DNA of 64,000 nucleotides, taken from positions 1,184,001-1,248,000 of the forward strand of contig CAWGTN010000002.1 in the NCBI GenBank assembly GCA_963825525.1. The letters run 5' to 3'. Positions 1-64,000 of this stretch are shown piece after piece. This DNA is from an uncultured Chloroflexia bacterium. GTDB lineage: Bacteria > Chloroflexota > Limnocylindria > QHBO01. A program made the position numbers and the translations under genes. Every line of letters begins with the position of its first letter. The first letter of the stretch is position 1. The notes below the pieces were generated by a model. The model did no database searches. It had not been told where the DNA came from and worked only from the letters and a program-made list of their open reading frames with translations.

Positions 1-247
1 CCAGCTGCTCCGTCACCGAGCGCAGGAACGCGATGACGTCGTGCTGCGACTCCTTCTCGATCTCGCGGGCTCGCTCCGGATCGACCTCCGTCGCCGCGGC
101 ACGGATCCGCTCCCAATCGGCGTCGGGAACAACGCCCGACGCGTTGAGGGCCTCGACGGCCAGGACCTCGATCCGGAGCCAGAGGGCAAGCTTGCGCGCC
201 TCGCCGAAGATCTCCCGCAGTTCGGGCAGGGCGTACCGATCGATCAC
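1..247 (-). CDS. purB: Adenylosuccinate lyase, N-terminal part (runs off the window)
   Basis: Manual translation from GTG at 247: MIDRYALPELREIFGEARKLALWLRIEVLAVEAL...EIEKESQHDVIAFLRSVTEQL, matching the PurB N-terminus (IxRY, HDVxAF). Near purE/purD. Not in the ORF track because the stop lies outside the window. Confidence 0.9.
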   Translation of the reverse strand, partial: MIDRYALPELREIFGEARKLALWLRIEVLAVEALNASGVVPDADWERIRAAATEVDPERAREIEKESQHDVIAFLRSVTEQL

Positions 248-331
248 GTCCGGAGGATACCGATGCGGGCGGCGGCCCGCGCCGATCGCCTACGATCGAT
301 CGTCGAACGTCCCGATTTGAGGAGAGCCGCC

Positions 332-784
332 ATGGCGCACGAGTTCCGGCATCCGGTCAACCGCAGCCTGGTGGCCGGTGCGCCGTTCGGCGCCCGAGTC
401 GCGGATCGCGTGACCGGCTTCATGGGCAGCTGGGCGTTCATCGTGATCCAGACCATCATCGTCATCGGCTGGATCTCCACCAACGTCTACCACCTCCTCA
501 ACGTCGGATTCGACCCGTTCCCCTTCATCCTGCTCAACCTGGCGTTCTCGACGCAGGCCGCGTACGCCGCCCCCCTCATCCTGCTGGCCAGCAACCGCGC
601 GGCCAAACGGGATCGCATGACGCTCGAGCACGCGGCCGACGTGTCGGACATCGAGGAGCAGCAGAACGAGCGGCTGCTCCTCGGCAACCGGGAGATCCTC
701 GAACACGTTGACCGGCTCGAGGAGCAGATCCTCAAGCTCGAGTCCCGGATCGTCGATCTTCTCGAGCGGCCGCCGACGGGCTGA
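332..784 (+). CDS. DUF1003 domain membrane protein
   Basis: GAGGAG SD before ATG 332. Motifs ADRVTGFMGSWAF and FDPFPFILLNLAFSTQAAYAAPLILLASNR are typical of DUF1003. Confidence 0.85.
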   Translation: MAHEFRHPVNRSLVAGAPFGARVADRVTGFMGSWAFIVIQTIIVIGWISTNVYHLLNVGFDPFPFILLNLAFSTQAAYAAPLILLASNRAAKRDRMTLEHAADVSDIEEQQNERLLLGNREILEHVDRLEEQILKLESRIVDLLERPPTG

Positions 785-786
785 CG

Positions 787-1272
787 TCAGGCGCGCGGGT
801 CGATGCGCAGCTCCGCCTTCGCTGCCTGCTCGGTCCGGAACGCGGCGACCCGCTCCGCGATCTCGGCATCGGCCAAGGCCAGGATTCGCGCCGCCAGGTG
901 GGCCGCGTTTTTCGCGCCGGCACTGCCGATCGCAACCGTCGCCACGGGTACGCCGGGTGGCATCTGCACCACTGCGTAGAGCGCATCGGCACCCCCCAGC
1001 GCGCCACCGTCCAGCGGAATGCCGATGACCGGCTTGCCCGTCAGGCTGGCGAGAACGCCGGGAAGGTGCGCGGCGAGTCCGGCCGCGCCGATGAACAGCT
1101 GGACGCCGGCCGCCTCCGCCTCGGCGACGTAGGCATGGAGCGCATCGGCCTGGCGGTGGGCGCTGATGACCGATGCCTCCCAGCTGATCCCGTAGGAATC
1201 GAGCGTATCGAAGCATCCCTTGAGCGTCGAGAGATCGGAGCGGGAGCCGCACACGACGGCGATGGCAGGCAT
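787..1272 (-). CDS. purE: N5-CAIR mutase PurE
   Basis: GSRSDL, SAHR, AGLAAHLPG, PVIGIP and VQMPPGVPVATV motifs. ATG 1272 lies 7 nt after a TATGCT -10. Confidence 0.95.
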   Translation of the reverse strand: MPAIAVVCGSRSDLSTLKGCFDTLDSYGISWEASVISAHRQADALHAYVAEAEAAGVQLFIGAAGLAAHLPGVLASLTGKPVIGIPLDGGALGGADALYAVVQMPPGVPVATVAIGSAGAKNAAHLAARILALADAEIAERVAAFRTEQAAKAELRIDPRA

Positions 1273-1321
1273 GCGGCGAAGCATAGCCCGGCGTCGGTGT
1301 CCCGCGCCGAGGGGCCCGGCG

Positions 1322-2599
1322 TCAGCTGGTGAGCTCCCGCGCGGCGATATCGGTCCGGAACTGTCCGCCCTCCATCTGGGCCCCGGCCAGGCCGTCGTAG
1401 GCCTCCTTCCGGGCCGAGGCGAGGTCGACGCCTCGCCCCACGAATGTCGCCACGCGGCCGCCGGCTGCCTCGTAGCCGCCATCGGATCGGCGCCGGGTGC
1501 CCCCGTGGAAGCAGAGGAGGTTTCCATCGTCGTCGGAGGACGAGGGATCCGCGCCGTCCAGCTGCTGTCCGATGGCAGGATCGGCCGGATAGCCGCCCGA
1601 TGCCAGGACGACGCCGACCGCGGCCCCTCGCCTCTGGCCGAGTGCGCCCTCCATCAGGGTGCGGTCACCCGTCGCGCAGCCGAGGAGCGCGGAGGACAGG
1701 TCCCCGTCCAACATCGGCAACAGCACCTGCGCTTCCGGATCGCCGAACCGGGCATTGAACTCGATGACCACCGGACCCCCATCGGTGAGCATGAGGCCCG
1801 CGTACAGGATGCCGCGGTACGGGAAGCCGTCGCGAGCCATCCGCCATGCGATCGGCTCGAAGACCTCCGCGGCCACCGTCTCGAGCTCTCGCTGGCCGAA
1901 CCACGGGACCGGGCTGTACGCGCCCATGCCGCCGGTGTTCGGCCCGGCATCGTCATCCGCGAGCCGCTTGTAGTCGCATGCGGCGGCGAGCGGCACCACC
2001 GCCTCGTCGCTGATCAGCGCGAAGGCGCTGACCTCCGGGCCGTCGAGTCGCTCCTCGAGCAGCACGCTGGCGCCGGGCGCGACGCTGGCGAACAGGTCGC
2101 GCACGGCAGCCTCGGCCGATTCCAGCGTCTCGGGCACGACCACGCCCTTTCCGGCGGCCAGCCAGTCGGCCTTCACGACGGGTGGTCGCTCGAGCGTTCG
2201 GAGGTGTGCCAGGGCGGCATCGGGGTCGGTGAAGCTGGTGGCGGCGGCGGTGGAAACGCCCGCCCGACGCATCTGGGCCTTGGCGAATGACTTGCTCGAT
2301 TCGAGCCGAGCCGCAGCCCGCGATGGACCGAAGGTCGGAATGCGGGCTGCGTTCAGCTCGTCAGCCAGGCCCGCAGCCAGCGGACCTTCCGGCCCGATGA
2401 CCACAAGGCCGTAGCGCTCACCAACGGCATGACGAGCCACCGCCTCGACCTGCGAGATGTCGACGTTCACGCTCTCGGCGACGGCCGGGGTGCCCCCATT
2501 CCCGGGCGCGATCCGCACGCGACGCACGCCGTCGTCGCGCGACAGCCGCCAGGCCAGCGCGTGCTCGCGGCCGCCCGATCCAATCACCAGCACATCCAT
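1322..2599 (-). CDS. purD: Phosphoribosylamine-glycine ligase
   Basis: VLVIGSGGREHAL, LESSKSFAK, AAGKGV, GPNTGGMGAYSP, EFNARFGDPE. Confidence 0.97.
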   Translation of the reverse strand: MDVLVIGSGGREHALAWRLSRDDGVRRVRIAPGNGGTPAVAESVNVDISQVEAVARHAVGERYGLVVIGPEGPLAAGLADELNAARIPTFGPSRAAARLESSKSFAKAQMRRAGVSTAAATSFTDPDAALAHLRTLERPPVVKADWLAAGKGVVVPETLESAEAAVRDLFASVAPGASVLLEERLDGPEVSAFALISDEAVVPLAAACDYKRLADDDAGPNTGGMGAYSPVPWFGQRELETVAAEVFEPIAWRMARDGFPYRGILYAGLMLTDGGPVVIEFNARFGDPEAQVLLPMLDGDLSSALLGCATGDRTLMEGALGQRRGAAVGVVLASGGYPADPAIGQQLDGADPSSSDDDGNLLCFHGGTRRRSDGGYEAAGGRVATFVGRGVDLASARKEAYDGLAGAQMEGGQFRTDIAARELTS

Positions 2600-2684
2600 G
2601 GATCCCCGAGTCTACGGGTTGCAGTACACGCATCCTCGCCCCTCCGGCCGCCGACCGGGAGCGGGTACGGGTGGCGGCTGCCGC

Positions 2685-5678
2685 TTAAGGGGAGAGAGCC
2701 TCGAGGGCGTCGAGCACGTCGGCCAGGGCGTTGATCCGATCCTGGTACGTGCCAAGGTCGCCGCGGTCGAGGGCCGATTGGGCCTCGCCATACAGCCGCT
2801 GGGCCTCGGCGATGAGGCCGGCGGCGTCCTGCGGCAGCTCGCCCGGCGATCCACCCGGTGACGGCTCCGGCGACGGTGACTCGCCCGGGGAAGGACTCGG
2901 CTCCGGGGTTTCCGGCGGGGGCGGCTCGGCCTCGCCGAGCAGCTGGCGCAGGCCCTCCTCGACCGTCTCGGCGAATGCCACCCGTCGCTGGTCGGCCATG
3001 ATGACCCGCACGAACTCCGGGAACGGCGCGCCGTCGGCCTGGAGGAAGATCGGCTCGACGTAGAGCAGCCCGTCCTCGCCGACCGGCAGGACCAGCAGGT
3101 TGCCGCGCACAACCGTCGATCCGGCGTTCGACCACAGGGTGAACTGCTCACTGATCGCGTCGTCGGCGCCGATGCGGCCCTCGATCTGCCCCGGTCCCTG
3201 CGTCGTGGTGCCGGTCGGGAACTGGTAGGCGATGCGTTCGCCGTAGACGCCCGGATCCATCCGAGCGGCCACCCAGGCGATCATGTTGGCGCGGCCCTCC
3301 GGCACCATGGGCTGGATGAGGACGAATTCGGCCTCGTCCTCGCCGGGGATGCGCATGATCACGTAGTACGGCTCCATCGGCTCACCGCTGCCCTTGACCA
3401 CGTCGACCGGGATCGCCCAGCGGTCGTCCTCGTTGTAGAGCGTCGTGGCGCCGGTGTCGGTGGCCGGCAGGTGGTAGAGACGGAACGCCTCGTTCTGGGC
3501 GACGAACAGGTCCTCGGGGTAGCGCAGGTGAGCCTGGAGGCCATCGGGAATGGCATCCAGCGGCTCGAAGAGGTCCGGGAAAATCCGGGCGTAGGCCGCG
3601 ATGATCGGCTCGGTCGGATCGGTGATGAAGAAGCGGACGGTGCCGTTGTAGGCGTCGACCACGACCTTGACGCTGTTGCGCACGTAGTTTGCGCCGGCGA
3701 AGCGGCTGTCGGCCGGCAGCGGCTGGGCGTTCGGGTAGCGATTCGACACGGTGTAGGCGTCCCACACCCACAGCAGTCGCTCGTCGACGCTCACCAGGTA
3801 GGGGTCGCCGTCGTAGGCGAGAAACGGCGCGATGTCCGGGACCCGTTCCTGGATGGCGCGCTTGAAGAGGACCTGTGAGTCGTCGGTCAGCTGGTTGCTG
3901 ACCATGAGGTTGAAGTCGCCGAATCGAAGGGCGAATAGCGCCTTGACGACGATGTTGTCGATCCCGACGCCCGTCGTGCCGGTCCAGGTCGTGGTCGCGC
4001 CGGCATCGGTCGAGCCATCGGCATCGAGCGGGTAGTCGAACTCATCGGTCGAGGTGCCGGTCACGATGTACGTGTCGGTCTCTTCGCCGAAGTAGATCCG
4101 GGGCTCGCCGATCGGCAGCTGCGGGTCGCGGTTGATGCCGCTGACGAGATAGTCCGGCGTGCCCTGGTCGGTGACCGCGTCGACCGGCACCGCGGTGATG
4201 CCGTACCCGTGGGTGTAGACCAGCTTCTCGTTCGTCCAGCTGCGACTGGCGCCGAACAGGTCGACGTCGAGCTCGCGAGCGCTGAGCATGATCTGTCGCT
4301 GCTCGCCGGCGACCTCGTAGCGATCGATATCGACGTCGCTGAACGTGTAATAGCGACGGAGGATCTGCTGCTGGCCGAAGGTGGTGAGCAGCGGCCGGTA
4401 GTCCCACAGACGCAGGTTGTCGATCGTGGCCGAGTCCTGCTCGAACACGCTCCGGGTCAGCTGCTGCTCGCCGGTGAACCGGCGCTGATCGATGGCGTCG
4501 AGGTCGAAGGCGGCGCGCGTCGCCTCGATGTGGTTGCGCAGGTACGGCCGCTCGACATTCACCTCGTTCGGCGTCACCTGGACGCCCTGCACGAAGCTGG
4601 GATAGAGGCCGCCGACCAGGATCGACAGGACGAACCATGCTCCGCCGGCCAGACCCAGCAGCCAGAGCGTGCGGAAGAAGGTGTTGAGCAGGAGGAGCAC
4701 GGCCGATGCGAGCGCCACCACGGTGAGGATCACGTAGGCAGGCAGCTGGGCGTTCATGTCGGTGTAGGTCGCCGCCTGTACCGACCCGCCCACGCCGCGA
4801 GTCGAATAGGCAAGCTCGGAGATGTCGAGCTGGTAGCCCGCCGCGATGGTAATCAGCAGGAGTGCGCCCAGGACCGACAGGTGGGCACGCACCGGTGCAC
4901 TCAGGTGGAACTGCCAGCGGAGCGCGCGCGCCGCGTAGGTGCCGATGGTGATCAGGAGAATCACGATCAGGGTGGTCGATGCCCAGCCCAGCAGGAAGCG
5001 CCAGAACGGCAGATCGAACACGTAGAAGCCGACGTCACGGCCGAGCGTCGGATCCGTGGTGCCCCACTCCCCGCCGTTGACGAAGAGAAGGACGGTCTCC
5101 CAGCTGCCACTCCAGGCGGCGCCCGAGCCGAGCGCCAGCAGAACGGCCAGGACGGCAAGGCCAAGGCCGATGAGCCGCGACAGGTCCGGCATCTCGATGC
5201 CGCCGAGCTGCCTGACCGGGGCCTGAGGTGCGATCCGGCCGACGAGCCAGACGCTGACCAGGACCGGGATCAGCATGGCCACGAAGCCGATCCCGAACAG
5301 CGCGACCTGTGACCACAGGCGGGTCGTGAGCACGTCGCGCCGGCCGAGGGCGTCGTACCACATGACATCGGTGATCAGGTTGACGATGCCGCCGAGCAGG
5401 CCGAAGACCACGAGCAGCGCGATGATCCCGCCACCGACCAGGATCCATCGCCGCCATGGCAGGTCCGCGCCGGCAACCGGCGGGAAGGTCGGGCCGTTGC
5501 CGCCGCCATTCGTCGGTCCCGAGCGGCGCTGCTTGCGCTCGTCGTCGATCGGCGTGACGTTGCGCTCGGATCGGTCGCGTCGCGCGGAGCGATCGAAGGG
5601 CCGCCCCTCGCTGCGCGCGTCGGCCTCTTCCTGGCGGCGTTGCAGCTCGTCGAGGAGCTTGTCGAACCAAGATGACAT
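2685..5678 (-). CDS. UPF0182 family membrane protein
   Basis: Multiple N-terminal TM helices; NLRLWD, DVDIDRY, LVYTHGYG, NYVRNSVKVVVDAYNG, LRYPEDLF, RGNLLVLP. Start could also be 5690. Confidence 0.93.
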   Translation of the reverse strand: MSSWFDKLLDELQRRQEEADARSEGRPFDRSARRDRSERNVTPIDDERKQRRSGPTNGGGNGPTFPPVAGADLPWRRWILVGGGIIALLVVFGLLGGIVNLITDVMWYDALGRRDVLTTRLWSQVALFGIGFVAMLIPVLVSVWLVGRIAPQAPVRQLGGIEMPDLSRLIGLGLAVLAVLLALGSGAAWSGSWETVLLFVNGGEWGTTDPTLGRDVGFYVFDLPFWRFLLGWASTTLIVILLITIGTYAARALRWQFHLSAPVRAHLSVLGALLLITIAAGYQLDISELAYSTRGVGGSVQAATYTDMNAQLPAYVILTVVALASAVLLLLNTFFRTLWLLGLAGGAWFVLSILVGGLYPSFVQGVQVTPNEVNVERPYLRNHIEATRAAFDLDAIDQRRFTGEQQLTRSVFEQDSATIDNLRLWDYRPLLTTFGQQQILRRYYTFSDVDIDRYEVAGEQRQIMLSARELDVDLFGASRSWTNEKLVYTHGYGITAVPVDAVTDQGTPDYLVSGINRDPQLPIGEPRIYFGEETDTYIVTGTSTDEFDYPLDADGSTDAGATTTWTGTTGVGIDNIVVKALFALRFGDFNLMVSNQLTDDSQVLFKRAIQERVPDIAPFLAYDGDPYLVSVDERLLWVWDAYTVSNRYPNAQPLPADSRFAGANYVRNSVKVVVDAYNGTVRFFITDPTEPIIAAYARIFPDLFEPLDAIPDGLQAHLRYPEDLFVAQNEAFRLYHLPATDTGATTLYNEDDRWAIPVDVVKGSGEPMEPYYVIMRIPGEDEAEFVLIQPMVPEGRANMIAWVAARMDPGVYGERIAYQFPTGTTTQGPGQIEGRIGADDAISEQFTLWSNAGSTVVRGNLLVLPVGEDGLLYVEPIFLQADGAPFPEFVRVIMADQRRVAFAETVEEGLRQLLGEAEPPPPETPEPSPSPGESPSPEPSPGGSPGELPQDAAGLIAEAQRLYGEAQSALDRGDLGTYQDRINALADVLDALEALSP

Positions 5679-5737
5679 GTGGTGAACCATGCTACCGGCT
5701 TGCCCGCTCGACCGTATTCCGGACGGGCCGGCGCACG

Positions 5738-6304
5738 TCAGGGCTGGTTTGGCGCGCGCATGGTCAGGCGGTCGAGCTCATCGCCATCCGCGCCGAGTGC
5801 GACGAGCGAATTCGGGACGAGCCCCGGCAGGTAGATGAGGAAGACGCTCGCGTCTATTTCCGCGGGCTCGAGGGAGATGAGCAGCGCGGACGCCCGCGAC
5901 CCGTCCTCGAGCTCGAGCACGACCGAGGCGACATCCGGACCGACGGTACCTGCGACCTCGAACACCGGGTCACCCTCTCCACTAGTCGACACTGGACCGA
6001 ATGGTCCCTGCTCTCCGCCCTCGCCCGGGATGGGCCCGCACGCCGTGGAGCCGTGTCCGCCACGAAATATCGCCAGGCACAGGCCACCCGCGTCGCGCTG
6101 GACGACCACCGAGAGAATCTCGTCGACCCGGCCGCGAAGGATCTCGACTGCCGGTCCGGTCGGAACGTCGGCCGGACCATCGGTCTCGATTCGCCTGGGT
6201 GTCGTGTCAAGCTCGGCGATCTGGATCCCGACGTCGGGCGCGGGCAGGGCCCCGCATCCCGCAAGCGCGGTCGCCAGGATCAGACCGACCGGCACCCCCC
6301 GCAT
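5738..6304 (-). CDS. Hypothetical lipoprotein
   Basis: Signal peptide with LAGC lipobox; directly downstream of guaA on the same strand. Confidence 0.65.
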   Translation of the reverse strand: MRGVPVGLILATALAGCGALPAPDVGIQIAELDTTPRRIETDGPADVPTGPAVEILRGRVDEILSVVVQRDAGGLCLAIFRGGHGSTACGPIPGEGGEQGPFGPVSTSGEGDPVFEVAGTVGPDVASVVLELEDGSRASALLISLEPAEIDASVFLIYLPGLVPNSLVALGADGDELDRLTMRAPNQP

Positions 6305-6308
6305 CGGC

Positions 6309-8039
6309 TCACTCCCACTCGATGGTGGCGGGAGGCTTGGAGCTGATGTCGTAGACCACGCGGTTCACGCCCGATACCTCGTTGACGATCCGGCTGCTGA
6401 TCTTGGCGAGCACCTCGTACGGCAGCCGCGCCCAGTCGGCGGTCATGCCGTCGTCGCTCGTCACCGCGCGGATGGCGACGACGTTGGCGTAGGTGCGGCC
6501 GTCTCCCATCACGCCGACCGAGCGCACCGGCGTCAGGATGGCGAACGACTGCCACAACGACCGATACAGCCCGGCCCCCTTGATCTCGTCGATGACGATC
6601 CAATCGGCCTCGCGCAGCGTATCGAGCCGTTCTGCGGTCACTTCGCCGATGATTCGGATGGCCAGGCCCGGACCGGGAAACGGCTGGCGCTGGACCATGG
6701 CATCCGGCAGGCCGAGCTCCAGGCCGACCTTGCGCACCTCGTCCTTGAACAGGTAGCGCAATGGCTCGATGAGCTTGAAGCGCAGGTCGGACGGCAGCCC
6801 ACCCACGTTGTGATGGGTCTTGATCTTCTGTGACGTCTTGGTCTCCGACGTCTTCGACTCGATGACGTCCGGGTACAGCGTGCCCTGGGTGAGGAAGTCG
6901 ATCTGCCCGATCTTGGCGGCCTCTTCCTCGAAGACGCGGATGAACTCGTCGCCGATGATCCGACGCTTCTCCTCGGGATCCTCGACTCCGGCGAGCCGGG
7001 CAAGGAAGCGCTCGCGGGCGTCGACCATGACGAGGTTCATCCCCAGATCGCGCTCGAAGGTGACGCGCAGCAGCTCGGACTCGCGCTTGCGCATCAGGCC
7101 GTGATCGACATAGATGCAGGTGAGCTGGTCGCCGATGGCCCGATGCACCAGGGTGGCCGCCACGGCGCTGTCCACGCCGCCGGACAGTGCGCAGATGACG
7201 TGCCCCTCCCCCACCCGCTCGCGGATCTCGGCGACGGTCGTCTCGACGAGGTTCGCGGCGGTCCAGTTGTCACGGACGCCGGCGATGCCGACCACGAAGT
7301 TGCGCAGCACGTCGCGGCCGATCGGCGTATGAACCACCTCGGGGTGGAACTGGATGCCGTACAGGTTGCGGCCCGCATCGGCAAGGCCGGCATACGGGGT
7401 CGAATCGGTCTGGGCCGTGGATGCGAACCCTTCGGGCGGCCGCAGGATCGAGTCGCCATGGCTCATCCAGACCGGCTGCTCGCGCTCGATCCCCGCGAAC
7501 AGGCCCGAGGCATCGGTCACACTCACGGTGGCCGGGCCGTATTCGCGCTTTGTCGACGGGACGACCTCGCCACCGAGCTCGTGGGCCATGAGCTGCAGGC
7601 CGTAGCAGATGCCCAGGACCGGGATCCGTCCCGACCACAGCGCCGGATCGGCCCTCGGCGCGTCCGTGTCGTAGACGGAGGACGGACCGCCGGACAGGAT
7701 GACCGCCTTGACCCCGCGCCGCTCGAGCTCGGCCATCGGCGTGTCATGCGGCAGGAGCTCCGAGTAGACGTTCAGCTCCCGAACCCGACGCGCGATGAGC
7801 TGGGCGAACTGGCTGCCAAAGTCGAGCACGGCCACGGTGTCCGGCTGTTCCGCTGCCTCGGTCTCCACGCGGAGCGGCGGCGGCGCGTGGAGTGCCTGCT
7901 CGAGGTAGGCCTCGACCTCCGCATCGTCGGGGGCGAGGACGCGATGGCCCGCATTGGCAGCTTCGCCGTGGACGGTGCGGCCGCGCTCTCGCGGGACGGG
8001 CTGTTCGGCGTCGATTCTCGGTTCCTTGGACTCTGTCAA
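6309..8039 (-). CDS. guaA: GMP synthase (glutamine-hydrolysing)
   Basis: [46 protein letters not shown] and C-terminal [13 protein letters not shown] start with GGAG SD; start is uncertain. Confidence 0.96.
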
Positions 8040-8097
8040 TGCCGCTCCGTCGGGCGATGATCAACTGTGAGCCAGAGTCTAATCGTCACCACGCAGG

Positions 8098-8910
8098 TCA
8101 ATCCGCGCCGCCGAGCGCCTTCTCCAGGCCGTCGCCCGTCATGGCGGCGTCGATGTAGGTCGAGGTCCCGGCGCGCTGCAATTCCTCGGCGGCTGCGGCC
8201 AACGCTCCGTAGGCAGCACGGGCCAGGGCACCGCCGGTGGAGACCCGACGGACGCCCATCGCCTCGAGCTCGCGCACGGATGGGGCGTTGCGCACCGCCA
8301 GCACGTTGGCCGGCGCGTCGGTGGCGTCCACCACGCGCCGGATGTCATCGGCGTCGGAAAGACGTGGCGCATAGACGACATCGGCTCCGGCTTCGCGATA
8401 GGCGATGAGCCGCTGAACAGTATCGTCGAGGTCACCGAGGTCGTAGACGTGGTTCTCCGCCCGGGCCGTCAGGATGACGCCATGCCGATGCGCCGCCTCC
8501 GCGGCGGCGGCGACGCGCTCGACGGCGACCTCCAGCGCATCGATCCTGCCGGTCGCCGGGTCGTAGTCCTCGATCGAGCAGCCGGCCGCGCCGCGTGTGG
8601 CCATCTCGGCCACGGTCTCCGCAACGCCCGCCGGATCATCGGCGAAGCAGCGCTGGGCATCCACGTTGAGGGGCAGGTCGACGGCCGACGCCAGGGCCTC
8701 GACGTGATCGAGCATCTCGTCGCGGGTCACCGTCAGATCCAACTTGCCGAGTGCCGCCGCATGTCCGAGGCTCGTGGTTGCCAGTGCCTCGAACCCCATG
8801 CTGGCAAGGATCCGTGCCGACCCGATATCCCAGGCGTTCGGCATGATGAACAGCCCGCGCTCGTGAAGGCGGCGGAACCGATCGCGACGGTCACCGACGG
8901 AGATCGACAT
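8098..8910 (-). CDS. Isocitrate lyase/PEP mutase family protein
   Basis: PNAWDIGSAR, ALATTS, GCSIED, LTARAE, AYREAGADVVYAP, GVRRVSTGG. Confidence 0.9.
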   Translation of the reverse strand: MSISVGDRRDRFRRLHERGLFIMPNAWDIGSARILASMGFEALATTSLGHAAALGKLDLTVTRDEMLDHVEALASAVDLPLNVDAQRCFADDPAGVAETVAEMATRGAAGCSIEDYDPATGRIDALEVAVERVAAAAEAAHRHGVILTARAENHVYDLGDLDDTVQRLIAYREAGADVVYAPRLSDADDIRRVVDATDAPANVLAVRNAPSVRELEAMGVRRVSTGGALARAAYGALAAAAEELQRAGTSTYIDAAMTGDGLEKALGGAD

Positions 8911-8915
8911 CAGGC

Positions 8916-9431
8916 TCAGGATACAGGCCGGGCGAGCTCATCGGCTGCCGCCGCGGCCACCGCCGAACGCTGGATGCCGAGGCGCTCCAGGAGCTGCGCG
9001 ACCGTGCCGTGCTCCATGTCGGCAACGGCGGCAACGACATGCGCTCCCACCAGGGGCCGTCGGGCCGATCGGGCCATGGCCCCCGCGCGTTGAAACGCCT
9101 CCTGGGCCGACGGGCTGGATCGATAGATGCCGGACCCGGTCGGCGGTTCGAGCGGAGGCGCATCGCTGAGCTCCGTGGCGAGGTCAGGTCGCATGCCCGC
9201 GGCCACGAGTGCGGCGGCATGCTGCTCGGTGATCGCGCCCCGGAGGCGGTCGCGTTCCAGCCCAAAGCGGCCCATCACGCGATCGGCCGAACCATCGGGA
9301 AGGTCGAAGGCCGCCAGGAGCAGATGCTCGGCCGCCGGCTGCTCGTCACCCATGGAGCGGCCGATGTTCTCCGCGTTGGTCAGGAGATCCTTGATCGCCC
9401 GCATCTCGCGGAACATCTTCATCGGGTTCAT
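8916..9431 (-). CDS. Clp protease N-terminal (ClpN repeat) domain protein
   Basis: EHLLLA and HVVAAV repeat motifs without an AAA module; GGAGGA SD; ATGA overlap with the upstream HTH gene. Confidence 0.8.
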   Translation of the reverse strand: MNPMKMFREMRAIKDLLTNAENIGRSMGDEQPAAEHLLLAAFDLPDGSADRVMGRFGLERDRLRGAITEQHAAALVAAGMRPDLATELSDAPPLEPPTGSGIYRSSPSAQEAFQRAGAMARSARRPLVGAHVVAAVADMEHGTVAQLLERLGIQRSAVAAAAADELARPVS

Positions 9432-9652
9432 CTGTCCTCCTTGGTTGCTGCATGACCGCGAAGTCGGTGGGCGTGCCGCTTGTGGGCTGCCTGGCGCGTG
9501 ACCCCCAACCCCTGTGCCATCTGCTGCCAGGTCCAACCGCGCGCCAGCGCCTCGTCGACCGCCTCCCGCTCCATGCGGTCGGCGAGGCGACGCAGCGCGA
9601 TTACCGCCGCGAAGGCGGTTGCGGGGTCGCCGGTCTGCAGGTCATCGGCCAT
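9428..9652 (-). CDS. Small helix-turn-helix DNA-binding protein
   Basis: ALARGWTWQQMAQGLGVTRQAAHKRH HTH; typical partner of standalone ClpN genes. Confidence 0.85.
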   Translation of the reverse strand: MADDLQTGDPATAFAAVIALRRLADRMEREAVDEALARGWTWQQMAQGLGVTRQAAHKRHAHRLRGHAATKEDR

Positions 9653-9659
9653 CGGCCCG

Positions 9660-9700
9660 AGGTTAGTGCGCTGCTGTCCTGGTGTCAACTGTAGTTGACA
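9660..9700 (-). promoter_or_regulatory. Sigma70-type promoter (TTGACA-17-TAACCT) with palindromic operator TGTCAACT-GT-AGTTGACA
   Basis: Perfect 8-bp inverted repeat at 9683-9700 overlapping the -35; the -10 lies 7 nt before ATG 9652. Confidence 0.75.
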
Positions 9701-9711
9701 GCACTCTGACG

Positions 9712-10938
9712 CTAGGCCGGCCCGTCAAGCCACTCCCGTGGATGGGTCGAGAGGAAGTCCTCGATCGGGATCCCGCCGGGACCCACGATGAGAGCCCGCG
9801 CTCCCCGGTGCGTGTGGGTGAACGCAACGGTGCCGGGCGTGCCACGCGGATGACCGGTTTTCACCTCGATCGCCATCGGCGCATCGCGTGACCGCATCAG
9901 CTTGCCGGGCCGAACCACCCAGTCGACCTCGTTGTTGCCCTCCCGCCAATAGCCCAGCTCATCCGGATCGGCATGGGCCCACAGGTGCGCACCCACCGCG
10001 GTCTCAACCAGGCGGCCCCACGTCTCGTGATCGGCCTTTGCCCGCGCCATGGTCGTGCGTGCCGTTGCCGTGATGAGCGCGGTGTTGAGCGCCAGCAGCT
10101 TGGGGCTCGACGCGCGGCGCCGAACGGCGGAGCCGGAGTACTTGCCGATCCCGGTCACCATTCCCGCTCCCCCGAGCAGCTCCAGGTAGTGGGCCAGGGT
10201 GACCGTGTTGCCGGCGTCGGTGAGCGTCCCGAGCATCTTCGTGTAGCTCAGGACCTGTCCCGAGTACGAGCACGCGAGACGGAAGAGCTGACGCAGCAGC
10301 GCGGGCTTCTCCACTCGATTGAGGAGCAGGATGTCGCGCGACAGGTTGGTCTCGACGATCGAGTCGAGGATGTACTCCTCCCACCGCTCGTGGCGCCTGA
10401 TGAGCGGCGCGGCGCCCGGGTAGCCGCCATAGAAGAGATAGGTGTCGAGATCCCAGCCGAACGCGTCGCGCATCTCGGCGAAGGTCCAGTGCGTGACCCG
10501 GATGACCTCGAAGCGACCGGCGAGACTGTCGGACAGTCCCTTGCGCACCAGCAGCGGCGCCGATCCCAGCAACATCACGCGCAGCGACGTCCCGGTCGCT
10601 GTGTCCTCGTCCCACAGCTCCTTCACCACGTCGGACCAGTCCCGGATCTTCTGCACCTCGTCGAGGATCAAGAGTCCGCCGGCACGCCCTCCCATTGCTG
10701 CCTGCTGCCGACCGATCTGCCACTGGGTGTAGATCCAGCCGATGTCCTCGGGGTCTGGAGCGTCGGCGGATGCGAAGTGTCCGGGGATGCCGATTGCGTC
10801 CATGACCTGACGGGCCACGGTCGTCTTGCCAACCTGGCGGGGACCCGCCAGGACCTGGATGAACTGCCGCGGCTCGTGGGCGCGTTCGAGGATCTCCTCG
10901 TAGATCGGGCGCCGATAGACCTTCGGAGCTCGACTCAT
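9712..10938 (-). CDS. AAA+ ATPase with DUF4143 (nuclease-like) C-terminal domain
   Basis: Walker A GPRQVGKTT, Walker B LILDEVQ, SLAGR, YGGYPG, C-terminal EVDWV...AIEVKTG. Confidence 0.9.
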   Translation of the reverse strand: MSRAPKVYRRPIYEEILERAHEPRQFIQVLAGPRQVGKTTVARQVMDAIGIPGHFASADAPDPEDIGWIYTQWQIGRQQAAMGGRAGGLLILDEVQKIRDWSDVVKELWDEDTATGTSLRVMLLGSAPLLVRKGLSDSLAGRFEVIRVTHWTFAEMRDAFGWDLDTYLFYGGYPGAAPLIRRHERWEEYILDSIVETNLSRDILLLNRVEKPALLRQLFRLACSYSGQVLSYTKMLGTLTDAGNTVTLAHYLELLGGAGMVTGIGKYSGSAVRRRASSPKLLALNTALITATARTTMARAKADHETWGRLVETAVGAHLWAHADPDELGYWREGNNEVDWVVRPGKLMRSRDAPMAIEVKTGHPRGTPGTVAFTHTHRGARALIVGPGGIPIEDFLSTHPREWLDGPA

Positions 10939-10982
10939 TCGCTCACCATGGTGAGTTGTTTTACTCAGACGTGCGAGTAAGT

Positions 10983-11774
10983 TTACTCACTCAACTCGAG
11001 CCGCGTGCGTTCCAGCGCCTCGCTGGTGGGCTCCGGCGGAAACGGCGACTCGCGGATCAGCTCGTCGATCCCGATCCGTCCGGCCATGGTGTCACGACAC
11101 AGCTCGGCGACCGTGCGCAGGCTGGCGACCTGGCGTTCGGCAAAGGCGCGGTCGAAAGGATCGCCATGACCGGGAACCACGGCTCCATCGACGAGGGCCA
11201 GGAGCCGCTCTCCGGTGTCGGGCCACGAGATGGGATAGCTGTCGCCGAATGCCGGAGCGGGCGCGTTCTCGAGAAGATCGCCCGCGAACAGCACGGCGGC
11301 ATCGGGCACGGTGATGACCACGTCATTGTCCGTGTGTCCGCGTCCCAGGTGGATGAGCTCGACCTGTCGATCCTCGAGGTCGAGGGTCGCGGAATCCTCG
11401 AAGCTGTGCGTCGGCGGGGTCAGCACGACCTCGTCGAACGGTTCGCCGGGATCCTGGCGCATCAGTCGAGCGCGGGCCTCCTCACCGCGCTCGGTGATCA
11501 TTCGAGCACAGCGCGCGTGACCCCAGATCGGCAGCGGCGCGAACCGGGCGTTCCCAAACGCGTGGTCCCAATGACCGTGGGTGTTGACGACCGCGACCAC
11601 CTCTCCGGGAAGCGTGCGCAGATCGTGACGCAGCTCGTCCGCAGCTCGATGATGGGCGCGGGTGTCGATGACGACCAGGCCGCTGTGGCCGCCGATGACA
11701 CCGATCGTCTGGTCGAGCGATTCGTATCGCCGTATCCAGACGCGATCGGCGACCTCGCGCCAGACCGTGCTCAG
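10983..11774 (-). CDS. MBL-fold metallo-hydrolase
   Basis: NTHGHWDHAFGN, GHTDND, FAGDL, VPGHG. Start uncertain (CTG 11774 overlapping the upstream TGA, or 11813). Confidence 0.85.
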   Translation of the reverse strand: MSTVWREVADRVWIRRYESLDQTIGVIGGHSGLVVIDTRAHHRAADELRHDLRTLPGEVVAVVNTHGHWDHAFGNARFAPLPIWGHARCARMITERGEEARARLMRQDPGEPFDEVVLTPPTHSFEDSATLDLEDRQVELIHLGRGHTDNDVVITVPDAAVLFAGDLLENAPAPAFGDSYPISWPDTGERLLALVDGAVVPGHGDPFDRAFAERQVASLRTVAELCRDTMAGRIGIDELIRESPFPPEPTSEALERTRLELSE

Positions 11775-12151
11775 GTCCCTTCGAGCATGTAGTACTCGTG
11801 GAACTCGGCGCAACGACCATCCGGCGAGAAGCGGAGAAGGAAGGCGTTGTGGTACATCCTCTCCGGCGCGTCACCGACGGAGTCGTATCGGCTCCAGCCG
11901 ATGGCGACTGCTCGGTCATCTTCGACCACGTACGGCTCGTAGTGTGCGTCCCATGTTCCGGGCGCATCCGCATCCTCGAGCCAGTTCGCCACGATCGCCT
12001 CGCGGCCGCGAACGGTGTGGTCGCCAGTCTCCCAGGGACGGTAGGCGTAGACCGCGTCGTCGGTGAAGAGCTCCTCGACCGCGGTGCGCTCGTTGGTGCG
12101 CCACGCTTCGACGTAGCGGTCGAGCCATGCCTGCACGTCGGTTCGATTCAT
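11771..12151 (-). CDS. NTF2/SnoaL-like protein
   Basis: WLDRYVEAW, LFTDDAVY, GREAI, FLLRF..DGRCAEFHEY; TAGGAT -10 lies 7 nt upstream. Confidence 0.85.
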   Translation of the reverse strand: MNRTDVQAWLDRYVEAWRTNERTAVEELFTDDAVYAYRPWETGDHTVRGREAIVANWLEDADAPGTWDAHYEPYVVEDDRAVAIGWSRYDSVGDAPERMYHNAFLLRFSPDGRCAEFHEYYMLEGT

Positions 12152-12161
12152 GCGGCCAATC

Positions 12162-13208
12162 CTACGCCGATGCCTCCCGGTGGAAGGCCGCAAGTCGCTC
12201 GCCTTCCTCATCGACGGCCTGCCGCTCATCGGGCGAGAGCGGGCGCAGCTCATCCACGCGGATCTGGTCGACATCCCAGCGCCAGGTGGCCGCCACCTGG
12301 CCATCGACCAGGACGGTCGGGTACGAGGAGGGCATCGTGGTATGGAAGATCATGGGCCGATACGGCTCCGGGATCACCCCCGTCCGGCGCGCGTGGACGA
12401 GCAGCATCGCGTCCCATGTCGGAAGGAAGCGAACGGGCGCCGCGGTGTGTTCGTCAGGCAACGGGGCATCGGGAAGGTCGAGCAGCTGCTTCCCGGCCTC
12501 GTCCCGAAATTCGCGCAGCTCCATCGAGCCGAGGACCGGCTTCAGGGGTGTGAGGGGCATGCCGATGAAGCTCGCGATGTCCTTGACGGCGGCAGGTCCG
12601 AATGCGCCGAGATAGCGGCGTACGAGGTGCTCGAGGCCATCCGCCTCACTGACATCGGCGTGGCCGATGCGGTCGTCCGCCAGGGCATAGAGGTCGGCAC
12701 GGCGACGCTTCCAGGTGCCCGATGGCGGAACGCGGATCAGCTCGGCATCCGTGTCGATGGTCGCGGTGACGGACGGCTCAGCGCCCTCGAGCAGGGCAAG
12801 CAACCCCGCACGCGGGAGGGTGCGGCCGGACAGGGCGCGGCGGACGGTGGCAACGGTGACGTCGCGGTCGGCATCGGTTCCGCGGTGCACTCGGCGCGCC
12901 CACGCTCGCCGCACGCCGCGAAGCCCCGCCACCATCGGGTGGTAGTCGTTGGCGGAGACGGCGTGGATCGTGCCGCGCATCAGGGTGCCCTGCACCACCT
13001 CGCCCCCCTCGTAGGCCGCGGTCAGATCCACGGCGCGAAACTCGGTGAGGCACGACCACAGGCGGAGGTAGGCGTTGGGCGCGTACTGGTTCTGGATGCC
13101 GGCCAGCCGCTCGAGGGCATCCGGAATCGGCAGATCGTGGCGCTCGAGCAGCAGCTGCCGAGCCAGGAGTGCGCGGTTGAGACGACGGGTCGAGAGGTGG
13201 TCGATCAG
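12162..13208 (-). CDS. AlkZ-like (HTH_42) DNA glycosylase, copy 1
   Basis: LNRALLARQLLL, catalytic QxQ (IQNQ), LMRGTIH, RRYLGAFGPA, RFLPTWD, VLVDGQVAATW. Start uncertain. Confidence 0.85.
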   Translation of the reverse strand: MIDHLSTRRLNRALLARQLLLERHDLPIPDALERLAGIQNQYAPNAYLRLWSCLTEFRAVDLTAAYEGGEVVQGTLMRGTIHAVSANDYHPMVAGLRGVRRAWARRVHRGTDADRDVTVATVRRALSGRTLPRAGLLALLEGAEPSVTATIDTDAELIRVPPSGTWKRRRADLYALADDRIGHADVSEADGLEHLVRRYLGAFGPAAVKDIASFIGMPLTPLKPVLGSMELREFRDEAGKQLLDLPDAPLPDEHTAAPVRFLPTWDAMLLVHARRTGVIPEPYRPMIFHTTMPSSYPTVLVDGQVAATWRWDVDQIRVDELRPLSPDERQAVDEEGERLAAFHREASA

Positions 13209-13245
13209 GAGACGTGCCCCGGATTGGCGGACATCGTGGGCGGGA

Positions 13246-14409
13246 CTACTCCCCGCCGGCGAGCTGCCAGGACTTCCCCTCGGTGGCAATCGATGGTGCG
13301 ATCACCATCTCGACTTCGTGCATCTCCCGGATGGTGCGCACCCCGAGGGCGGCCATCGACTGACGGAGCGCTCCGACCAGGTTCTGCGTGCCGTGCGTCG
13401 TCTCCGCGGGGCCGAACAGGATCTGCTCCAGCGGCAGCCGCGTGCCGATCTTGATGCGCGTGCCGCGCGGGAGCGTCGGTGACGGGGCCGCCATCCCCCA
13501 ATTGAATCCTCGTCCTGGGGCCTCGACGGCACCGGCAAACGGTGAGCCAAGCATGACCGCGTCCGCGCCCGAGGCGATGGCCTTGGCCACGTCGCCGCCG
13601 GTCTTCATGCCGCCGTCGGTGACGATCGGAACATAGCGCCCAGTCTCTCGCTCGAATCGGTCGCGAGCGGCCGCAACCTCGAGCGTGGCGCTCACCTGGG
13701 GGACGCCGATGCCGAGCACCTCGCGGGTCGTGCAGGCGGCGCCGGGGCCGACGCCCACGAAGATGCCGGCGGCGCCCTGGTGCATGAGCTGGTAGGCGGC
13801 CTCGCCGCTCACCGTGTTGCCGACGAGGACGGGGATCTTCAGCCCGCCGGTGAGATCCGACAGCGACAGCACCCGCGTGGATGTCGAGATGTGCCGGGCC
13901 GATGACACCTGCGACTGAACGAGGAGCAGGTCGGCACCCGCCTCGGCCGCGATCTCGGCGTGACTCCAGGCCGATGCCGGCGTCGTGGCAACCGCGGCGA
14001 TCCCGCCCTGCGCCTTGACGCGGGTGATGAGCGCCGTGATCAGGTCCTCACGAATCGGCTGCTGATATGCCTCCGCCAGGATATGGGCCGCCGTGCGGCC
14101 ATCCTCGGCGGCAATGACCCTGTCGATGATCGGCGAGGCGTCCTCGTAGCGGGTGTAGAGGCCCTCGAGGTTGATGAATGCGGCGCCGCCGTGACGGCTC
14201 ATGCGGACGGCGAAATCGGCGTCGGCCACGGCGTCCATGGCGGCCGCAAGGAACGGCACCTGGAGGCGGAAGCCGCCGATGTCGACACCCAGGTCCACTT
14301 CGGCCGGATCCGCCGTCACAGCACCCGGGACCAACGCCACTTCCTCGAAGCCATAGGCTCGGCGCAGCCGCGTCCCGCTCGCGTCGCCGATGGCGGCGTG
14401 GTCGATCAA
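13246..14409 (-). CDS. guaB3: GuaB3-family IMP dehydrogenase-related protein
   Basis: RRAYGFEEVALVPG, AAAMDAV, catalytic GVGPGAACTTR, WGMAAPSPTLPRGTRI. TTG 14409 follows GAGGAG. Confidence 0.92.
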   Translation of the reverse strand: MIDHAAIGDASGTRLRRAYGFEEVALVPGAVTADPAEVDLGVDIGGFRLQVPFLAAAMDAVADADFAVRMSRHGGAAFINLEGLYTRYEDASPIIDRVIAAEDGRTAAHILAEAYQQPIREDLITALITRVKAQGGIAAVATTPASAWSHAEIAAEAGADLLLVQSQVSSARHISTSTRVLSLSDLTGGLKIPVLVGNTVSGEAAYQLMHQGAAGIFVGVGPGAACTTREVLGIGVPQVSATLEVAAARDRFERETGRYVPIVTDGGMKTGGDVAKAIASGADAVMLGSPFAGAVEAPGRGFNWGMAAPSPTLPRGTRIKIGTRLPLEQILFGPAETTHGTQNLVGALRQSMAALGVRTIREMHEVEMVIAPSIATEGKSWQLAGGE

Positions 14410-14681
14410 CGCAATCTCCTCGAGATGTGGCAAACCCGCGCGGCATGGCGGCGCGGGCTTCGGTCGGCGCGGTGATTGACGACGGCTCGGATCGGGTGCA
14501 AGAAAAGGGTCGCTGCGGCTTTGGGGCAGTATACCGGCGAGTCTCGCGGGGAATGCCCGCCCGCGACGCCCGTGCTGGCCCGTACCGGCATCCGTGGGTC
14601 GCTGCAGCCGTATCATCCCGGCGATTGCGCGATCAGGTCCCGCGTTTCGGGGCCACGCGCCGAGAGTTCGGAGGGTGCGCG

Positions 14682-15053
14682 ATGCGCTTCTGGATCACAG
14701 CGTCCCGCTCGATTGTCATGGTGATCGGCATCGCTTCGCTGCTTTTGGCGGCCGGGAACCTGCTCACCGGAGGAGGATCGATCACGGATCCGGTGATGCC
14801 GGGTGGGCTCATCCTCGGACTGCTCGCAATCGGAGCTGCAGCGTGGACCACGGCGGAGGGAATCCTTCGTGCGGCCGTCGTATGGCTCGGGGTCGTGAGC
14901 ATTGTCGTGGCGGTCGCAATCATGGTGGCGAACCTCGCGGACATCCAGACCCGCGATCTGATCGTCTACGTGGGTGTTCCGGCCGCGATCGTTCTGGTGT
15001 CCGCTCTCGGAGTTGCGATCGGTCGGGCGCGGTCGGGCGCGCTCGGAGCATGA
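14682..15053 (+). CDS. Hypothetical 4-TM membrane protein
   Basis: GGAGG SD before ATG 14682; four hydrophobic segments. Confidence 0.7.
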   Translation: MRFWITASRSIVMVIGIASLLLAAGNLLTGGGSITDPVMPGGLILGLLAIGAAAWTTAEGILRAAVVWLGVVSIVVAVAIMVANLADIQTRDLIVYVGVPAAIVLVSALGVAIGRARSGALGA

Positions 15054-15086
15054 ACGACCCCCGGAGAAGGCTCTCCGAGGGTCGTT
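15053..15086. terminator. Probable bidirectional terminator hairpin
   Basis: AACGACCC-CCGGAGA...TCTCCG-AGGGTCGTT inverted repeat between convergent genes. Confidence 0.7.
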
Positions 15087-15108
15087 TCGCGTTCAGGGTA
15101 TGACCGAG

Positions 15109-15891
15109 TCAGGCGGTGATGCCTGAGAACGCTCGTCGCCCGAGGTACAGGCCCGCCAGCAACAGCGCGATTCCGGCGAGGATGATCGGTGAGTTCGACG
15201 GGCTGTTCGCCCCCATCGCAGTGTCCGGCACAGAGCCGGTGTCGTCCGCCACGATGACCTGGACGCCGGCGTCGCCGCCATCCATGGCGATGGCGGTGTA
15301 GTTCATGCCGGACTCGAGGGTCGCATCCAGCGTCAGGGCGGCATCAGGCTCGCCCGCAGCACGGATCTCGAGGGCATAGGTGCCCGGATCGACCGTCAAG
15401 TAGTCGGTCCCTTCGGGATACGCGAGCCCCTCCACGAGAACCGGCCCGTCGGTGACGGCCACATCGACCGACGCCGGCGCTGAAGGCGACGCGTGGAACA
15501 CGCGGAGCTTGCTCATGTCACCGTCGGGAGCTCGGTCGTCGGTGAGTACTGTCGCGCTGATCTCGGCGACCGGCCCGATGGCGGCGACGCTGTAGGACGT
15601 CCCGGCCTCCAGCGTGAGGTCGGCGTCGATCACCGGGTCAGTGGAACCGGTGGCGGTCACCTGGACGTTGTGCTCGCCTGCGGGAACGGCGAGATACTCG
15701 CTGACGGCTGTGAACGGGACGTCCGAAAGCACGATGGTGCCATCAAGCCAGACATCAACGTTCGGTGCATCCGGGGACGCATGGATGACGCGCACCATGG
15801 CGTCGTCGGCGGCGGCCACTGGAACGGCCGCAACCAGGATCAGACTGGCGGCCGCGAACGTGGCGGCCAGGCGTGAAATGGGGTTGCGCAT
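15109..15891 (-). CDS. DUF4397 domain secreted protein with C-terminal VPDTA + TM + RR tail
   Basis: Signal peptide, two repeats of RVxHASPxAP-x-VDV, C-terminal VPDTA...hydrophobic...GRR. Confidence 0.88.
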   Translation of the reverse strand: MRNPISRLAATFAAASLILVAAVPVAAADDAMVRVIHASPDAPNVDVWLDGTIVLSDVPFTAVSEYLAVPAGEHNVQVTATGSTDPVIDADLTLEAGTSYSVAAIGPVAEISATVLTDDRAPDGDMSKLRVFHASPSAPASVDVAVTDGPVLVEGLAYPEGTDYLTVDPGTYALEIRAAGEPDAALTLDATLESGMNYTAIAMDGGDAGVQVIVADDTGSVPDTAMGANSPSNSPIILAGIALLLAGLYLGRRAFSGITA

Positions 15892-15913
15892 TGTCGTCAA
15901 AGCCTCTGTGTGT

Positions 15914-15957
15914 ACTGTTTGTACACTGTTTGTACGGCATAGGAGTGCGTTTGTCAA
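15914..15957 (-). promoter_or_regulatory. Promoter (TTGACA -35) with two exact tandem 11-bp repeats GTACAAACAGT
   Basis: ACTGTTTGTAC x2 at 15914-15935 (+ strand); TGTCAA at 15952-15957. Confidence 0.55.
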
Positions 15958-15985
15958 GGCTTTCGGGTCGATTCGGGGGCTAACC

Positions 15986-17401
15986 CTAGACAAAGTGCCT
16001 TCGCGCCGAGTCGTACCGAGCCAACGTCCGCTCGCGAGCCTGCAGGTGGTCCACGACCGGCCGCGGGTAGGCCGAGGCACCGCTGCCGGCACGCCATGGT
16101 TCGTGGATCAGGTCGTCCGGAACTGCCGCCAGCTCGGTCAGCCATCGGCGGACGTAGCTCCCATGGGGGTCGAAGCGCTTGGCCTGCAGGGTCGGATTGA
16201 ACACGCGGAAGTACGGCGCGGCGTCGGTGCCCACGCCGGCGACCCACTGCCAATTGCCGTTGTTCTGCTGCACGTCGGCGTCGAGGAGCAGGTCGCTGAA
16301 CACGCGTTCTCCTCGTCGCCAATCGAGACCCAGGTCCTTAACGAGAAAGCTCGCCGTCACCAACCGAGCCCGATTGTGCATCCACCCGGTTGCGGCCAGC
16401 TGACGCATGCCGGCGTCGACCAGCGGATAGCCGGTCTGGCCCGACCGCCACGCTTCGAGCAGTCGGTCAGCGGTCGTGCCGGTCTCCCATTCGAGGTCGT
16501 CGTACTCGCGACGAAAGCTTTCGACTGCCAGGCGTGGGTTGGCCGCCAGGACGTGCGCGAAGAACTCACGCCACACCAGCTGCCGACGCCACGAGACCGC
16601 GCTGCCCGCGATCTCGGCGCTGCCGACCATGCGTGCCCGATCCTGTGCGGCGATCATCGCGCGCCAGCACGCACGGATGCTGACGGCGCCGACCCGAAGG
16701 TACGGCGAGAGCCGGGAGGTGGCGTCCAGGTCGGGCCGATCATGATCAGAGCGGTACGCGACCAGGTCCGTGCGCACGAACGAGTTGAGACGCTCGACCG
16801 CCGCGCCCTCCCCGGCAACCGGCAAGCCTTCCGCCTCCTCGTCGCCGGGCTCGACGGTGGTGTCCGCCCGCGGCGGCGCCAGGCGGGACACATCGAAGTC
16901 GGCCGGCGCGAGGCGTTCATCACTTGCATCGGAGAGCTCGCGCTCGAGCGCGCGGCGGAACGGCGTGAATACCGAGAAGGCATGCCCCTCGCCCGTGCGC
17001 AGGGCATCGGGCGGCACGATGCGCTGGTCGTTCACGAGCTCGAGGTCGATGGCTTGGGTGACGCGACCGTCGCGCGCCACGGCCACCGGATCCTCGTCGG
17101 CGGCAGCCACGACGCGCTCCGCGCCGACCGAGGCTGCAAATTGCGGAAGCACGACGGACGGCTGACCACGGAGCACCGTGAGCCCCGAGCCTCGTGCACG
17201 GAGTCGCTCATCCAGCGCACGAACGGACAGGTCGAACCACGCCCGCCGTCTCGGGGCATCACGATGGGCCTCGACGAGGGACGGATCCGCCACGAAGACC
17301 GGCCAGGCCATGCCCGTTGCGGTCGCGTGTTCGAGCATGCGGTTGTCACCCAGGCGCAGATCGCGACGGAACCAGGCAATGCTTCGACGGACTTCACTCA
17401 T
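15986..17401 (-). CDS. phrB: Deoxyribodipyrimidine photolyase
   Basis: WFRRDLRLGDN, TSRLSPYL, WREFF, GQTGYPLVDAGMRQL..TGWMHNRAR, NNGNWQW, PYFRVFNP. Confidence 0.95.
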   Translation of the reverse strand: MSEVRRSIAWFRRDLRLGDNRMLEHATATGMAWPVFVADPSLVEAHRDAPRRRAWFDLSVRALDERLRARGSGLTVLRGQPSVVLPQFAASVGAERVVAAADEDPVAVARDGRVTQAIDLELVNDQRIVPPDALRTGEGHAFSVFTPFRRALERELSDASDERLAPADFDVSRLAPPRADTTVEPGDEEAEGLPVAGEGAAVERLNSFVRTDLVAYRSDHDRPDLDATSRLSPYLRVGAVSIRACWRAMIAAQDRARMVGSAEIAGSAVSWRRQLVWREFFAHVLAANPRLAVESFRREYDDLEWETGTTADRLLEAWRSGQTGYPLVDAGMRQLAATGWMHNRARLVTASFLVKDLGLDWRRGERVFSDLLLDADVQQNNGNWQWVAGVGTDAAPYFRVFNPTLQAKRFDPHGSYVRRWLTELAAVPDDLIHEPWRAGSGASAYPRPVVDHLQARERTLARYDSARRHFV

Positions 17402-17449
17402 GCCGAGAACTACGGGTTCTCGGTCTCCCCCGCATGCCCCGCCGGGGTC

Positions 17450-18355
17450 TCAGCCGGCGGCGAGCTCCACGCCGGCGGCGCGCGCGTCGTCCACGAGGCC
17501 GTCGAGAGCAGCGTCGTCCTCCGCTGATGCCTGCAGGAGGCCCATGACGCGACTCACGCCGAGCCCCGCGTAGTCGGCGAGCAACTGCTGCCGGGCCTTG
17601 CCCGACGCCTTCCAGGCTGGATTGCCCCACCAGATGTGGACCGAGATGCTGAGCGAGTCGGGGTCGCGGTCGATCTCCTCACAGCGCGCGCGGATCGTCG
17701 GCAGCGCCCCTTGCACCTCGTCGGGCGACAGGCCGTCGAGATTGAGCTCATCGGCGTAGCGCGCCGCCAGCCGCCAGGTCACATTCGGGCCGTTGCCCCC
17801 AACCATGACCGGCATCCCGGTGGCCTGGATCGGCTTCGGCAGGTTGATGGCATTCGTGACGCGGTGATGGTCACCGTCCCACGTCGCGTGCGCCGTCGGA
17901 TCCGGCTCGAGCATCCGGGTGATGACCTCGAGTGCGTCGTGGAGCATGGCCAGCCGCTCGCGGGTCTCGGGGAAGCCGTAGCCATACGCATTCCACTCGT
18001 CCTTCTTCCAGCCGGCACCGATGCCGAGCTCGAACCGCCCTCCCGAGATGGTGTCGAGCGTCGAAGCCATCTTTGCGGTCAGAGCGGGGTTGCGGAACCC
18101 GTTGCAAATCACGATCTGGCCGAGTCGCACCCGCTCGGTCAAGCACGCCAGCGCCGATAGCGACGCGAAGGACTCGAAGGTCAGCTCGTCGGTCGGCCTC
18201 GGGGTCGTCGTGAAGTGATCGAAGAGCCAGATGGACTCGACGCCGAGCCGCTCCGCCTGTTGGGCCACTTCGGTCGTCCGCCGCCAGGCGCGCGCGGGCT
18301 CCCATCCGTCGTAGTCCCCGGTCCACCCCTGCGGAAGGATCGCGCCAAGCTTCAT
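17450..18355 (-). CDS. LLM-class (F420-dependent) oxidoreductase
   Basis: LPQGW, SIWLFDHF, RNPALTAKMASTLD.ISGGRFELGIGAGW, PKPIQ, VGGNG. Confidence 0.9.
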   Translation of the reverse strand: MKLGAILPQGWTGDYDGWEPARAWRRTTEVAQQAERLGVESIWLFDHFTTTPRPTDELTFESFASLSALACLTERVRLGQIVICNGFRNPALTAKMASTLDTISGGRFELGIGAGWKKDEWNAYGYGFPETRERLAMLHDALEVITRMLEPDPTAHATWDGDHHRVTNAINLPKPIQATGMPVMVGGNGPNVTWRLAARYADELNLDGLSPDEVQGALPTIRARCEEIDRDPDSLSISVHIWWGNPAWKASGKARQQLLADYAGLGVSRVMGLLQASAEDDAALDGLVDDARAAGVELAAG

Positions 18356-18379
18356 ATCGATCTCCTCGGTTCGTCGCCG

Positions 18380-19684
18380 CTATCGAACGATCATCTGCGC
18401 ACGTTCCGGGCCAACGCTCACGTGGCTGATCGGCACACCGGCCAGCTCCTGGAGCCGATGCACGTAAGCGCGCGCGGCGGGTGGCAGGTCGTCCCAGGCG
18501 CGACAGGCGGTCGTATCGGCCTGCCAGCCGGGCAGCTCCTCGTACACCGGCTCGAGGCGCTCATAGATCGACGTGGAGGCCGGGACCGTGGTCCACTCCC
18601 GCCCGTCAATCGGGTCGCGGTAGGCACGCGCGACCAGGAGCCGCTCGAACCCGTCGAGGACGTCGAGCTTGGTGAGCGCGATGCTCGAGTAGCCCGCCAG
18701 GCGCACGCTGAATCGCACGGCGACCGCGTCATACCAACCGCACCGGCGAGCGCGCCCGGTGGATGTGCCGTACTCCACGCCGCGATCGCGGAGGCGCTCC
18801 CCGTCCGCATCCTCGAGCTCAGTCGGCAGCGGGCCCGAGCCGACGGCCGTGGTATAGGCCTTGGCGACGCCGAGCACCTGGTCGATCGCGACGGCCGGAA
18901 GCCCCGCGCCCAGGCTCGCACCCCCCGGAATCGGGGAGGAGCTGGTCACGTACGGATAGATTCCCCAATCGAGATCGCGCATGGTGCCGAGCTGGCCCTC
19001 GAGCAAGATGCGCTTGCCGGCATCCAGCGCCTCGTCCACCAATACACGGCCGTCCACGACATGACGGGCAAGCCGCTCACCGGCCGCGAGATATTCTTCG
19101 CCGATGCGCCGCTCGTCGGTTGCCTCGGCGATCTCGTCGGCCATCTCCTGCGCCGCGCCGTGATACCCGGCGATGACGCGCTGGATCCTCGGGAGCGCCG
19201 CGGAAAGGCGCAGGCGAAAACTCTCCGGTTCCACGAGGTCGATGACACGCAGGCCGCGTCGAGCGACCTTGTCGACATAGGCCGGCCCGATGCCGCGGGA
19301 CGTCGTCCCCAACCGCCCAGCGCCGCGCTCGCGCTCCTCCAGCTGGTCGAGCAGTACGTGGTACGGCATGACGAGATGAGCGCGGTCGCTGATGAACAGG
19401 TTGTCGCCGTCAAAGCCGGCTTGGTGAAGCCCGTCGAGCTCCGCGACCAGGGCGGGGGGATTGATCACGACGCCATTGCCGAGCAGGTTCTGCGTTCCCG
19501 GATGGAAGATGCCCGACGGGATCAGGTGGAGCTTGAAGTGCCCGTGCGGGTTGACCACCGTGTGGCCGGCATTGTTCCCTCCGCCGTAGCGGACGACAAG
19601 GTCGGCGCCTTCGGCGAGGTAGTCGACCACGCGACCCTTTCCCTCATCGCCCCATTGGGCGCCGACGACCGCGATGACGGACAT
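18380..19684 (-). CDS. purA: Adenylosuccinate synthetase
   Basis: GAQWGDEGKG, GGNNAGHT, GTTSRGIGPAY, YPYVTSS, EYGTSTGRARRCGW, TKLDVL. Confidence 0.97.
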   Translation of the reverse strand: MSVIAVVGAQWGDEGKGRVVDYLAEGADLVVRYGGGNNAGHTVVNPHGHFKLHLIPSGIFHPGTQNLLGNGVVINPPALVAELDGLHQAGFDGDNLFISDRAHLVMPYHVLLDQLEERERGAGRLGTTSRGIGPAYVDKVARRGLRVIDLVEPESFRLRLSAALPRIQRVIAGYHGAAQEMADEIAEATDERRIGEEYLAAGERLARHVVDGRVLVDEALDAGKRILLEGQLGTMRDLDWGIYPYVTSSSPIPGGASLGAGLPAVAIDQVLGVAKAYTTAVGSGPLPTELEDADGERLRDRGVEYGTSTGRARRCGWYDAVAVRFSVRLAGYSSIALTKLDVLDGFERLLVARAYRDPIDGREWTTVPASTSIYERLEPVYEELPGWQADTTACRAWDDLPPAARAYVHRLQELAGVPISHVSVGPERAQMIVR

Positions 19685-19757
19685 GCGTGGCGACAGCGAC
19701 CTCAACCTGCGGGGAAGGCGTCCATCCTACCGCCGCGGCCGCGGACCCGCCTCGACC

Positions 19758-21389
19758 TCAGCCGCCGGAGCCGTTCATCCACAGCCACTCGCGCAGGGTG
19801 AGACCCGAGTCACGCACCTGGGCGGCTGCCGCGCGGCCGATGTATCGGTAGTGCCAGGGCTCGTAGTCGTAGCAGACCTTGGCAAAGCTGTTCCGCGGAT
19901 AGCTGAGGACGAAGCCGTACCGCCACCCGTTGGCGGCCATCCATGATCCGGCCGGGGTCGCGGCCCAGTCGGCGTACTCCCACGGCGGTCGGCCTCCCTG
20001 GCTGGTGAAATCGAAGGTCGTACCAAGCTGATGCTCCGAGTGGCCGGGGCGTGCAGAGGTTCGCAGCGCCTGCTCATATCCACCGACTGCGACCCAGTGG
20101 TCGAACGTCGCCTTCTGGGTGGTGTAGCTCCGATACGCGCTCGAGAGCTGGATCGGCCGTCCCGCCGTCCGCGCCGCCGCGGCCATGGCCCGGAGGTCTG
20201 CGGCGACATGGGCTCGCAGCGCGTACCCGCCGTTGAGGCCCGCCGTGCCGCTGTCGACGAGGTCTCCGGGCGCGTACGAGGACGGGACCATGAGGATCGT
20301 GTCGACCAGCGTGCGATGCCAGTCTCCGTATCCGACCAGCGGCGTGAGCTGGTCCTGGTACGCGCAGGTCGGGAGAGGTCGCAGGTCACCCAGCGCGACG
20401 CGCAGGTCGAAGCGCACGCGGTCGGTGATGACGTGCGGACCACCGAGCAGCGTCAGGCCCGACGGCGCGAGCCGGATGGCCTCGGTCCGGACGGCCGACG
20501 GAACCGACGTGCGGGGCACGAGGAGCAGCGCGCCCCCCGATCGGGCAGCGGCCGGCACGGCGACCAGAGCATCAGGGAACGCGGTCCCCGTCGCCACGAA
20601 CAGGACCGACGCTGACGGGATCGTGGCCCGGCTGATTGCGGCAGCGGTCTCGTAGCGGTCGGCGCCATGCAGGCGGCCGACGCCGCCTGGCGGAGCAAGG
20701 GCCTGGAGCCGGGCCCGGACAGCCTCGCTCACCACTGCCGGGCCGCCGAGGATCACGATGCGGTTCGGCGCCAGCCTGCGGAGCTCTGCCTCGGTGGCGG
20801 CGGGCAGCGCGTCGCGCTTCGTGAGGAGAACGGGCGCGCCAGCGCGCGCGGCTGCGACGCCCCCGACCAGCGCATCCGGGAAAGCGGAGCCGGTCGCGAC
20901 ATACGCGACAGAACCGCCGGGAGCGTACGTCGCCGCGCTCACCGCGGCAGCGGTCGCATAGCGATCCGCGCCCCCGATTCGGTGCACGCCGCCGCCCGTG
21001 TCATAGGCGTCGAGCGCGGTGGCAACGCCAGTGCTGACCACGTTGGAGCCCCCCAGGATCACGATCTTGCCGGGGCGAAGCCGGTTGAGCTCGGCAGCGA
21101 TCGGAGATGGGATTGACGAGCGGGTGACCAGCAGGATGGGGCCGCCGGCCTGGGCCGCAGCCGGCCCTCCGGACAGTGCGTCGGGGAAGTCGGCTCCGGT
21201 GGCGATGTACACCGCGGGCACTCCGGCCGGGAAGTGCGCCGCGCTGACCGCCGCAGCGGTGGCGAAGCGGTCCGCTCCGGCGAAGCGCTGGACCGCCATG
21301 GCGGCATCGACGTGGTCGGGTGCTTGGGCGAACAGCGCGCCGAGCGAGATGGCGAGAGCGGCGGCCAGCCGCGGAAGTCTGAAACGCAT
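19758..21389 (-). CDS. Secreted protein with three cell-wall-binding (CW_binding_2) repeats and a VanY/M15B D-Ala-D-Ala carboxypeptidase domain
   Basis: Three GADR[FY]xTAAAxS and FPDAL repeats; SAYRSY, SARPGHSEHQLG..D, YEPWHYRYIG. Confidence 0.9.
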   Translation of the reverse strand: MRFRLPRLAAALAISLGALFAQAPDHVDAAMAVQRFAGADRFATAAAVSAAHFPAGVPAVYIATGADFPDALSGGPAAAQAGGPILLVTRSSIPSPIAAELNRLRPGKIVILGGSNVVSTGVATALDAYDTGGGVHRIGGADRYATAAAVSAATYAPGGSVAYVATGSAFPDALVGGVAAARAGAPVLLTKRDALPAATEAELRRLAPNRIVILGGPAVVSEAVRARLQALAPPGGVGRLHGADRYETAAAISRATIPSASVLFVATGTAFPDALVAVPAAARSGGALLLVPRTSVPSAVRTEAIRLAPSGLTLLGGPHVITDRVRFDLRVALGDLRPLPTCAYQDQLTPLVGYGDWHRTLVDTILMVPSSYAPGDLVDSGTAGLNGGYALRAHVAADLRAMAAAARTAGRPIQLSSAYRSYTTQKATFDHWVAVGGYEQALRTSARPGHSEHQLGTTFDFTSQGGRPPWEYADWAATPAGSWMAANGWRYGFVLSYPRNSFAKVCYDYEPWHYRYIGRAAAAQVRDSGLTLREWLWMNGSGG

Positions 21390-21610
21390 GGTCGGGACAA
21401 GTTCCTGCAATCGGGAGTCCCATTGTTGCAAGCCTGGCGGCCGGGAGCACCGGACGAATGTCCCGTCGCAGGTGGGGACGTCCGGCAGTCAGGCGTCCGT
21501 CAAGCGTCCGTCATGGCATGACCGGGTACAGGTGCCATGGGCCTGGCACCCGATCAGCGCGTGGTCTCGGGCGCCCTGCACGAGTACCCGCTGGGGGCGA
21601 GGCATGCCGA

Positions 21611-21636
21611 ACGGCGCCGCGCGAGCGCGGCGCCGT
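21611..21636. terminator. GC-rich hairpin downstream of the zinc-ribbon gene
   Basis: Perfect 12-bp inverted repeat ACGGCGCCGCGC-GA-GCGCGGCGCCGT; no strong U-tract. Confidence 0.5.
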
Positions 21637-21653
21637 CCCTGGCTTCTGGAGGC

Positions 21654-21965
21654 TCAGGCGCGGGCACGCACCTTGTCGAAGCAGTTCGAGCAGTAGACCG
21701 GACGGTCGTTGCGCGGGAGGAATGGCACCAGGGCCTGTCCGCCACACTCGGCGCAGACCGCGGCATGCATCTCGCGCTGACCGCCGTCCCCGTTGCCTCC
21801 CCCTCCGATCCCCAGGGCTCGATTCTGCTTTGCGATGGCTCGGCAGCTCTGGCAGCGCTGGGGCTCGTTGACCAGCCCCTTGCTTGCGTAGAACTCCTGC
21901 TCGCCCGCTGAAAACACGAAGTCCATCCCGCAGTCTCGACAGCGGATGGTCTTGTCGGCGTACAC
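21654..21965 (-). CDS. Zinc-ribbon protein (zf-trcl + CxxC-x17-CxxC)
   Basis: DKTIRCRDCG..F.FSAGEQEFYASKG..NEPQRC..CR and MHAAVCAECG...VPFLPRNDRPVYCSNCF. Start GTG 21965 or ATG 22001. Confidence 0.9.
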   Translation of the reverse strand: MYADKTIRCRDCGMDFVFSAGEQEFYASKGLVNEPQRCQSCRAIAKQNRALGIGGGGNGDGGQREMHAAVCAECGGQALVPFLPRNDRPVYCSNCFDKVRARA

Positions 21966-22164
21966 CCTCTCCAGTGCCTCCTGTCTCGCACGCTCGGCCA
22001 TGCTTGGACGGTCGCGGTCTGCGGGAGAGAGCTGGATCTGCAGAGAAACGGCGCGGATCGGAGCGAACTCGGGTCAGACGTTGAAAAGGCCGGTCGTTAC
22101 AGCGCCCGAGTGTACACCCCGATTTCAAGCCGATACGAAGCGATCGCTCGCCGAGCGTCCGAGC

Positions 22165-23511
22165 TCAGTATGCAGCGATTTCCTCGCGCGCGGCGACGGT
22201 GTAGAAGCGCGTGTTTGCCTTTCGGAACTGGAGCGGCACTTCGCCGATCGGGCCGTTGCGGTGCTTCGCGACCTTCGCCTTGATGAGCTCGACCTCGGCT
22301 TCTGGATTCTGCTCCCCGTCGCGGTACAGGAAGATGACGACGTCGGCGTCCTGTTCGATGCTGCCGGACTCTCGAAGGTCGCTGAGGCGGGGCTCCGCCG
22401 TTCCACGCTGCTCGACCCCTCGCGACAGCTGCGACAGAGCAACGACTGGGACCTTCAGCTCACGCGCGAGCTGCTTGAGTCCTCGGCTGATCTCCGACAC
22501 CTCCTGCACCCGGTTCGCGTCCTTGCTCGGCGACGAGGCCTGCATGAGCTGGAGATAGTCGACGATGACCAGGTCGAGGCCGCGCTGCTCAGCCTCGAGC
22601 CGGCGGGCCTTGGTGCGCAGCTCCATGACCGAGAGCGCCGGGGAGTCGTCGATCCACATCGGCGCTGTGGCCATGTCGTTCATGACGGTCGCGATCTTGG
22701 TCCAGTCGGTCTCGTCCACGAATCCGGTCTGAAGCGGACGCGGGTTGATCCCGCTCTCGGCCGAGAGCAGGCGCAGTGCGAGCTGTTCCTTGCTCATCTC
22801 CAGGCTGAAGACCGCCACCTTCTTGGCCTCCCGCACGGCAGCGTGCTGGGCCAGGTTCAGCGCGAGCGATGTCTTTCCCACCGATGGACGGGCCGCCAGG
22901 ATGATGAGGTCCGAGGGCTGGAATCCGCCGAGCAGCGCATCCAGCTGGGAGAGCCCGGTCGGAACCCCGAGGATCTGGCCTCGATGCTCATGGAGATACT
23001 CGAGGCGGTCATAGGCCTGCCCCAGCAGGATCGACAGCGACTCGAATCCGCCGTCCGTCCGCCGCTGGCTGATCTCGAACAGGATCGACTCCGCGCGATC
23101 GATGGCCACTTCGGCATCATTCGCCTCCTCGTACCCGACCGCGGCAATCTTTCCGGCGGCGCCGATCAGGTTGCGGAGCACGGCCTTGCGCTCGACGATG
23201 CGTCCGTAGTGCTCGGCGTGAACCGCGGTCGGCACGGCGTTCATGAGCGAGGTCAGGTACGCCGGACCGCCGACGGCATCGAGCCGATCACGGCGTCGGA
23301 GCTCATCGCCAAGGGTCACGAGGTCGATCGGCTCGCGCTGGCCGTGGAGGGCGAGCATGGCTTCGTAGATGTCGCGGTGCTGGGCTCGGTAGAAGTCAGC
23401 GGGCTTCAGGAAGTCGCCGACCCTGAGAACGGCGTCCGCGTCGATGAGAATCGAGCCGAGCACGCTCTGCTCAGCCTCGACGGCCTGCGGTGCCAGCTTG
23501 TCGATGCTCAC
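22165..23511 (-). CDS. dnaB: Replicative DNA helicase
   Basis: EAEQSVLG, AARPSVGKTS, FSLEMS, IVDYLQLM, LSQLSR, SDLRESGSIEQDAD, KHRNGP; no intein. Confidence 0.97.
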   Translation of the reverse strand: MSIDKLAPQAVEAEQSVLGSILIDADAVLRVGDFLKPADFYRAQHRDIYEAMLALHGQREPIDLVTLGDELRRRDRLDAVGGPAYLTSLMNAVPTAVHAEHYGRIVERKAVLRNLIGAAGKIAAVGYEEANDAEVAIDRAESILFEISQRRTDGGFESLSILLGQAYDRLEYLHEHRGQILGVPTGLSQLDALLGGFQPSDLIILAARPSVGKTSLALNLAQHAAVREAKKVAVFSLEMSKEQLALRLLSAESGINPRPLQTGFVDETDWTKIATVMNDMATAPMWIDDSPALSVMELRTKARRLEAEQRGLDLVIVDYLQLMQASSPSKDANRVQEVSEISRGLKQLARELKVPVVALSQLSRGVEQRGTAEPRLSDLRESGSIEQDADVVIFLYRDGEQNPEAEVELIKAKVAKHRNGPIGEVPLQFRKANTRFYTVAAREEIAAY

Positions 23512-23734
23512 GAATGGATCACGGGCAAAGCGCGGCGAACTCCTGTCTCCGGGTGGCGGCAAGCGCCCTCTCGTCTGGGCAGTGGACTGCGTCCACGGCC
23601 AAACGGGCGCAGGATCATCGTCGCAGGAGCATCAAGGGGCTTTTGCACGGCGGGGCTTGTCACGAGCCAATGCTCGTGGATATCAGCCGGTACGCTGTGG
23701 AAAACGGCAGTGTTGCGAGCACGATCCCCGTACT

Positions 23735-23752
23735 ATAGAACATGGGTTCTAT
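23735..23752. promoter_or_regulatory. LexA (SOS) box ATAGAAC-ATGG-GTTCTAT upstream of dnaB
   Basis: GAAC-N4-GTTC with extended palindromic flanks, overlapping a minus-strand TATAGT -10. Confidence 0.7.
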
Positions 23753-23808
23753 TCCGGCACCTGTGCCCGGATGGTCGCGTCGTTCGTCCCGGTTCGACTG
23801 CGTGTTGA

Positions 23809-24225
23809 TCAGCCTGCGAATGGGGCCGGGTCCGGAGGCTCACTCCCACCGGGGCGATGGTTCCAGGTGTCCCATTGCTCGACGACGAGTCCGGCGGCGT
23901 CGAACCGCAGCACCGAGGTGCCGGCGAGCGTGGCCTCCTGGCCGTCGTCTACCAGGCTCGCCCACCACGACACCGACGCCCGATCCCCCTGCACGATCGG
24001 TTCGCTCATCCAGACCCGCGGCTCCCGTTCCTCGGCAAACACTCGGCGCGTGTATTCGCGAATGCCAGCGAGTCCGTGGCAGGGCTCGCGGAATGGCTGG
24101 GTGGAGACGATCGCGTCCTCGGAGTAGCGGGCGATGATCGCCTCGGCGTCGAGCGCTTCCCATCCGTCCTTCCACGCAACGGCCCAACGTCGAGCCGCGT
24201 CGGTCGGACTCACGGGTCTCGCCAT
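23809..24225 (-). CDS. NTF2/SnoaL-like protein
   Basis: WKDGWEALDAEAIIARYSEDA, GLAGIREY, SVLRFDAAGLVVEQWDTW. Confidence 0.82.
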   Translation of the reverse strand: MARPVSPTDAARRWAVAWKDGWEALDAEAIIARYSEDAIVSTQPFREPCHGLAGIREYTRRVFAEEREPRVWMSEPIVQGDRASVSWWASLVDDGQEATLAGTSVLRFDAAGLVVEQWDTWNHRPGGSEPPDPAPFAG

Positions 24226-24229
24226 CGGT

Positions 24230-24679
24230 TCAGGACTCGGCCGCCACCACGCTGACGCTGACGACCGTCTCGACACCGGGCATGAGCTTGACGTCGATCC
24301 TGTAGTCGCCGAGCGCCTTGATCGGCTCGCGAAGATGAACGGCGTGCCGGTCGAGCTCGATACCCTCGCGGTTGATGAGCTCGCTGATCTGGTGGCCCGT
24401 CACGGCGCCGAACAACCGGCCCCGCTCTCCGGCCTTGACGGGAACCACGAGCTTCAGCTCGCCGAGCTTGGCGGCGATGGCATCGGCCTCGGCGCGGACG
24501 GCTCGGTCGCGCTCCTCGCGCTGTTCGCGATGACGCTCCCAGTTTGCGACCGCTCCCTTATCGGCCACGACGGCCGCGGTCGTCGGCAGCAGGAAGTTTC
24601 GGGCGTACCCGTCCTTGACGTCCTTGAGATCTCCCTCGCGTCCGAGGCCTTTGACATCTCGCTTGAGAATGACCTTCAT
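24230..24679 (-). CDS. rplI: 50S ribosomal protein L9
   Basis: MKVILKRDVKGLG..GD...VKDGYARNFLLP, GRLFGAVT, PIKALG. Confidence 0.97.
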   Translation of the reverse strand: MKVILKRDVKGLGREGDLKDVKDGYARNFLLPTTAAVVADKGAVANWERHREQREERDRAVRAEADAIAAKLGELKLVVPVKAGERGRLFGAVTGHQISELINREGIELDRHAVHLREPIKALGDYRIDVKLMPGVETVVSVSVVAAES

Positions 24680-25167
24680 TCGAGCTCCTTCGGGGGTGTG
24701 GTGGTGAGTGACCGCCTGCGACGCCAGGCCGCCAGGGTGCGCTTCACTTCGTCGGGGTCGCGCATGCGGCCGTAGCGATCGATGAGGTCCGGGAGGTCGT
24801 CGCGGATCCGATCGAACCGAGCGCCCATCAGGTTGCGAAGGCGGGCGAGGTCGCGATCAAGATCCGCCGTGCCGCTCCGGGCGCGAGCCGCATGCTCGGC
24901 CCGAACGTCTGCCGGGGAGTTCTGAATGAACAGGTCCAGCACCAGCAGCAGCACGGTCAGGTCATCGGCCTGCCCCAGGATCGGAATCACGTCCGGGATG
25001 AGGTCCACCGGCATGACGACGTAGGCGAGGGCGGCCAGGAGCATGCCCTTGAGGCCGATGGGGGTACGCGGATCGCGCACCAGGCCCCACACCATGCGGG
25101 CATAGGTCGGAAGCTTCACGACGAGGCGCGCCATGCGCAGATAGCGCGACGACGAGGACAGGTTCAC
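24676..25167 (-). CDS. YkvA/DUF1232 family protein
   Basis: DPRTP, ALAYVVMPVDLIPDVIPILGQADDL. Confidence 0.88.
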   Translation of the reverse strand: MNLSSSSRYLRMARLVVKLPTYARMVWGLVRDPRTPIGLKGMLLAALAYVVMPVDLIPDVIPILGQADDLTVLLLVLDLFIQNSPADVRAEHAARARSGTADLDRDLARLRNLMGARFDRIRDDLPDLIDRYGRMRDPDEVKRTLAAWRRRRSLTTTPPKELE

Positions 25168-25230
25168 GCGGGAACTCCGGCGGTCTGAAATGGGGCGATC
25201 ATGATAGCAGGGCGGAAACGGTCGGCTGGT

Positions 25231-25260
25231 TTGACATTAGAACAGGCGTTCTGCTACCGT
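25231..25260 (+). promoter_or_regulatory. lexA promoter with SOS box AGAAC-AGGC-GTTCT in the spacer
   Basis: TTGACA 25231-25236, GAAC-N4-GTTC 25240-25251, extended -10 TGcTACCGT. Confidence 0.85.
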
Positions 25261-25305
25261 CATCGGAGAACCGAGCGAATCTCACGTGGTTTCGGAGGAC
25301 GACAG

Positions 25306-25959
25306 ATGACCAGGCATGACGCCGAGCGACGTCAGCGCATCCTCGACTGCATCGCGCAGACCGTCGAGGAGCGTGGCTATCCGCCGTCCGTACGCGAAAT
25401 CGCCGATGCCGTCGGACTGGCGTCCACGAGCGCCGTTCACCACCACCTCCTCGCACTCGAACGAGATGGCCTCCTGGAGCGCGGCACGCACTCCTCGCGC
25501 GCGCTCCGCGTCATGAGCCCCAAGACCGCCCCCGCTGCACCCTCGAAGGTCACGCCGTTCCGGATGCCCGTCGAGCGAGAGACGTTGACCCTGCCCGTGA
25601 TGGGCGAGATCGCAGCCGGACAGCCGATCGAGGCCTACGCCGATGCGGCCGAAACCCTCGAGGTGCCCCGATCGCTCGAGGCTCGGGAGGACTCCTATGT
25701 CCTCCGTGTCCGTGGCAAGAGCATGATCGACGCACTGATCGACGATGGCGATTTCGTGATCGTCCAGCCCCAGGCAACCGCCCGAGACGGGGACATCGTG
25801 GTCGCCCTGCTCGAGGACAACGGCGTGACGCTGAAGCGCTACTTCCGCGAGAAGGACCGCATCCGCCTGCAGCCGGCCAACGCGGAGATGGAACCCATCT
25901 ACGCCACCGATGTCCAGATCCAGGGCAAGGTCGTCGGCGTCATCCGCCGCCTGACTTAG
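25306..25959 (+). CDS. lexA: LexA repressor
   Basis: GYPPSVREIA..VGLASTSAVH, IAAGQPI cleavage site, VRGKSM (Ser), TLKR (Lys); GGAGG SD. Confidence 0.97.
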   Translation: MTRHDAERRQRILDCIAQTVEERGYPPSVREIADAVGLASTSAVHHHLLALERDGLLERGTHSSRALRVMSPKTAPAAPSKVTPFRMPVERETLTLPVMGEIAAGQPIEAYADAAETLEVPRSLEAREDSYVLRVRGKSMIDALIDDGDFVIVQPQATARDGDIVVALLEDNGVTLKRYFREKDRIRLQPANAEMEPIYATDVQIQGKVVGVIRRLT

Positions 25960-25968
25960 CACACGCGC

Positions 25969-27155
25969 GTGGCGCGGATCACGCTGCCCGAGCTCAATCG
26001 CGCGACGCTCGCCCGCCAGGGCCTGCTCGAGCCGATCGGCGGATCGGCGCCCGCCACGGTCGTCCGCCAGCTCGGATCCCTCCAGGCACAGCATCCGGAG
26101 TGGCCGCCCGTCGCGCTCGCTACCCGTGCGACCGACGCCGCGACGGCGGATCTGAGTGCCGCGCTGGAGCAGAGGAGCGTCGTCCGCAGCTCGCTCATGC
26201 GAATCACCATTCACGTCGTGTCAGCCAGCGACTACTGGCCGATGTTCGTCGCGTGCCAACCGCTGCGCCTCAACCAGTGGCGGCTCCTGCTCAAGGCCGA
26301 TCCGGTCGACTCTCCGCTCGGGCGGCGCATGGTCGCTGCCCACGCCACCGCGATCGCGGCCCTTCGGGAGTCGCCGCGCTCGTCGCTGGAGCTGGATCGC
26401 CTCATCGCGGCGGAAGTCGGGCCCGACGCAACGTCGATGTCCCGGCCGGCCTGGCGGCAGCCCGGATCGCAGATCGTGGTCCGAGCCGCGTGGCGTCACT
26501 TCGCCGCGTTCGTACCCCTGGTCCATGTGCCGCACTCGGGTGAGGGCTACGGCAGATCCCGATACGCGTTGGCTCGCGAATGGCTGGGACCCGGAGCCGG
26601 AACCCTCGATCGAGGATGCGCGGGTGGCGGTGGCGCGGCGCTACCTCGCCGCGTTCGGACCGGCAAGCCTGGAGGACCTGGTCGCCTACGTCGGACGCGG
26701 GCCGGGCGGCGTCGGCGTGTGGCGCACGGCACTCGAGGCTCTGGCCGACGAGACGGTCTCCTTCACCGATGAGACCGGCCGGATCGTCGATCGATATGGC
26801 CGATGCGCCACGTCCAGATCCGACGGTCGATGCTCCGCCGCGGCTTCTCGCCCGCTGGGACAGCCTCCTGTTGTCACATCACCCGAAACGACGCGATCGG
26901 GTTCTGGCCGAGCAGCACCGGGCGCTCGTCTTCTCCAGGAACGCGGACGTGCTCCCGACATTCCTGATCGGCGGGATGGTCGCGGGCACCTGGGCCCTGA
27001 ATGTCGACGCGGCCGAAAACGATGCGACGATCGAGCTTCGCCCGTTCGATCGCCTCGAACGCCGGGATCAGGAACGGCTTGTCGCGGAGGCGGAACGGGT
27101 GCTCTCGCTGCTCGCACCGCGCCACGCCGAGCGTTCCGTCAGCATCGCGACCTGA
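25969..27155 (+). CDS. AlkZ-like (HTH_42) DNA glycosylase, copy 2, with two +1 frameshifts (~26590 and ~26789)
   Basis: LNRATLARQGLL, LQAQ, LMRITIH in frame 1; RRYLAAFGPAS in the next frame; PRLLARWDSLLL and GMVAGTW in the third frame. Either a sequencing error or a pseudogene. Confidence 0.8.
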
Positions 27156-27161
27156 CGAGCC

Positions 27162-28370
27162 ATGCGCACGATCCTGCACGCCGATCTCGATGCGTTCTAC
27201 GCGAGCGTCGAGCAGCTCGACGACCCTTCGCTCAGGGGCAAGCCGGTCATCGTTGGTGGACGGCCGGGAGATCGAGGAGTCGTCAGCGCGTCCTCGTACG
27301 AGGCGCGCGCCTTCGGGGTGTTCTCGGCGATGCCGCTCAGGACGGCCGCACGCCGATGCCCGCAGGGCGTGTTCCTCCCCGGCCGGCCGGACCGCTACCG
27401 CGAGCTGTCGAACCAGGTCATGGCGATCTTCGCCTCGTACACCCCGATGGTCGAACCGATCAGCCTGGACGAGGCGTTTCTCGACGTCTCGAACAGCGCG
27501 AAGGCATTCGGCGACGGCCCGACGATCGCCGCGCAGCTCAAGCGCCGCGTGCTCGACGAGGTGGGGCTCGTGGTGTCGGTCGGTGTGGCGACCAACAAGC
27601 TGTGCGCCAAGGTTGCATCCGACCTCCGCAAGCCGGATGCGCTCGTCATTGTCCAACCGGGCGACGAGGCGACGTTCCTTGCACCGCTCCCCATTCGCCG
27701 ACTGTGGGGCGTGGGGCCCCAGGCGCAGCAGGCGCTGGGCGACTATGGGGTGACCACCATCGGTCAGCTGGCCGCGCTCTCGCCCGCCACCCTCGAGCGT
27801 CGCTTCGGCAGCCATGGCTCCGACCTCTCGTCCCGCGCACGGGGCATTGATCGCAGCGCCGTCGCGCCGATGCAGGCGCCCAAGAGCATCGGCCATGAGC
27901 ATACGTTCGATGTCGACAATGCCGATCCCGGCCGCCTGGAAGCGACCCTGCTCGACCTCGCCGAATCCGTCGCGACCCGCCTGCGGCGCCACGACCTTGC
28001 TGCCCGTGCAGTGCAGTTGAAGCTGCGCTACGAGGGATTCGAGACGCTCACGCGGCAGGGGGCGCTCCCCTACGCGACGCGCGACAGCCGCCCGCTGTAC
28101 GAGACAGCGCTGGCACTCCTGCGTCGAACCCAGGCGCCGGGACGCGGCGTGCGACTCGTCGGATTGACGGCCATCTCCCTGACCGATGCCCAGCAGCTCA
28201 CACTGTTCGAAGCACCCGATCGCGAGGATCGGCTGTCCCGATCCATCGACGCGGTGCGCGAACGGTTCGGCGATGCAGCGATCACGCGAGCTCGACTGCT
28301 GACCGAGCGACCGCACCGCAGATTCGACTTCGGGGAACGGCCCAGGGTCGTCGCAGATGACGAAGAATGA
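27162..28370 (+). CDS. dinB: DNA polymerase IV
   Basis: ILHADLDAFYASVE, SASSYEAR.FGV, SLDEAFLD, AKVASD.RKPD, LWGVG, KSIGHEHTF. Confidence 0.96.
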   Translation: MRTILHADLDAFYASVEQLDDPSLRGKPVIVGGRPGDRGVVSASSYEARAFGVFSAMPLRTAARRCPQGVFLPGRPDRYRELSNQVMAIFASYTPMVEPISLDEAFLDVSNSAKAFGDGPTIAAQLKRRVLDEVGLVVSVGVATNKLCAKVASDLRKPDALVIVQPGDEATFLAPLPIRRLWGVGPQAQQALGDYGVTTIGQLAALSPATLERRFGSHGSDLSSRARGIDRSAVAPMQAPKSIGHEHTFDVDNADPGRLEATLLDLAESVATRLRRHDLAARAVQLKLRYEGFETLTRQGALPYATRDSRPLYETALALLRRTQAPGRGVRLVGLTAISLTDAQQLTLFEAPDREDRLSRSIDAVRERFGDAAITRARLLTERPHRRFDFGERPRVVADDEE

Positions 28371-28374
28371 GGGC

Positions 28375-28431
28375 TTGACGTATCGAACGGGTGTTCTGTA
28401 TGATCGCCTCCTGAATCGAACACCTGTTCGA
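28375..28431 (+). promoter_or_regulatory. SOS promoter with two LexA boxes
   Basis: TTGACG -35 (28375), GAAC-GGGT-GTTC (28385-28396), TATGAT -10 (28399), TCGAAC-ACCT-GTTCGA (28416-28431). Confidence 0.85.
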
Positions 28432-28470
28432 GTGCCCGAGCAGGTAGATACCGTGAGGAGCATCCACACC

Positions 28471-28734
28471 ATGGCTCTCGTCCAGATCCGCCCCATCGAG
28501 GCACGCGTTCGGTGGGACCGCATTGCCGACCGTCCATCCCAGATCTCCTGGGAGGGTCACTCTCTGCGCGTGACCGAACTCGACGCCGTCCGCGACGAAC
28601 GCGCGGCCTACCCAGCCAGCCGCGGCCCTCGCGTGACCTTCGTTCTGCGCAGCGCCGACGGCAGCCGCGCGTCAGTCGTTTTCGACGGCCGCAGGCGCCG
28701 GTGGTACCTGGAGGCCGTCGAGCCCGCCGCCTGA
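28471..28734 (+). CDS. Small LexA-regulated protein (DUF6504 / ImuB-C-terminal-like, tentative)
   Basis: GAGGAG SD; 87 aa with RPSQISWEG..LRV...R..F.L...DG..A.VVFD...RRWYL. Family assignment is by pattern only. Confidence 0.65.
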   Translation: MALVQIRPIEARVRWDRIADRPSQISWEGHSLRVTELDAVRDERAAYPASRGPRVTFVLRSADGSRASVVFDGRRRRWYLEAVEPAA

Positions 28735-28823
28735 TCCGCCCTCTGACCTGCCTACAATCGGCTCGGTGTCGTCCGGGCCGATTGCGGTACCCGGGACAGC
28801 CAGACCCGAGGACGATCCCGCCG

Positions 28824-29462
28824 TTGGACGAGCACCTCGTCGATCTTCCGCTGCGTGATCTCGTCGCGCGCATGGCGACCACTGACCCGGTGCCGGGTGG
28901 CGGCAGCGCGTCCGCCGTCGCCGGGGCGTTGGGAGCGGCGCTGACGCACATGGTGGTCGCGCTGAGTCGCGGGCGGCCGGACGCGGCGCCTCACGAAGTC
29001 GAGCTGACCGAGATCGGGACGGCGGCGGCGCAGTTCCAGTCCGAGCTGCTGGCACTTGCCGAGGCCGACGCGACCGCGTACGCGTCCGTGGTGGCGGCAC
29101 GCCGCCTGCCGCGCGACACGCCACGCGACCAGGAAGCCCGTCGAGTGATGATCGACGCATCCGTCCGCGAGGCCATCCGCGCTCCGCGAGCGATCGCCCG
29201 CGCGGCGCTGGAGGTCATGCGATTGACCGAGCGATTGGCCCCCATCGGCCACGCACGTGCGATCAGCGATGTCGGCGTGGCAACCCTTCTGGCAGGAGCG
29301 GCATTGCGAGGGGCGGCCATGAATGTCGAGATCAATCTCCCCTCCCTCCCCGACGATGATCCGCTGCGGGGCGAGGCAGCCACCGAGATCGGCGATCTCC
29401 TGGCAGGGGCGGACGACCTCGAGCCGCGCGTGCGAGCCCGGGTGGCGGAGCGTCTTCGATGA
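28824..29462 (+). CDS. Formiminotetrahydrofolate cyclodeaminase/cyclohydrolase family protein
   Basis: PVPGGGSASAVAGALG, ISDVGVA, GAAMNVEINL; overlaps the folD start. Confidence 0.88.
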   Translation: MDEHLVDLPLRDLVARMATTDPVPGGGSASAVAGALGAALTHMVVALSRGRPDAAPHEVELTEIGTAAAQFQSELLALAEADATAYASVVAARRLPRDTPRDQEARRVMIDASVREAIRAPRAIARAALEVMRLTERLAPIGHARAISDVGVATLLAGAALRGAAMNVEINLPSLPDDDPLRGEAATEIGDLLAGADDLEPRVRARVAERLR

Positions 29463-30313
29463 CGGCCAGGCTGCTCGACGGACGCGACGTCGCGTCCCAC
29501 CTGAGGCGGGAGCTGCGCCACCGCGTCGAACGGCTGGTCGGCGCTGACTCGGATCGGCCGCCGCAGCTCGCGATCCTGCGCTCGGGAAGAAGCGAAGCGT
29601 CCGAGCTGTACGCGTCGAGCCTCGACCGTGCGGCGCGCAGCGTCGGCGTCGAGCCGCTGGCCCTGACCGAGGAGTCCGGCTCGCTGGCCGACGCGATCGA
29701 CCGGCTCAACGACGATCCTCGCGTCGCCGGCATCGTCGTGGCCCAGCCGCTCGGCGATCCCGAGCACGGCCGCCAGCTGGTCGAGCGCATCGATCCGGCG
29801 AAGGACGTGGACGGCGCCACGCCCGCGAACGCCGGCTGGTTGGCGCGTGGCGAACCCGCCTTCGTTCCGGCGACCGCGCTGGCGGTGATCGCCCTGCTCG
29901 GCGCCTACGACATCCCCATCGCCGGACAGCGCGCCGTGATCATCGGCCGCTCGGCGGTGGTCGGTCGCCCGGTCGCCTCGCTGTTGCTGGCGCGGGACGC
30001 CACGGTCGTCATCTGCCACCGCTCGACCCACAACCTTGCCCGGGAGACTCGTCGCGCAGAGCTGCTCATTGCCGCCGCCGGGTCGCCTGGCCTGGTTCGC
30101 AGCGAGATGGTCAATCGGTCGGCGGTGGTGGTCGACTGTGGGATCAACGCCACACCATCGGGGATTGTCGGAGACGTCGACTTCGCGACCGTCTCGCCGG
30201 TTGTGCAGGCCATCAGCCCGGTGCCCGGGGGGATCGGCCCGGTGACGCCCATGATGGTGCTGCGCCAGACGATCGAGTCAGCCGAGCGCGACGCCGGAAG
30301 CGACCGGCCCTAG
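29459..30313 (+). CDS. folD: Methylenetetrahydrofolate dehydrogenase/cyclohydrolase
   Basis: LLDGR, IDPAKDVDG, FVPAT, IGRSAVVGRP, VVVDCGIN, GDVDF, PVPGGIGPVT. Confidence 0.92.
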   Translation: MTARLLDGRDVASHLRRELRHRVERLVGADSDRPPQLAILRSGRSEASELYASSLDRAARSVGVEPLALTEESGSLADAIDRLNDDPRVAGIVVAQPLGDPEHGRQLVERIDPAKDVDGATPANAGWLARGEPAFVPATALAVIALLGAYDIPIAGQRAVIIGRSAVVGRPVASLLLARDATVVICHRSTHNLARETRRAELLIAAAGSPGLVRSEMVNRSAVVVDCGINATPSGIVGDVDFATVSPVVQAISPVPGGIGPVTPMMVLRQTIESAERDAGSDRP

Positions 30314-31302
30314 GGCGACGGATCGGCGACCATCTCCGCCAGCGCCACGCTGCCGTCGATGAACCCCAGCCGGACCATCGTGTCGTAGCCGGCGGCCCAC
30401 GTGACCTGGTCGATCTCCCCATTGTCGAAACCGTCGCCGCGCCACAGCTCGATGGTCGCGTCGAGCACCGCGCGCGCCACCTCCGGGTCCTCGGCGATGG
30501 TCGGCACCGTCGCTTCCGCGGCCGCGAAGGCGGTGTCCGGATCGGCGATCGCCTCCGCCTGTGCCAGGGCCGTTGCCTCGACGAATGCACGCACCAGGGC
30601 GGGGTCCTCTTCGAGCAGCGCGTCACCCACGATCAGGCCGGGACCGGGAAGCGGCGCGACGTCATCGACCGTCAACAGCCCGACATCCATGCCACGCGCC
30701 TCGAGCCGCAGCGGCTCGTTGTTCCGAAAGCCCGTGATGAGGTCGACGTCCCCGTTCGAGAGCCCATCGACCTGGTTGAACTGGGGGTACTCGCGGATGG
30801 TCACGTCATCTACGGTGAGGTCGCCCGCCTCCAGCAGCGCCAGCAGCGCATGCCAGGATGACCCGAAACGACCCGGCGTCCCGATGGTCGAGCCGGACAG
30901 GTCGGCCGGATCGGATGGGACGGCACCTGCCTCGCCGATGATCGCCACCGGAAAGCCCTGGTAGAGCGTGCTCACGTACTTGACCGGAATCCCCTGGGTC
31001 CGGGCGATCATGACGTCGGTGGCATCGGCCACGCCGAACTCCGCCCGCCCATCGGCCACCAGGCGCTGGACGTCGGGCGCCTGCTCGTGGCGGATGGTCA
31101 CCTCGAGCCCCGCCGTTGCGTAGAAACCCTCCCGTTGCGCGACGTAGAACGGCGCGAACTGAACGTCCGGTCGATATCCGAGAACCAGCGTCACCGGACG
31201 TAGCTCCGGGGCGCTTGCTGGGCATGCCGCGAAGGGGCCGCACTCGCATGCGGCAACCAGCGGCAGGATGGCGAGAACGAGGACGAGTCGCACGGAACGC
31301 AT
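30310..31302 (-). CDS. NMT1/THI5-type ABC substrate-binding lipoprotein (RibY-like, probable riboflavin binding)
   Basis: Lipobox VAAC; GYRPDVQFAPFYVA, GFRNNEP; last gene of an FMN-riboswitch operon. Confidence 0.85.
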   Translation of the reverse strand: MRSVRLVLVLAILPLVAACECGPFAACPASAPELRPVTLVLGYRPDVQFAPFYVAQREGFYATAGLEVTIRHEQAPDVQRLVADGRAEFGVADATDVMIARTQGIPVKYVSTLYQGFPVAIIGEAGAVPSDPADLSGSTIGTPGRFGSSWHALLALLEAGDLTVDDVTIREYPQFNQVDGLSNGDVDLITGFRNNEPLRLEARGMDVGLLTVDDVAPLPGPGLIVGDALLEEDPALVRAFVEATALAQAEAIADPDTAFAAAEATVPTIAEDPEVARAVLDATIELWRGDGFDNGEIDQVTWAAGYDTMVRLGFIDGSVALAEMVADPSP

Positions 31303-31313
31303 CGATGGTCCTT

Positions 31314-32054
31314 TCACTGGCTGATGAGGCGACGCTCGACGACGACCACCAGCCCGTAGAAGACGAGGCCGATGATGGCGAGCGCGGCGAGGGCTACGAA
31401 CATGAGGGGCGTGTCGAACAGGCCCTGGTTGGCGATGTTGATGAGGACGCCGAGACCCGTGGACGCCCCGGCCCACTCGGCCACGACGGCACCGATCACG
31501 GCCAGGGTCACTCCGACTCGAAGCCCGCCGAAGATGACCGGCAGCGCTGACGGAATCTCGAGCAGCCGCGTCCGCTGGGCCGGTCCGGCGCCGAGGCTGT
31601 GCAGCATCTCGGCGAGCTGCGGATCAGTCGAACGGACGCCGACCATGGTGGCGATGGCAATCGGGAAGAAGACGATGAGGGCGCAGATGACGACCCGAGC
31701 CAGCAGGCCACCGCCGAACCAGATGTCGAGCAGTGGCGCGAGGGCCAGGATCGGCACCGCCTGCGCGGCAACGATGTACGGCGACAGCACGCGCTCGACC
31801 AGCACGCTCTTGCCGAGCGCGATCCCGGTCAGGATTGCCGTCGAGGCGCCGGCCGCGAAACCGAGGACGATCTCGAGCAGCGTGACCGCGGTGTGCTCCC
31901 AGAGGACTCCCGAGCCAATCGCACGCACCGCACGCTCCGCCACGATCCCGGGAGCCGGAAGGATGTACTCCGGATAGCCGCCGACGGCGACGACCAATGT
32001 CCACACGGCGAGGAACGCGGCCAGGCTGAGGACAGCGGCGCCGATGCGCTTCAC
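31314..32054 (-). CDS. ABC permease (RibX-like)
   Basis: YILPAP, QAVPILALAPL, LPVIFGGLRVG, IGAVVAEW. Confidence 0.9.
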   Translation of the reverse strand: MKRIGAAVLSLAAFLAVWTLVVAVGGYPEYILPAPGIVAERAVRAIGSGVLWEHTAVTLLEIVLGFAAGASTAILTGIALGKSVLVERVLSPYIVAAQAVPILALAPLLDIWFGGGLLARVVICALIVFFPIAIATMVGVRSTDPQLAEMLHSLGAGPAQRTRLLEIPSALPVIFGGLRVGVTLAVIGAVVAEWAGASTGLGVLINIANQGLFDTPLMFVALAALAIIGLVFYGLVVVVERRLISQ

Positions 32055-32872
32055 GCCACGCCCTCCGACCAGGGTCTCAGCTCGACGGCGTGGGACGCGG
32101 CCAGTGCCTCGCGCACGTCGGCTGCGAGCGCCGCCGTGGCGGGCTCGCCGATGAGCCCCGGTCCGCGGGGCCGCGGCAGCGCGACGTCCACGGTGCGGGT
32201 CACGCGCCCCGGGCGCGGCGCCATGACGACCACGCGATCAGCAAGCTGGATTGCCTCGATGACGCTGTGAGTCACGAGCACGACGGTGCGCGGGCGGTCC
32301 ATCCACAGCCGCTGGAGCTCGGTGTTGAAGGTTTCGCGGGTGAGCGCATCGAGGGCGCTGAAAGGCTCGTCGAGGAGCAGGACCGGTGGGTCGCTGATGA
32401 GCGCGCGAGCCAGTCCGGCCCGCTGCGCCATACCTCCGGACAGCTCGCGCGGCCGAAGCCCGGCGGCGACTCCCAGGCCGACCCTTTCGAGCGCGGCCAG
32501 CGCCCGCTCGCGACGCGCTCTCGGAGCAACGCCGGTGATCTCGAGTGGCAGGGCCACGTTGTCCAGGGTGGAGCGCCACGGAACGAGCCGCGGCTGCTGG
32601 AATGCGAGACCCACCCGTCCGTAGCCCGGGCGCGGTGTCCGGCCACCGACCGCCACGCTTCCGCCGGACGGCGCGAGAAGACCGGCAATGAGCCTTAGGA
32701 GTGTGCTCTTGCCGCACCCGTTCGGCCCGATCACGACGTTGAACGACCCTGCCGCGATGTCCAGGTTGAGGCCGCCGAGCGCCTGCACCTCGCCCGCGGG
32801 CGACGAGAAGCGCATGTCGACCTCACGGATCGAGATGTCCAGGCCCGGGTCGTCCGCGCTGTTCACGCTCAT
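32051..32872 (-). CDS. ABC ATP-binding protein
   Basis: GPNGCGKST, LSGGMAQR, LLLDEPFSALDALTR, VTHS. Confidence 0.93.
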   Translation of the reverse strand: MSVNSADDPGLDISIREVDMRFSSPAGEVQALGGLNLDIAAGSFNVVIGPNGCGKSTLLRLIAGLLAPSGGSVAVGGRTPRPGYGRVGLAFQQPRLVPWRSTLDNVALPLEITGVAPRARRERALAALERVGLGVAAGLRPRELSGGMAQRAGLARALISDPPVLLLDEPFSALDALTRETFNTELQRLWMDRPRTVVLVTHSVIEAIQLADRVVVMAPRPGRVTRTVDVALPRPRGPGLIGEPATAALAADVREALAASHAVELRPWSEGVA

Positions 32873-32950
32873 CGGGTGCTCCCATGTCGTCGATTCGATC
32901 GCGCACGGGGCCACGCCATCGCTCCCCACCACGACACGGCGGGGCGCGTG

Positions 32951-33111
32951 GTCGTCTTCTCCCTTCCGGACTGTGACCGTCGGCCCTGTCTGCTCCGGCG
33001 TGCGCCGGAGGTCAGGTCAGCCGCACCAGCGACAGTGCCGATGCGGTTCGCGGGCTGGCTCGGTGAGGAGCCGACCGCCGGTGGGGACTTTCACCCCGCC
33101 CCGAAGACGAT
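32951..33111 (-). ncRNA. FMN riboswitch (RFN element), variant with insertions
   Basis: Minus strand TCGTCTTCGGGGCGGGGTGAAAGTCCCCACCGGCGGT...AGCCCGCGA...GCCGACGGTCACAGTCCGGAAGGGAGAAGACGA, upstream of an NMT1-type ABC transporter. Confidence 0.92.
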
Positions 33112-33154
33112 TTGGTTCGATTGGCATCGATCGTGGCATGGCCGACTCGCGCGG

Positions 33155-33826
33155 TCAACCGGCCTCGGCATCGCCTCGCTTGGCGAGCAGCCATCGCACC
33201 ACCAGCAGGCCGATGACGGCCAGCACCACGGCATAGATGACGTACTCGTACGGCTTGAGCGCCGCCTCGATCTCGACGTAGTTCTCGCCGACCACGAAGC
33301 CGGCGTAGATGAGCGCGGCATTCCAGGGCAGCGAGCCCAGGGTGCTGAAGAGGAGGAAGCGACCCATCGGCATGCGACTGATGCCGGCCGGGTAGCTCAC
33401 GAAGGTGCGGACCAGCGGCACCATGCGGCCGAAGAAGACGGCCCACGAACCCCATCGCTCGAACCATCGGTCCGCCCTGTCGAGATCGGGTGCGCCGATA
33501 CCGACATAGCGGCCGAATCGGTCCAGCAGGGGTCGGCCTCCCCACGCGCCGATGTAGTAGCCGACCAGCGCCCCGACGACGCTGCCCACCGTCGCCAGGA
33601 TCACCGCGAGCGGGATGTTCCACGGCAGCCCGGTGAGTGGTTCGAGCACCGATGGATCGGCGGCGGACTGGCTGACCTTCCATCCCGCCATCGGCAGGAT
33701 GACCTCGGACGGGATGGGCGCGACGATGGTCTCGAGTGCCACGGCCACCCCGACGCCGACGTAGCCGACCGAGTCGTACATCTGAAGGACGAACGGGATG
33801 ACCTGCTGGTCGATGAAGTCGAGCAG
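33155..33826 (-). CDS. DedA family membrane protein
   Basis: LE...PIPSEVILP.AG, GR.VPLVRTFVSYPAG..RM...RF. Start CTG 33826 or ATG 33781. Confidence 0.88.
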   Translation of the reverse strand: MLDFIDQQVIPFVLQMYDSVGYVGVGVAVALETIVAPIPSEVILPMAGWKVSQSAADPSVLEPLTGLPWNIPLAVILATVGSVVGALVGYYIGAWGGRPLLDRFGRYVGIGAPDLDRADRWFERWGSWAVFFGRMVPLVRTFVSYPAGISRMPMGRFLLFSTLGSLPWNAALIYAGFVVGENYVEIEAALKPYEYVIYAVVLAVIGLLVVRWLLAKRGDAEAG

Positions 33827-33831
33827 TGCCC

Positions 33832-34665
33832 CTAGCCCCCGGCCTGGGTGCGTCGTGGTACCGCCACGCGTCGCTCGCCCGAGGCGGCGCGCTCGGCCTG
33901 GGCAGCCAGCTCACGGGCGCGCGCCCGCTCGTCAACCCTGAGGACGTGGACCGCGACAAGGATCGCGAGCAGCGCGGCGCCGGCCATCAGGCCGCCCACG
34001 ATGTCCATCGGGTAGTGCGCTCCGAGATAGATGCGGGTGGCGCTGATGGCGCCGACGAAGATCGCCGCCACGACGTACGCGATCTGGCCCTGGCGGTAAT
34101 CGTGGGCGAGCCGCGCAACGCTGAACGCGGCGATGCCATACAGGACCGTGGCCCGCAATGCGTGACCGGCAGGAAAGTCGGCGATGTCATCGAGCCCCAC
34201 GTTGTTGACGTTGACGATCGCGCCGAGGAGCGCGGTGAAGCTGATGGCGTCGGACGAGGTGAAGTACTTCAGCGCCCACTCCATCGGGAAGGCGAGCGTC
34301 CCGAGCGCGAAGAGCAGCGCCAGGTCGCGCCGGCCCTTGGCCAGCGACAGGAGCCCGAGACCGGCAAAGGCCAGGGCCACGAACCATCCACTTCCCAGCG
34401 CGCTGATGGCAATCACCAGGAACTCGACCGGAGCAAGGTTGCTCTCGACCCACCCCCGGATGGCCGGGATGATGGTCGTCATCATCCATTCCTCGGGGGC
34501 CGTGTAGACGGTCGTGCGCTTGAGCATCACGAGCCAGAACAGCCCGGGCAGGGCGATCACCGCCAGCAGGAAGGCCGCGGCCGGGCTGGGCACTGCTCCT
34601 CCGAGGTCATGCGCTGCCTCGTCGCTCACCACGAGGCGTCTCATCGGGTCAGGCAGCCGTCGCAC
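33832..34665 (-). CDS. PAP2 family phosphatase-like membrane protein
   Basis: FPAGHA and TRIYLGAHYPMDIVGG motifs; several TM segments. Confidence 0.85.
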   Translation of the reverse strand: MRRLPDPMRRLVVSDEAAHDLGGAVPSPAAAFLLAVIALPGLFWLVMLKRTTVYTAPEEWMMTTIIPAIRGWVESNLAPVEFLVIAISALGSGWFVALAFAGLGLLSLAKGRRDLALLFALGTLAFPMEWALKYFTSSDAISFTALLGAIVNVNNVGLDDIADFPAGHALRATVLYGIAAFSVARLAHDYRQGQIAYVVAAIFVGAISATRIYLGAHYPMDIVGGLMAGAALLAILVAVHVLRVDERARARELAAQAERAASGERRVAVPRRTQAGG

Positions 34666-34685
34666 GGTGCGTAGTATAGGGATCG

Positions 34686-36215
34686 ATGCCGCCGCTACCG
34701 CTCTCTGGCCGGGACCTCACCATCGACAACGTGATCGAGGTGGCGCGTGGACGACGGCAGGTCGCGCTGGACCCCCATGCCGCCACCCGGATGCGGGCGT
34801 CACGCCAGATCGTCGAGAAGCTCGTGGCCGACGGCGCCACGGCGTATGGCATCACCACCGGCTTCGGTGACCTCGCCGATGTCCGCATCGAGCCGGATCT
34901 GACCGCCGAGCTACAGCGGAACCTCGTCCGATCCCACGCGGCCGGTGTGGGCCAGCCATTGCCCGACGACGTGGTGCGCGCGATGCTCGTCCTGCGAGCC
35001 AATACCCTTGCCATCGGCCTGTCGGGCGCGCGCGTCGAAGTGGCAGACCTGCTGATCGGCATGCTCAACGGCGCCGTTCACCCGGTGATCCCGGCGCGGG
35101 GCAGCCTCGGCGCCTCCGGGGACCTCGCGCCGCTCGCGCACCTGGCCCTGGTGATGATCGGAGAGGGCGCGGCGACCGTCGACGGCGCCGGACCGGGGCC
35201 GGGTGCCGAGGCACTCGAACGTGCCGGACTCGCACCGCTCGAGCTGCAGGCCAAGGAGGGCCTCGCACTGCTGAACGGGACGCAGCTGATGGCTGGCATC
35301 GGCGCCCTCGCGCACCACGATGCGCTGAGGCTGGCCCTGACCGCCGACGTGGTGGGTGCCATGAGCCTCGAGGCGATGCTCGGCACCGGCGCGGCATTCG
35401 ACGAGCGACTGGTGGCGGCGCGACCACACGCCGGCCAGGTGGCATCGGCGGCACACCTCCGAGCGCTGCTGGCCGACAGCCAGATCGCCGCCTCGCACGC
35501 GCAGAGCGATCACCGCGTGCAGGACGCCTACAGCCTGCGCTGCATGCCCCAGGTCCACGGCGCTGCGCGGGACGCCATCGCCGAGCTGGCCAGGGTGCTC
35601 TCGGTGGAGATCAATTCCGTCACGGACAACCCGCTCGTCTTCCCGACCGGCGAGATCGTCTCGGGCGGCAATTTCCACGGTGAGCCGGTGGCCATGGCAC
35701 TCGACTACGCGACGATCGCGGTCGCCGAGCTGGCCTCGATCTCTGAACGTCGTACGGCTCGCCTGGTGGACGCGCACCTCTCCGGGTTGCCCGCCTTCCT
35801 CGCGGAGCGGCCGGGGGTCGAGAGCGGGCTGATGATCGCGCACTACACCGCGGCGGCCCTCGTCAACGAGCTCCAGACGCTGGCCCACCCATCGTCCGTC
35901 GACACCATCCCGACCAGCGCCAACCAGGAGGACCACGTGAGCATGGGCGGGACGGCGGCGCTGCACCTGCGCGAGGCGGTCGACCGCGCCGAGCTCGTCC
36001 TTGCCATCGAAGCGCTGTGCGCCGCCCAAGGCCTGGACTTTCGGGCGCCGATGCGTCCGGGAGCCGGCGTGGCGGCGGCGCATGCCCGCATCAGGACCCG
36101 GGTGCCCCACCTCGACGCGGACCGACCCCCGTCGCCGGACATCTCGGCCGTCCGCGAGCTGGTCCACTCTGGCGAGCTCCTCGCCAATGGCGCGACGCAG
36201 ACGGCACATGGCTGA
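34686..36215 (+). CDS. hutH: Histidine ammonia-lyase
   Basis: YGITTGFG, NLVRSHAAG, MIO motif GASGDLAPLAH, KEGLALLNGT, QDAYSLRCMPQVHG, SANQEDHVSMG. Confidence 0.96.
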   Translation: MPPLPLSGRDLTIDNVIEVARGRRQVALDPHAATRMRASRQIVEKLVADGATAYGITTGFGDLADVRIEPDLTAELQRNLVRSHAAGVGQPLPDDVVRAMLVLRANTLAIGLSGARVEVADLLIGMLNGAVHPVIPARGSLGASGDLAPLAHLALVMIGEGAATVDGAGPGPGAEALERAGLAPLELQAKEGLALLNGTQLMAGIGALAHHDALRLALTADVVGAMSLEAMLGTGAAFDERLVAARPHAGQVASAAHLRALLADSQIAASHAQSDHRVQDAYSLRCMPQVHGAARDAIAELARVLSVEINSVTDNPLVFPTGEIVSGGNFHGEPVAMALDYATIAVAELASISERRTARLVDAHLSGLPAFLAERPGVESGLMIAHYTAAALVNELQTLAHPSSVDTIPTSANQEDHVSMGGTAALHLREAVDRAELVLAIEALCAAQGLDFRAPMRPGAGVAAAHARIRTRVPHLDADRPPSPDISAVRELVHSGELLANGATQTAHG

Positions 36216-36960
36216 CCTGCACTTCGAGCTCGTCGACGAGCAGAGCCTCGAGCGGATTCCCGCGCCCGCCCGGCCCGGGGCCCGATGCCAGACCTGCGAC
36301 TACTGGGAGCGAATCGACGGGACCCGTGACGCTCCGGCGAGCGACGCCACGGATGCCGCCGCGCGGGCCGCGCTCAAGCGCCGGCGTCTCCTGGCGGGCC
36401 AGGAGGTTGCGGGTGCGTACGCCATGATCGCGTATCGGCGCGTCGGCCCCGACCGACCGGCCGTTGGCTACGCGCAGTTCGGACCACTCAGCGCCTATCC
36501 GCGTGCACAGTCGATCCGTGAGCGGTACCCCCAGCTGCCGGACTCGCCGGCTCCGTGGGTCATCACCTGCCTGCAGGTCCTGGCGGGCGTCGACGATCGC
36601 GACGAGGCAGCGGCCGCGCTGCTGGACGCCGTGTGTGACGAGCTCGACGGTCGGGGCATCACGGCGGTGGAGGCGTATCCCGAGAGCGCCAGCGACCCAT
36701 GGATCCCCTCTCCGGGACCGGCATCGGTCTACGCGGCGGCGCACTTCGACCTGGCCGCCGGCGACGAGCGGTATCCCGTCTTCCGCCGCGAGCTGACGGG
36801 CGAGACGGATGCCGATGCGTGGGCCGGCCTGCTGGCGGCGAGTGCGCCTGACGAGGGCGACGATTGGCCGCTGCCGCTCCCGCCCACTCGCGACCCGGAT
36901 GACCTGTTCCGGCTGCCGCCCGACGGTCCGAAGCGGCCCAATCCGTTCGGCGAGGACTGA
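36208..36960 (+). CDS. GNAT-fold acetyltransferase-like protein with CxxCxxWE motif
   Basis: RCQTCDYWE, VGYAQFGP, VITCL, RGITAVEAYP; overlaps the hutH stop. Confidence 0.65.
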   Translation: MADLHFELVDEQSLERIPAPARPGARCQTCDYWERIDGTRDAPASDATDAAARAALKRRRLLAGQEVAGAYAMIAYRRVGPDRPAVGYAQFGPLSAYPRAQSIRERYPQLPDSPAPWVITCLQVLAGVDDRDEAAAALLDAVCDELDGRGITAVEAYPESASDPWIPSPGPASVYAAAHFDLAAGDERYPVFRRELTGETDADAWAGLLAASAPDEGDDWPLPLPPTRDPDDLFRLPPDGPKRPNPFGED

Positions 36961-37002
36961 GGCTGCAAGAATCCGGGCATCTCGGCTGTTGTACGAGATG
37001 AC

Positions 37003-37500
37003 ATGGAGGGGATCGCCCAGATGACCCAGGCCTCGGACCGCGAATCGGCCTTCGCCGATATCGTTGCTGAGCACTATCCGGGACTCGTTCGACGGCTGAC
37101 CGCGGTCCTGCGCGACCCGGAGGCAGCACGGGACCTCGCGCAGGAAACATATCTCCGCGCTCATCGCTCGTGGCATCGATTCGACGGCGCCGATCCCCGC
37201 GCCTGGCTGCACACGATCGGTCTCCGGCTCGCCTTCAACGAGCGCGATCGACGGGCCAGATGGGGACGGCTGGTGAGCACCGGTGCCGAGAACGCAAGCT
37301 GGGTCGCCCCGGAAGACCACGGCCTGCACGAGGCCCTCGGGCTCTTGCGGCGCGAGCATCGGGCCGCGCTCCTGCTGACGATGGTCGACGGCTATACCCA
37401 GGCCGAGGCAGCCGCGATGCTCGACGTCGCCCCCGGGACGGTGGCGAGCTGGATCTCACGGGCCAGGACACAGCTGCGGGAGGCGCTCCGAGATGCGTGA
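37003..37500 (+). CDS. ECF sigma factor
   Basis: ARDLAQETYLRA, RAWLHTI, region 4 GYTQAEAAAMLDVAPGTVASWISRAR. Confidence 0.9.
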   Translation: MEGIAQMTQASDRESAFADIVAEHYPGLVRRLTAVLRDPEAARDLAQETYLRAHRSWHRFDGADPRAWLHTIGLRLAFNERDRRARWGRLVSTGAENASWVAPEDHGLHEALGLLRREHRAALLLTMVDGYTQAEAAAMLDVAPGTVASWISRARTQLREALRDA

Positions 37501-38932
37501 CGATCAATTCGACGAAGCTCTCGCGCGTCGCCTGCGCGCCTACGAGGACCACCTGTCGGTCGCCGACGGACCAGCCTCCGCCGGGAGGCCTCGGTCCCGC
37601 GGCGTCGGATGGGCGGTGCTGGCAGGAGGCGGGGCGGCGGCCCTCGCGGCTGGCGCGCTGGCGTTCGCCGTGTTCAACGGGGCGCTAAGCGGTCCCACCG
37701 GTGGGCCATCAACGGCATCCGCATCGCCGTCTCCGTCAGCCTCCGCGGTGCCATCGGAGGTGCCATCGGCCAGCGCCACGTCGGAGCCGTCGGCCCCACC
37801 GGCGAGCAACGCTCCGACGCCGGGGCCGATCACGGGTCTGCCTGACTCTTGGACGGTCTCGGCGCAATTTACCGATCCCGAAGGACGCTACCTGGTGACC
37901 GATCTCGTCGAGTGGTCGGACGAGCTCGTCGCCGTGGGCGCGCGCTGGAGCGCTCCGTCCCAGGGCGTCTACGGACCGCCGCCGGTGCTGGCCGGGACCG
38001 TGTGGCGATCCGGCGACGGCTTGACGTGGACGGACGTGTCACCGGTCGGCCCCGATGAAGGCGAGCAATTGTTCGTCGAACTGTCCCTCGAGCATGTGTT
38101 TGTGACATCGGACGGCTCACTGGTCGTCGTCGGCGAGTCGTGGCCGGAAGCCCGCACCGGGACCCAACCATCGGGATTCGCGTGGGAGACACACGACGGA
38201 GAGACCTGGAATCCGTACGTGTTCACGGGCATGCCGGCCGGTGTCCACGTCCCGCTGATGGAGAGTGGAGCGCGAGGGCACGTGGCCGCAACGCGCGACG
38301 ATGCCGGGATGGCGATCTGGCATTCGCCGGACGGACGGCAATGGGCGAAGGCCCTCGACATCGCATCCGTCGCCGACCTCGGTGCCGGCGACGAGGGGTT
38401 CGCTGCCGTGGTGCGCGACGAGGGCAGCGATTTCCTGGAGGCGCGCATCATCGCGTCGGGCGACGGCCTGACATGGGTGGATGCGGACACTCCATCGGGT
38501 GAGGTGTCGGCCGTCGGCGCCATCGGTCCCGACTGGTTGACAGCGGGCACGGCGTTCGACGGCGACGTGGAAACTGAAAACACAGCCCGGACGTGGACGT
38601 CGGAGAACGCACTGACCTGGAGCGAGATCGTGAGCCTTCGCCTCGGTCGAATCGGTGAGGACCCGCCGTGTCTCGAGACCGTTGGTGGCCTCGAGATCAC
38701 CGGCCCGATCGCGATCTTGACCACGGGTCGGTGCGGGGAGGGCGGCGTGGTCACGGCGGGAAGTGCTTACGGAAGCTTCGATGCCGGAGGTTGGGAGCCG
38801 CTGCCGTTCGGTGACTACGCCCGCGTCAGCGGGATCGCGCGCATCGGCGATCGCCTCGTCGTGGTCACCGACACGCTGACGGGAAACGCGCCGGAGATCG
38901 GCGTGACGTTCTGGGTGGGCGCGCTGCCATGA
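37493..38932 (+). CDS. Putative anti-sigma membrane protein with extracellular beta-propeller (Asp-box-like repeats)
   Basis: Short N-terminal helix, one TM, Ser/Pro linker, repeated W.S.DG.TW motifs; overlaps the sigma stop. Confidence 0.7.
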   Translation: MRDDQFDEALARRLRAYEDHLSVADGPASAGRPRSRGVGWAVLAGGGAAALAAGALAFAVFNGALSGPTGGPSTASASPSPSASAVPSEVPSASATSEPSAPPASNAPTPGPITGLPDSWTVSAQFTDPEGRYLVTDLVEWSDELVAVGARWSAPSQGVYGPPPVLAGTVWRSGDGLTWTDVSPVGPDEGEQLFVELSLEHVFVTSDGSLVVVGESWPEARTGTQPSGFAWETHDGETWNPYVFTGMPAGVHVPLMESGARGHVAATRDDAGMAIWHSPDGRQWAKALDIASVADLGAGDEGFAAVVRDEGSDFLEARIIASGDGLTWVDADTPSGEVSAVGAIGPDWLTAGTAFDGDVETENTARTWTSENALTWSEIVSLRLGRIGEDPPCLETVGGLEITGPIAILTTGRCGEGGVVTAGSAYGSFDAGGWEPLPFGDYARVSGIARIGDRLVVVTDTLTGNAPEIGVTFWVGALP

Positions 38933-38962
38933 TCGGGTGAGGTCCGCGCGTATCATCGGCGG

Positions 38963-40640
<1,678 letters not shown>

Positions 40641-40647
40641 CCGCCTG

Positions 40648-41811
40648 ATGACGAGGCGCTCGGCCGACGAGCCGTTGCCCGGTCCGCCCGATCCATGGGA
40701 GCCGTCGCAGATGCCGGCCTTCCGGGGGAGGGCGCCGTACCTGATGAGCGAGATGATCGCCGCCGAACCGGCCATGGCGGAACGGCTGCTCCATCGCCTT
40801 CCCGCCCAGCCCGGCTTCGAGCAGCTGGTTCTGGAGATCCAGGCTGCCAGGCAGCGTGGGCAGCCGATCATCACCACCGGGTGCGGGACATCCGAGCACG
40901 CGGCAATGGCCGTGGCCGCCCTCCTGAACGAGGCGCTCGACCTGCCGGCCGGGGCAGACATCCACTCCGTCCAGGCGCTGGAGCTGCTCGCCCGCCCGCC
41001 CTCTCGCGGCCTGCTCATCGCGGTCTCCCACGAGGGCGGGACGGCCATGACCAATGCGGCCCTGCGTTCCGCAAGGGATGCGGGTGCCGCCACCGCGCTC
41101 ATCACCGTCGGCCCCGGCTCACCGGGAGCCGAGCTGGCGCAGACTATCGTCACAACCGAGGAGCAGGATCAGAGCTGGTGTCACACGGTCGGCTATCTCT
41201 CGCCGGTCCTCGTCGGGGTGGCGCTGGCCGCCCGACTCGGCGGGCGGAAGCTCGACGTTCTCGGCGTCCGGGCCCTGCTCGACGGCGGGCGTGAGCCGCA
41301 GGCCGCGGCGACGCTCGCTTCGGCGCTGGCCGAGTGCGATCGAATCCTGGTCGCGGGATCGGGCGTCGACCACGTATCGGCCCGTGAGCTGGCCCTGAAG
41401 ATCGCCGAGGGAGCGCATCTGCCCACATCGGCCCACGAACTCGAAACCCTCCTCCACGGACACCTCGCCGCAGCCACGCGCTGGACGGGGTTGGTCCTGG
41501 TGATGGCGGGGTCGGCCCCGAGCGCCGCGGTCCGAGAGCGCGGCGCGGCACTGCTGGCAGCCGCCGCCGCATTGTCGATCCCGACGGCAGCAATCCTGTC
41601 CGCCGCGGTTGCCGCGACCATTTCATCCGACGCGACGCCGGCCGGCCGGGTCGTCCTGCCACGAGAGGGAAGGATGCCCGGGTCGACCCCCGCGCTGCTC
41701 GGCGCGGCAATGGCGCTTCAGCTGATCACCGAACGCCTGGCGCGCACGAGGAATATCAACCCCGACACGCTGGGTCGTGAGGATGTAGCGCAGGCCGCCG
41801 CCCACGCCTGA
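40648..41811 (+). CDS. SIS domain (GlmS/AgaS-like) sugar-phosphate isomerase protein
   Basis: TGCGTSEHAA, AVSHEGGT, ELALKIAEG, HGH, RNINPD. Confidence 0.8.
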   Translation: MTRRSADEPLPGPPDPWEPSQMPAFRGRAPYLMSEMIAAEPAMAERLLHRLPAQPGFEQLVLEIQAARQRGQPIITTGCGTSEHAAMAVAALLNEALDLPAGADIHSVQALELLARPPSRGLLIAVSHEGGTAMTNAALRSARDAGAATALITVGPGSPGAELAQTIVTTEEQDQSWCHTVGYLSPVLVGVALAARLGGRKLDVLGVRALLDGGREPQAAATLASALAECDRILVAGSGVDHVSARELALKIAEGAHLPTSAHELETLLHGHLAAATRWTGLVLVMAGSAPSAAVRERGAALLAAAAALSIPTAAILSAAVAATISSDATPAGRVVLPREGRMPGSTPALLGAAMALQLITERLARTRNINPDTLGREDVAQAAAHA

Positions 41812-42897
41812 TCAGCCGCGCCTGAGAAGCTCGAACAGGCGGACGTAGAAGCGAAGGTTGTGCAACGTGGCGAGCCGTTCCGCGGAGACATCCCCCACCT
41901 TGAAGAGGTGATGGAGATAGGCGGCGGAGTGCTTCGCGCACAGCGGGCAGTCGCATCCGTCCTCGACCGGCATATGGTCCACGCGGTACTCCGGGTCATG
42001 GATACGCACCGCGCGGTAGAAGTGGTCCCCTGACGACGGCGCCCGATCGGCCCAGCCGGTTCGAAAGGCATACAGCCGCCCATGCCGCGCATCGCGCGTC
42101 GGCAGGGCGCAGTCGAAGATCGAGTAGCCCAGCTCGAATGCCGTGACGACGTGGTCAGGCCGGCCGATGCCGAGGGCGTGCTTGGGGGCTTCGGGTGGCA
42201 GGGATTGCGCGACCCAGCCCAATGGGTCGGCGAGGAGCGCACTGTCGGCGTCGAGTGGCCAGCCGCCGAAGCCATAGCCGTCGAACCCGATCGACGCCAG
42301 CTCGGTTGCGCACTGCCGCCTCAGAACCTCGGATCCCCCGCCCTGGACGACCGCGAAGATCTGCGGCGGATCGTCGAGCTTGCGCTCCGCGACCTGCCGA
42401 TCAAACTCCTCGCGGCTCCGCCGTGCCCAGCGCACGGTCCGCTCGACCGACCGTTCCTGCTCGGCCTCTGGCGCATCGGCGTCCGTGCAGTCGTCCAGGC
42501 AGACCGCGATGTCGCTGCCGAGCTGAAACTGGAGGCCGATGATCCGTTCGGGCGTCAGGTTCCACTTCTCGCCGGTCGATGGCTCGCGGAAGATGACCTC
42601 GTTGTCGCGGATGACCCCGCGGTTCGGATCCTGGCGGATGAGGCTCCAGACCTGGAAGCCGCCCGAGTCGGACAGGATCGGCCCATCCCAGTCCATGAAG
42701 CGATGGATCCCGCCTGCCGACTGGATGACCCGCGCCCCCGGCCGCCGCAGGAGATGGAAGGCGTTGACGACCAGGGCCTCGATGCCGACGCGCCGCAGAT
42801 CGTCGCTGGATACGGCGCGCACGCCGGCCCGGGTGGCATCGGGCAGGAAGGTCGGCACCGCCAGGGCTCCGCGTCGTGAGACGAGCCGTTCAGCCAC
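41812..42897 (-). CDS. tgt: tRNA-guanine transglycosylase (divergent)
   Basis: DSGGFQ, LDDC, VVQGG, FDCALPTRDARHG, Zn site CDCPLC...HNL. Confidence 0.88.
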   Translation of the reverse strand: MAERLVSRRGALAVPTFLPDATRAGVRAVSSDDLRRVGIEALVVNAFHLLRRPGARVIQSAGGIHRFMDWDGPILSDSGGFQVWSLIRQDPNRGVIRDNEVIFREPSTGEKWNLTPERIIGLQFQLGSDIAVCLDDCTDADAPEAEQERSVERTVRWARRSREEFDRQVAERKLDDPPQIFAVVQGGGSEVLRRQCATELASIGFDGYGFGGWPLDADSALLADPLGWVAQSLPPEAPKHALGIGRPDHVVTAFELGYSIFDCALPTRDARHGRLYAFRTGWADRAPSSGDHFYRAVRIHDPEYRVDHMPVEDGCDCPLCAKHSAAYLHHLFKVGDVSAERLATLHNLRFYVRLFELLRRG

Positions 42898-43684
42898 GGA
42901 GCGTGACCACCGCGATGAGCTCGTTGGGAACCGAGACCTCGGTCACGTCGACCACACGCGACGAGGCCGCAAGCAGCCTCTCGAGGCGATCCCGATACGC
43001 GCGCTCCATGCCTCGACCTCGACCGCCGAGGGAGCGCGTCGTGAAGCTGACGACTGCGTGCCGGACCCGCAGGCCCGCGATGAGCCGGTCCGCCGCCGCC
43101 GGGTCCTGCCGATCGAGGGTTGTGACCAGCTTGAAGAGCAGCCCGACGTCGGCGACGTCGGTCGGGGGACGCGCGACCAGGTCCAGGACCTCGACGCCGC
43201 CGGGCTGGCCGACGAGCTCGAGAAAGGCGGCGACCGTCCGCAGCACGCGCAGGTCAACATCGGATGCGGTAACCCGGGCGTCCGCGGCCAGGCCCATCCA
43301 CGGCAGCGTGAGCGGATTCAGTCCGCATCCGAGGTCCAGCACCGACTTCGGTTGGCCGGTGACGGCCCAGATGGCCGGGTAGAGATCATCGAGGACCGCG
43401 ACACGTTCGCTCGTCGAGGCATGGGCACGGAGGACGCGCACGCAGGCGGCACGGAAGCCGGGATCGGTCAGCTCGCCGCTCCACGCCGCGGCCATGCCCG
43501 CATCGGAGATGGCTCCTCGGAACGCCCCCACAGCCTGGTGGAGCCGCCGCTTCACGCGCTTCACCGTCTCATCCGGCGACCTGGACGGGGCCATCTCGTC
43601 GTCCACCAGCCGACCGAGGAACGCGGGAGCGACGTCACGGTACCGGGAAGATTCGAGCACGCGGTCCACGATCTCGCGCGTCAC
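42890..43684 (-). CDS. 16S rRNA (guanine(1405)-N7)-methyltransferase family (FmrO/ArmA/Rmt-like)
   Basis: SRYRDV, VKRRLHQAVGAF, HASTSER, SAM motif VLDLGCGLNPL, LLFKLVTTLDRQ, VVSFTTRSLGGRGRGM..Y, NEL. Confidence 0.85.
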   Translation of the reverse strand: MTREIVDRVLESSRYRDVAPAFLGRLVDDEMAPSRSPDETVKRVKRRLHQAVGAFRGAISDAGMAAAWSGELTDPGFRAACVRVLRAHASTSERVAVLDDLYPAIWAVTGQPKSVLDLGCGLNPLTLPWMGLAADARVTASDVDLRVLRTVAAFLELVGQPGGVEVLDLVARPPTDVADVGLLFKLVTTLDRQDPAAADRLIAGLRVRHAVVSFTTRSLGGRGRGMERAYRDRLERLLAASSRVVDVTEVSVPNELIAVVTLRG

Positions 43685-44511
43685 CGCCCGCGCGCTGCCA
43701 GCACGAGGGCGTACGCGTCCCGCTTCGACAGCCCGTGACGCTGGATCAACAGCTCCTGGACGGCGCGCGATGGCGTGTCGTGCGACAGAAGCAGGTTGGC
43801 ATCGGCAGTGGCCGCATCGACCGAGGGCGAGCGATCGAGCGCCCCACCGACCAGCAGCGTGCACTCACCCCGAATGTCGCCCTCGCGCTCGAGGCCCTCG
43901 ATGAGGGCGGAAACCGAGGCTCGCTGATAGTTCTCGTGTGACTTCGTGATGCTGCGGGCCAGGCAGGCGGGGCGATCGCCAAGCACCGAGAGTACGTCGC
44001 CCAGCGTGGCCACCAGACGTCGGGGCGCCTCGAAGGCGATCAATGTCGCCGGATCGTCGCGCAGCGCCGCGAGCGCCGATCGTCGCGCGGCCGACGTGCG
44101 CGGCAGGAAGCCGATGAAGCGGAACGGATGAGGCGGCAGGCCGGAGACAGCCAGGGCGGTGGTCACGGCGGATGCGCCCGGGAGGCTGGTCACCTCCACC
44201 CCGGCCTCGAGGGCGGCACGTACGAGCCGATAGCCGGGATCGCTCACGAGCGGCGTTCCGGCATCGGACACCAGGGCCACGTCTTCGCCCGCCACCAGGC
44301 GCGCGACCAGCTCGCGGGCCCGGCCCTCCTCGTTGTGATCGTGGTAGCTGACCGCCGGCGTCTCGATACCGTGCCGCCGCGCCAGGGTTCGGAAGTGCCG
44401 CGTATCCTCGGCGGCCACCACGCCGACCGCGCTGAGGGTGGCGATGGCGCGCAGGGTGAGGTCGTCGGGATTTCCGATCGGAACGGCCACGACGAAGAGT
44501 CGCCCGCTCAC
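43681..44511 (-). CDS. rsmI: 16S rRNA (cytidine(1402)-2'-O)-methyltransferase
   Basis: VPIGNPDDLTLRA, AAEDTRH, LVSDAGTPLVSDPG, PGASA, FIGFLP, FEAPRRL, RGECTL. Confidence 0.94.
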   Translation of the reverse strand: MSGRLFVVAVPIGNPDDLTLRAIATLSAVGVVAAEDTRHFRTLARRHGIETPAVSYHDHNEEGRARELVARLVAGEDVALVSDAGTPLVSDPGYRLVRAALEAGVEVTSLPGASAVTTALAVSGLPPHPFRFIGFLPRTSAARRSALAALRDDPATLIAFEAPRRLVATLGDVLSVLGDRPACLARSITKSHENYQRASVSALIEGLEREGDIRGECTLLVGGALDRSPSVDAATADANLLLSHDTPSRAVQELLIQRHGLSKRDAYALVLAARGR

Positions 44512-44595
44512 GCTGAGATGCCGTCCATGGCTTGGAGCGTACCAGTCGCGGCGTGGAGTCCGGCAGTCGGCCACGGGCGCAGCTACGATCTGGAC

Positions 44596-45510
44596 GTGCC
44601 GGGACTGATTGAATGCGTGCCGAACTTCAGCGAAGGGCGGCGCGGCGACGTGGTCGAGCAGATCGTGCATGCCGTCGCGTCGATCGACGGAGTGACCGTG
44701 CTCGATCACACCCGCGACGTGACCCACAATCGCAGTGTGATCACGTTCGCGGGCAGCGCCGAGCCGGTGGTCAGGGCGGCGACGGCCGCGGTGGGTCGCG
44801 CCCTCGAGCTCATCGACATGTCGCAGCACCAGGGCGCCCACCCGCGCATCGGTGCGGTTGATGTCATCCCCTTCGTTCCGCTCGGACTCACCCGGATCGA
44901 GGAGTGCGTCGATCTGGCGCGTCGCTTCGGCGAGCAGATCGCGAGCCGATTCGACATCCCGGTGTACCTGTATGGCGATGCCGCCCTCCGTCCCGAGCGC
45001 CAGCGCCTGGCCGAGGTCCGGCGCGGCCAGTACGAGGCGATCCGCGACGAGATCGCGACCGTGCCGCATCGCGCCCCGGATTTCGGGCCACTGCGGGTCC
45101 ATCCTCGAGGCGGCGCCGTCGCGGTCGGCGCACGAAAGCCCCTCATCGCCTTCAACGTGAACCTCCGCACCGACGACCTGGCGGTGGCCATCAAGATCGC
45201 GCATCAGATCCGCGAGAGCTCGGGTGGCATGCCGGCGGTCCAGGCCATGGGCATCCTCCTCGAGAATCCCGGCCGGCCGCCGATGGCCCAGGTGAGCACG
45301 AACCTGGTGGACTGGGAGCGCACCGGGATCGCCCAGGTGGTCGGCGAGGTCAGGCGACTCGCGCGCGAGGCAGGGACGGATATCGATCACTGCGAGCTGA
45401 TCGGCCTGGCCCCCACGGGGGCGCTGCTCGAGGTCGCGGCCGACGCTCTCGGCCTCGCGGATTTCAGCGTCGATCAGGCGCTCGAATTGCGACTCGCGCG
45501 CGACCGCTGA
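44596..45510 (+). CDS. ftcD: Glutamate formimidoyltransferase
   Basis: LIECVPNFSEGR, HNRSVIT, HQGAHPRIGAVDVIPFVP, RRGQYE, GAR.PLIAFNVNL, QVSTNL, ELIGLAP. Confidence 0.93.
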   Translation: MPGLIECVPNFSEGRRGDVVEQIVHAVASIDGVTVLDHTRDVTHNRSVITFAGSAEPVVRAATAAVGRALELIDMSQHQGAHPRIGAVDVIPFVPLGLTRIEECVDLARRFGEQIASRFDIPVYLYGDAALRPERQRLAEVRRGQYEAIRDEIATVPHRAPDFGPLRVHPRGGAVAVGARKPLIAFNVNLRTDDLAVAIKIAHQIRESSGGMPAVQAMGILLENPGRPPMAQVSTNLVDWERTGIAQVVGEVRRLAREAGTDIDHCELIGLAPTGALLEVAADALGLADFSVDQALELRLARDR

Positions 45511-45639
45511 TTCAACCGGTGCGCGTGCGCACCGGGTGCCCGCTCGGTCTGGCAAGGCACATGCATTGGACGTCGGTACCAGGGGGGATGCAACACCGGA
45601 CACAACGACGATGCAGCGAGAAAGACGCCCAAGGTATCG

Positions 45640-45810
45640 ATGAAGCCCACCGCCCGGACGGCTGCCCACAGCCGCCCCAACCGCCTGCTGATTGCCCTCG
45701 CGGCGGCCTGGATGATCCTCTCCCTCGCCATCGGCGGCGCCGTGAACGCGGGTTCGAGCCCGACAGGCGTCACGACCACCTCCGCGATCAGCGAGACCGT
45801 CCAGCCCTGA
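45640..45810 (+). CDS. Small single-TM/secreted protein (56 aa)
   Basis: MKPTARTAAHSRPNRLLIALAAAWMILSLAIGGAVNA...; basic N-terminus then a hydrophobic helix; below the ORF-track cutoff. Confidence 0.5.
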   Translation: MKPTARTAAHSRPNRLLIALAAAWMILSLAIGGAVNAGSSPTGVTTTSAISETVQP

Positions 45811-45848
45811 ACTCGGGCCCCGTGGCGTCGCGCTAGACTCGACGCCCC

Positions 45849-47501
45849 ATGAGCCTCCGGACCGACTTGACGCGAGCACTCGCCGATGCGCGAGACCGTG
45901 CCCTTGAGCGCGAGGGCTGGTCGGTGGCCGAGGGTCGGAGCCTCCCCGCCGTCGGCCTTGAACATCCGGCCAAGCCGGAGCACGGAGACTGGGCAAGCAA
46001 CGTGGCCATGCAGCTCGCCCCGGTCGTGCGCAGTTCACCGATGAGGATTGCCGAGGCGATCATCGCGAACTTTGAACCGACGCCGGCCGTGGCCGCCATC
46101 GAGTCCGCACCCCCGGGATTCCTCAACCTCAGGCTCGATCCGGGATGGGTCGCCGCGCAGGTTGGGCCGATCCGCGAGTCCGGACCCTCCTTCGGGCGGG
46201 CGACGATCGCGGAGCCACTCAACGTCAACGTCGAGTTCGTGAGCGCGAATCCCACCGGACCGCTGACGGTCGGCAACGCCCGCGGGGCATTCGTGGGTGA
46301 CGTGCTCAGCCGCGTGCTCGAGGCCGCCGGTCATCGCGTGACGCGTGAGTACTACTTCAACGACTACAACGAGCAGATCCGAAACCTGGGTCTCACCCTG
46401 CTGGCCGTTCGGCACGGCGAACCGGTCCCACCCGACGGGTATCACGGCGAGTACGTCAACGACCTCGCAGCGGCCGTGCCGGACGATGTCTGGAAGGCGG
46501 CCGCAGGCCCGGACGCCGATGCCGGTGAGATCCTCGGTCGATGGGCCTCGGATCGCGTCCGAAGCGGGATCGAGTCCAGCCTCGAGCACCTTGGGGTCAC
46601 CTTTGACGTGTGGACGAGCGAGGGGGCGCTTCACGCCGCGGGATGGGTCGAGCGTGGCATCGAACAGCTTCGCGCGGCCGGTCACATGTACGACGCCGAC
46701 GGGGCACTCTGGTTCCGCTCGACCGAATTCGGCGACGACAAAGATCGTGTCGTGATCCGCTCGAATGGACGCCCGACCTATTTTGCGGCGGACATCGGCT
46801 ATGTCGCGGAGAAGTTCAGCCGCGGATTCGATGAGCTCATCTACGTCTGGGGCGAAGACCATCACGGTACCGTCGCGCGCAACCGAGCCGCAGCCGTCGG
46901 GCTCGGCTTCAACGCCGATGCGGTGCGCTGGCCGCTGATCGCGTGGGTGCGCTTCGTGCGCGACGGCGTCGAGATCCCGATGAGCAAGCGAGCCGGGGAG
47001 TTCATCACCCTCGATGAGCTCCTCGCCGAGGTCGGAGTGGACGCCGCGCGCTGGTACTTCAGCTCACGCGCCTACACGACCGGCATCGACTTCGACCTCG
47101 AGCTCGCCAAGAAGCAGAGTAACGAGAATCCCGTGTACTACGTGCAGTACGCGCACGCGCGCGCTTCCTCGATCCTGCGCCTTGGCGCCGATGCTGGTCT
47201 CCGGCCCGACCCGTCGAACTCCGGTGCGTTGCTTCGGCACCCGTCCGAGCAGGCCCTGATCCATCAGCTGTTGGACTTCCCCGCCGCGTTGGCCACGGCC
47301 GCGGAGCGCCGCGAGACCCACGAGGTGCCCCGCTACTGCTACGAAGTCGCATCGGCGTTTTCGGCGTTCTATCGCGACTGCAAGGTGCTCACCGATGACA
47401 CGGCACTGTCCGGCGCCCGCCTGGCGCTGGTGGACGCCACGCGCGCGGTGCTCGCCAACGGCCTCGACCTGCTCGGAATCTCCGCCCCGGAGTCGATGTA
47501 G
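45849..47501 (+). CDS. argS: Arginine--tRNA ligase
   Basis: HGDWASNVAM, VEFVSANPTGPL, DDKDRV, MSKRAG, NPVYYVQYAHAR, LGISAPESM. Confidence 0.97.
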   Translation: MSLRTDLTRALADARDRALEREGWSVAEGRSLPAVGLEHPAKPEHGDWASNVAMQLAPVVRSSPMRIAEAIIANFEPTPAVAAIESAPPGFLNLRLDPGWVAAQVGPIRESGPSFGRATIAEPLNVNVEFVSANPTGPLTVGNARGAFVGDVLSRVLEAAGHRVTREYYFNDYNEQIRNLGLTLLAVRHGEPVPPDGYHGEYVNDLAAAVPDDVWKAAAGPDADAGEILGRWASDRVRSGIESSLEHLGVTFDVWTSEGALHAAGWVERGIEQLRAAGHMYDADGALWFRSTEFGDDKDRVVIRSNGRPTYFAADIGYVAEKFSRGFDELIYVWGEDHHGTVARNRAAAVGLGFNADAVRWPLIAWVRFVRDGVEIPMSKRAGEFITLDELLAEVGVDAARWYFSSRAYTTGIDFDLELAKKQSNENPVYYVQYAHARASSILRLGADAGLRPDPSNSGALLRHPSEQALIHQLLDFPAALATAAERRETHEVPRYCYEVASAFSAFYRDCKVLTDDTALSGARLALVDATRAVLANGLDLLGISAPESM

Positions 47502-47503
47502 CC

Positions 47504-48820
47504 TCAGCTCGCCGCGTTGACCGTTCGCGTGACGAGCTCGTCAGTCGTCGCGTGGACAACCAGGATGTCGCCATCGGGCAGCTCGATGACCGTCGCGGCG
47601 AAATCGAACGTTGAGATGACCGATTCATAGGCCGTGATGAACTCGGTGGCGTCGGTGGCCGTGTCCCAGCTCAGGCGCCACAACGCGGCGAACTCGTCGT
47701 CCGGACCTGCGGCGACCACCACTCGATCACCACCCCACCCGGCGGCCGCCTCCCGGGCTTCGACGGGGGAGGTTCCAAAGTGCTCGAGCATGATGGCGAT
47801 CGTCGCCTGTCCGATCGGGGTTGCGTCCACGTCGCGCCACCCCGTGCCAAGCGCCCCCGCCAGGTCGACTGGGTCGATCTCGTCCGGACCCTCCCGTGGT
47901 TCCCACTTATCGACATCGATCACCTGCTCCGTGCTGTCGGGTGGATCGGCGAACGCCGCGTCCAGCTCGGTGAAGTCGGGCCGGGTCGGATCGCCACCGG
48001 CCAGGACGGTCGTCCAGTTGAGGCCGGCCTCGTACGGGAACGCGAGCTGCGCGACCATCCAGGACGGGATGCCGGTGGTATCGGGGATGTCGACGCTGCC
48101 GAAGTACTCGAGAATCTCGGACTGGCTGAGGTTCTGAAGCATCCAGGCCAGCATCGTCACCGTGGCATCGCCCTCGATCAGTGCCGTCCGAGCAAGTCCC
48201 CGGTCGTCCTCCCCGGGCACATCGATCTCGAGGCTGTCGAGGTCGAACGCGGCGTCCTGCAGCGCGTGGGTGTACTCGTGTGCGTACGTGATCCGAGCCG
48301 CCACGTCGAGGCCGGCATCCGACACCACCACCATCCGCCGCTCGATGTCGTCGTAGAAGCCGAGCACCTGGTCACCGAGCAGCTCGAGCTGAAGCTCGGC
48401 AACGTCCTCGTCGGGGGCCAGCAGTCCGAGGGCGCGAAGGGTGAGATTGTCCCGGTCACGTTCGTCCTGCGGATACTGCTCGTCGAACAGGGTCCTGAGT
48501 TCGACGGCCAGCTCCTCCCGGCTGATGATCTCCGCGGGGCCGATGTCCGGCGCCGGGAGGCCCCGGATGGCAATCACCTGCTCCTCGATATCCGCAAGGA
48601 TCTGCATCACCTCCGCATCGGTTGGGGCGGACCCGGCGGGGACGACGGACGGGGTCGGCGTGCTCGGCAGCGAGGGGGCCGATGGATCCGCACTGGCGGA
48701 CGACCCGGGGGATGGACCCTCGGCAATGCCGGCGCCGCCGGCCGACAGGCCGAGCACCAGCACGGCGATCACGACGAGGATGGCCACCAGGATCGAGACG
48801 AGGCGTTGCGGGGTCGACAT
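47504..48820 (-). CDS. Membrane-anchored putative zinc metallopeptidase
   Basis: N-terminal TM, Ser/Pro linker, GFYD, HEYTHALQD (HExxH), EGDAT, FPY, GWGGDR. Confidence 0.75.
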   Translation of the reverse strand: MSTPQRLVSILVAILVVIAVLVLGLSAGGAGIAEGPSPGSSASADPSAPSLPSTPTPSVVPAGSAPTDAEVMQILADIEEQVIAIRGLPAPDIGPAEIISREELAVELRTLFDEQYPQDERDRDNLTLRALGLLAPDEDVAELQLELLGDQVLGFYDDIERRMVVVSDAGLDVAARITYAHEYTHALQDAAFDLDSLEIDVPGEDDRGLARTALIEGDATVTMLAWMLQNLSQSEILEYFGSVDIPDTTGIPSWMVAQLAFPYEAGLNWTTVLAGGDPTRPDFTELDAAFADPPDSTEQVIDVDKWEPREGPDEIDPVDLAGALGTGWRDVDATPIGQATIAIMLEHFGTSPVEAREAAAGWGGDRVVVAAGPDDEFAALWRLSWDTATDATEFITAYESVISTFDFAATVIELPDGDILVVHATTDELVTRTVNAAS

Positions 48821-49037
48821 CCGCGCCATTCTACGCAGCCGTCTTCAAGCGACCGGCCAAGGTTCAGGTTTCTTAAGACGCGGCAAGCCCGCGGTTTAGA
48901 TCGGCCTCTTAGTGTTCACGGTGCGAGATGGAGATCCCCGTGGTTTCCGCCTCCACCCTCCCTCCTTCGAGCCCCGGTGTCATTGGGCGGGCACCGGGGC
49001 TCGTGCTATCTCCCGATCGGCTACCATCGGTGAACCG

Positions 49038-49679
49038 ATGGAGATCACCTGGTACGGGCGTGCCTGCTTCCGACTCAAGGGAAGAGAGGCCACCGTCATC
49101 ACCGACCCCTGCCCGCCGTCGACCGGCTTTGTCGCCGGGAAGCACGACGTGGAGCTGTTGACGATCAGCCACGATCACCCCGATCACAACTACACGCGCT
49201 CGATCAAGGCCGGCCTGACCCTCACCCGTCCGGGCGAGTACGAGTTCAGCGACCTCCTCGTGACGGGAATCCGGACGTTCCACGACGGCGAGGCCGGCTC
49301 GGTCCGTGGCGAGAACATGATCTTTGCCGTCGAGATCGACGGCGTCCACGTCTGCCACCTGGGCGACCTCGGACATCTGCTCACCGACGAGCAGGTCAGT
49401 GAGCTCGGGCCGGTGGATGTCCTCCTGGTTCCAGTCGGCGGCGAAACGACGCTCACCCCATCAGAGGCGGCGGAGGTCGTGTCCCAGATCGGACCCAAGA
49501 TCGTCATCCCCATGCACTTCGGCGTGGATGGCGCCTCGAAGGACCTCGGAGGCCCCGAGAAGTTCCTTCACGAGATGGCCACCGAGCCGATCCGGCAGCC
49601 CAAGGCGCAGTTCACCGTGAACTCGCTGCCTGACGAGACCCAGGTCGTCGTGCTGGAGGCTCGCGGCCGCACCGGCTGA
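49038..49679 (+). CDS. MBL-fold metallo-hydrolase (Lactamase_B_3 type)
   Basis: MEITWYG..CF, ISHDHPDHN, PGEYE, HLGDLGH, VPVGG, IPMHF. Confidence 0.88.
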   Translation: MEITWYGRACFRLKGREATVITDPCPPSTGFVAGKHDVELLTISHDHPDHNYTRSIKAGLTLTRPGEYEFSDLLVTGIRTFHDGEAGSVRGENMIFAVEIDGVHVCHLGDLGHLLTDEQVSELGPVDVLLVPVGGETTLTPSEAAEVVSQIGPKIVIPMHFGVDGASKDLGGPEKFLHEMATEPIRQPKAQFTVNSLPDETQVVVLEARGRTG

Positions 49680-49891
49680 GCTATTCACGCTGGCGGTCTC
49701 TGGTGCGTCCATGCACCGTGCGCCCTCCTGAGTTGATGCGATCTCGTGGCGTCCCCCGTACTTCCGCCGACGCCAGCGGTACTTCGGTACCGAACCTGCA
49801 ATAGCTCTCCCTCTGGCGCCGGAGGGAGGCGCCCCGCTCACCGTCGCGACTCCATGCGCAATCCGTCGCGACAGCAAGGAAGGATCAGCCG

Positions 49892-51607
49892 ATGTTCAAC
49901 GGCTCTACCGACACCATCGCCACGTCCACTGCCCGGACGCTGCTCGCGATCGTCGCCGTCATTTCGCTCGCGTTCTCGGTGGTTGCGATCGCCGGCCCGA
50001 CGCTCGCGAATGACCACGCTGGGACCGATGTCCAGCAATCCACACCCGCGTCGTCCGATGGCGACAGCTCGGCCAGCCCGAGCGCCAGCGAGTCCGCCAG
50101 CCCGAGCGCCAGCGAGTCCGCCAGCCCGAGCGCCAGCGAGTCCGCCAGCCCGAGCGCCAGCGAATCCGCCAGCCCGAGCGCCAGCGAATCCGCCAGCCCG
50201 AGCGCCGAGCGCGACGTGACCGTGATGGTCATGAAGCACAACTGCGCCAACGTCACCACCGAGGGTGAGTTCGAGGCCGTCGAGGCACGTGCCGCGACCA
50301 ATCCGACGACCCCCGACGCCGCCTTCGGCCCGACGGTCGAGACGGTCCTGGAGTGCCCGACCGTGGTGCTCGACGGTGACGTCCAGACGCCCGGCGCGGT
50401 GGCCGGTGGCACAAGTGCCTACGACTTCACCGTGGCCGACGGATCGTCCATCCAGACCCTGAGCACCGACGGCGACTTCAGCCAGGTCGGCGCGTGCGAG
50501 ACCGACGTCGCCTACGACGCCACTCGCAACGGCACCCTGGACGCCGACGTGTGCCTCGACCTGAGCCACTACGGGTTTGATGTCGAGGATGGCGCGGTGA
50601 CCATCACCGAGACCGAGGCGCCCGCTGGCTTCTCGTTCGGTGCACTGCGCTTCACCCCCGGCAGCGGCGACAGTGCCGCCCTCATCTCCGCCGAGGCTGG
50701 CGTCATCGTGCTCGACACGACCGCCGACAGCGACGGGATGATCATGCTCCACGTTTACAACTTCGCCGACGCGGCGGAGGAGAGTCCGAGCCCAACGGCT
50801 TCGGAGGAGCCCGATCGCGACGTGACCGTGATGGTCATGAAGCACAACTGCGCCAACGTCACCACCGAGGGTGAGTTCGAGGCCGTCGAGGCACGTGCCG
50901 CGACCAATCCGACGACCCCCGACGCCGCCTTCGGCCCGACGGTCGAGACGGTCCTGGAGTGCCCGACCGTGGTGCTCGACGGTGACGTCCAGACGCCCGG
51001 CGCGGTGGCCGGTGGCACAAGTGCCTACGACTTCACCGTGGCCGACGGATCGTCCATCCAGACCCTGAGCACCGACGGCGACTTCAGCCAGGTCGGCGCG
51101 TGCGAGACCGACGTCGCCTACGACGCCACTCGCAACGGCACCCTGGACGCCGACGTGTGCCTCGACCTGAGCCACTACGGGTTTGATGTCGAGGATGGCG
51201 CGGTGACCATCACCGAGACCGAGGCGCCCGCTGGCTTCTCGTTCGGTGCACTGCGCTTCACCCCCGGCAGCGGCGACAATGCCGCCCTCATCTCCGCCGA
51301 GGCTGGCGTCATCGTGCTCGACACGACCGCCGACACCGACGGGATGATCATGCTCCACGTCTACAACTTCGCCGACGCGGCGGAGGAGAGCGTGAGCCCC
51401 AGTGCAAGCGAGTCAGCTTCACCGTCGGAAAGCCCGCGCGAGAGCGAGCTCGGCGGCAATCCGACACCCGCCGCGGGCGGCAATCTGCCGGACACCGCGA
51501 CGGGAGGTCCGGCCTCACCGCTGGTCCCGATGCTTGCCCTGATTGCGCTGGCGTCGTTCGGGCTCGTCGCCCGACGGAGCCTCGCATCGGTGATGGCCCG
51601 CCGCTAG
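49892..51607 (+). CDS. Secreted surface protein A: SASPSASE repeats, duplicated Cys-containing domain, LPDTA + TM + basic tail
   Basis: AGGAAGG SD, signal peptide, two ~190-aa domain copies, C-terminal SPRESELGGNPTP..LPDTA...RR. Confidence 0.85.
   Translation: MFNGSTDTIATSTARTLLAIVAVISLAFSVVAIAGPTLANDHAGTDVQQSTPASSDGDSSASPSASESASPSASESASPSASESASPSASESASPSASESASPSAERDVTVMVMKHNCANVTTEGEFEAVEARAATNPTTPDAAFGPTVETVLECPTVVLDGDVQTPGAVAGGTSAYDFTVADGSSIQTLSTDGDFSQVGACETDVAYDATRNGTLDADVCLDLSHYGFDVEDGAVTITETEAPAGFSFGALRFTPGSGDSAALISAEAGVIVLDTTADSDGMIMLHVYNFADAAEESPSPTASEEPDRDVTVMVMKHNCANVTTEGEFEAVEARAATNPTTPDAAFGPTVETVLECPTVVLDGDVQTPGAVAGGTSAYDFTVADGSSIQTLSTDGDFSQVGACETDVAYDATRNGTLDADVCLDLSHYGFDVEDGAVTITETEAPAGFSFGALRFTPGSGDNAALISAEAGVIVLDTTADTDGMIMLHVYNFADAAEESVSPSASESASPSESPRESELGGNPTPAAGGNLPDTATGGPASPLVPMLALIALASFGLVARRSLASVMARR
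50072..50206 (+). repeat. 24-bp tandem repeat (GCCAGCCCGAGCGCCAGCGARTCC), 5 units plus a partial
   Basis: Read directly; encodes the ASPSASES linker. Confidence 0.9.
50210..51390 (+). repeat. Near-identical intragenic duplication (50210-50784 and 50816-51390, period 606 bp)
   Basis: Identical off-frame ORFs at 50265 and 50871; three substitutions found by eye, all near the 3' end. Confidence 0.9.
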
Positions 51608-51632
51608 CGGCTTCACCCGTACGGCAACAAGA

Positions 51633-51664
51633 GAAGGGCTCCCGGTTCCGACCGGGGGCCCTTC
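51633..51664. terminator. Hairpin between convergent genes
   Basis: GAAGGGCTCCCGG-TTCCGA-CCGGGGGCCCTTC. Confidence 0.7.
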
Positions 51665-51667
51665 CTG

Positions 51668-53548
51668 CTACTCCCCGACCGCGAAGATTCGGTACTCCTC
51701 GTTCTCGAACGCGATCGGGTAGCGAGACGCAAAGCCCTCGAGGTTCGCGCCGAGCTCACGCACCTCCCATGGCCCGATCTCGACGTAGTCGACCCCGTAC
51801 CGATCGATGAGCTCCTCGGCATTGGGCTCGAGCCGCATGATGCTGCGCAGATCGGCCTCCTGCCGGCTCGAGTCGAGCCCGATGCTGCGGAGCCACGGCG
51901 CGTAGCTGGCGATCACGCGTCGGCCCGCAAGCATCGGAATCGGATCGGAGTGCTCGAGGCCCGCGGCGAACACCGCCTGCGGGTCCGTCGCGGTCCGCGC
52001 CCACTCGGCCAGCTCGAGATCCACTGGCCGATTCATCTGGATCCGGTCGAAGCCGGCTGCCTGGCCGTAGTTCGTGAGAACGCCCGAGCCCACCATCGTT
52101 GCCACGGCGAGGACGATGAGGGAACGGCTGAGCAGATCGCGCTGGAGCCGCCAGATCGCGACCAGGGTGGCCGCGGAAAGGATTGCCAGCGCCAGAAAGA
52201 AGAAGAGCAAGACCTTGGAGTTGTCCCACTTGAAGACGGAGAGAATGAACGTGTTCGCCACAACGAAAATCGGCATGAAGGCGAACAGGAGCCGCCGCGA
52301 ATCAGCGGGTAGCACCGTTCGAGCCAGCAGGCCAACGGCACCGAGCGGCAGGAACAGCCCGAGATTCTTGACCCAGAACCACGGCCACGGGTCGTCTCCG
52401 GTCAGCCAGCCGGGATCCCAGCGCAATCCACTGCTCGAACGGGCTTCGCCCCCCTGGACGCCGAACAGAAACGCGCCGCCGATCACGATCCAGACAGCGA
52501 AGAACGCGAACCAACCGCGCCGGGGGAAGGCGAGAACCAGGAATGGAGTGATCAACGCCAGGGCTGCGAAGCTTCCGAGGTGCGCAAGGGGAAGGACCCC
52601 CGCCACCACGCCGGCGACGACGTAGGGTCGCCAGTCGTTCGAGCGCGTCGCGTCGAGAAGGATCGAGAGGATGAGCATGACCAGCGGAATGCCATACATC
52701 GCGGCCCGCTGGGACATGATCAACGCGAAGTAGGGATTGAACCACCAGAAGTTGGCGTCCTGCTGGGCCTGGTAGTCCCACGGATTCGCACCGAGGGCTG
52801 CGATCGGACCTCCCCCGGACGGGTCGAACAGCAGGAGCCACCCGAGGCTGCCACCCACAAGGAACAGCACGAGGCTCAGCACGGCAATCATCCGATCGCC
52901 GGTCAGGCGAAGCGCGAAGGCATAGATGGCCAGGACGAGAATGACGGAGTAGACGAAGCTCTGGAGGGGCAGGGCCGCCGTGGCGTCCATGCCGAGCACG
53001 ACCATCCCGGCGGCCGTCAGGGAGATCAGGTAGTGATACGCGAGTGGGGCGTCTGCGAGTCGGGGATGCGTCGGGGGGAAGTTGTCTCCGTAGGCGAATG
53101 CCGTGGTATCACCGAGGTGAACGCTCCAGTCGCCCCACACGTAGACGTGTCCGGCGATCAACCCGTCGTCGCCGATCGTGAGCATGCCGGACCACATGAG
53201 TGCAAGGCGGCCGACCATGAGGCCGATGACGACGAGCACCCAGGTGCCATGCCGCGCATGGACCCGCGCGGCCACCCGCCGAACTCTGGCGGACAAGCCG
53301 CCGATGGGGACGGATGGCGCATAGAGCGCTGATCCCACCAGGCAGAAGATGGTCACCGCGATGACCGCGGGGAGCAGCCCGATCGGCCCGGCAAGACCCA
53401 GGATGAGGACGGTCCCGAGGACGGTCCCGAGGACCGATCCGTACACCATGGTCTCGAGCGCCGACAGCTGCGGCACGGCCTGGCGCAGCAGCGCGATCCC
53501 CAGGGCGCACAAGGACGCCAGAAAACCGAGAGCCAGCAGCACGCTCAT
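51668..53548 (-). CDS. Polytopic membrane protein, GT-C glycosyltransferase-like
   Basis: More than 12 TM segments, external loop WGDWSVH...FPP.HP...LAYHY, WDNSK, C-terminal soluble domain ending IDRYGVDYV.IG..E. GT-C fold is inferred. Confidence 0.65.
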   Translation of the reverse strand: MSVLLALGFLASLCALGIALLRQAVPQLSALETMVYGSVLGTVLGTVLILGLAGPIGLLPAVIAVTIFCLVGSALYAPSVPIGGLSARVRRVAARVHARHGTWVLVVIGLMVGRLALMWSGMLTIGDDGLIAGHVYVWGDWSVHLGDTTAFAYGDNFPPTHPRLADAPLAYHYLISLTAAGMVVLGMDATAALPLQSFVYSVILVLAIYAFALRLTGDRMIAVLSLVLFLVGGSLGWLLLFDPSGGGPIAALGANPWDYQAQQDANFWWFNPYFALIMSQRAAMYGIPLVMLILSILLDATRSNDWRPYVVAGVVAGVLPLAHLGSFAALALITPFLVLAFPRRGWFAFFAVWIVIGGAFLFGVQGGEARSSSGLRWDPGWLTGDDPWPWFWVKNLGLFLPLGAVGLLARTVLPADSRRLLFAFMPIFVVANTFILSVFKWDNSKVLLFFFLALAILSAATLVAIWRLQRDLLSRSLIVLAVATMVGSGVLTNYGQAAGFDRIQMNRPVDLELAEWARTATDPQAVFAAGLEHSDPIPMLAGRRVIASYAPWLRSIGLDSSRQEADLRSIMRLEPNAEELIDRYGVDYVEIGPWEVRELGANLEGFASRYPIAFENEEYRIFAVGE

Positions 53549-53791
53549 GGTGCTCCTCGCGACCCCCCGTACCTCGGTACCGGGCCCGCATGTTGCCTCT
53601 CGGCACCGCATAAGGACCTCAGACCCATCGGAACCACTCCGGAGTGCACTTTTCTGCCCCGCGACCCCCTTACCAAAGTACCGGGCGCCGTCCTATACTC
53701 CCCTTTCCGACTGGTGGCCGGTTCTACCGGCGTTTGAGACTCAAGGGGAAGTCGGACGGAGCCCAGAGGGGCAAGGAAGGGAATCATCATC

Positions 53792-54887
53792 GTGGGTACC
53801 ATGTTCCACCGGTCGACGGGACGTACAGCGTTCGGCATTCTGGCCACACTCGGCCTGGTGTTTTCGCTGTTTGCGCTCGCGGCCCCCGTGTTCGCGGACG
53901 GGGACGACAGTCCCGCGGCCTGCGACACCGCCATCAACGTTGACGCCGAGGACGCCGGCCAGAGCGAGGACGAAGTCTCGTACGAGGCTGCCTCGGGCGA
54001 GATCGTCACCGGCCTCTGCATCAAGTCCGGCAATGATGCGTTCGGCCCGGACAATAAGCACAGCGACCTGATCACCGCTGACGGGACGGTCGGCTTCGGC
54101 TGCTACACCGTCACCGGCATTGGCACGGACAGCGTCAGTGTCACGAAGCTCGACAGTGACAACTGCCATGGCATCAGTCACATCGACGTCGTGACCGGCC
54201 CTGGCGAGTCACCTGAGGAGTCCGTCGAGGCTTCACCCGAGGAGAGCCCTGAGGCTTCCCCCGAGGAGTCGCCCGAAGTGAGCCCTGAGGAGTCCGTCGA
54301 GGCTTCACCCGAGGAGAGCCCTGAGGCTTCCCCCGAGGAGTCGCCCGAAGTGAGCCCTGAGGAGTCCGTCGAGGCTTCACCCGAGGAGAGCCCTGAGGCT
54401 TCCCCCGAGGAGTCGCCCGAAGTGAGCCCCGAGGAGTCCGTCGAGGCTTCACCCGAGGAGAGCCCGTGAGGAGTCCGTCGAGGCTTCACCCGAGGAGAGC
54501 CCGGAGGAGTCCGTCGAGGCTTCACCCGAGGAGTCCGTCGAGGCCTCACCCGAGGAGAGCCCGGAGGAGTCCGTCGAGGCTTCACCCGAGGAGAGCCCGG
54601 AGGAGTCCGTCGAGGCTTCACCTGAGGAGAGCCCGGAGGAGTCCGTCGAGGCTTCACCCGAGGAGAGCCCGGAGGAGTCCGTCGAGGCTTCACCCGAGCA
54701 GAGCCCGCGTGAGAGCGTTGCCGGTGGCAACCCGACCCCGACGCCTGGTGGCGGGACCGTTCCGGACACCGCGCTCGGCTCAGAGGGCATCCCCGCCTGG
54801 CCGCTGGCCCTGCTGACGATGCTTTCGTTCGGTGGCCTGATCTACCTCCGCCTCACCGCGGAGACCGAGCTGGAGCGCAACCGGTAG
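53792..54887 (+). CDS. Secreted surface protein B with SPEE repeats and VPDTA + TM tail; +1 frameshift at ~54466
   Basis: Signal peptide and a Cys-containing domain (LCIKSG...CHGISHID). After an extra base in GAGCCCGTGAGG the repeat continues to ...VPDTA...ELERNR-TAG (54887). Confidence 0.8.
54206..54706 (+). repeat. Coding tandem repeats (72-bp and 36-bp units) encoding SPEE/SVEA/SPEA
   Basis: GGAGAGCCCT recurs at 54241, 54313 and 54385 (72-bp period), followed by shorter units. Confidence 0.9.
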
Positions 54888-54996
54888 GTAGCGCGCCAAC
54901 AGACCTGGGGTGCTAGCGGGCCAGACCCGCCGATCACCAGCCCCCCTGGCAGGAACGGAGTAGAGGTTCGTCCTCTACTCCGTTTTCTGATATCTG
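54818..54996 (+). repeat. 179-bp direct repeat, copy 1 (3' CDS end, 3'UTR and terminator)
   Basis: Identical by eye to 56290-56468. Confidence 0.88.
54954..54988 (+). terminator. Intrinsic terminator
   Basis: AACGGAGTAGAGG-TTCGT-CCTCTACTCCGTT-TTCT. Confidence 0.88.
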
Positions 54997-55204
54997 AGCC
55001 AACACGGACCGTGGTACCAGGACCGTCGGTGCGTGGCGTCAACGACGATTTCATCACCTCACCACACCAGACCTCCGCGGTCTCATCTGGAGCCCACGGG
55101 GGAGGGGGTACCAATGGGGGATGACAGGTCCTAGTGTCCAATCCATGCCTCGCGATGATCGCGGGGAACAAGCGAGCCAGAGGGGCTTGGAAGGGGACAC
55201 ACTC

Positions 55205-56359
55205 GTGGAACACCTGTTCGTAAGATCGACGGCACGAACAGCGCTCGGCATCCTGGCCGCTCTCGGCCTGACCTTGTCGCTGTTCACCATGGTCGCACCG
55301 GTCATGGCCGGTGCGCCGGGCAACAACGGCACCGTGAAGGTTCACGACGGCGCCACCGATGAGGAGCCGATCGTCGCCAATGAACCGCACGTCTGCACAT
55401 TCCATCTCCACTTCTTCTTCGGCGATGACGTCCAGTCCGGCGACTGGTGGATTGAGTCCTGGCCGCCGACCGGCGACGGGACGGTCGTTCTCGACGGCAG
55501 CTATGACGCAACGGGCGGCGAGGATCGCCAGCCCGGCGACAGCGATGATCCGAACGTCTACAGCCTTGCCGATGGGCACTACAAGCTCTTTTGGGAAGGG
55601 GCCGTAAATCCCGGGGGCCAGCTTGAAATCAAGCACAAGGTCTTCTGGGTGGGATGCGCCCCCGAGGAGAGCCCCGAGGAGAGCCCTGAGGCTTCACCCG
55701 AGGAGAGCCCTGAGGCTTCACCCGGAGGAAGAGCCCTCGAGGCTTCACCCGAGGAGAGCCCGGAAGAGTCCGTCGAGGCTTCACCCGAAGTGAGCCCGGA
55801 AGAGTCCGTCGAGGCTTCACCCGAAGTGAGCCCGGAAGAGTCCGTCGAGGCTTCACCCGAGGAGTCACCGAACGACAAGATCGTGATTTGCCACGCAGCG
55901 GGCCTGGATGGCACCACGAAGTACGTCGAGCTTGAACTCCCCTACAACGCGGTGTACGGACAAGGCGGACACTTCAACGAGAATGGAACGACTCAGGCGG
56001 GACACGAGGACGATTACCTCGGTCCGTGCGAGCCCGAGGCTTCGCCCGAGGAGTCACCAGAGGAGTCACCAGAGGCTTCGCCCGAGGAGTCACCCGAGGA
56101 GTCACCAGAGGCTTCGCCCGAGGAGTCACCGGAGATGAGCCCCGAGGAGAGCCCTGAGGCTTCACCCGAGCAGAGCCCGCGTGAGAGCACTGCCGGTGGC
56201 AACCCGACCCCGACGCCCGGTGGCGGGACAATCCCCGACACGGCGTTTGGCTCCGAGAGCGTCCCGACGTGGCCGCTGGCCCTGCTGATGATGCTTTCGT
56301 TCGGTGGCCTGATCTACCTCCGCCTCACCGCGGAGACCGAGCTGGAGCGCAACCGGTAG
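55205..56359 (+). CDS. Secreted surface protein C with SPEE repeats, two small extracellular domains and IPDTA + TM tail
   Basis: GAAGGGG SD before GTG 55205; signal peptide paralogous to protein B; GNNGTVKVH..NEPHVC domain; KIVICH...GH...HEDDYLGPC domain. Confidence 0.82.
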   Translation: MEHLFVRSTARTALGILAALGLTLSLFTMVAPVMAGAPGNNGTVKVHDGATDEEPIVANEPHVCTFHLHFFFGDDVQSGDWWIESWPPTGDGTVVLDGSYDATGGEDRQPGDSDDPNVYSLADGHYKLFWEGAVNPGGQLEIKHKVFWVGCAPEESPEESPEASPEESPEASPGGRALEASPEESPEESVEASPEVSPEESVEASPEVSPEESVEASPEESPNDKIVICHAAGLDGTTKYVELELPYNAVYGQGGHFNENGTTQAGHEDDYLGPCEPEASPEESPEESPEASPEESPEESPEASPEESPEMSPEESPEASPEQSPRESTAGGNPTPTPGGGTIPDTAFGSESVPTWPLALLMMLSFGGLIYLRLTAETELERNR

Positions 56360-56468
56360 GTAGCGCGCCAACAGACCTGGGGTGCTAGCGGGCCAGACCC
56401 GCCGATCACCAGCCCCCCTGGCAGGAACGGAGTAGAGGTTCGTCCTCTACTCCGTTTTCTGATATCTG
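56290..56468 (+). repeat. 179-bp direct repeat, copy 2
   Basis: Identical by eye to 54818-54996 (offset 1472). Confidence 0.88.
56426..56460 (+). terminator. Intrinsic terminator (copy)
   Basis: Same hairpin and U-tract as 54954-54988. Confidence 0.88.
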
Positions 56469-56485
56469 GATGAACGGCACGGCGC

Positions 56486-57475
56486 TCACTCGGATGATGG
56501 GCTGCCCTTGGGAGTCGGGTGGGCGTTATCGTGTGGGGGATCCTGCGACGGCGCCGCGCCGCCGGAGTCTCCGCCCTGATTCTTGGATCCGCCCCGGTCG
56601 CTGTCGTTGCCGTTGCCACCCGAACCGCCCTGGTTGTTGCCGCTGGGATTCCCGGAACTGTTGTCACCCGGGCCGGTCCCACCTGCGCCACCTGCGCCAC
56701 CTGCGCCACCTGCGCCACCTGCGCCACCGGCGCCACCTGCGGAACTGTTGCCATCCAATCCCGGGCCGCCCCCCTGACCCGAGCCGTTGCCGCCCGAGCC
56801 GTTGGTTCCGGAGCCGGCCCCGCCGGGACTCGTCGTCGCCGGGGGTTCGCCGGCGCCGGGCCTGCTGGTCAGCTCGTCCCAGGACCGCCGGATCGCGGCC
56901 TGGGCCTGCGCGGGCAGCCGATTGATGAGCTCGTCCAGGACCTGGAGCTGATGCGCGACGCCGTCGCCGCCTTGTCCGGAATCGGCAAGGCGCTCGATCT
57001 CGCGTTTCACCACCGGTCCCATCGCCACGGCATCGTCCAGCCTGCCAGCGTCGACCAGGCGCGACATCTCCTCCAGTCGCTCCCCCACCACGATCGCCAC
57101 GAGCATGGGCTGCAGCTCCGCCGGAGCCACCGTGAAGCGCAGCTCCTCGACACGGAGCTTCACGCCGTAGAGAGCGTCGCCGGGCAACGCCTCCTGCGAG
57201 ACACCCAGAACAGCCGCCGCGCTCATCGCCAGCGCGACGCTGGCGAACAGTGACGCCCGACCGAGCCTCCCCATTCGGCTCTGCCGTCCGGACGAGAGTT
57301 CGCGGACGTCGTGTCGCTCGCGAGAAGCGACAAAGTGATTGATGGTGTGACTCCGCAACCGACGGCGGAAGAGCGGATCGGGAAGCAGCTCACCGCGAAG
57401 ACGTGCGAAGTGGCGCTCAAGCGCCGCATCGGTCTCGGGGGCGTCCGAGTCCACGAGACGTGAGCATCGGCTCAT
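56486..57475 (-). CDS. DUF5667 domain protein, putative anti-sigma factor, with Gly-rich tail
   Basis: PDP.FRRRLR, TM, ALPGDALYGVK, ERLEEM; GGA repeats (9-bp x7 at 56679-56741); ATGA overlap with the sigma gene. Confidence 0.78.
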   Translation of the reverse strand: MSRCSRLVDSDAPETDAALERHFARLRGELLPDPLFRRRLRSHTINHFVASRERHDVRELSSGRQSRMGRLGRASLFASVALAMSAAAVLGVSQEALPGDALYGVKLRVEELRFTVAPAELQPMLVAIVVGERLEEMSRLVDAGRLDDAVAMGPVVKREIERLADSGQGGDGVAHQLQVLDELINRLPAQAQAAIRRSWDELTSRPGAGEPPATTSPGGAGSGTNGSGGNGSGQGGGPGLDGNSSAGGAGGAGGAGGAGGAGGAGGTGPGDNSSGNPSGNNQGGSGGNGNDSDRGGSKNQGGDSGGAAPSQDPPHDNAHPTPKGSPSSE

Positions 57476-58101
57476 GGCGTGCGGTCCTCTCGGAGATGGC
57501 GGCGCAGTGACTCGATTGCGCGGAATGTCAGGCCGCGGATGGTGCCGGCCCGGCGTCCCATGATCCGGGCGGCATCATCGGCGGACAGCCCGGCGGCGTA
57601 GCGTAGGGCGATGGCTTCCTGCTGATCGGGCGTCAAGCGCCGGATGGCCGCCCGAAGCTCGCGAAGCTCCTCCTCTTCCAGGCTCCTGGCCTCGAGGCCG
57701 GAGCCGTCGGACGGCTCCGCGATCGACGCGAGGGGCTCGATCGGCCGCTGGCGACGCTGATGGTCGATCACGGCGTTGCGCGCGATTCGGTATGCCCAGG
57801 CCGTGAACGGCCGTCCCTGGTGACGATAGCGCGGGAGAGCACCGACGATCCGCTCGAACACCAGCTGTGTCACGTCCTGGGCGTCCTCGCGATGGCGCAC
57901 GCGAACGGCGACGTAGCGATAGATCGGATCGAAGAGAGCGTCGTACAGGCGGCCGACGGCCTCCAGGTCGCCGGCAGTGGCCGCGACCGCGAGCTCGTCA
58001 ACGGTCGGCTCATCGCTGAGATGCGCCGGCACAACCCGTGGCCGGGCATCCGCGTCCACGAGGGTGGATCGCAGGATGGCTTCCAGGGATCGTTCACGCA
58101 T
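57472..58101 (-). CDS. ECF sigma factor
   Basis: IYRY...RV..REDAQDVT..VF, FTAWAYRIARNAVIDH, LTPDQQEAIALRY, region 4 HTH. Confidence 0.92.
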   Translation of the reverse strand: MRERSLEAILRSTLVDADARPRVVPAHLSDEPTVDELAVAATAGDLEAVGRLYDALFDPIYRYVAVRVRHREDAQDVTQLVFERIVGALPRYRHQGRPFTAWAYRIARNAVIDHQRRQRPIEPLASIAEPSDGSGLEARSLEEEELRELRAAIRRLTPDQQEAIALRYAAGLSADDAARIMGRRAGTIRGLTFRAIESLRRHLREDRTP

Positions 58102-58196
58102 CGGGCAGCACGCTTGAAACGGGAGAGTTCGGCAACCCTAGCATCGGATTTGGGACAACGGTGCCACCTCGGTGCCTGCGGGCACCGAGACCTGCC

Positions 58197-59405
58197 TCAG
58201 ATGATGGCGAGCTCGCGCCCCACACGCTCGAAGACGTCGAGGCAGGTGTCCAGTTCTTCGCGCGAGTGCTCGGCGGTGACGATCGTGCGGACCCGGCTCT
58301 TCTCCTCGGGGACGGTCGGGAAGCCGATGCCCATGGCGAACACGCCCTCCTCGAAGAGCCGATCGCTGAACCGATGGGCCAGCGCGCCGGCACCCACGAT
58401 GACCGGGGTGATGGGTGTCTCGCTGTGGCCGGTGTCGAATCCGAGCCTCTCGAGCCCCGCCTTGAAATGGCGGGCGTTGTCCCACAGGCGGTCGATCAGC
58501 TCCGGCTCGGTCTCGAGGACGTCGATCGCGGCCAGGCACGCGGCCGCAACTGCCGGTGGATGCGATGTCGAGAAGAGGAATGGGCGGGCCCGATGCTCCA
58601 GGACCGTGCGCAGCGAAGCCGGTCCGGCAACGTAGCCGCCCAGCACGCCAATCGCCTTCGAGAGCGTCCCGACCTGCACGTGGACGCGGCCGTGGAGCTC
58701 GAAATGGTCCACCGTTCCGCGACCATTGCGGCCGAGGACGCCGGAGGCGTGGGCGTCGTCGACCATGACGACCGCATCGGCCTCGTCCGCGGCGTCGACG
58801 ATCTCGGGCAGCTTCGCAATGTCGCCGTCCATGCTGAACACGCCGTCGGTGATGACCAGGATCGTTCGGCCGGCGTCACCCTTCCGAATCTCGCGCAGCG
58901 TGTCGCGGAGCGCATCGGTGTCGGCGTGCGGGAAGATCTTGCGCTCGGCCTTGGTGAGCCGGATGCCGTCGATGATGCTGGCGTGGTTCAGCGCGTCGCT
59001 GACGATGACCGCGCCCTCCGGAGCGAGGATCGGAATCACGCCGGTGTTGGCGGTGAAGCCCGACTGGAAGGTGAGGACCGCTTCCGTGTGCTTGAAGGTG
59101 GCCAGGCGCTGCTCGAGCTCCTCATGGAGGCTCATCGTGCCGGCAATCGTGCGGACGGCGCCCGACCCGGCACCATAGCGCTCGACCGCGTCGAGGGCCG
59201 CCTGTCGCAGCCTGGGGTGCGTGTTCAGGCCCAGGTAGTTGTTGCTGCTGAGCGTGATGACCTCGCGTCCGTCGATGACGCATCGGCTCTTCTGCTCGCT
59301 CTCGACGACCCGCAGGCGTCGGTAGAGACCCTTGGCCTTCAGGTCCTCGATCTCGGCATCCAGGAATGCGAGCGGATGGTGCGCTCGGGCGGGTGCATCG
59401 GTCAT
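58197..59405 (-). CDS. kbl: Glycine C-acetyltransferase (2-amino-3-ketobutyrate CoA ligase)
   Basis: [54 protein letters not shown]; adjacent to tdh. Confidence 0.92.
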
Positions 59406-59435
59406 GCGGCAAGTCTACCCGCGGCCCGCGACCGC

Positions 59436-60488
59436 TTACGGCAGGAGAACGACCTTTCCGGCGTGGCGCGAGGCGATGAGGTCGAAGGCAGCCGGCCACT
59501 CGGCGAGGTCGAGCCGATGAGTGATGATGGGTGACACGTCGAGCGCGCCGGAGCGGAGCAGGGCCTGGGTCCGCTCCCACGTGTCGTAGATCCGCCGTCC
59601 GTAGATCCCGTGCATGCGGATGCCCTTCATGATCACGAGTTCGGACAACTCGACCGGGACGGCTTCGCTGAAGATCCCGAGGAGGCTGACCCGACCTCCG
59701 CGCGTTGTCATGCGGAGTGCCTGCTCGAGGGCCTGCGGTGCGCCGCTCATCTCGAGCACGACCTCGACGCCGTCGCCCCCGGTGGCTTCCTCGACCCGCT
59801 GCTCGGCGTCGGCCGTCGATGCGTCGATGGCGAGGTCGGCGCCCATCGCACGTGCGAGGTCGAGCCGATATGGCTCGGTGTCGGTGGCGATCACCACGGA
59901 AGCGCCGGCGGCCCTGGCGATCCCGACCGCGCACAGCCCGATCGGTCCGCAGCCGGTCACGAGCACCGATTTGCCCTCGATCGGCTCAACGAACGCGGCG
60001 TGCACGGCGTTGCCCATCGGCTCCTGGAGAGCAACCACCGCCGGGTCGAGCCCGTTCGACTCGATGGCGTTCGTTTCCGGGATCACGACGTGTTCGGCGA
60101 ACCCTCCGTCGGTGTGGACGCCGATGACTCGCAGGTTGCGGCACAGGTGCTCGTCGCCCCGACGACACTGCGCACACGTCCAGTCGACGAGGTGCGACTC
60201 AACGCCGACGAGGTCACCCTCCTTCACCCGGCTCACGCCGCTGCCTGCGGCGGCCACGGTGCCGGCCAGCTCGTGACCGAGGATCCGCGGAGGCACGAGG
60301 TTCTCGGCGGCCCAGTCGTCCCATGTGAAGAGGTGATGGTCGGTGCCGCAGATGCTCGCGGCCTCGACGCGCAGCAGGACCTCGCCAGGGCCCGGATCGG
60401 GGACCGGCCGCTCGATGAGCTCGAGGCCGGGGCCGGGCGCGGTCTTGGCCAGCGCACGCATGGTCGGCCGAGTGCCGGCAGCGGTCAT
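59436..60488 (-). CDS. tdh: L-threonine 3-dehydrogenase
   Basis: ICGTDHH, GHELAG, VESH, QEPMGNAVH, GCGPIG, LEMSG, GIYGR, GKVVL. Confidence 0.92.
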   Translation of the reverse strand: MTAAGTRPTMRALAKTAPGPGLELIERPVPDPGPGEVLLRVEAASICGTDHHLFTWDDWAAENLVPPRILGHELAGTVAAAGSGVSRVKEGDLVGVESHLVDWTCAQCRRGDEHLCRNLRVIGVHTDGGFAEHVVIPETNAIESNGLDPAVVALQEPMGNAVHAAFVEPIEGKSVLVTGCGPIGLCAVGIARAAGASVVIATDTEPYRLDLARAMGADLAIDASTADAEQRVEEATGGDGVEVVLEMSGAPQALEQALRMTTRGGRVSLLGIFSEAVPVELSELVIMKGIRMHGIYGRRIYDTWERTQALLRSGALDVSPIITHRLDLAEWPAAFDLIASRHAGKVVLLP

Positions 60489-61381
60489 CGCGGCGGCTGG
60501 TCGATCTCGCCGACCCCAGCGGCGGTGGCGTGATCGTCGCCGCGCGGCAGCTCGTCGATGACCGGGTTCTCGAGGATCCCGATGCCCTCGATCTCGAGTC
60601 GCATCCCATCCCCGTTGACGAGGTAGCGGGGCGGGTGCTGGTAATGCCCGACACCCGCCGGGGTACCGGTCGCGATGACGTCGCCCGGCTCGAGCGTGAT
60701 CGTGCGCGACGCGAAGGCAACGATGGTCGCCACGTCGAACACCATCTCCGCCGTTGTCGAGTCCTGCCACGGCTCACCGTTGACCCATGAGCGGAGGCGG
60801 AGGGCCTGCGGATCCGGGATCTCGTCGGCCGTCACGACGACCGGGCCCATCGGCGCGAAACCGTCCGAGCCTTTTGCCCGCAGCCACTGCCGATCCTCCT
60901 TCTGGAGGTCACGCATCGTGACGTCGTTGACGATCGTGTATCCGAAGACATGGCCCAGCGCCTCGGACCGGCCGATGCGTGACGCCCGCTGACCGATCAC
61001 GACACCGAGCTCGCATTCGAGGTCCAGCTTGTCCGTGGCGCGCGGCCGTGTCACGGGCTGGCCCGGATCGGCGACGGCGTTGGCGAACTTGCTGAAGAGC
61101 ATCGGGTAGTCAGGGGGGTCGATCGACTGCTCGCGGCAGTGGTCGTGGTAGTTGAGCCCGACGCAGATGATCTTGCCCGGCCGCGCGATCGGCGCCAGGT
61201 GTACCCCCTCGTCATCGACGGTTGGCCCAGCGATGCTGTCGAGCTGATCGGCCGTGATGCCCGCAGCCAGGAGCTCGCCGATGTCAGTGACGCCGGTGGC
61301 GTCGGTCAGGTCACGGATGCCACCCGCGACGCGCACGGCAAGGCGGCGGTGTCCGTTGATGGCGTGGGAGATCAGCTGCAC
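60485..61381 (-). CDS. Fumarylacetoacetate hydrolase family protein
   Basis: KIICVGLNY.DH, LDLECEL, NDVTMRDLQ, QWLRAKG.D, LEPGDVIATGTPAGVG; TATACT lies 7 nt before GTG 61381. Confidence 0.92.
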   Translation of the reverse strand: MQLISHAINGHRRLAVRVAGGIRDLTDATGVTDIGELLAAGITADQLDSIAGPTVDDEGVHLAPIARPGKIICVGLNYHDHCREQSIDPPDYPMLFSKFANAVADPGQPVTRPRATDKLDLECELGVVIGQRASRIGRSEALGHVFGYTIVNDVTMRDLQKEDRQWLRAKGSDGFAPMGPVVVTADEIPDPQALRLRSWVNGEPWQDSTTAEMVFDVATIVAFASRTITLEPGDVIATGTPAGVGHYQHPPRYLVNGDGMRLEIEGIGILENPVIDELPRGDDHATAAGVGEIDQPPR

Positions 61382-61400
61382 GCGGCCGAGTATAGGAAGG

Positions 61401-61826
61401 TCAGGGCTCGGTGAAATACGCGCGTGCCGCGGGACGCAGCAGGCCAACGACGAGCCCGATGGTCAGCAACGCGCCGAGTGGCACCGTGAGCAGGTACCAG
61501 CCGTTGGCCGCCTGTGGCGGGAAGTCGAGCAGCACTGGGGGCAGCCCCGCGAGGATCGGCACCGGCAGGAACGCGATTCCCACGGCGAACCGATGAGCGA
61601 TGCGCTTGCGCTGGAGGGCGGTTGTCACGCCGAACAGCACTGCAGCCAGCTCTAGCATCATGAAGATGCCCAGGATGCTGAACGGCGCCCGCTCGCTGAA
61701 GTCGATGAACTGGACGATGCGGCCCAGGAGCAGCCCGGTGATGGCCAGGAGACCGAACGCCCAGGCGAACCAGAGGCGGACGGCTACCGGCGTGTCACCC
61801 GGCTGAAAGTCGTTGCGAGGATCCAT
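61401..61826 (-). CDS. Hypothetical membrane protein
   Basis: Four hydrophobic segments; C-terminal RPAARAYF; TACGAT lies 8 nt upstream. Confidence 0.7.
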   Translation of the reverse strand: MDPRNDFQPGDTPVAVRLWFAWAFGLLAITGLLLGRIVQFIDFSERAPFSILGIFMMLELAAVLFGVTTALQRKRIAHRFAVGIAFLPVPILAGLPPVLLDFPPQAANGWYLLTVPLGALLTIGLVVGLLRPAARAYFTEP

Positions 61827-61885
61827 GCACAGGGATCGTAGCAAGGTGGCGCGGGACGGCGACCATCGGGCCGGTCAGCCACGTC

Positions 61886-61948
61886 TTGACAGGTTCGCGC
61901 GGGGCAGCGTATCGTCCACGACCTAAACCGGTTCACTAAATCGGTTTA
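61886..61948 (+). promoter_or_regulatory. Promoter (TTGACA-18-TATCGT) followed by two LacI-type operators
   Basis: TAAACCGGTTCA (61924-61935) and TAAATCGGTTTA (61937-61948), both with the central CG typical of LacI/GalR sites. Confidence 0.78.
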
Positions 61949-61989
61949 CGGGCGGGACATCCCCCGCCGCAGACGAGGGATCGAAGCAC

Positions 61990-63087
61990 TTGGCTCGTCC
62001 GCGCATTGACGATGTGGCCCGCGTTGCCGGCGTGAGCAAGACGTCGGTCAGCTTCGCATTCAACCAGCCGGACAACCTCAACGCGGCGACGCGTGATCGG
62101 ATTCTGGCCGCGGCCGCGGAGCTCGGCTACCGCCCATCGCCCATCGCGCGTCGCCTGGCATCCCGAAAGACGGACCAGATCGGCCTCGTGGTGCCGCAGG
62201 CGACCCACCACGTGTTCGCAAACCCGTTCCTGCCCGAGCTCCTGCGCGGCATCGGAGACGTCTGTGACGCGGCTGGCATCTCGCTGGTCATCGTGCCGCC
62301 CGTGGGTGGCTCAATCGCGCGAGCCGTCGAGGGGGCCCTCGTGGACGGCCTGGTGCTCCTTGGGCTCGAGCCCGACCACGTGGAGCTGGAGCTGGTCCGC
62401 AAGTCGGGCGTACCGGTCGTGGCCCTCGACGTCGATACCTGGGAGGACGCGGAGGTGATCTCCGTCGATGAAGCGGGAGGCGCGGCCGAGGCCGCCCGGC
62501 ACCTGCACGCGCTCGGCCACCGCGACGTCGCGGTCGTCCTCATCGCCGAGCATCCCGACTCCGGCGTCGACGAGAGCCGCGGCATCTCGGCCCGGCGGCT
62601 GCGCGGCATCCGGGAAGGCTTCGCGTCCGCGGCACGCGAGTCGGACGGTGAGGACATCTCGCTGCGCATCTTGTCGGCGACGGTCTCGGAGGACGGCGGA
62701 CGTGGGGCGTTCGCCGAGCTGCAGGCCGATGGGCTACCGTCCGCGATCATCGCGATCACCGACATCACCGCCATCGGCATCCTGCTGGCGGCACGCGACG
62801 CCGGAATCTCGGTCCCCGCCTCCCTGTCAGTCATCGGCTATGACGACGTCCCGGCAGCCGCATGGACCCATCCGGCATTGACCACGGTCCACCAGCCGAT
62901 CCGAGAGAAGGGCCGGCTCGCGGCCCAACGACTGGTCGACCTGCTGAGCGGCCGAGACGGCCGCCGGCCCATCAGCGAGCTCCTTGCGACCCATCTGGTC
63001 GTGCGCGGCTCCACGGCACCGGCCGCACCCGGTCGACACCTCTCCGGCGCCTCACCCCAGGGGGGAGGAGGTGTCGCCCATCCCTGA
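61990..63087 (+). CDS. LacI family transcriptional regulator
   Basis: IDDVARVAGVSKTSVS, ELGYRPS, LGHR, VP..LSVIGYDD, LTTVHQP, LVVRGST. Confidence 0.95.
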   Translation: MARPRIDDVARVAGVSKTSVSFAFNQPDNLNAATRDRILAAAAELGYRPSPIARRLASRKTDQIGLVVPQATHHVFANPFLPELLRGIGDVCDAAGISLVIVPPVGGSIARAVEGALVDGLVLLGLEPDHVELELVRKSGVPVVALDVDTWEDAEVISVDEAGGAAEAARHLHALGHRDVAVVLIAEHPDSGVDESRGISARRLRGIREGFASAARESDGEDISLRILSATVSEDGGRGAFAELQADGLPSAIIAITDITAIGILLAARDAGISVPASLSVIGYDDVPAAAWTHPALTTVHQPIREKGRLAAQRLVDLLSGRDGRRPISELLATHLVVRGSTAPAAPGRHLSGASPQGGGGVAHP

Positions 63088-63136
63088 CTCGTCACCCGAT
63101 CAGCAACGACGCAACCGTAACGAGGAACCACTCTCC

Positions 63137-64000
63137 ATGAATCTCAAACTTCATCGCTCGATCGTGCCCGTCGGCATGGCCGTCGCACTCGCGCTCTCGG
63201 CATGCTCGGGCGGCGGCACGTCGCCGAGCGCCGCGGCCTCGGTCGATCCGTCCAGCGCGTGCAGCGGCGTCGACTCGCTCACGTTCACCCACACCATGAA
63301 CGATCAGGAGTCGCCGGTCATCGCCGAGATCGCCGAGGCATTCGAGGGGACGAGTGTCGAGGTGACGCAGATCCCGTTCGACGGTGCCCAGCAGGCCTAT
63401 GACCAGCAGGCGGCCGGCGGCGAAGCACCGGATGTCTTCCGCGCGGAGATCGCCTGGATCGCCGACTACGCCGACAAGGGCTACCTGCTCGACCTGACAA
63501 GCATGATTCCGCAGTCGGAATGGGATGACTTCCTGGCCGGCCCGCTGGCGTACGGCCAGTGGCAGGGTGGCACGTACGCCGTCCCGCAGGTGACCGACGC
63601 CCTCGCACTCCTCTACAACAAGTCCATGCTCGAAGAGGCCAATGTCGAGGCGCCCGCCACGATGGACGACTTCATCGCGGCCGGCGAGACGCTCCAGACC
63701 GAGCTCGATCTCGAAAATGCCTTCTACATGCGTGGTGATGCGTACTGGCTCCAGCCCTTCCTCTGGGCATTTGGTGGCGGCCTTCTGACCGTCGACGACG
63801 AGGGCCAGGTCACCGACATCCTGGTCAACAACGAAGGCTCGGTCGCGGGTCTCGAGTTCCTCCTCAACGATGTGCTCGGCACGATCGCGGCCGAGGACGT
63901 CGACTTCGCGAACGACTATGGCAATGCGATGACCGCCTTCAAGGAGGGCGAGGTGGCCATGATCTTCAACGGACCATGGTCGACCGCCGATGTGCTCTCG
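63137..64000 (+). CDS. Sugar (maltose/maltodextrin-type) ABC substrate-binding lipoprotein, partial
   Basis: Manual translation MNLKLHRSIVPVGMAVALALSAC (lipobox)...APDVFRAEIAW...GYLLDL...YAVPQVTD.LALLYNK...AMIFNGPW; runs off the window. Confidence 0.88.
   Translation, partial: MNLKLHRSIVPVGMAVALALSACSGGGTSPSAAASVDPSSACSGVDSLTFTHTMNDQESPVIAEIAEAFEGTSVEVTQIPFDGAQQAYDQQAAGGEAPDVFRAEIAWIADYADKGYLLDLTSMIPQSEWDDFLAGPLAYGQWQGGTYAVPQVTDALALLYNKSMLEEANVEAPATMDDFIAAGETLQTELDLENAFYMRGDAYWLQPFLWAFGGGLLTVDDEGQVTDILVNNEGSVAGLEFLLNDVLGTIAAEDVDFANDYGNAMTAFKEGEVAMIFNGPWSTADVLS

What the first reader, a model, noticed from the sequence alone, without database searches (positions are those of the whole stretch)
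41812..44511. ArmA/Rmt-type 16S m7G1405 methyltransferase embedded in an rsmI-rmt-tgt RNA-modification operon
Seen: 42890-43684 carries the FmrO/ArmA/Rmt family motifs. It is coupled to rsmI (GTGA overlap) and to tgt (8-bp overlap). No transposase, aminoglycoside-biosynthesis gene or obvious compositional anomaly is nearby. Established: G1405 N7 methylation gives high-level resistance to 4,6-disubstituted aminoglycosides, and RsmI modifies C1402 in the same helix-44 decoding region. Inference: this may be a vertically inherited ribosome-modification gene, i.e. an environmental reservoir or ancestral state of a clinically important resistance family, co-expressed with a neighbouring h44 modifier.
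Basis: partly seen in the sequence, partly recalled or inferred. Interest (0 to 1): 0.78.

Follow-up and report, generated by a model that had tools for sequence, protein, structure and literature searches.

The report
Rmt methyltransferase paired with special TGT
A soil bacterium carries a chromosomal relative of the ArmA/Rmt aminoglycoside-resistance enzymes that is always partnered with an unusual copy of a base-swapping RNA enzyme, which points to an undescribed two-enzyme change to the ribosome's decoding site.

Summary
On the minus strand lie rsmI (43681-44511), an FmrO/Rmt-family gene (42890-43684) and a TGT-family gene (41812-42897), with the 4-nt and 8-nt overlaps described. The Rmt keeps every residue shown critical in RmtC, and its model matches Sgm and RmtF.

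The gene is chromosomal, non-mobile and syntenic in 35 of 37 species of its genus. It was not found in the class's other families. The rmt-tgt pair's nearest relative is planctomycetal. One nested genus lost the pair. Identity to clinical enzymes is 26-34%.

The main new point is that the 'tgt' is not the housekeeping gene. A canonical tgt sits beside queA elsewhere in the genome. The operon copy belongs to a distinct clade, here called TGT2. TGT2 keeps the catalytic residues, but the peptide that senses guanine N7 (GGL[SA]VGE) has become GGWP.

In 401 Chloroflexota genomes, all 74 with TGT2 also have FmrO, and none of the 324 without FmrO has TGT2. The pair recurs in at least seven phyla, occurs once as a fusion, and often sits among rsmI, rsmF and rsmE.

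I propose an undescribed two-enzyme modification of the 16S decoding centre. Most speculatively, m7G made by the methyltransferase primes a base exchange by TGT2.

The parts
43681..44511 (-). rsmI, 16S rRNA C1402 2'-O-methyltransferase. First gene of the operon and the only copy found in the genome.
   Evidence: TIGR00096 at 213.5 bits against cut-off 167.9, and PF00590. One match in the whole genome. GTG start at 44511 read.
42890..43684 (-). rmt, an FmrO/Rmt-family SAM methyltransferase of 264 aa. Predicted to methylate N7 of G1405 in 16S rRNA.
   Evidence: PF07091 at 174.6 bits. NF000466 at 198.2 bits, below its cut-off of 250. PDB sequence hits to Sgm (1e-34), RmtC and RmtB. AF2 pLDDT 93.6, Foldseek to Sgm TM 0.88. 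RmtC-critical residues kept.
41812..42897 (-). tgt2, a divergent TGT-family transglycosylase of 361 aa. Catalytic residues are kept and the N7-sensing pocket is remodelled (GGWPL).
   Evidence: PF01702 at 320.3 bits, against 483.6 for the genome's canonical tgt. Alignment to Z. mobilis TGT. Motif table. Clade split at 100*. AF2 pLDDT 94.7, TM 0.87 to Z. mobilis TGT.
44512..44595 (.). Probable divergent promoter region between rsmI and ftcD. This holds only if ftcD starts at the GTG at 44596.
   Evidence: Sequence read. FTCD_N profile position 1 aligns at about 44605. The consensus promoter scan found nothing, so this part is inferred.

Best explanation
The operon encodes three enzymes that most likely all work on the top of helix 44 of 16S rRNA, the decoding centre.

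- RsmI makes Cm1402.
- The FmrO/Rmt-family enzyme binds the 30S subunit, flips out G1405 and methylates N7, as RmtC and Sgm do.
- The third enzyme, TGT2, is not the queuosine tgt. It is a separate, strongly conserved clade of RNA-guanine transglycosylase.

TGT2 keeps the nucleophile, the general acid/base, the guanine Watson-Crick-face contacts and the zinc site. It has lost the Leu231/Ala232 peptide switch and Glu235, which let canonical TGT read N7 of guanine. They are replaced by an invariant Trp-Pro.

FmrO and TGT2 form an obligate, co-inherited pair. Because TGT2 was never found without FmrO, while FmrO can stand alone, I infer that TGT2 acts downstream of the methyltransferase. Most likely it uses the m7G nucleotide, a good leaving group with no N7 lone pair, as the base to be exchanged. 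The incoming base is unknown.

What is shown: family membership, residue conservation, co-occurrence, synteny, one fusion, and co-phylogeny.
What is inferred: G1405 as the target, rRNA as TGT2's substrate, and the order of the two reactions.

In this lineage the pair was probably acquired once, next to the resident rsmI, and then inherited vertically.
For: Rmt:
- FmrO HMM at 174.6 bits.
- Residues mapped to RmtC through the alignments, with their roles taken from passages of 10.1101/712810 and PMC10054953: K20->R, R50->K, H54, R111, D160, K204, R211, Q212, K236->R (as in RmtB and RmtF), R241 and M245.
- H54, R111, D160 and K204 are kept in 100 of 100 'a' copies, and M245 in 98 of 100.
- The fold matches Sgm, RmtF and RmtB.
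- The genome's own 16S rRNA has the canonical CCGCCCGTCAC context of G1405.

TGT2 as a separate clade:
- The genome has two TGT genes, and the canonical one lies by queA.
- 73 FmrO-linked TGTs separate from 26 canonical TGTs at one branch with 100* support.
- GGWPL is present in 44 of 44 linked copies. GGL[SA]VGE is present in 24 of 25 canonical copies, and the other has GGLSLGE.
- Positions that differ between the groups: V45D, L231W, A232P, L259A and M260L. Kept in both: D102, D156, C158, Q203, D280, R286, R289 and the zinc site.
- Biela 2013 (PMC3660597, passages): the Ala232 amide binds guanine N7 through a water, and Glu235 partners the peptide flip.

Coupling of the two genes:
- The same 401 Chloroflexota genomes were searched three times. 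All 74 TGT2-positive genomes are FmrO-positive, 74 of 77 FmrO-positive genomes have TGT2, and 0 of 324 FmrO-negative genomes have TGT2 (my hand tally).
- Seven non-adjacent cases still co-occur.
- 62 of 80 loci from at least 7 phyla have a GGWP-type TGT within 4 kb.
- A TGT-FmrO fusion of 628 aa was seen on two contigs.
- Pairwise distances of the two proteins correlate at r = 0.84, and the two trees share major groupings.

Decoding-centre context:
- rsmI is adjacent in 41 of 80 loci.
- An FmrO-RsmI fusion exists in a Streptomyces.
- RsmF-like genes are neighbours in 17 of 66 loci and RsmE-like genes in 8 of 66.

Within the genus, TGT2 is the most conserved of the three genes: 78-88% identity, against 67-75% for RsmI and 55-66% for Rmt.
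Against: - There is no biochemical or expression evidence of any kind.
- No transglycosylation of rRNA is known, as far as my literature searches and recall go.
- Canonical TGT acts on a U-G-U loop, whereas G1405 sits in a helix as C-G-U.
- Co-expressing a writer with an enzyme that removes its product looks wasteful unless the incoming base differs from guanine.
- 44 of 74 TGT2-positive genomes, this one included, show no QueC. A home-made 7-deazaguanine is therefore not generally available. These genomes do keep the canonical tgt, so salvage is possible.
- The Rmt scores below NCBI's curated Rmt cut-off.
- The natural fusion protein lacks several RmtC-critical residues. By my reading the H54, K236 and R241 positions are R, A and A.
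- Three FmrO-positive genomes lack a detectable TGT2. Two of them are fragmented or have a frameshift.
- Related genomes are not independent, so the co-occurrence counts overstate the number of independent events.
- The trees are FastTree or quick IQ-TREE runs, with warnings about base composition.
Confidence: 0.55

Rival explanations
1. This is plain intrinsic aminoglycoside protection. The Rmt makes stable m7G1405 as a constitutive resistance or fitness trait. TGT2 is merely a second tRNA-guanine transglycosylase, with another base or another tRNA position, that travels in the same RNA-modification operon.
For: All known characterised family members are G1405 N7 methyltransferases that give resistance (passages). 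The Rmt keeps their critical residues. TGT2 keeps R286 and R289 and just passes the Tgt equivalog cut-off, 309.4 against 306.75.
Against: This does not explain why TGT2 was never found without FmrO (0 of 324), even when the two genes lie on different contigs. It does not explain why they are fused, why only the N7-sensing part of the pocket changed, or why the neighbours are rRNA rather than tRNA enzymes.
Confidence: 0.2
2. This is a reversible mark. TGT2 swaps m7G back to plain guanine, so it erases the mark by base exchange. The pair then gives a tunable, removable methylation of the decoding centre, or clears m7G placed at wrong sites.
For: Guanine is always available, and 44 of 74 carriers lack QueC. 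The pocket keeps all guanine-face contacts. 7-methylguanine is known to occupy the TGT base pocket as a competitive inhibitor (abstract of PMC9299380).
Against: The two genes overlap and are probably co-translated, which would make a futile cycle. Losing the amide that reads guanine N7 should weaken guanine binding.
Confidence: 0.12
3. Both enzymes act on another RNA, such as a tRNA, and have nothing to do with G1405.
For: The score lies below the Rmt equivalog cut-off. Some family members, namely the tandem 'b' copies and the fusion, have lost RmtC-critical residues, so targets may vary within the family.
Against: The window's Rmt and 98-100 of 100 'a' copies keep the h44-distorting and 30S-docking residues. 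The module is linked to rsmI, rsmF and rsmE, which all act on h44.
Confidence: 0.08
4. The operon is a recently acquired mobile resistance island.
For: The pair's nearest relative is from another phylum, so at least one horizontal transfer happened.
Against: No transposase or integrase was found among the 37 ORFs scanned. GC is flat. Synteny is fixed across 6 genera, with divergence of 55-88%. No plasmid match exceeds 34% identity.
Confidence: 0.03

Closest known systems
Sgm, RmtB, RmtC, RmtF and ArmA: 16S rRNA (guanine1405-N7) methyltransferases of the Kgm/Arm/FmrO family
   Same: Same Pfam family. Same two-part N-terminal domain plus Rossmann fold (TM 0.81-0.88). Same SAM-binding, 30S-docking and h44-distorting residues.
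   Different: Only 26-34% identical, and below NCBI's Rmt cut-off. It is chromosomal, sits in an rRNA-modification operon, and is obligately paired with a TGT paralog. By my recall, not tested here, the known enzymes sit in antibiotic gene clusters or on transposons and plasmids without such a partner.
Bacterial tRNA-guanine(34) transglycosylase Tgt (Zymomonas mobilis, PDB 1ozm and others)
   Same: Same fold (TM 0.87, 35% identity). Asp102, Asp156, Cys158, Gln203, Gly229/230, Asp280, Arg286, Arg289 and the zinc site are kept.
   Different: Changes are Leu231->Trp, Ala232->Pro, Val233->Leu, loss of Glu235, Val45->Asp, and Leu259/Met260->Ala/Leu. There is an insertion of about 11 residues in this lineage. 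It is a second copy, not linked to queA, and its presence follows FmrO rather than queuosine genes.
Remodelled TGT-family enzymes with new substrates: DpdA (DNA) and CBASS Cap10 (protein)
   Same: They set a precedent that the TGT scaffold is re-used for substrates other than tRNA position 34 (abstracts listed).
   Different: TGT2 scores only 22.5 bits against the DpdA model, whose cut-off is 200. It is not next to dpd or CBASS genes. Its partner is an rRNA methyltransferase.
Housekeeping decoding-centre methyltransferases RsmI, RsmH, RsmF and RsmE
   Same: They act on the mature 30S at the top of h44 (passage). rsmI, rsmF-like and rsmE-like genes are the module's recurrent neighbours.
   Different: Those enzymes are near-universal. 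The FmrO-TGT2 pair is patchy: 77 of 401 Chloroflexota genomes and 37 of 215 genera.

Membership tests
FmrO/Rmt 16S rRNA (guanine1405-N7) methyltransferase family | Match to the family profile above the curated threshold | tested here: met
   PF07091 at 174.6 bits against cut-off 27. The same hit appears in the whole-genome search. 0 of 14 control genomes hit.
FmrO/Rmt 16S rRNA (guanine1405-N7) methyltransferase family | NCBI 'Rmt family' equivalog score, as used to name resistance genes | tested here: not met
   NF000466 at 198.2 bits against cut-off 250. The allele-level models score 72-116 against 500-550. It should not be named an Rmt resistance allele.
FmrO/Rmt 16S rRNA (guanine1405-N7) methyltransferase family | SAM-binding and G1405-handling residues (RmtC R111, D160, K204, H54, R211, K236, R241, M245, K20, R50) | tested here: met
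   All are identical or conservative (K20R, R50K, and K236R as in RmtB and RmtF). Alignments. Roles from passages.
FmrO/Rmt 16S rRNA (guanine1405-N7) methyltransferase family | N1/N2 helical domain plus class I methyltransferase fold | tested here: met
   AF2 pLDDT 93.6. Foldseek to Sgm at TM 0.88, RmtF 0.86 and RmtB 0.81 over the full length.
FmrO/Rmt 16S rRNA (guanine1405-N7) methyltransferase family | Makes m7G1405 and gives resistance to 4,6-disubstituted aminoglycosides | not testable with these tools
   The only finding is that the target context is present in the genome's 16S gene.
RsmI (16S rRNA C1402 2'-O-methyltransferase) | Equivalog profile score, and sole copy in the genome | tested here: met
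   TIGR00096 at 213.5 bits against 167.9. One match in the genome.
Bacterial Tgt (tRNA guanosine34 transglycosylase, queuosine pathway) | Equivalog profile score | tested here: inconclusive
   TIGR00430 at 309.4 bits against cut-off 306.75. The genome's other tgt scores 453.
Bacterial Tgt (tRNA guanosine34 transglycosylase, queuosine pathway) | Catalytic Asp102/Asp280, Asp156, and the zinc site Cys318/320/323/His349 | tested here: met
   Alignment to Z. mobilis TGT. These positions are invariant in 45 TGT2 sequences.
Bacterial Tgt (tRNA guanosine34 transglycosylase, queuosine pathway) | Leu231/Ala232 peptide switch with Glu235, and Val233, which define guanine-to-preQ1 exchange | tested here: not met
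   GGWPLDAD stands in place of GGL[SA]VGE. Trp-Pro is invariant in 45 of 45 sequences. The role of the switch comes from PMC3660597.
Bacterial Tgt (tRNA guanosine34 transglycosylase, queuosine pathway) | Orthology with the queA-linked tgt of related genomes | tested here: not met
   It forms a separate clade at 100*. Sister genera without rmt have only the canonical copy, which is 38-42% identical to TGT2.
DpdA (DNA 7-deazaguanine transglycosylase) | Profile score | tested here: not met
   NF041059 at 22.5 bits against cut-off 200.
Mobile resistance element | Transposase or integrase, odd base composition, or near-identical copies on plasmids | tested here: not met
   None found among the 37 ORFs scanned. 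GC is flat. The best plasmid identity is 33.7%.

The most novel reading that the evidence does not exclude
Methylation of N7 by an FmrO-type enzyme may be the first half of a two-step pathway. The m7G it makes at the 16S decoding centre (G1405) would be the activated leaving group for a dedicated transglycosylase, TGT2, which installs another base. That would be the first base-exchange modification of ribosomal RNA and the first TGT that depends on m7G. On this reading, the clinical ArmA/Rmt and producer Sgm/Kgm enzymes are 'orphaned' first halves of this ancient housekeeping pathway.
Probability: 0.3. Interest if true: 0.92.

Novelty: new variant of a known kind. Interest (0 to 1): 0.78.

Why it matters
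The ArmA/Rmt family is one of the most serious causes of pan-aminoglycoside resistance, and its natural role outside antibiotic producers is unknown. This work shows that in many environmental phyla the family's normal setting is a fixed partnership with a specialised transglycosylase, among the housekeeping modifiers of the decoding centre.

That gives a concrete, testable idea of what these enzymes are for. It predicts an undescribed rRNA modification. It flags hundreds of 'Tgt' annotations as probably wrong. It also names cultured, harmless organisms in which the idea can be tested.

It tempers the reservoir idea as well. This gene is a distant, non-mobile relative of the clinical genes, not a near source of them.

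Tried and rejected
- Complex prediction of TGT2 with Rmt, each given as an alignment: no answer, score 0.00. This is no evidence either way.
- Sequencing-run search: no RNA holder listed, only soil-metagenome DNA runs. Nothing can be said on expression, and I laid no reads.
- Consensus promoter and terminator scan of 41400-44900: 0 sites. This is uninformative in a high-GC Chloroflexota genome.
- Earlier-findings look-ups by place, words and sequence: nothing.
- Literature searches linking FmrO or Rmt with TGT, 7-methylguanine with TGT, and Limnocylindria with aminoglycoside: no paper describing the pairing was found in the held library. Subscription papers are not covered.
- P0338, which looked like an FmrO-TGT fusion: rejected as a frameshifted translation after reading it.
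- P0285, a RecN-FmrO call: not followed up. It is likely a merged gene call.
- TGT2 as a non-catalytic partner like eukaryotic QTRT2: rejected, because all catalytic residues are kept and one genome (G444) has TGT2 with no canonical TGT hit.
- Transfer of rsmI together with the pair: unresolved, because the RsmI tree backbone is a polytomy.
- QueC as a discriminator for the incoming base: neutral.
Full report
**1. The observation**

On the minus strand three genes overlap head to tail. They are rsmI (43681-44511), an FmrO-family gene (42890-43684, GTG start, 264 aa) and a TGT-family gene (41812-42897).

- The profile hits are strong. PF00590/TIGR00096 gives 213.5 bits for rsmI, PF07091 gives 174.6 bits (E 3e-51) for rmt, and PF01702 gives 320.3 bits for the third gene.
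- Base composition is flat.
- The neighbours are hutH, a frameshifted hutU, a SIS-domain gene, ftcD and argS. No transposase or integrase family hit any of the 37 ORFs I scanned, out of 81 ORFs of at least 150 aa between 28 and 58 kb.

**2. The methyltransferase**

By sequence the closest solved structures are Sgm (E 1e-34), RmtC, RmtB, RmtF and ArmA. An AlphaFold model (pLDDT 93.6) superposes over its full length on Sgm (TM 0.88), RmtF (0.86) and RmtB (0.81).

I took the residues shown by mutagenesis and cryo-EM to matter in RmtC from passages of 10.1101/712810 and PMC10054953. I mapped them through the alignments.

- The SAM ligands R111 and D160 are kept.
- The 30S-docking K20 and R50 are R and K here.
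- H54, K204, R211, Q212, R241 and M245 are identical.
- K236 is Arg, as it is in RmtB and RmtF.

The genome's 16S gene has the canonical G1405 context. So the gene very probably encodes a 30S-binding G1405 N7 methyltransferase.

It is still a distant relative of the clinical genes. Identity is 33.7% to RmtF, 33.1% to RmtB, 28.7% to RmtC and 26.3% to ArmA, and all 1592 plasmid hits lie below 60%. It also falls under NCBI's curated Rmt cut-off, 198.2 against 250.

**3. Distribution**

Names attached to close homologs identify the organism as a soil Chloroflexota of the class Limnocylindria. The genome has 2.58 Mb in 4 contigs and is 92% complete.

- In the genus, FmrO was found in 23 of 24 other species in one draw and in 35 of 37 in a second draw.
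- It was also found in five further genera of the family: 7/7, 7/8, 1/1, 1/1 and 1/1.
- It was not found in the family's other sampled genera, for example 0/13, 0/12, 0/8 and 0/5.
- It was not found in 0 of 191 genomes of the class's other families.
- The order rsmI-rmt-tgt holds in all 20 loci and all 8 further class loci. Two of these loci are cut by contig ends.
- Several assemblies with few contigs show frameshifts in any of the three genes, which look like assembly indels.

Genome G043 is from a different genus, is 95% complete and has 2 contigs. It has the same neighbourhood genes and an rsmI 73% identical to this one, but no rmt and no second TGT. In the RsmI tree it nests inside the rmt-bearing clade with 96* support. 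That is a secondary loss.

Inheritance is therefore vertical within a sub-clade, the pair is not ancestral to the class, and it is dispensable.

**4. The twist: the 'tgt' is a second, special copy**

The genome has two TGT genes. The canonical one scores 483.6 bits on PF01702 and 453 bits on TIGR00430. It lies beside queA and recA about 920 kb away on the same contig. The operon copy scores 319.6 bits and only just passes the Tgt equivalog cut-off, 309.4 against 306.75.

Sister genera without rmt have a single TGT, which is 38-42% identical to the operon copy.

Alignment to Z. mobilis TGT and to 98 relatives gives a clear picture.

- Kept: Asp102, Gln107, Asp156, Cys158, Gln203, Gly229/230, Asp280, Arg286, Arg289 and the zinc ligands.
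- Changed: the segment GGL[SA]VGE is GGWP[LIVM] in every FmrO-linked copy (44 of 44, and Trp-Pro is invariant in 45 of 45). Val45 is Asp in 100% of linked copies against Val in 100% of canonical copies. Leu259/Met260 become Ala/Leu.

According to Biela et al. 2013 (PMC3660597, passages), the Leu231/Ala232 peptide flips between two states. In one its NH faces the pocket and binds N7 of guanine through a water. In the other its carbonyl faces preQ1. Glu235 holds either state. A proline at position 232 has no NH, and Glu235 is gone. TGT2 has therefore lost precisely the device that reads position 7 of guanine, while keeping everything that reads the rest of a guanine-like base and performs catalysis.

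The AlphaFold model is confident (pLDDT 94.7) and matches Z. mobilis TGT at TM 0.87. In a tree of 99 TGTs, the 73 FmrO-linked copies and the 26 canonical copies separate at one long branch with 100* support (FastTree).

**5. FmrO and TGT2 are an obligate pair**

I ran three searches over the same 401 Chloroflexota genomes from 215 genera.

- FmrO is present in 77 genomes.
- A TGT2 profile gives a cleanly bimodal result. There are 71 full-length hits at 503-614 bits and 3 truncated hits with the same per-residue score. Canonical TGTs score at most 334 bits.
- By my hand tally, all 74 TGT2-positive genomes are FmrO-positive, and none of the 324 FmrO-negative genomes has TGT2.
- Three FmrO-positive genomes lack a detectable TGT2 (G420, G481, G652). 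The first is fragmented and the second has a frameshift.
- Of 30 loci from other classes, 23 have the TGT next to FmrO. The other 7 genomes carry TGT2 elsewhere. The association therefore does not depend on the two genes sharing an operon.

A scan of one genome per species found at least 593 FmrO loci. Of the best 80, 63 have a TGT within 4 kb and 62 show GGWP. These include Latescibacterota (4/4), Armatimonadota (2/2), Hydrogenedentes, Thermoanaerobaculia, a Planctomycetota, an alphaproteobacterial MAG, and the cultured Anaerobacterium chartisolvens DSM 27016 and Ktedonospora formicarum SOSP1-1.

One representative protein of 628 aa is a TGT2-FmrO fusion, seen on two contigs.

The two proteins' pairwise distances correlate at r = 0.84 over 2628 non-independent pairs. 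Their trees share the major groupings.

In the concatenated tree the Limnocylindria pair is sister to a Planctomycetota pair with the same rmt-to-tgt order (96*). Both sit in a 28-row group (98*) of mostly non-Chloroflexota, apart from the main 44-row Chloroflexota group (quick IQ-TREE, composition warnings). That suggests horizontal acquisition of the pair at the base of the sub-clade.

**6. Context points to the decoding centre**

- rsmI is adjacent in 41 of 80 loci.
- A Streptomyces protein fuses FmrO to RsmI.
- I clustered all flanking ORFs of 66 loci. The next most frequent neighbours are RsmF-like genes (17 loci; the best NCBIfam hit is the C1407 m5C enzyme, under its cut-off) and RsmE-like genes (8 loci; TIGR00046 at 140 bits against 41).
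- In Anaerolineaceae the layout is rsmI-tgt2-rmt-rmt'-rsmF-(rsmE).

RsmI, RsmF and RsmE all modify the top of helix 44 on the mature 30S (passage).

**7. Mechanism**

Shown: family membership, residue patterns, co-occurrence, synteny, one fusion and co-phylogeny.

Inferred:
- (a) The Rmt methylates N7 of G1405. My estimate is about 0.75.
- (b) FmrO and TGT2 act in one pathway. About 0.85.
- (c) That pathway concerns the 16S decoding centre. About 0.6.
- (d) TGT2 acts after the methyltransferase and uses m7G as the base it displaces. About 0.3-0.4.

Three things argue for (d). The dependence is asymmetric. The pocket change is confined to the N7 sensor. And m7G is a better leaving group, which is established chemistry that I recall rather than tested. 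7-methylguanine is a known competitive ligand of TGT (abstract of PMC9299380).

The incoming base is open. This genome shows no QueC or QueF. Only 30 of 74 TGT2 carriers have a true QueC at E<=1e-20, by my hand tally. Those genomes nevertheless keep the canonical tgt, so salvage may operate.

Evidence against the model is listed under Best explanation.

**8. Comparison and novelty**

The presence of uncharacterised Chloroflexi homologs in the family tree is already in print (legend of Fig. 1A of 10.1101/712810). Public annotations already call these genes 16S rRNA methyltransferases, and they call TGT2 'Tgt'.

I found no paper on the FmrO-TGT pairing, the GGWP clade or the link to rsmF and rsmE in the held library. 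Subscription journals are not covered.

The rmt gene alone is a new member of a known kind. The module is a new variant, and if reading (d) holds it is something new in kind.

**9. Unpublished genomes**

The tool flagged G006, G141, G233, G254, G345, G428, G461, G492, G545 and G608 as unpublished. They enter the tallies. Two loci, L012 and L025, enter the synteny counts, the trees and alignment A2. No conclusion rests on them alone. Removing them changes the counts by a few units.

Noticed in passing
window 38963-40640 (+): Urocanase (hutU) is split into two overlapping ORFs, 38963-39925 and 39696-40640. The Rossmann domain is cut at profile position 106/107. This is either a frameshift or an assembly indel. 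The ortholog in G043 is in one frame.
   Followed up: partly
window 28512-45510: The operon sits inside a scattered histidine-utilisation and one-carbon neighbourhood: FTCD_C 28512-29462, folD 29459-30313, hutH 34686-36215, hutU, and ftcD at about 44596-45510. In G043 the same genes are present but rsmI lies on the other side of the SIS gene.
   Followed up: partly
G000:C2:303309-304358 (locus L034), outside the window: A canonical tgt lies next to queA and recA. No QueC or QueF was found in the 92%-complete genome, so queuosine precursors are probably salvaged.
   Followed up: partly
loci L129, L134, L138, L139, L143, L155, L159, L162, L165, L167, L169, L172, L174, L176: A second FmrO copy lies in tandem or close by. 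These 'b' copies form their own deep clade and have lost Met245 and often Arg241. They may therefore methylate a different nucleotide.
   Followed up: partly
protein P0323 (551 aa, Streptomyces sp. 4N509B, WP_443219758.1): A natural FmrO-RsmI fusion that is annotated only as RsmI.
   Followed up: no
protein P0341 / P0391 (628 aa): A TGT2-FmrO fusion from a low-GC organism. Its methyltransferase half has R, A and A at the RmtC H54, K236 and R241 positions, by my reading. Its target may therefore differ.
   Followed up: partly
loci L017-L020, L112, L137: Assemblies with few contigs show frameshifts in rsmI, rmt or tgt2 alike, which looks like long-read indel error rather than gene decay. G427 has a TGT2 fragment with two in-frame stops next to a truncated FmrO.
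   Followed up: no
locus L042 4120-5303 (G043): An unexamined stretch of about 1.2 kb lies between the SIS gene and rsmI in the genome that lost rmt-tgt2. It could hold remnants of the pair or an unrelated gene.
   Followed up: no
window 37493-38932 (+) and 47504-48829 (-): Two long ORFs of 479 and 441 aa have signal or anchor-like, Ala/Pro/Ser-rich N-termini and no Pfam hit at E<=1e-6.
   Followed up: no
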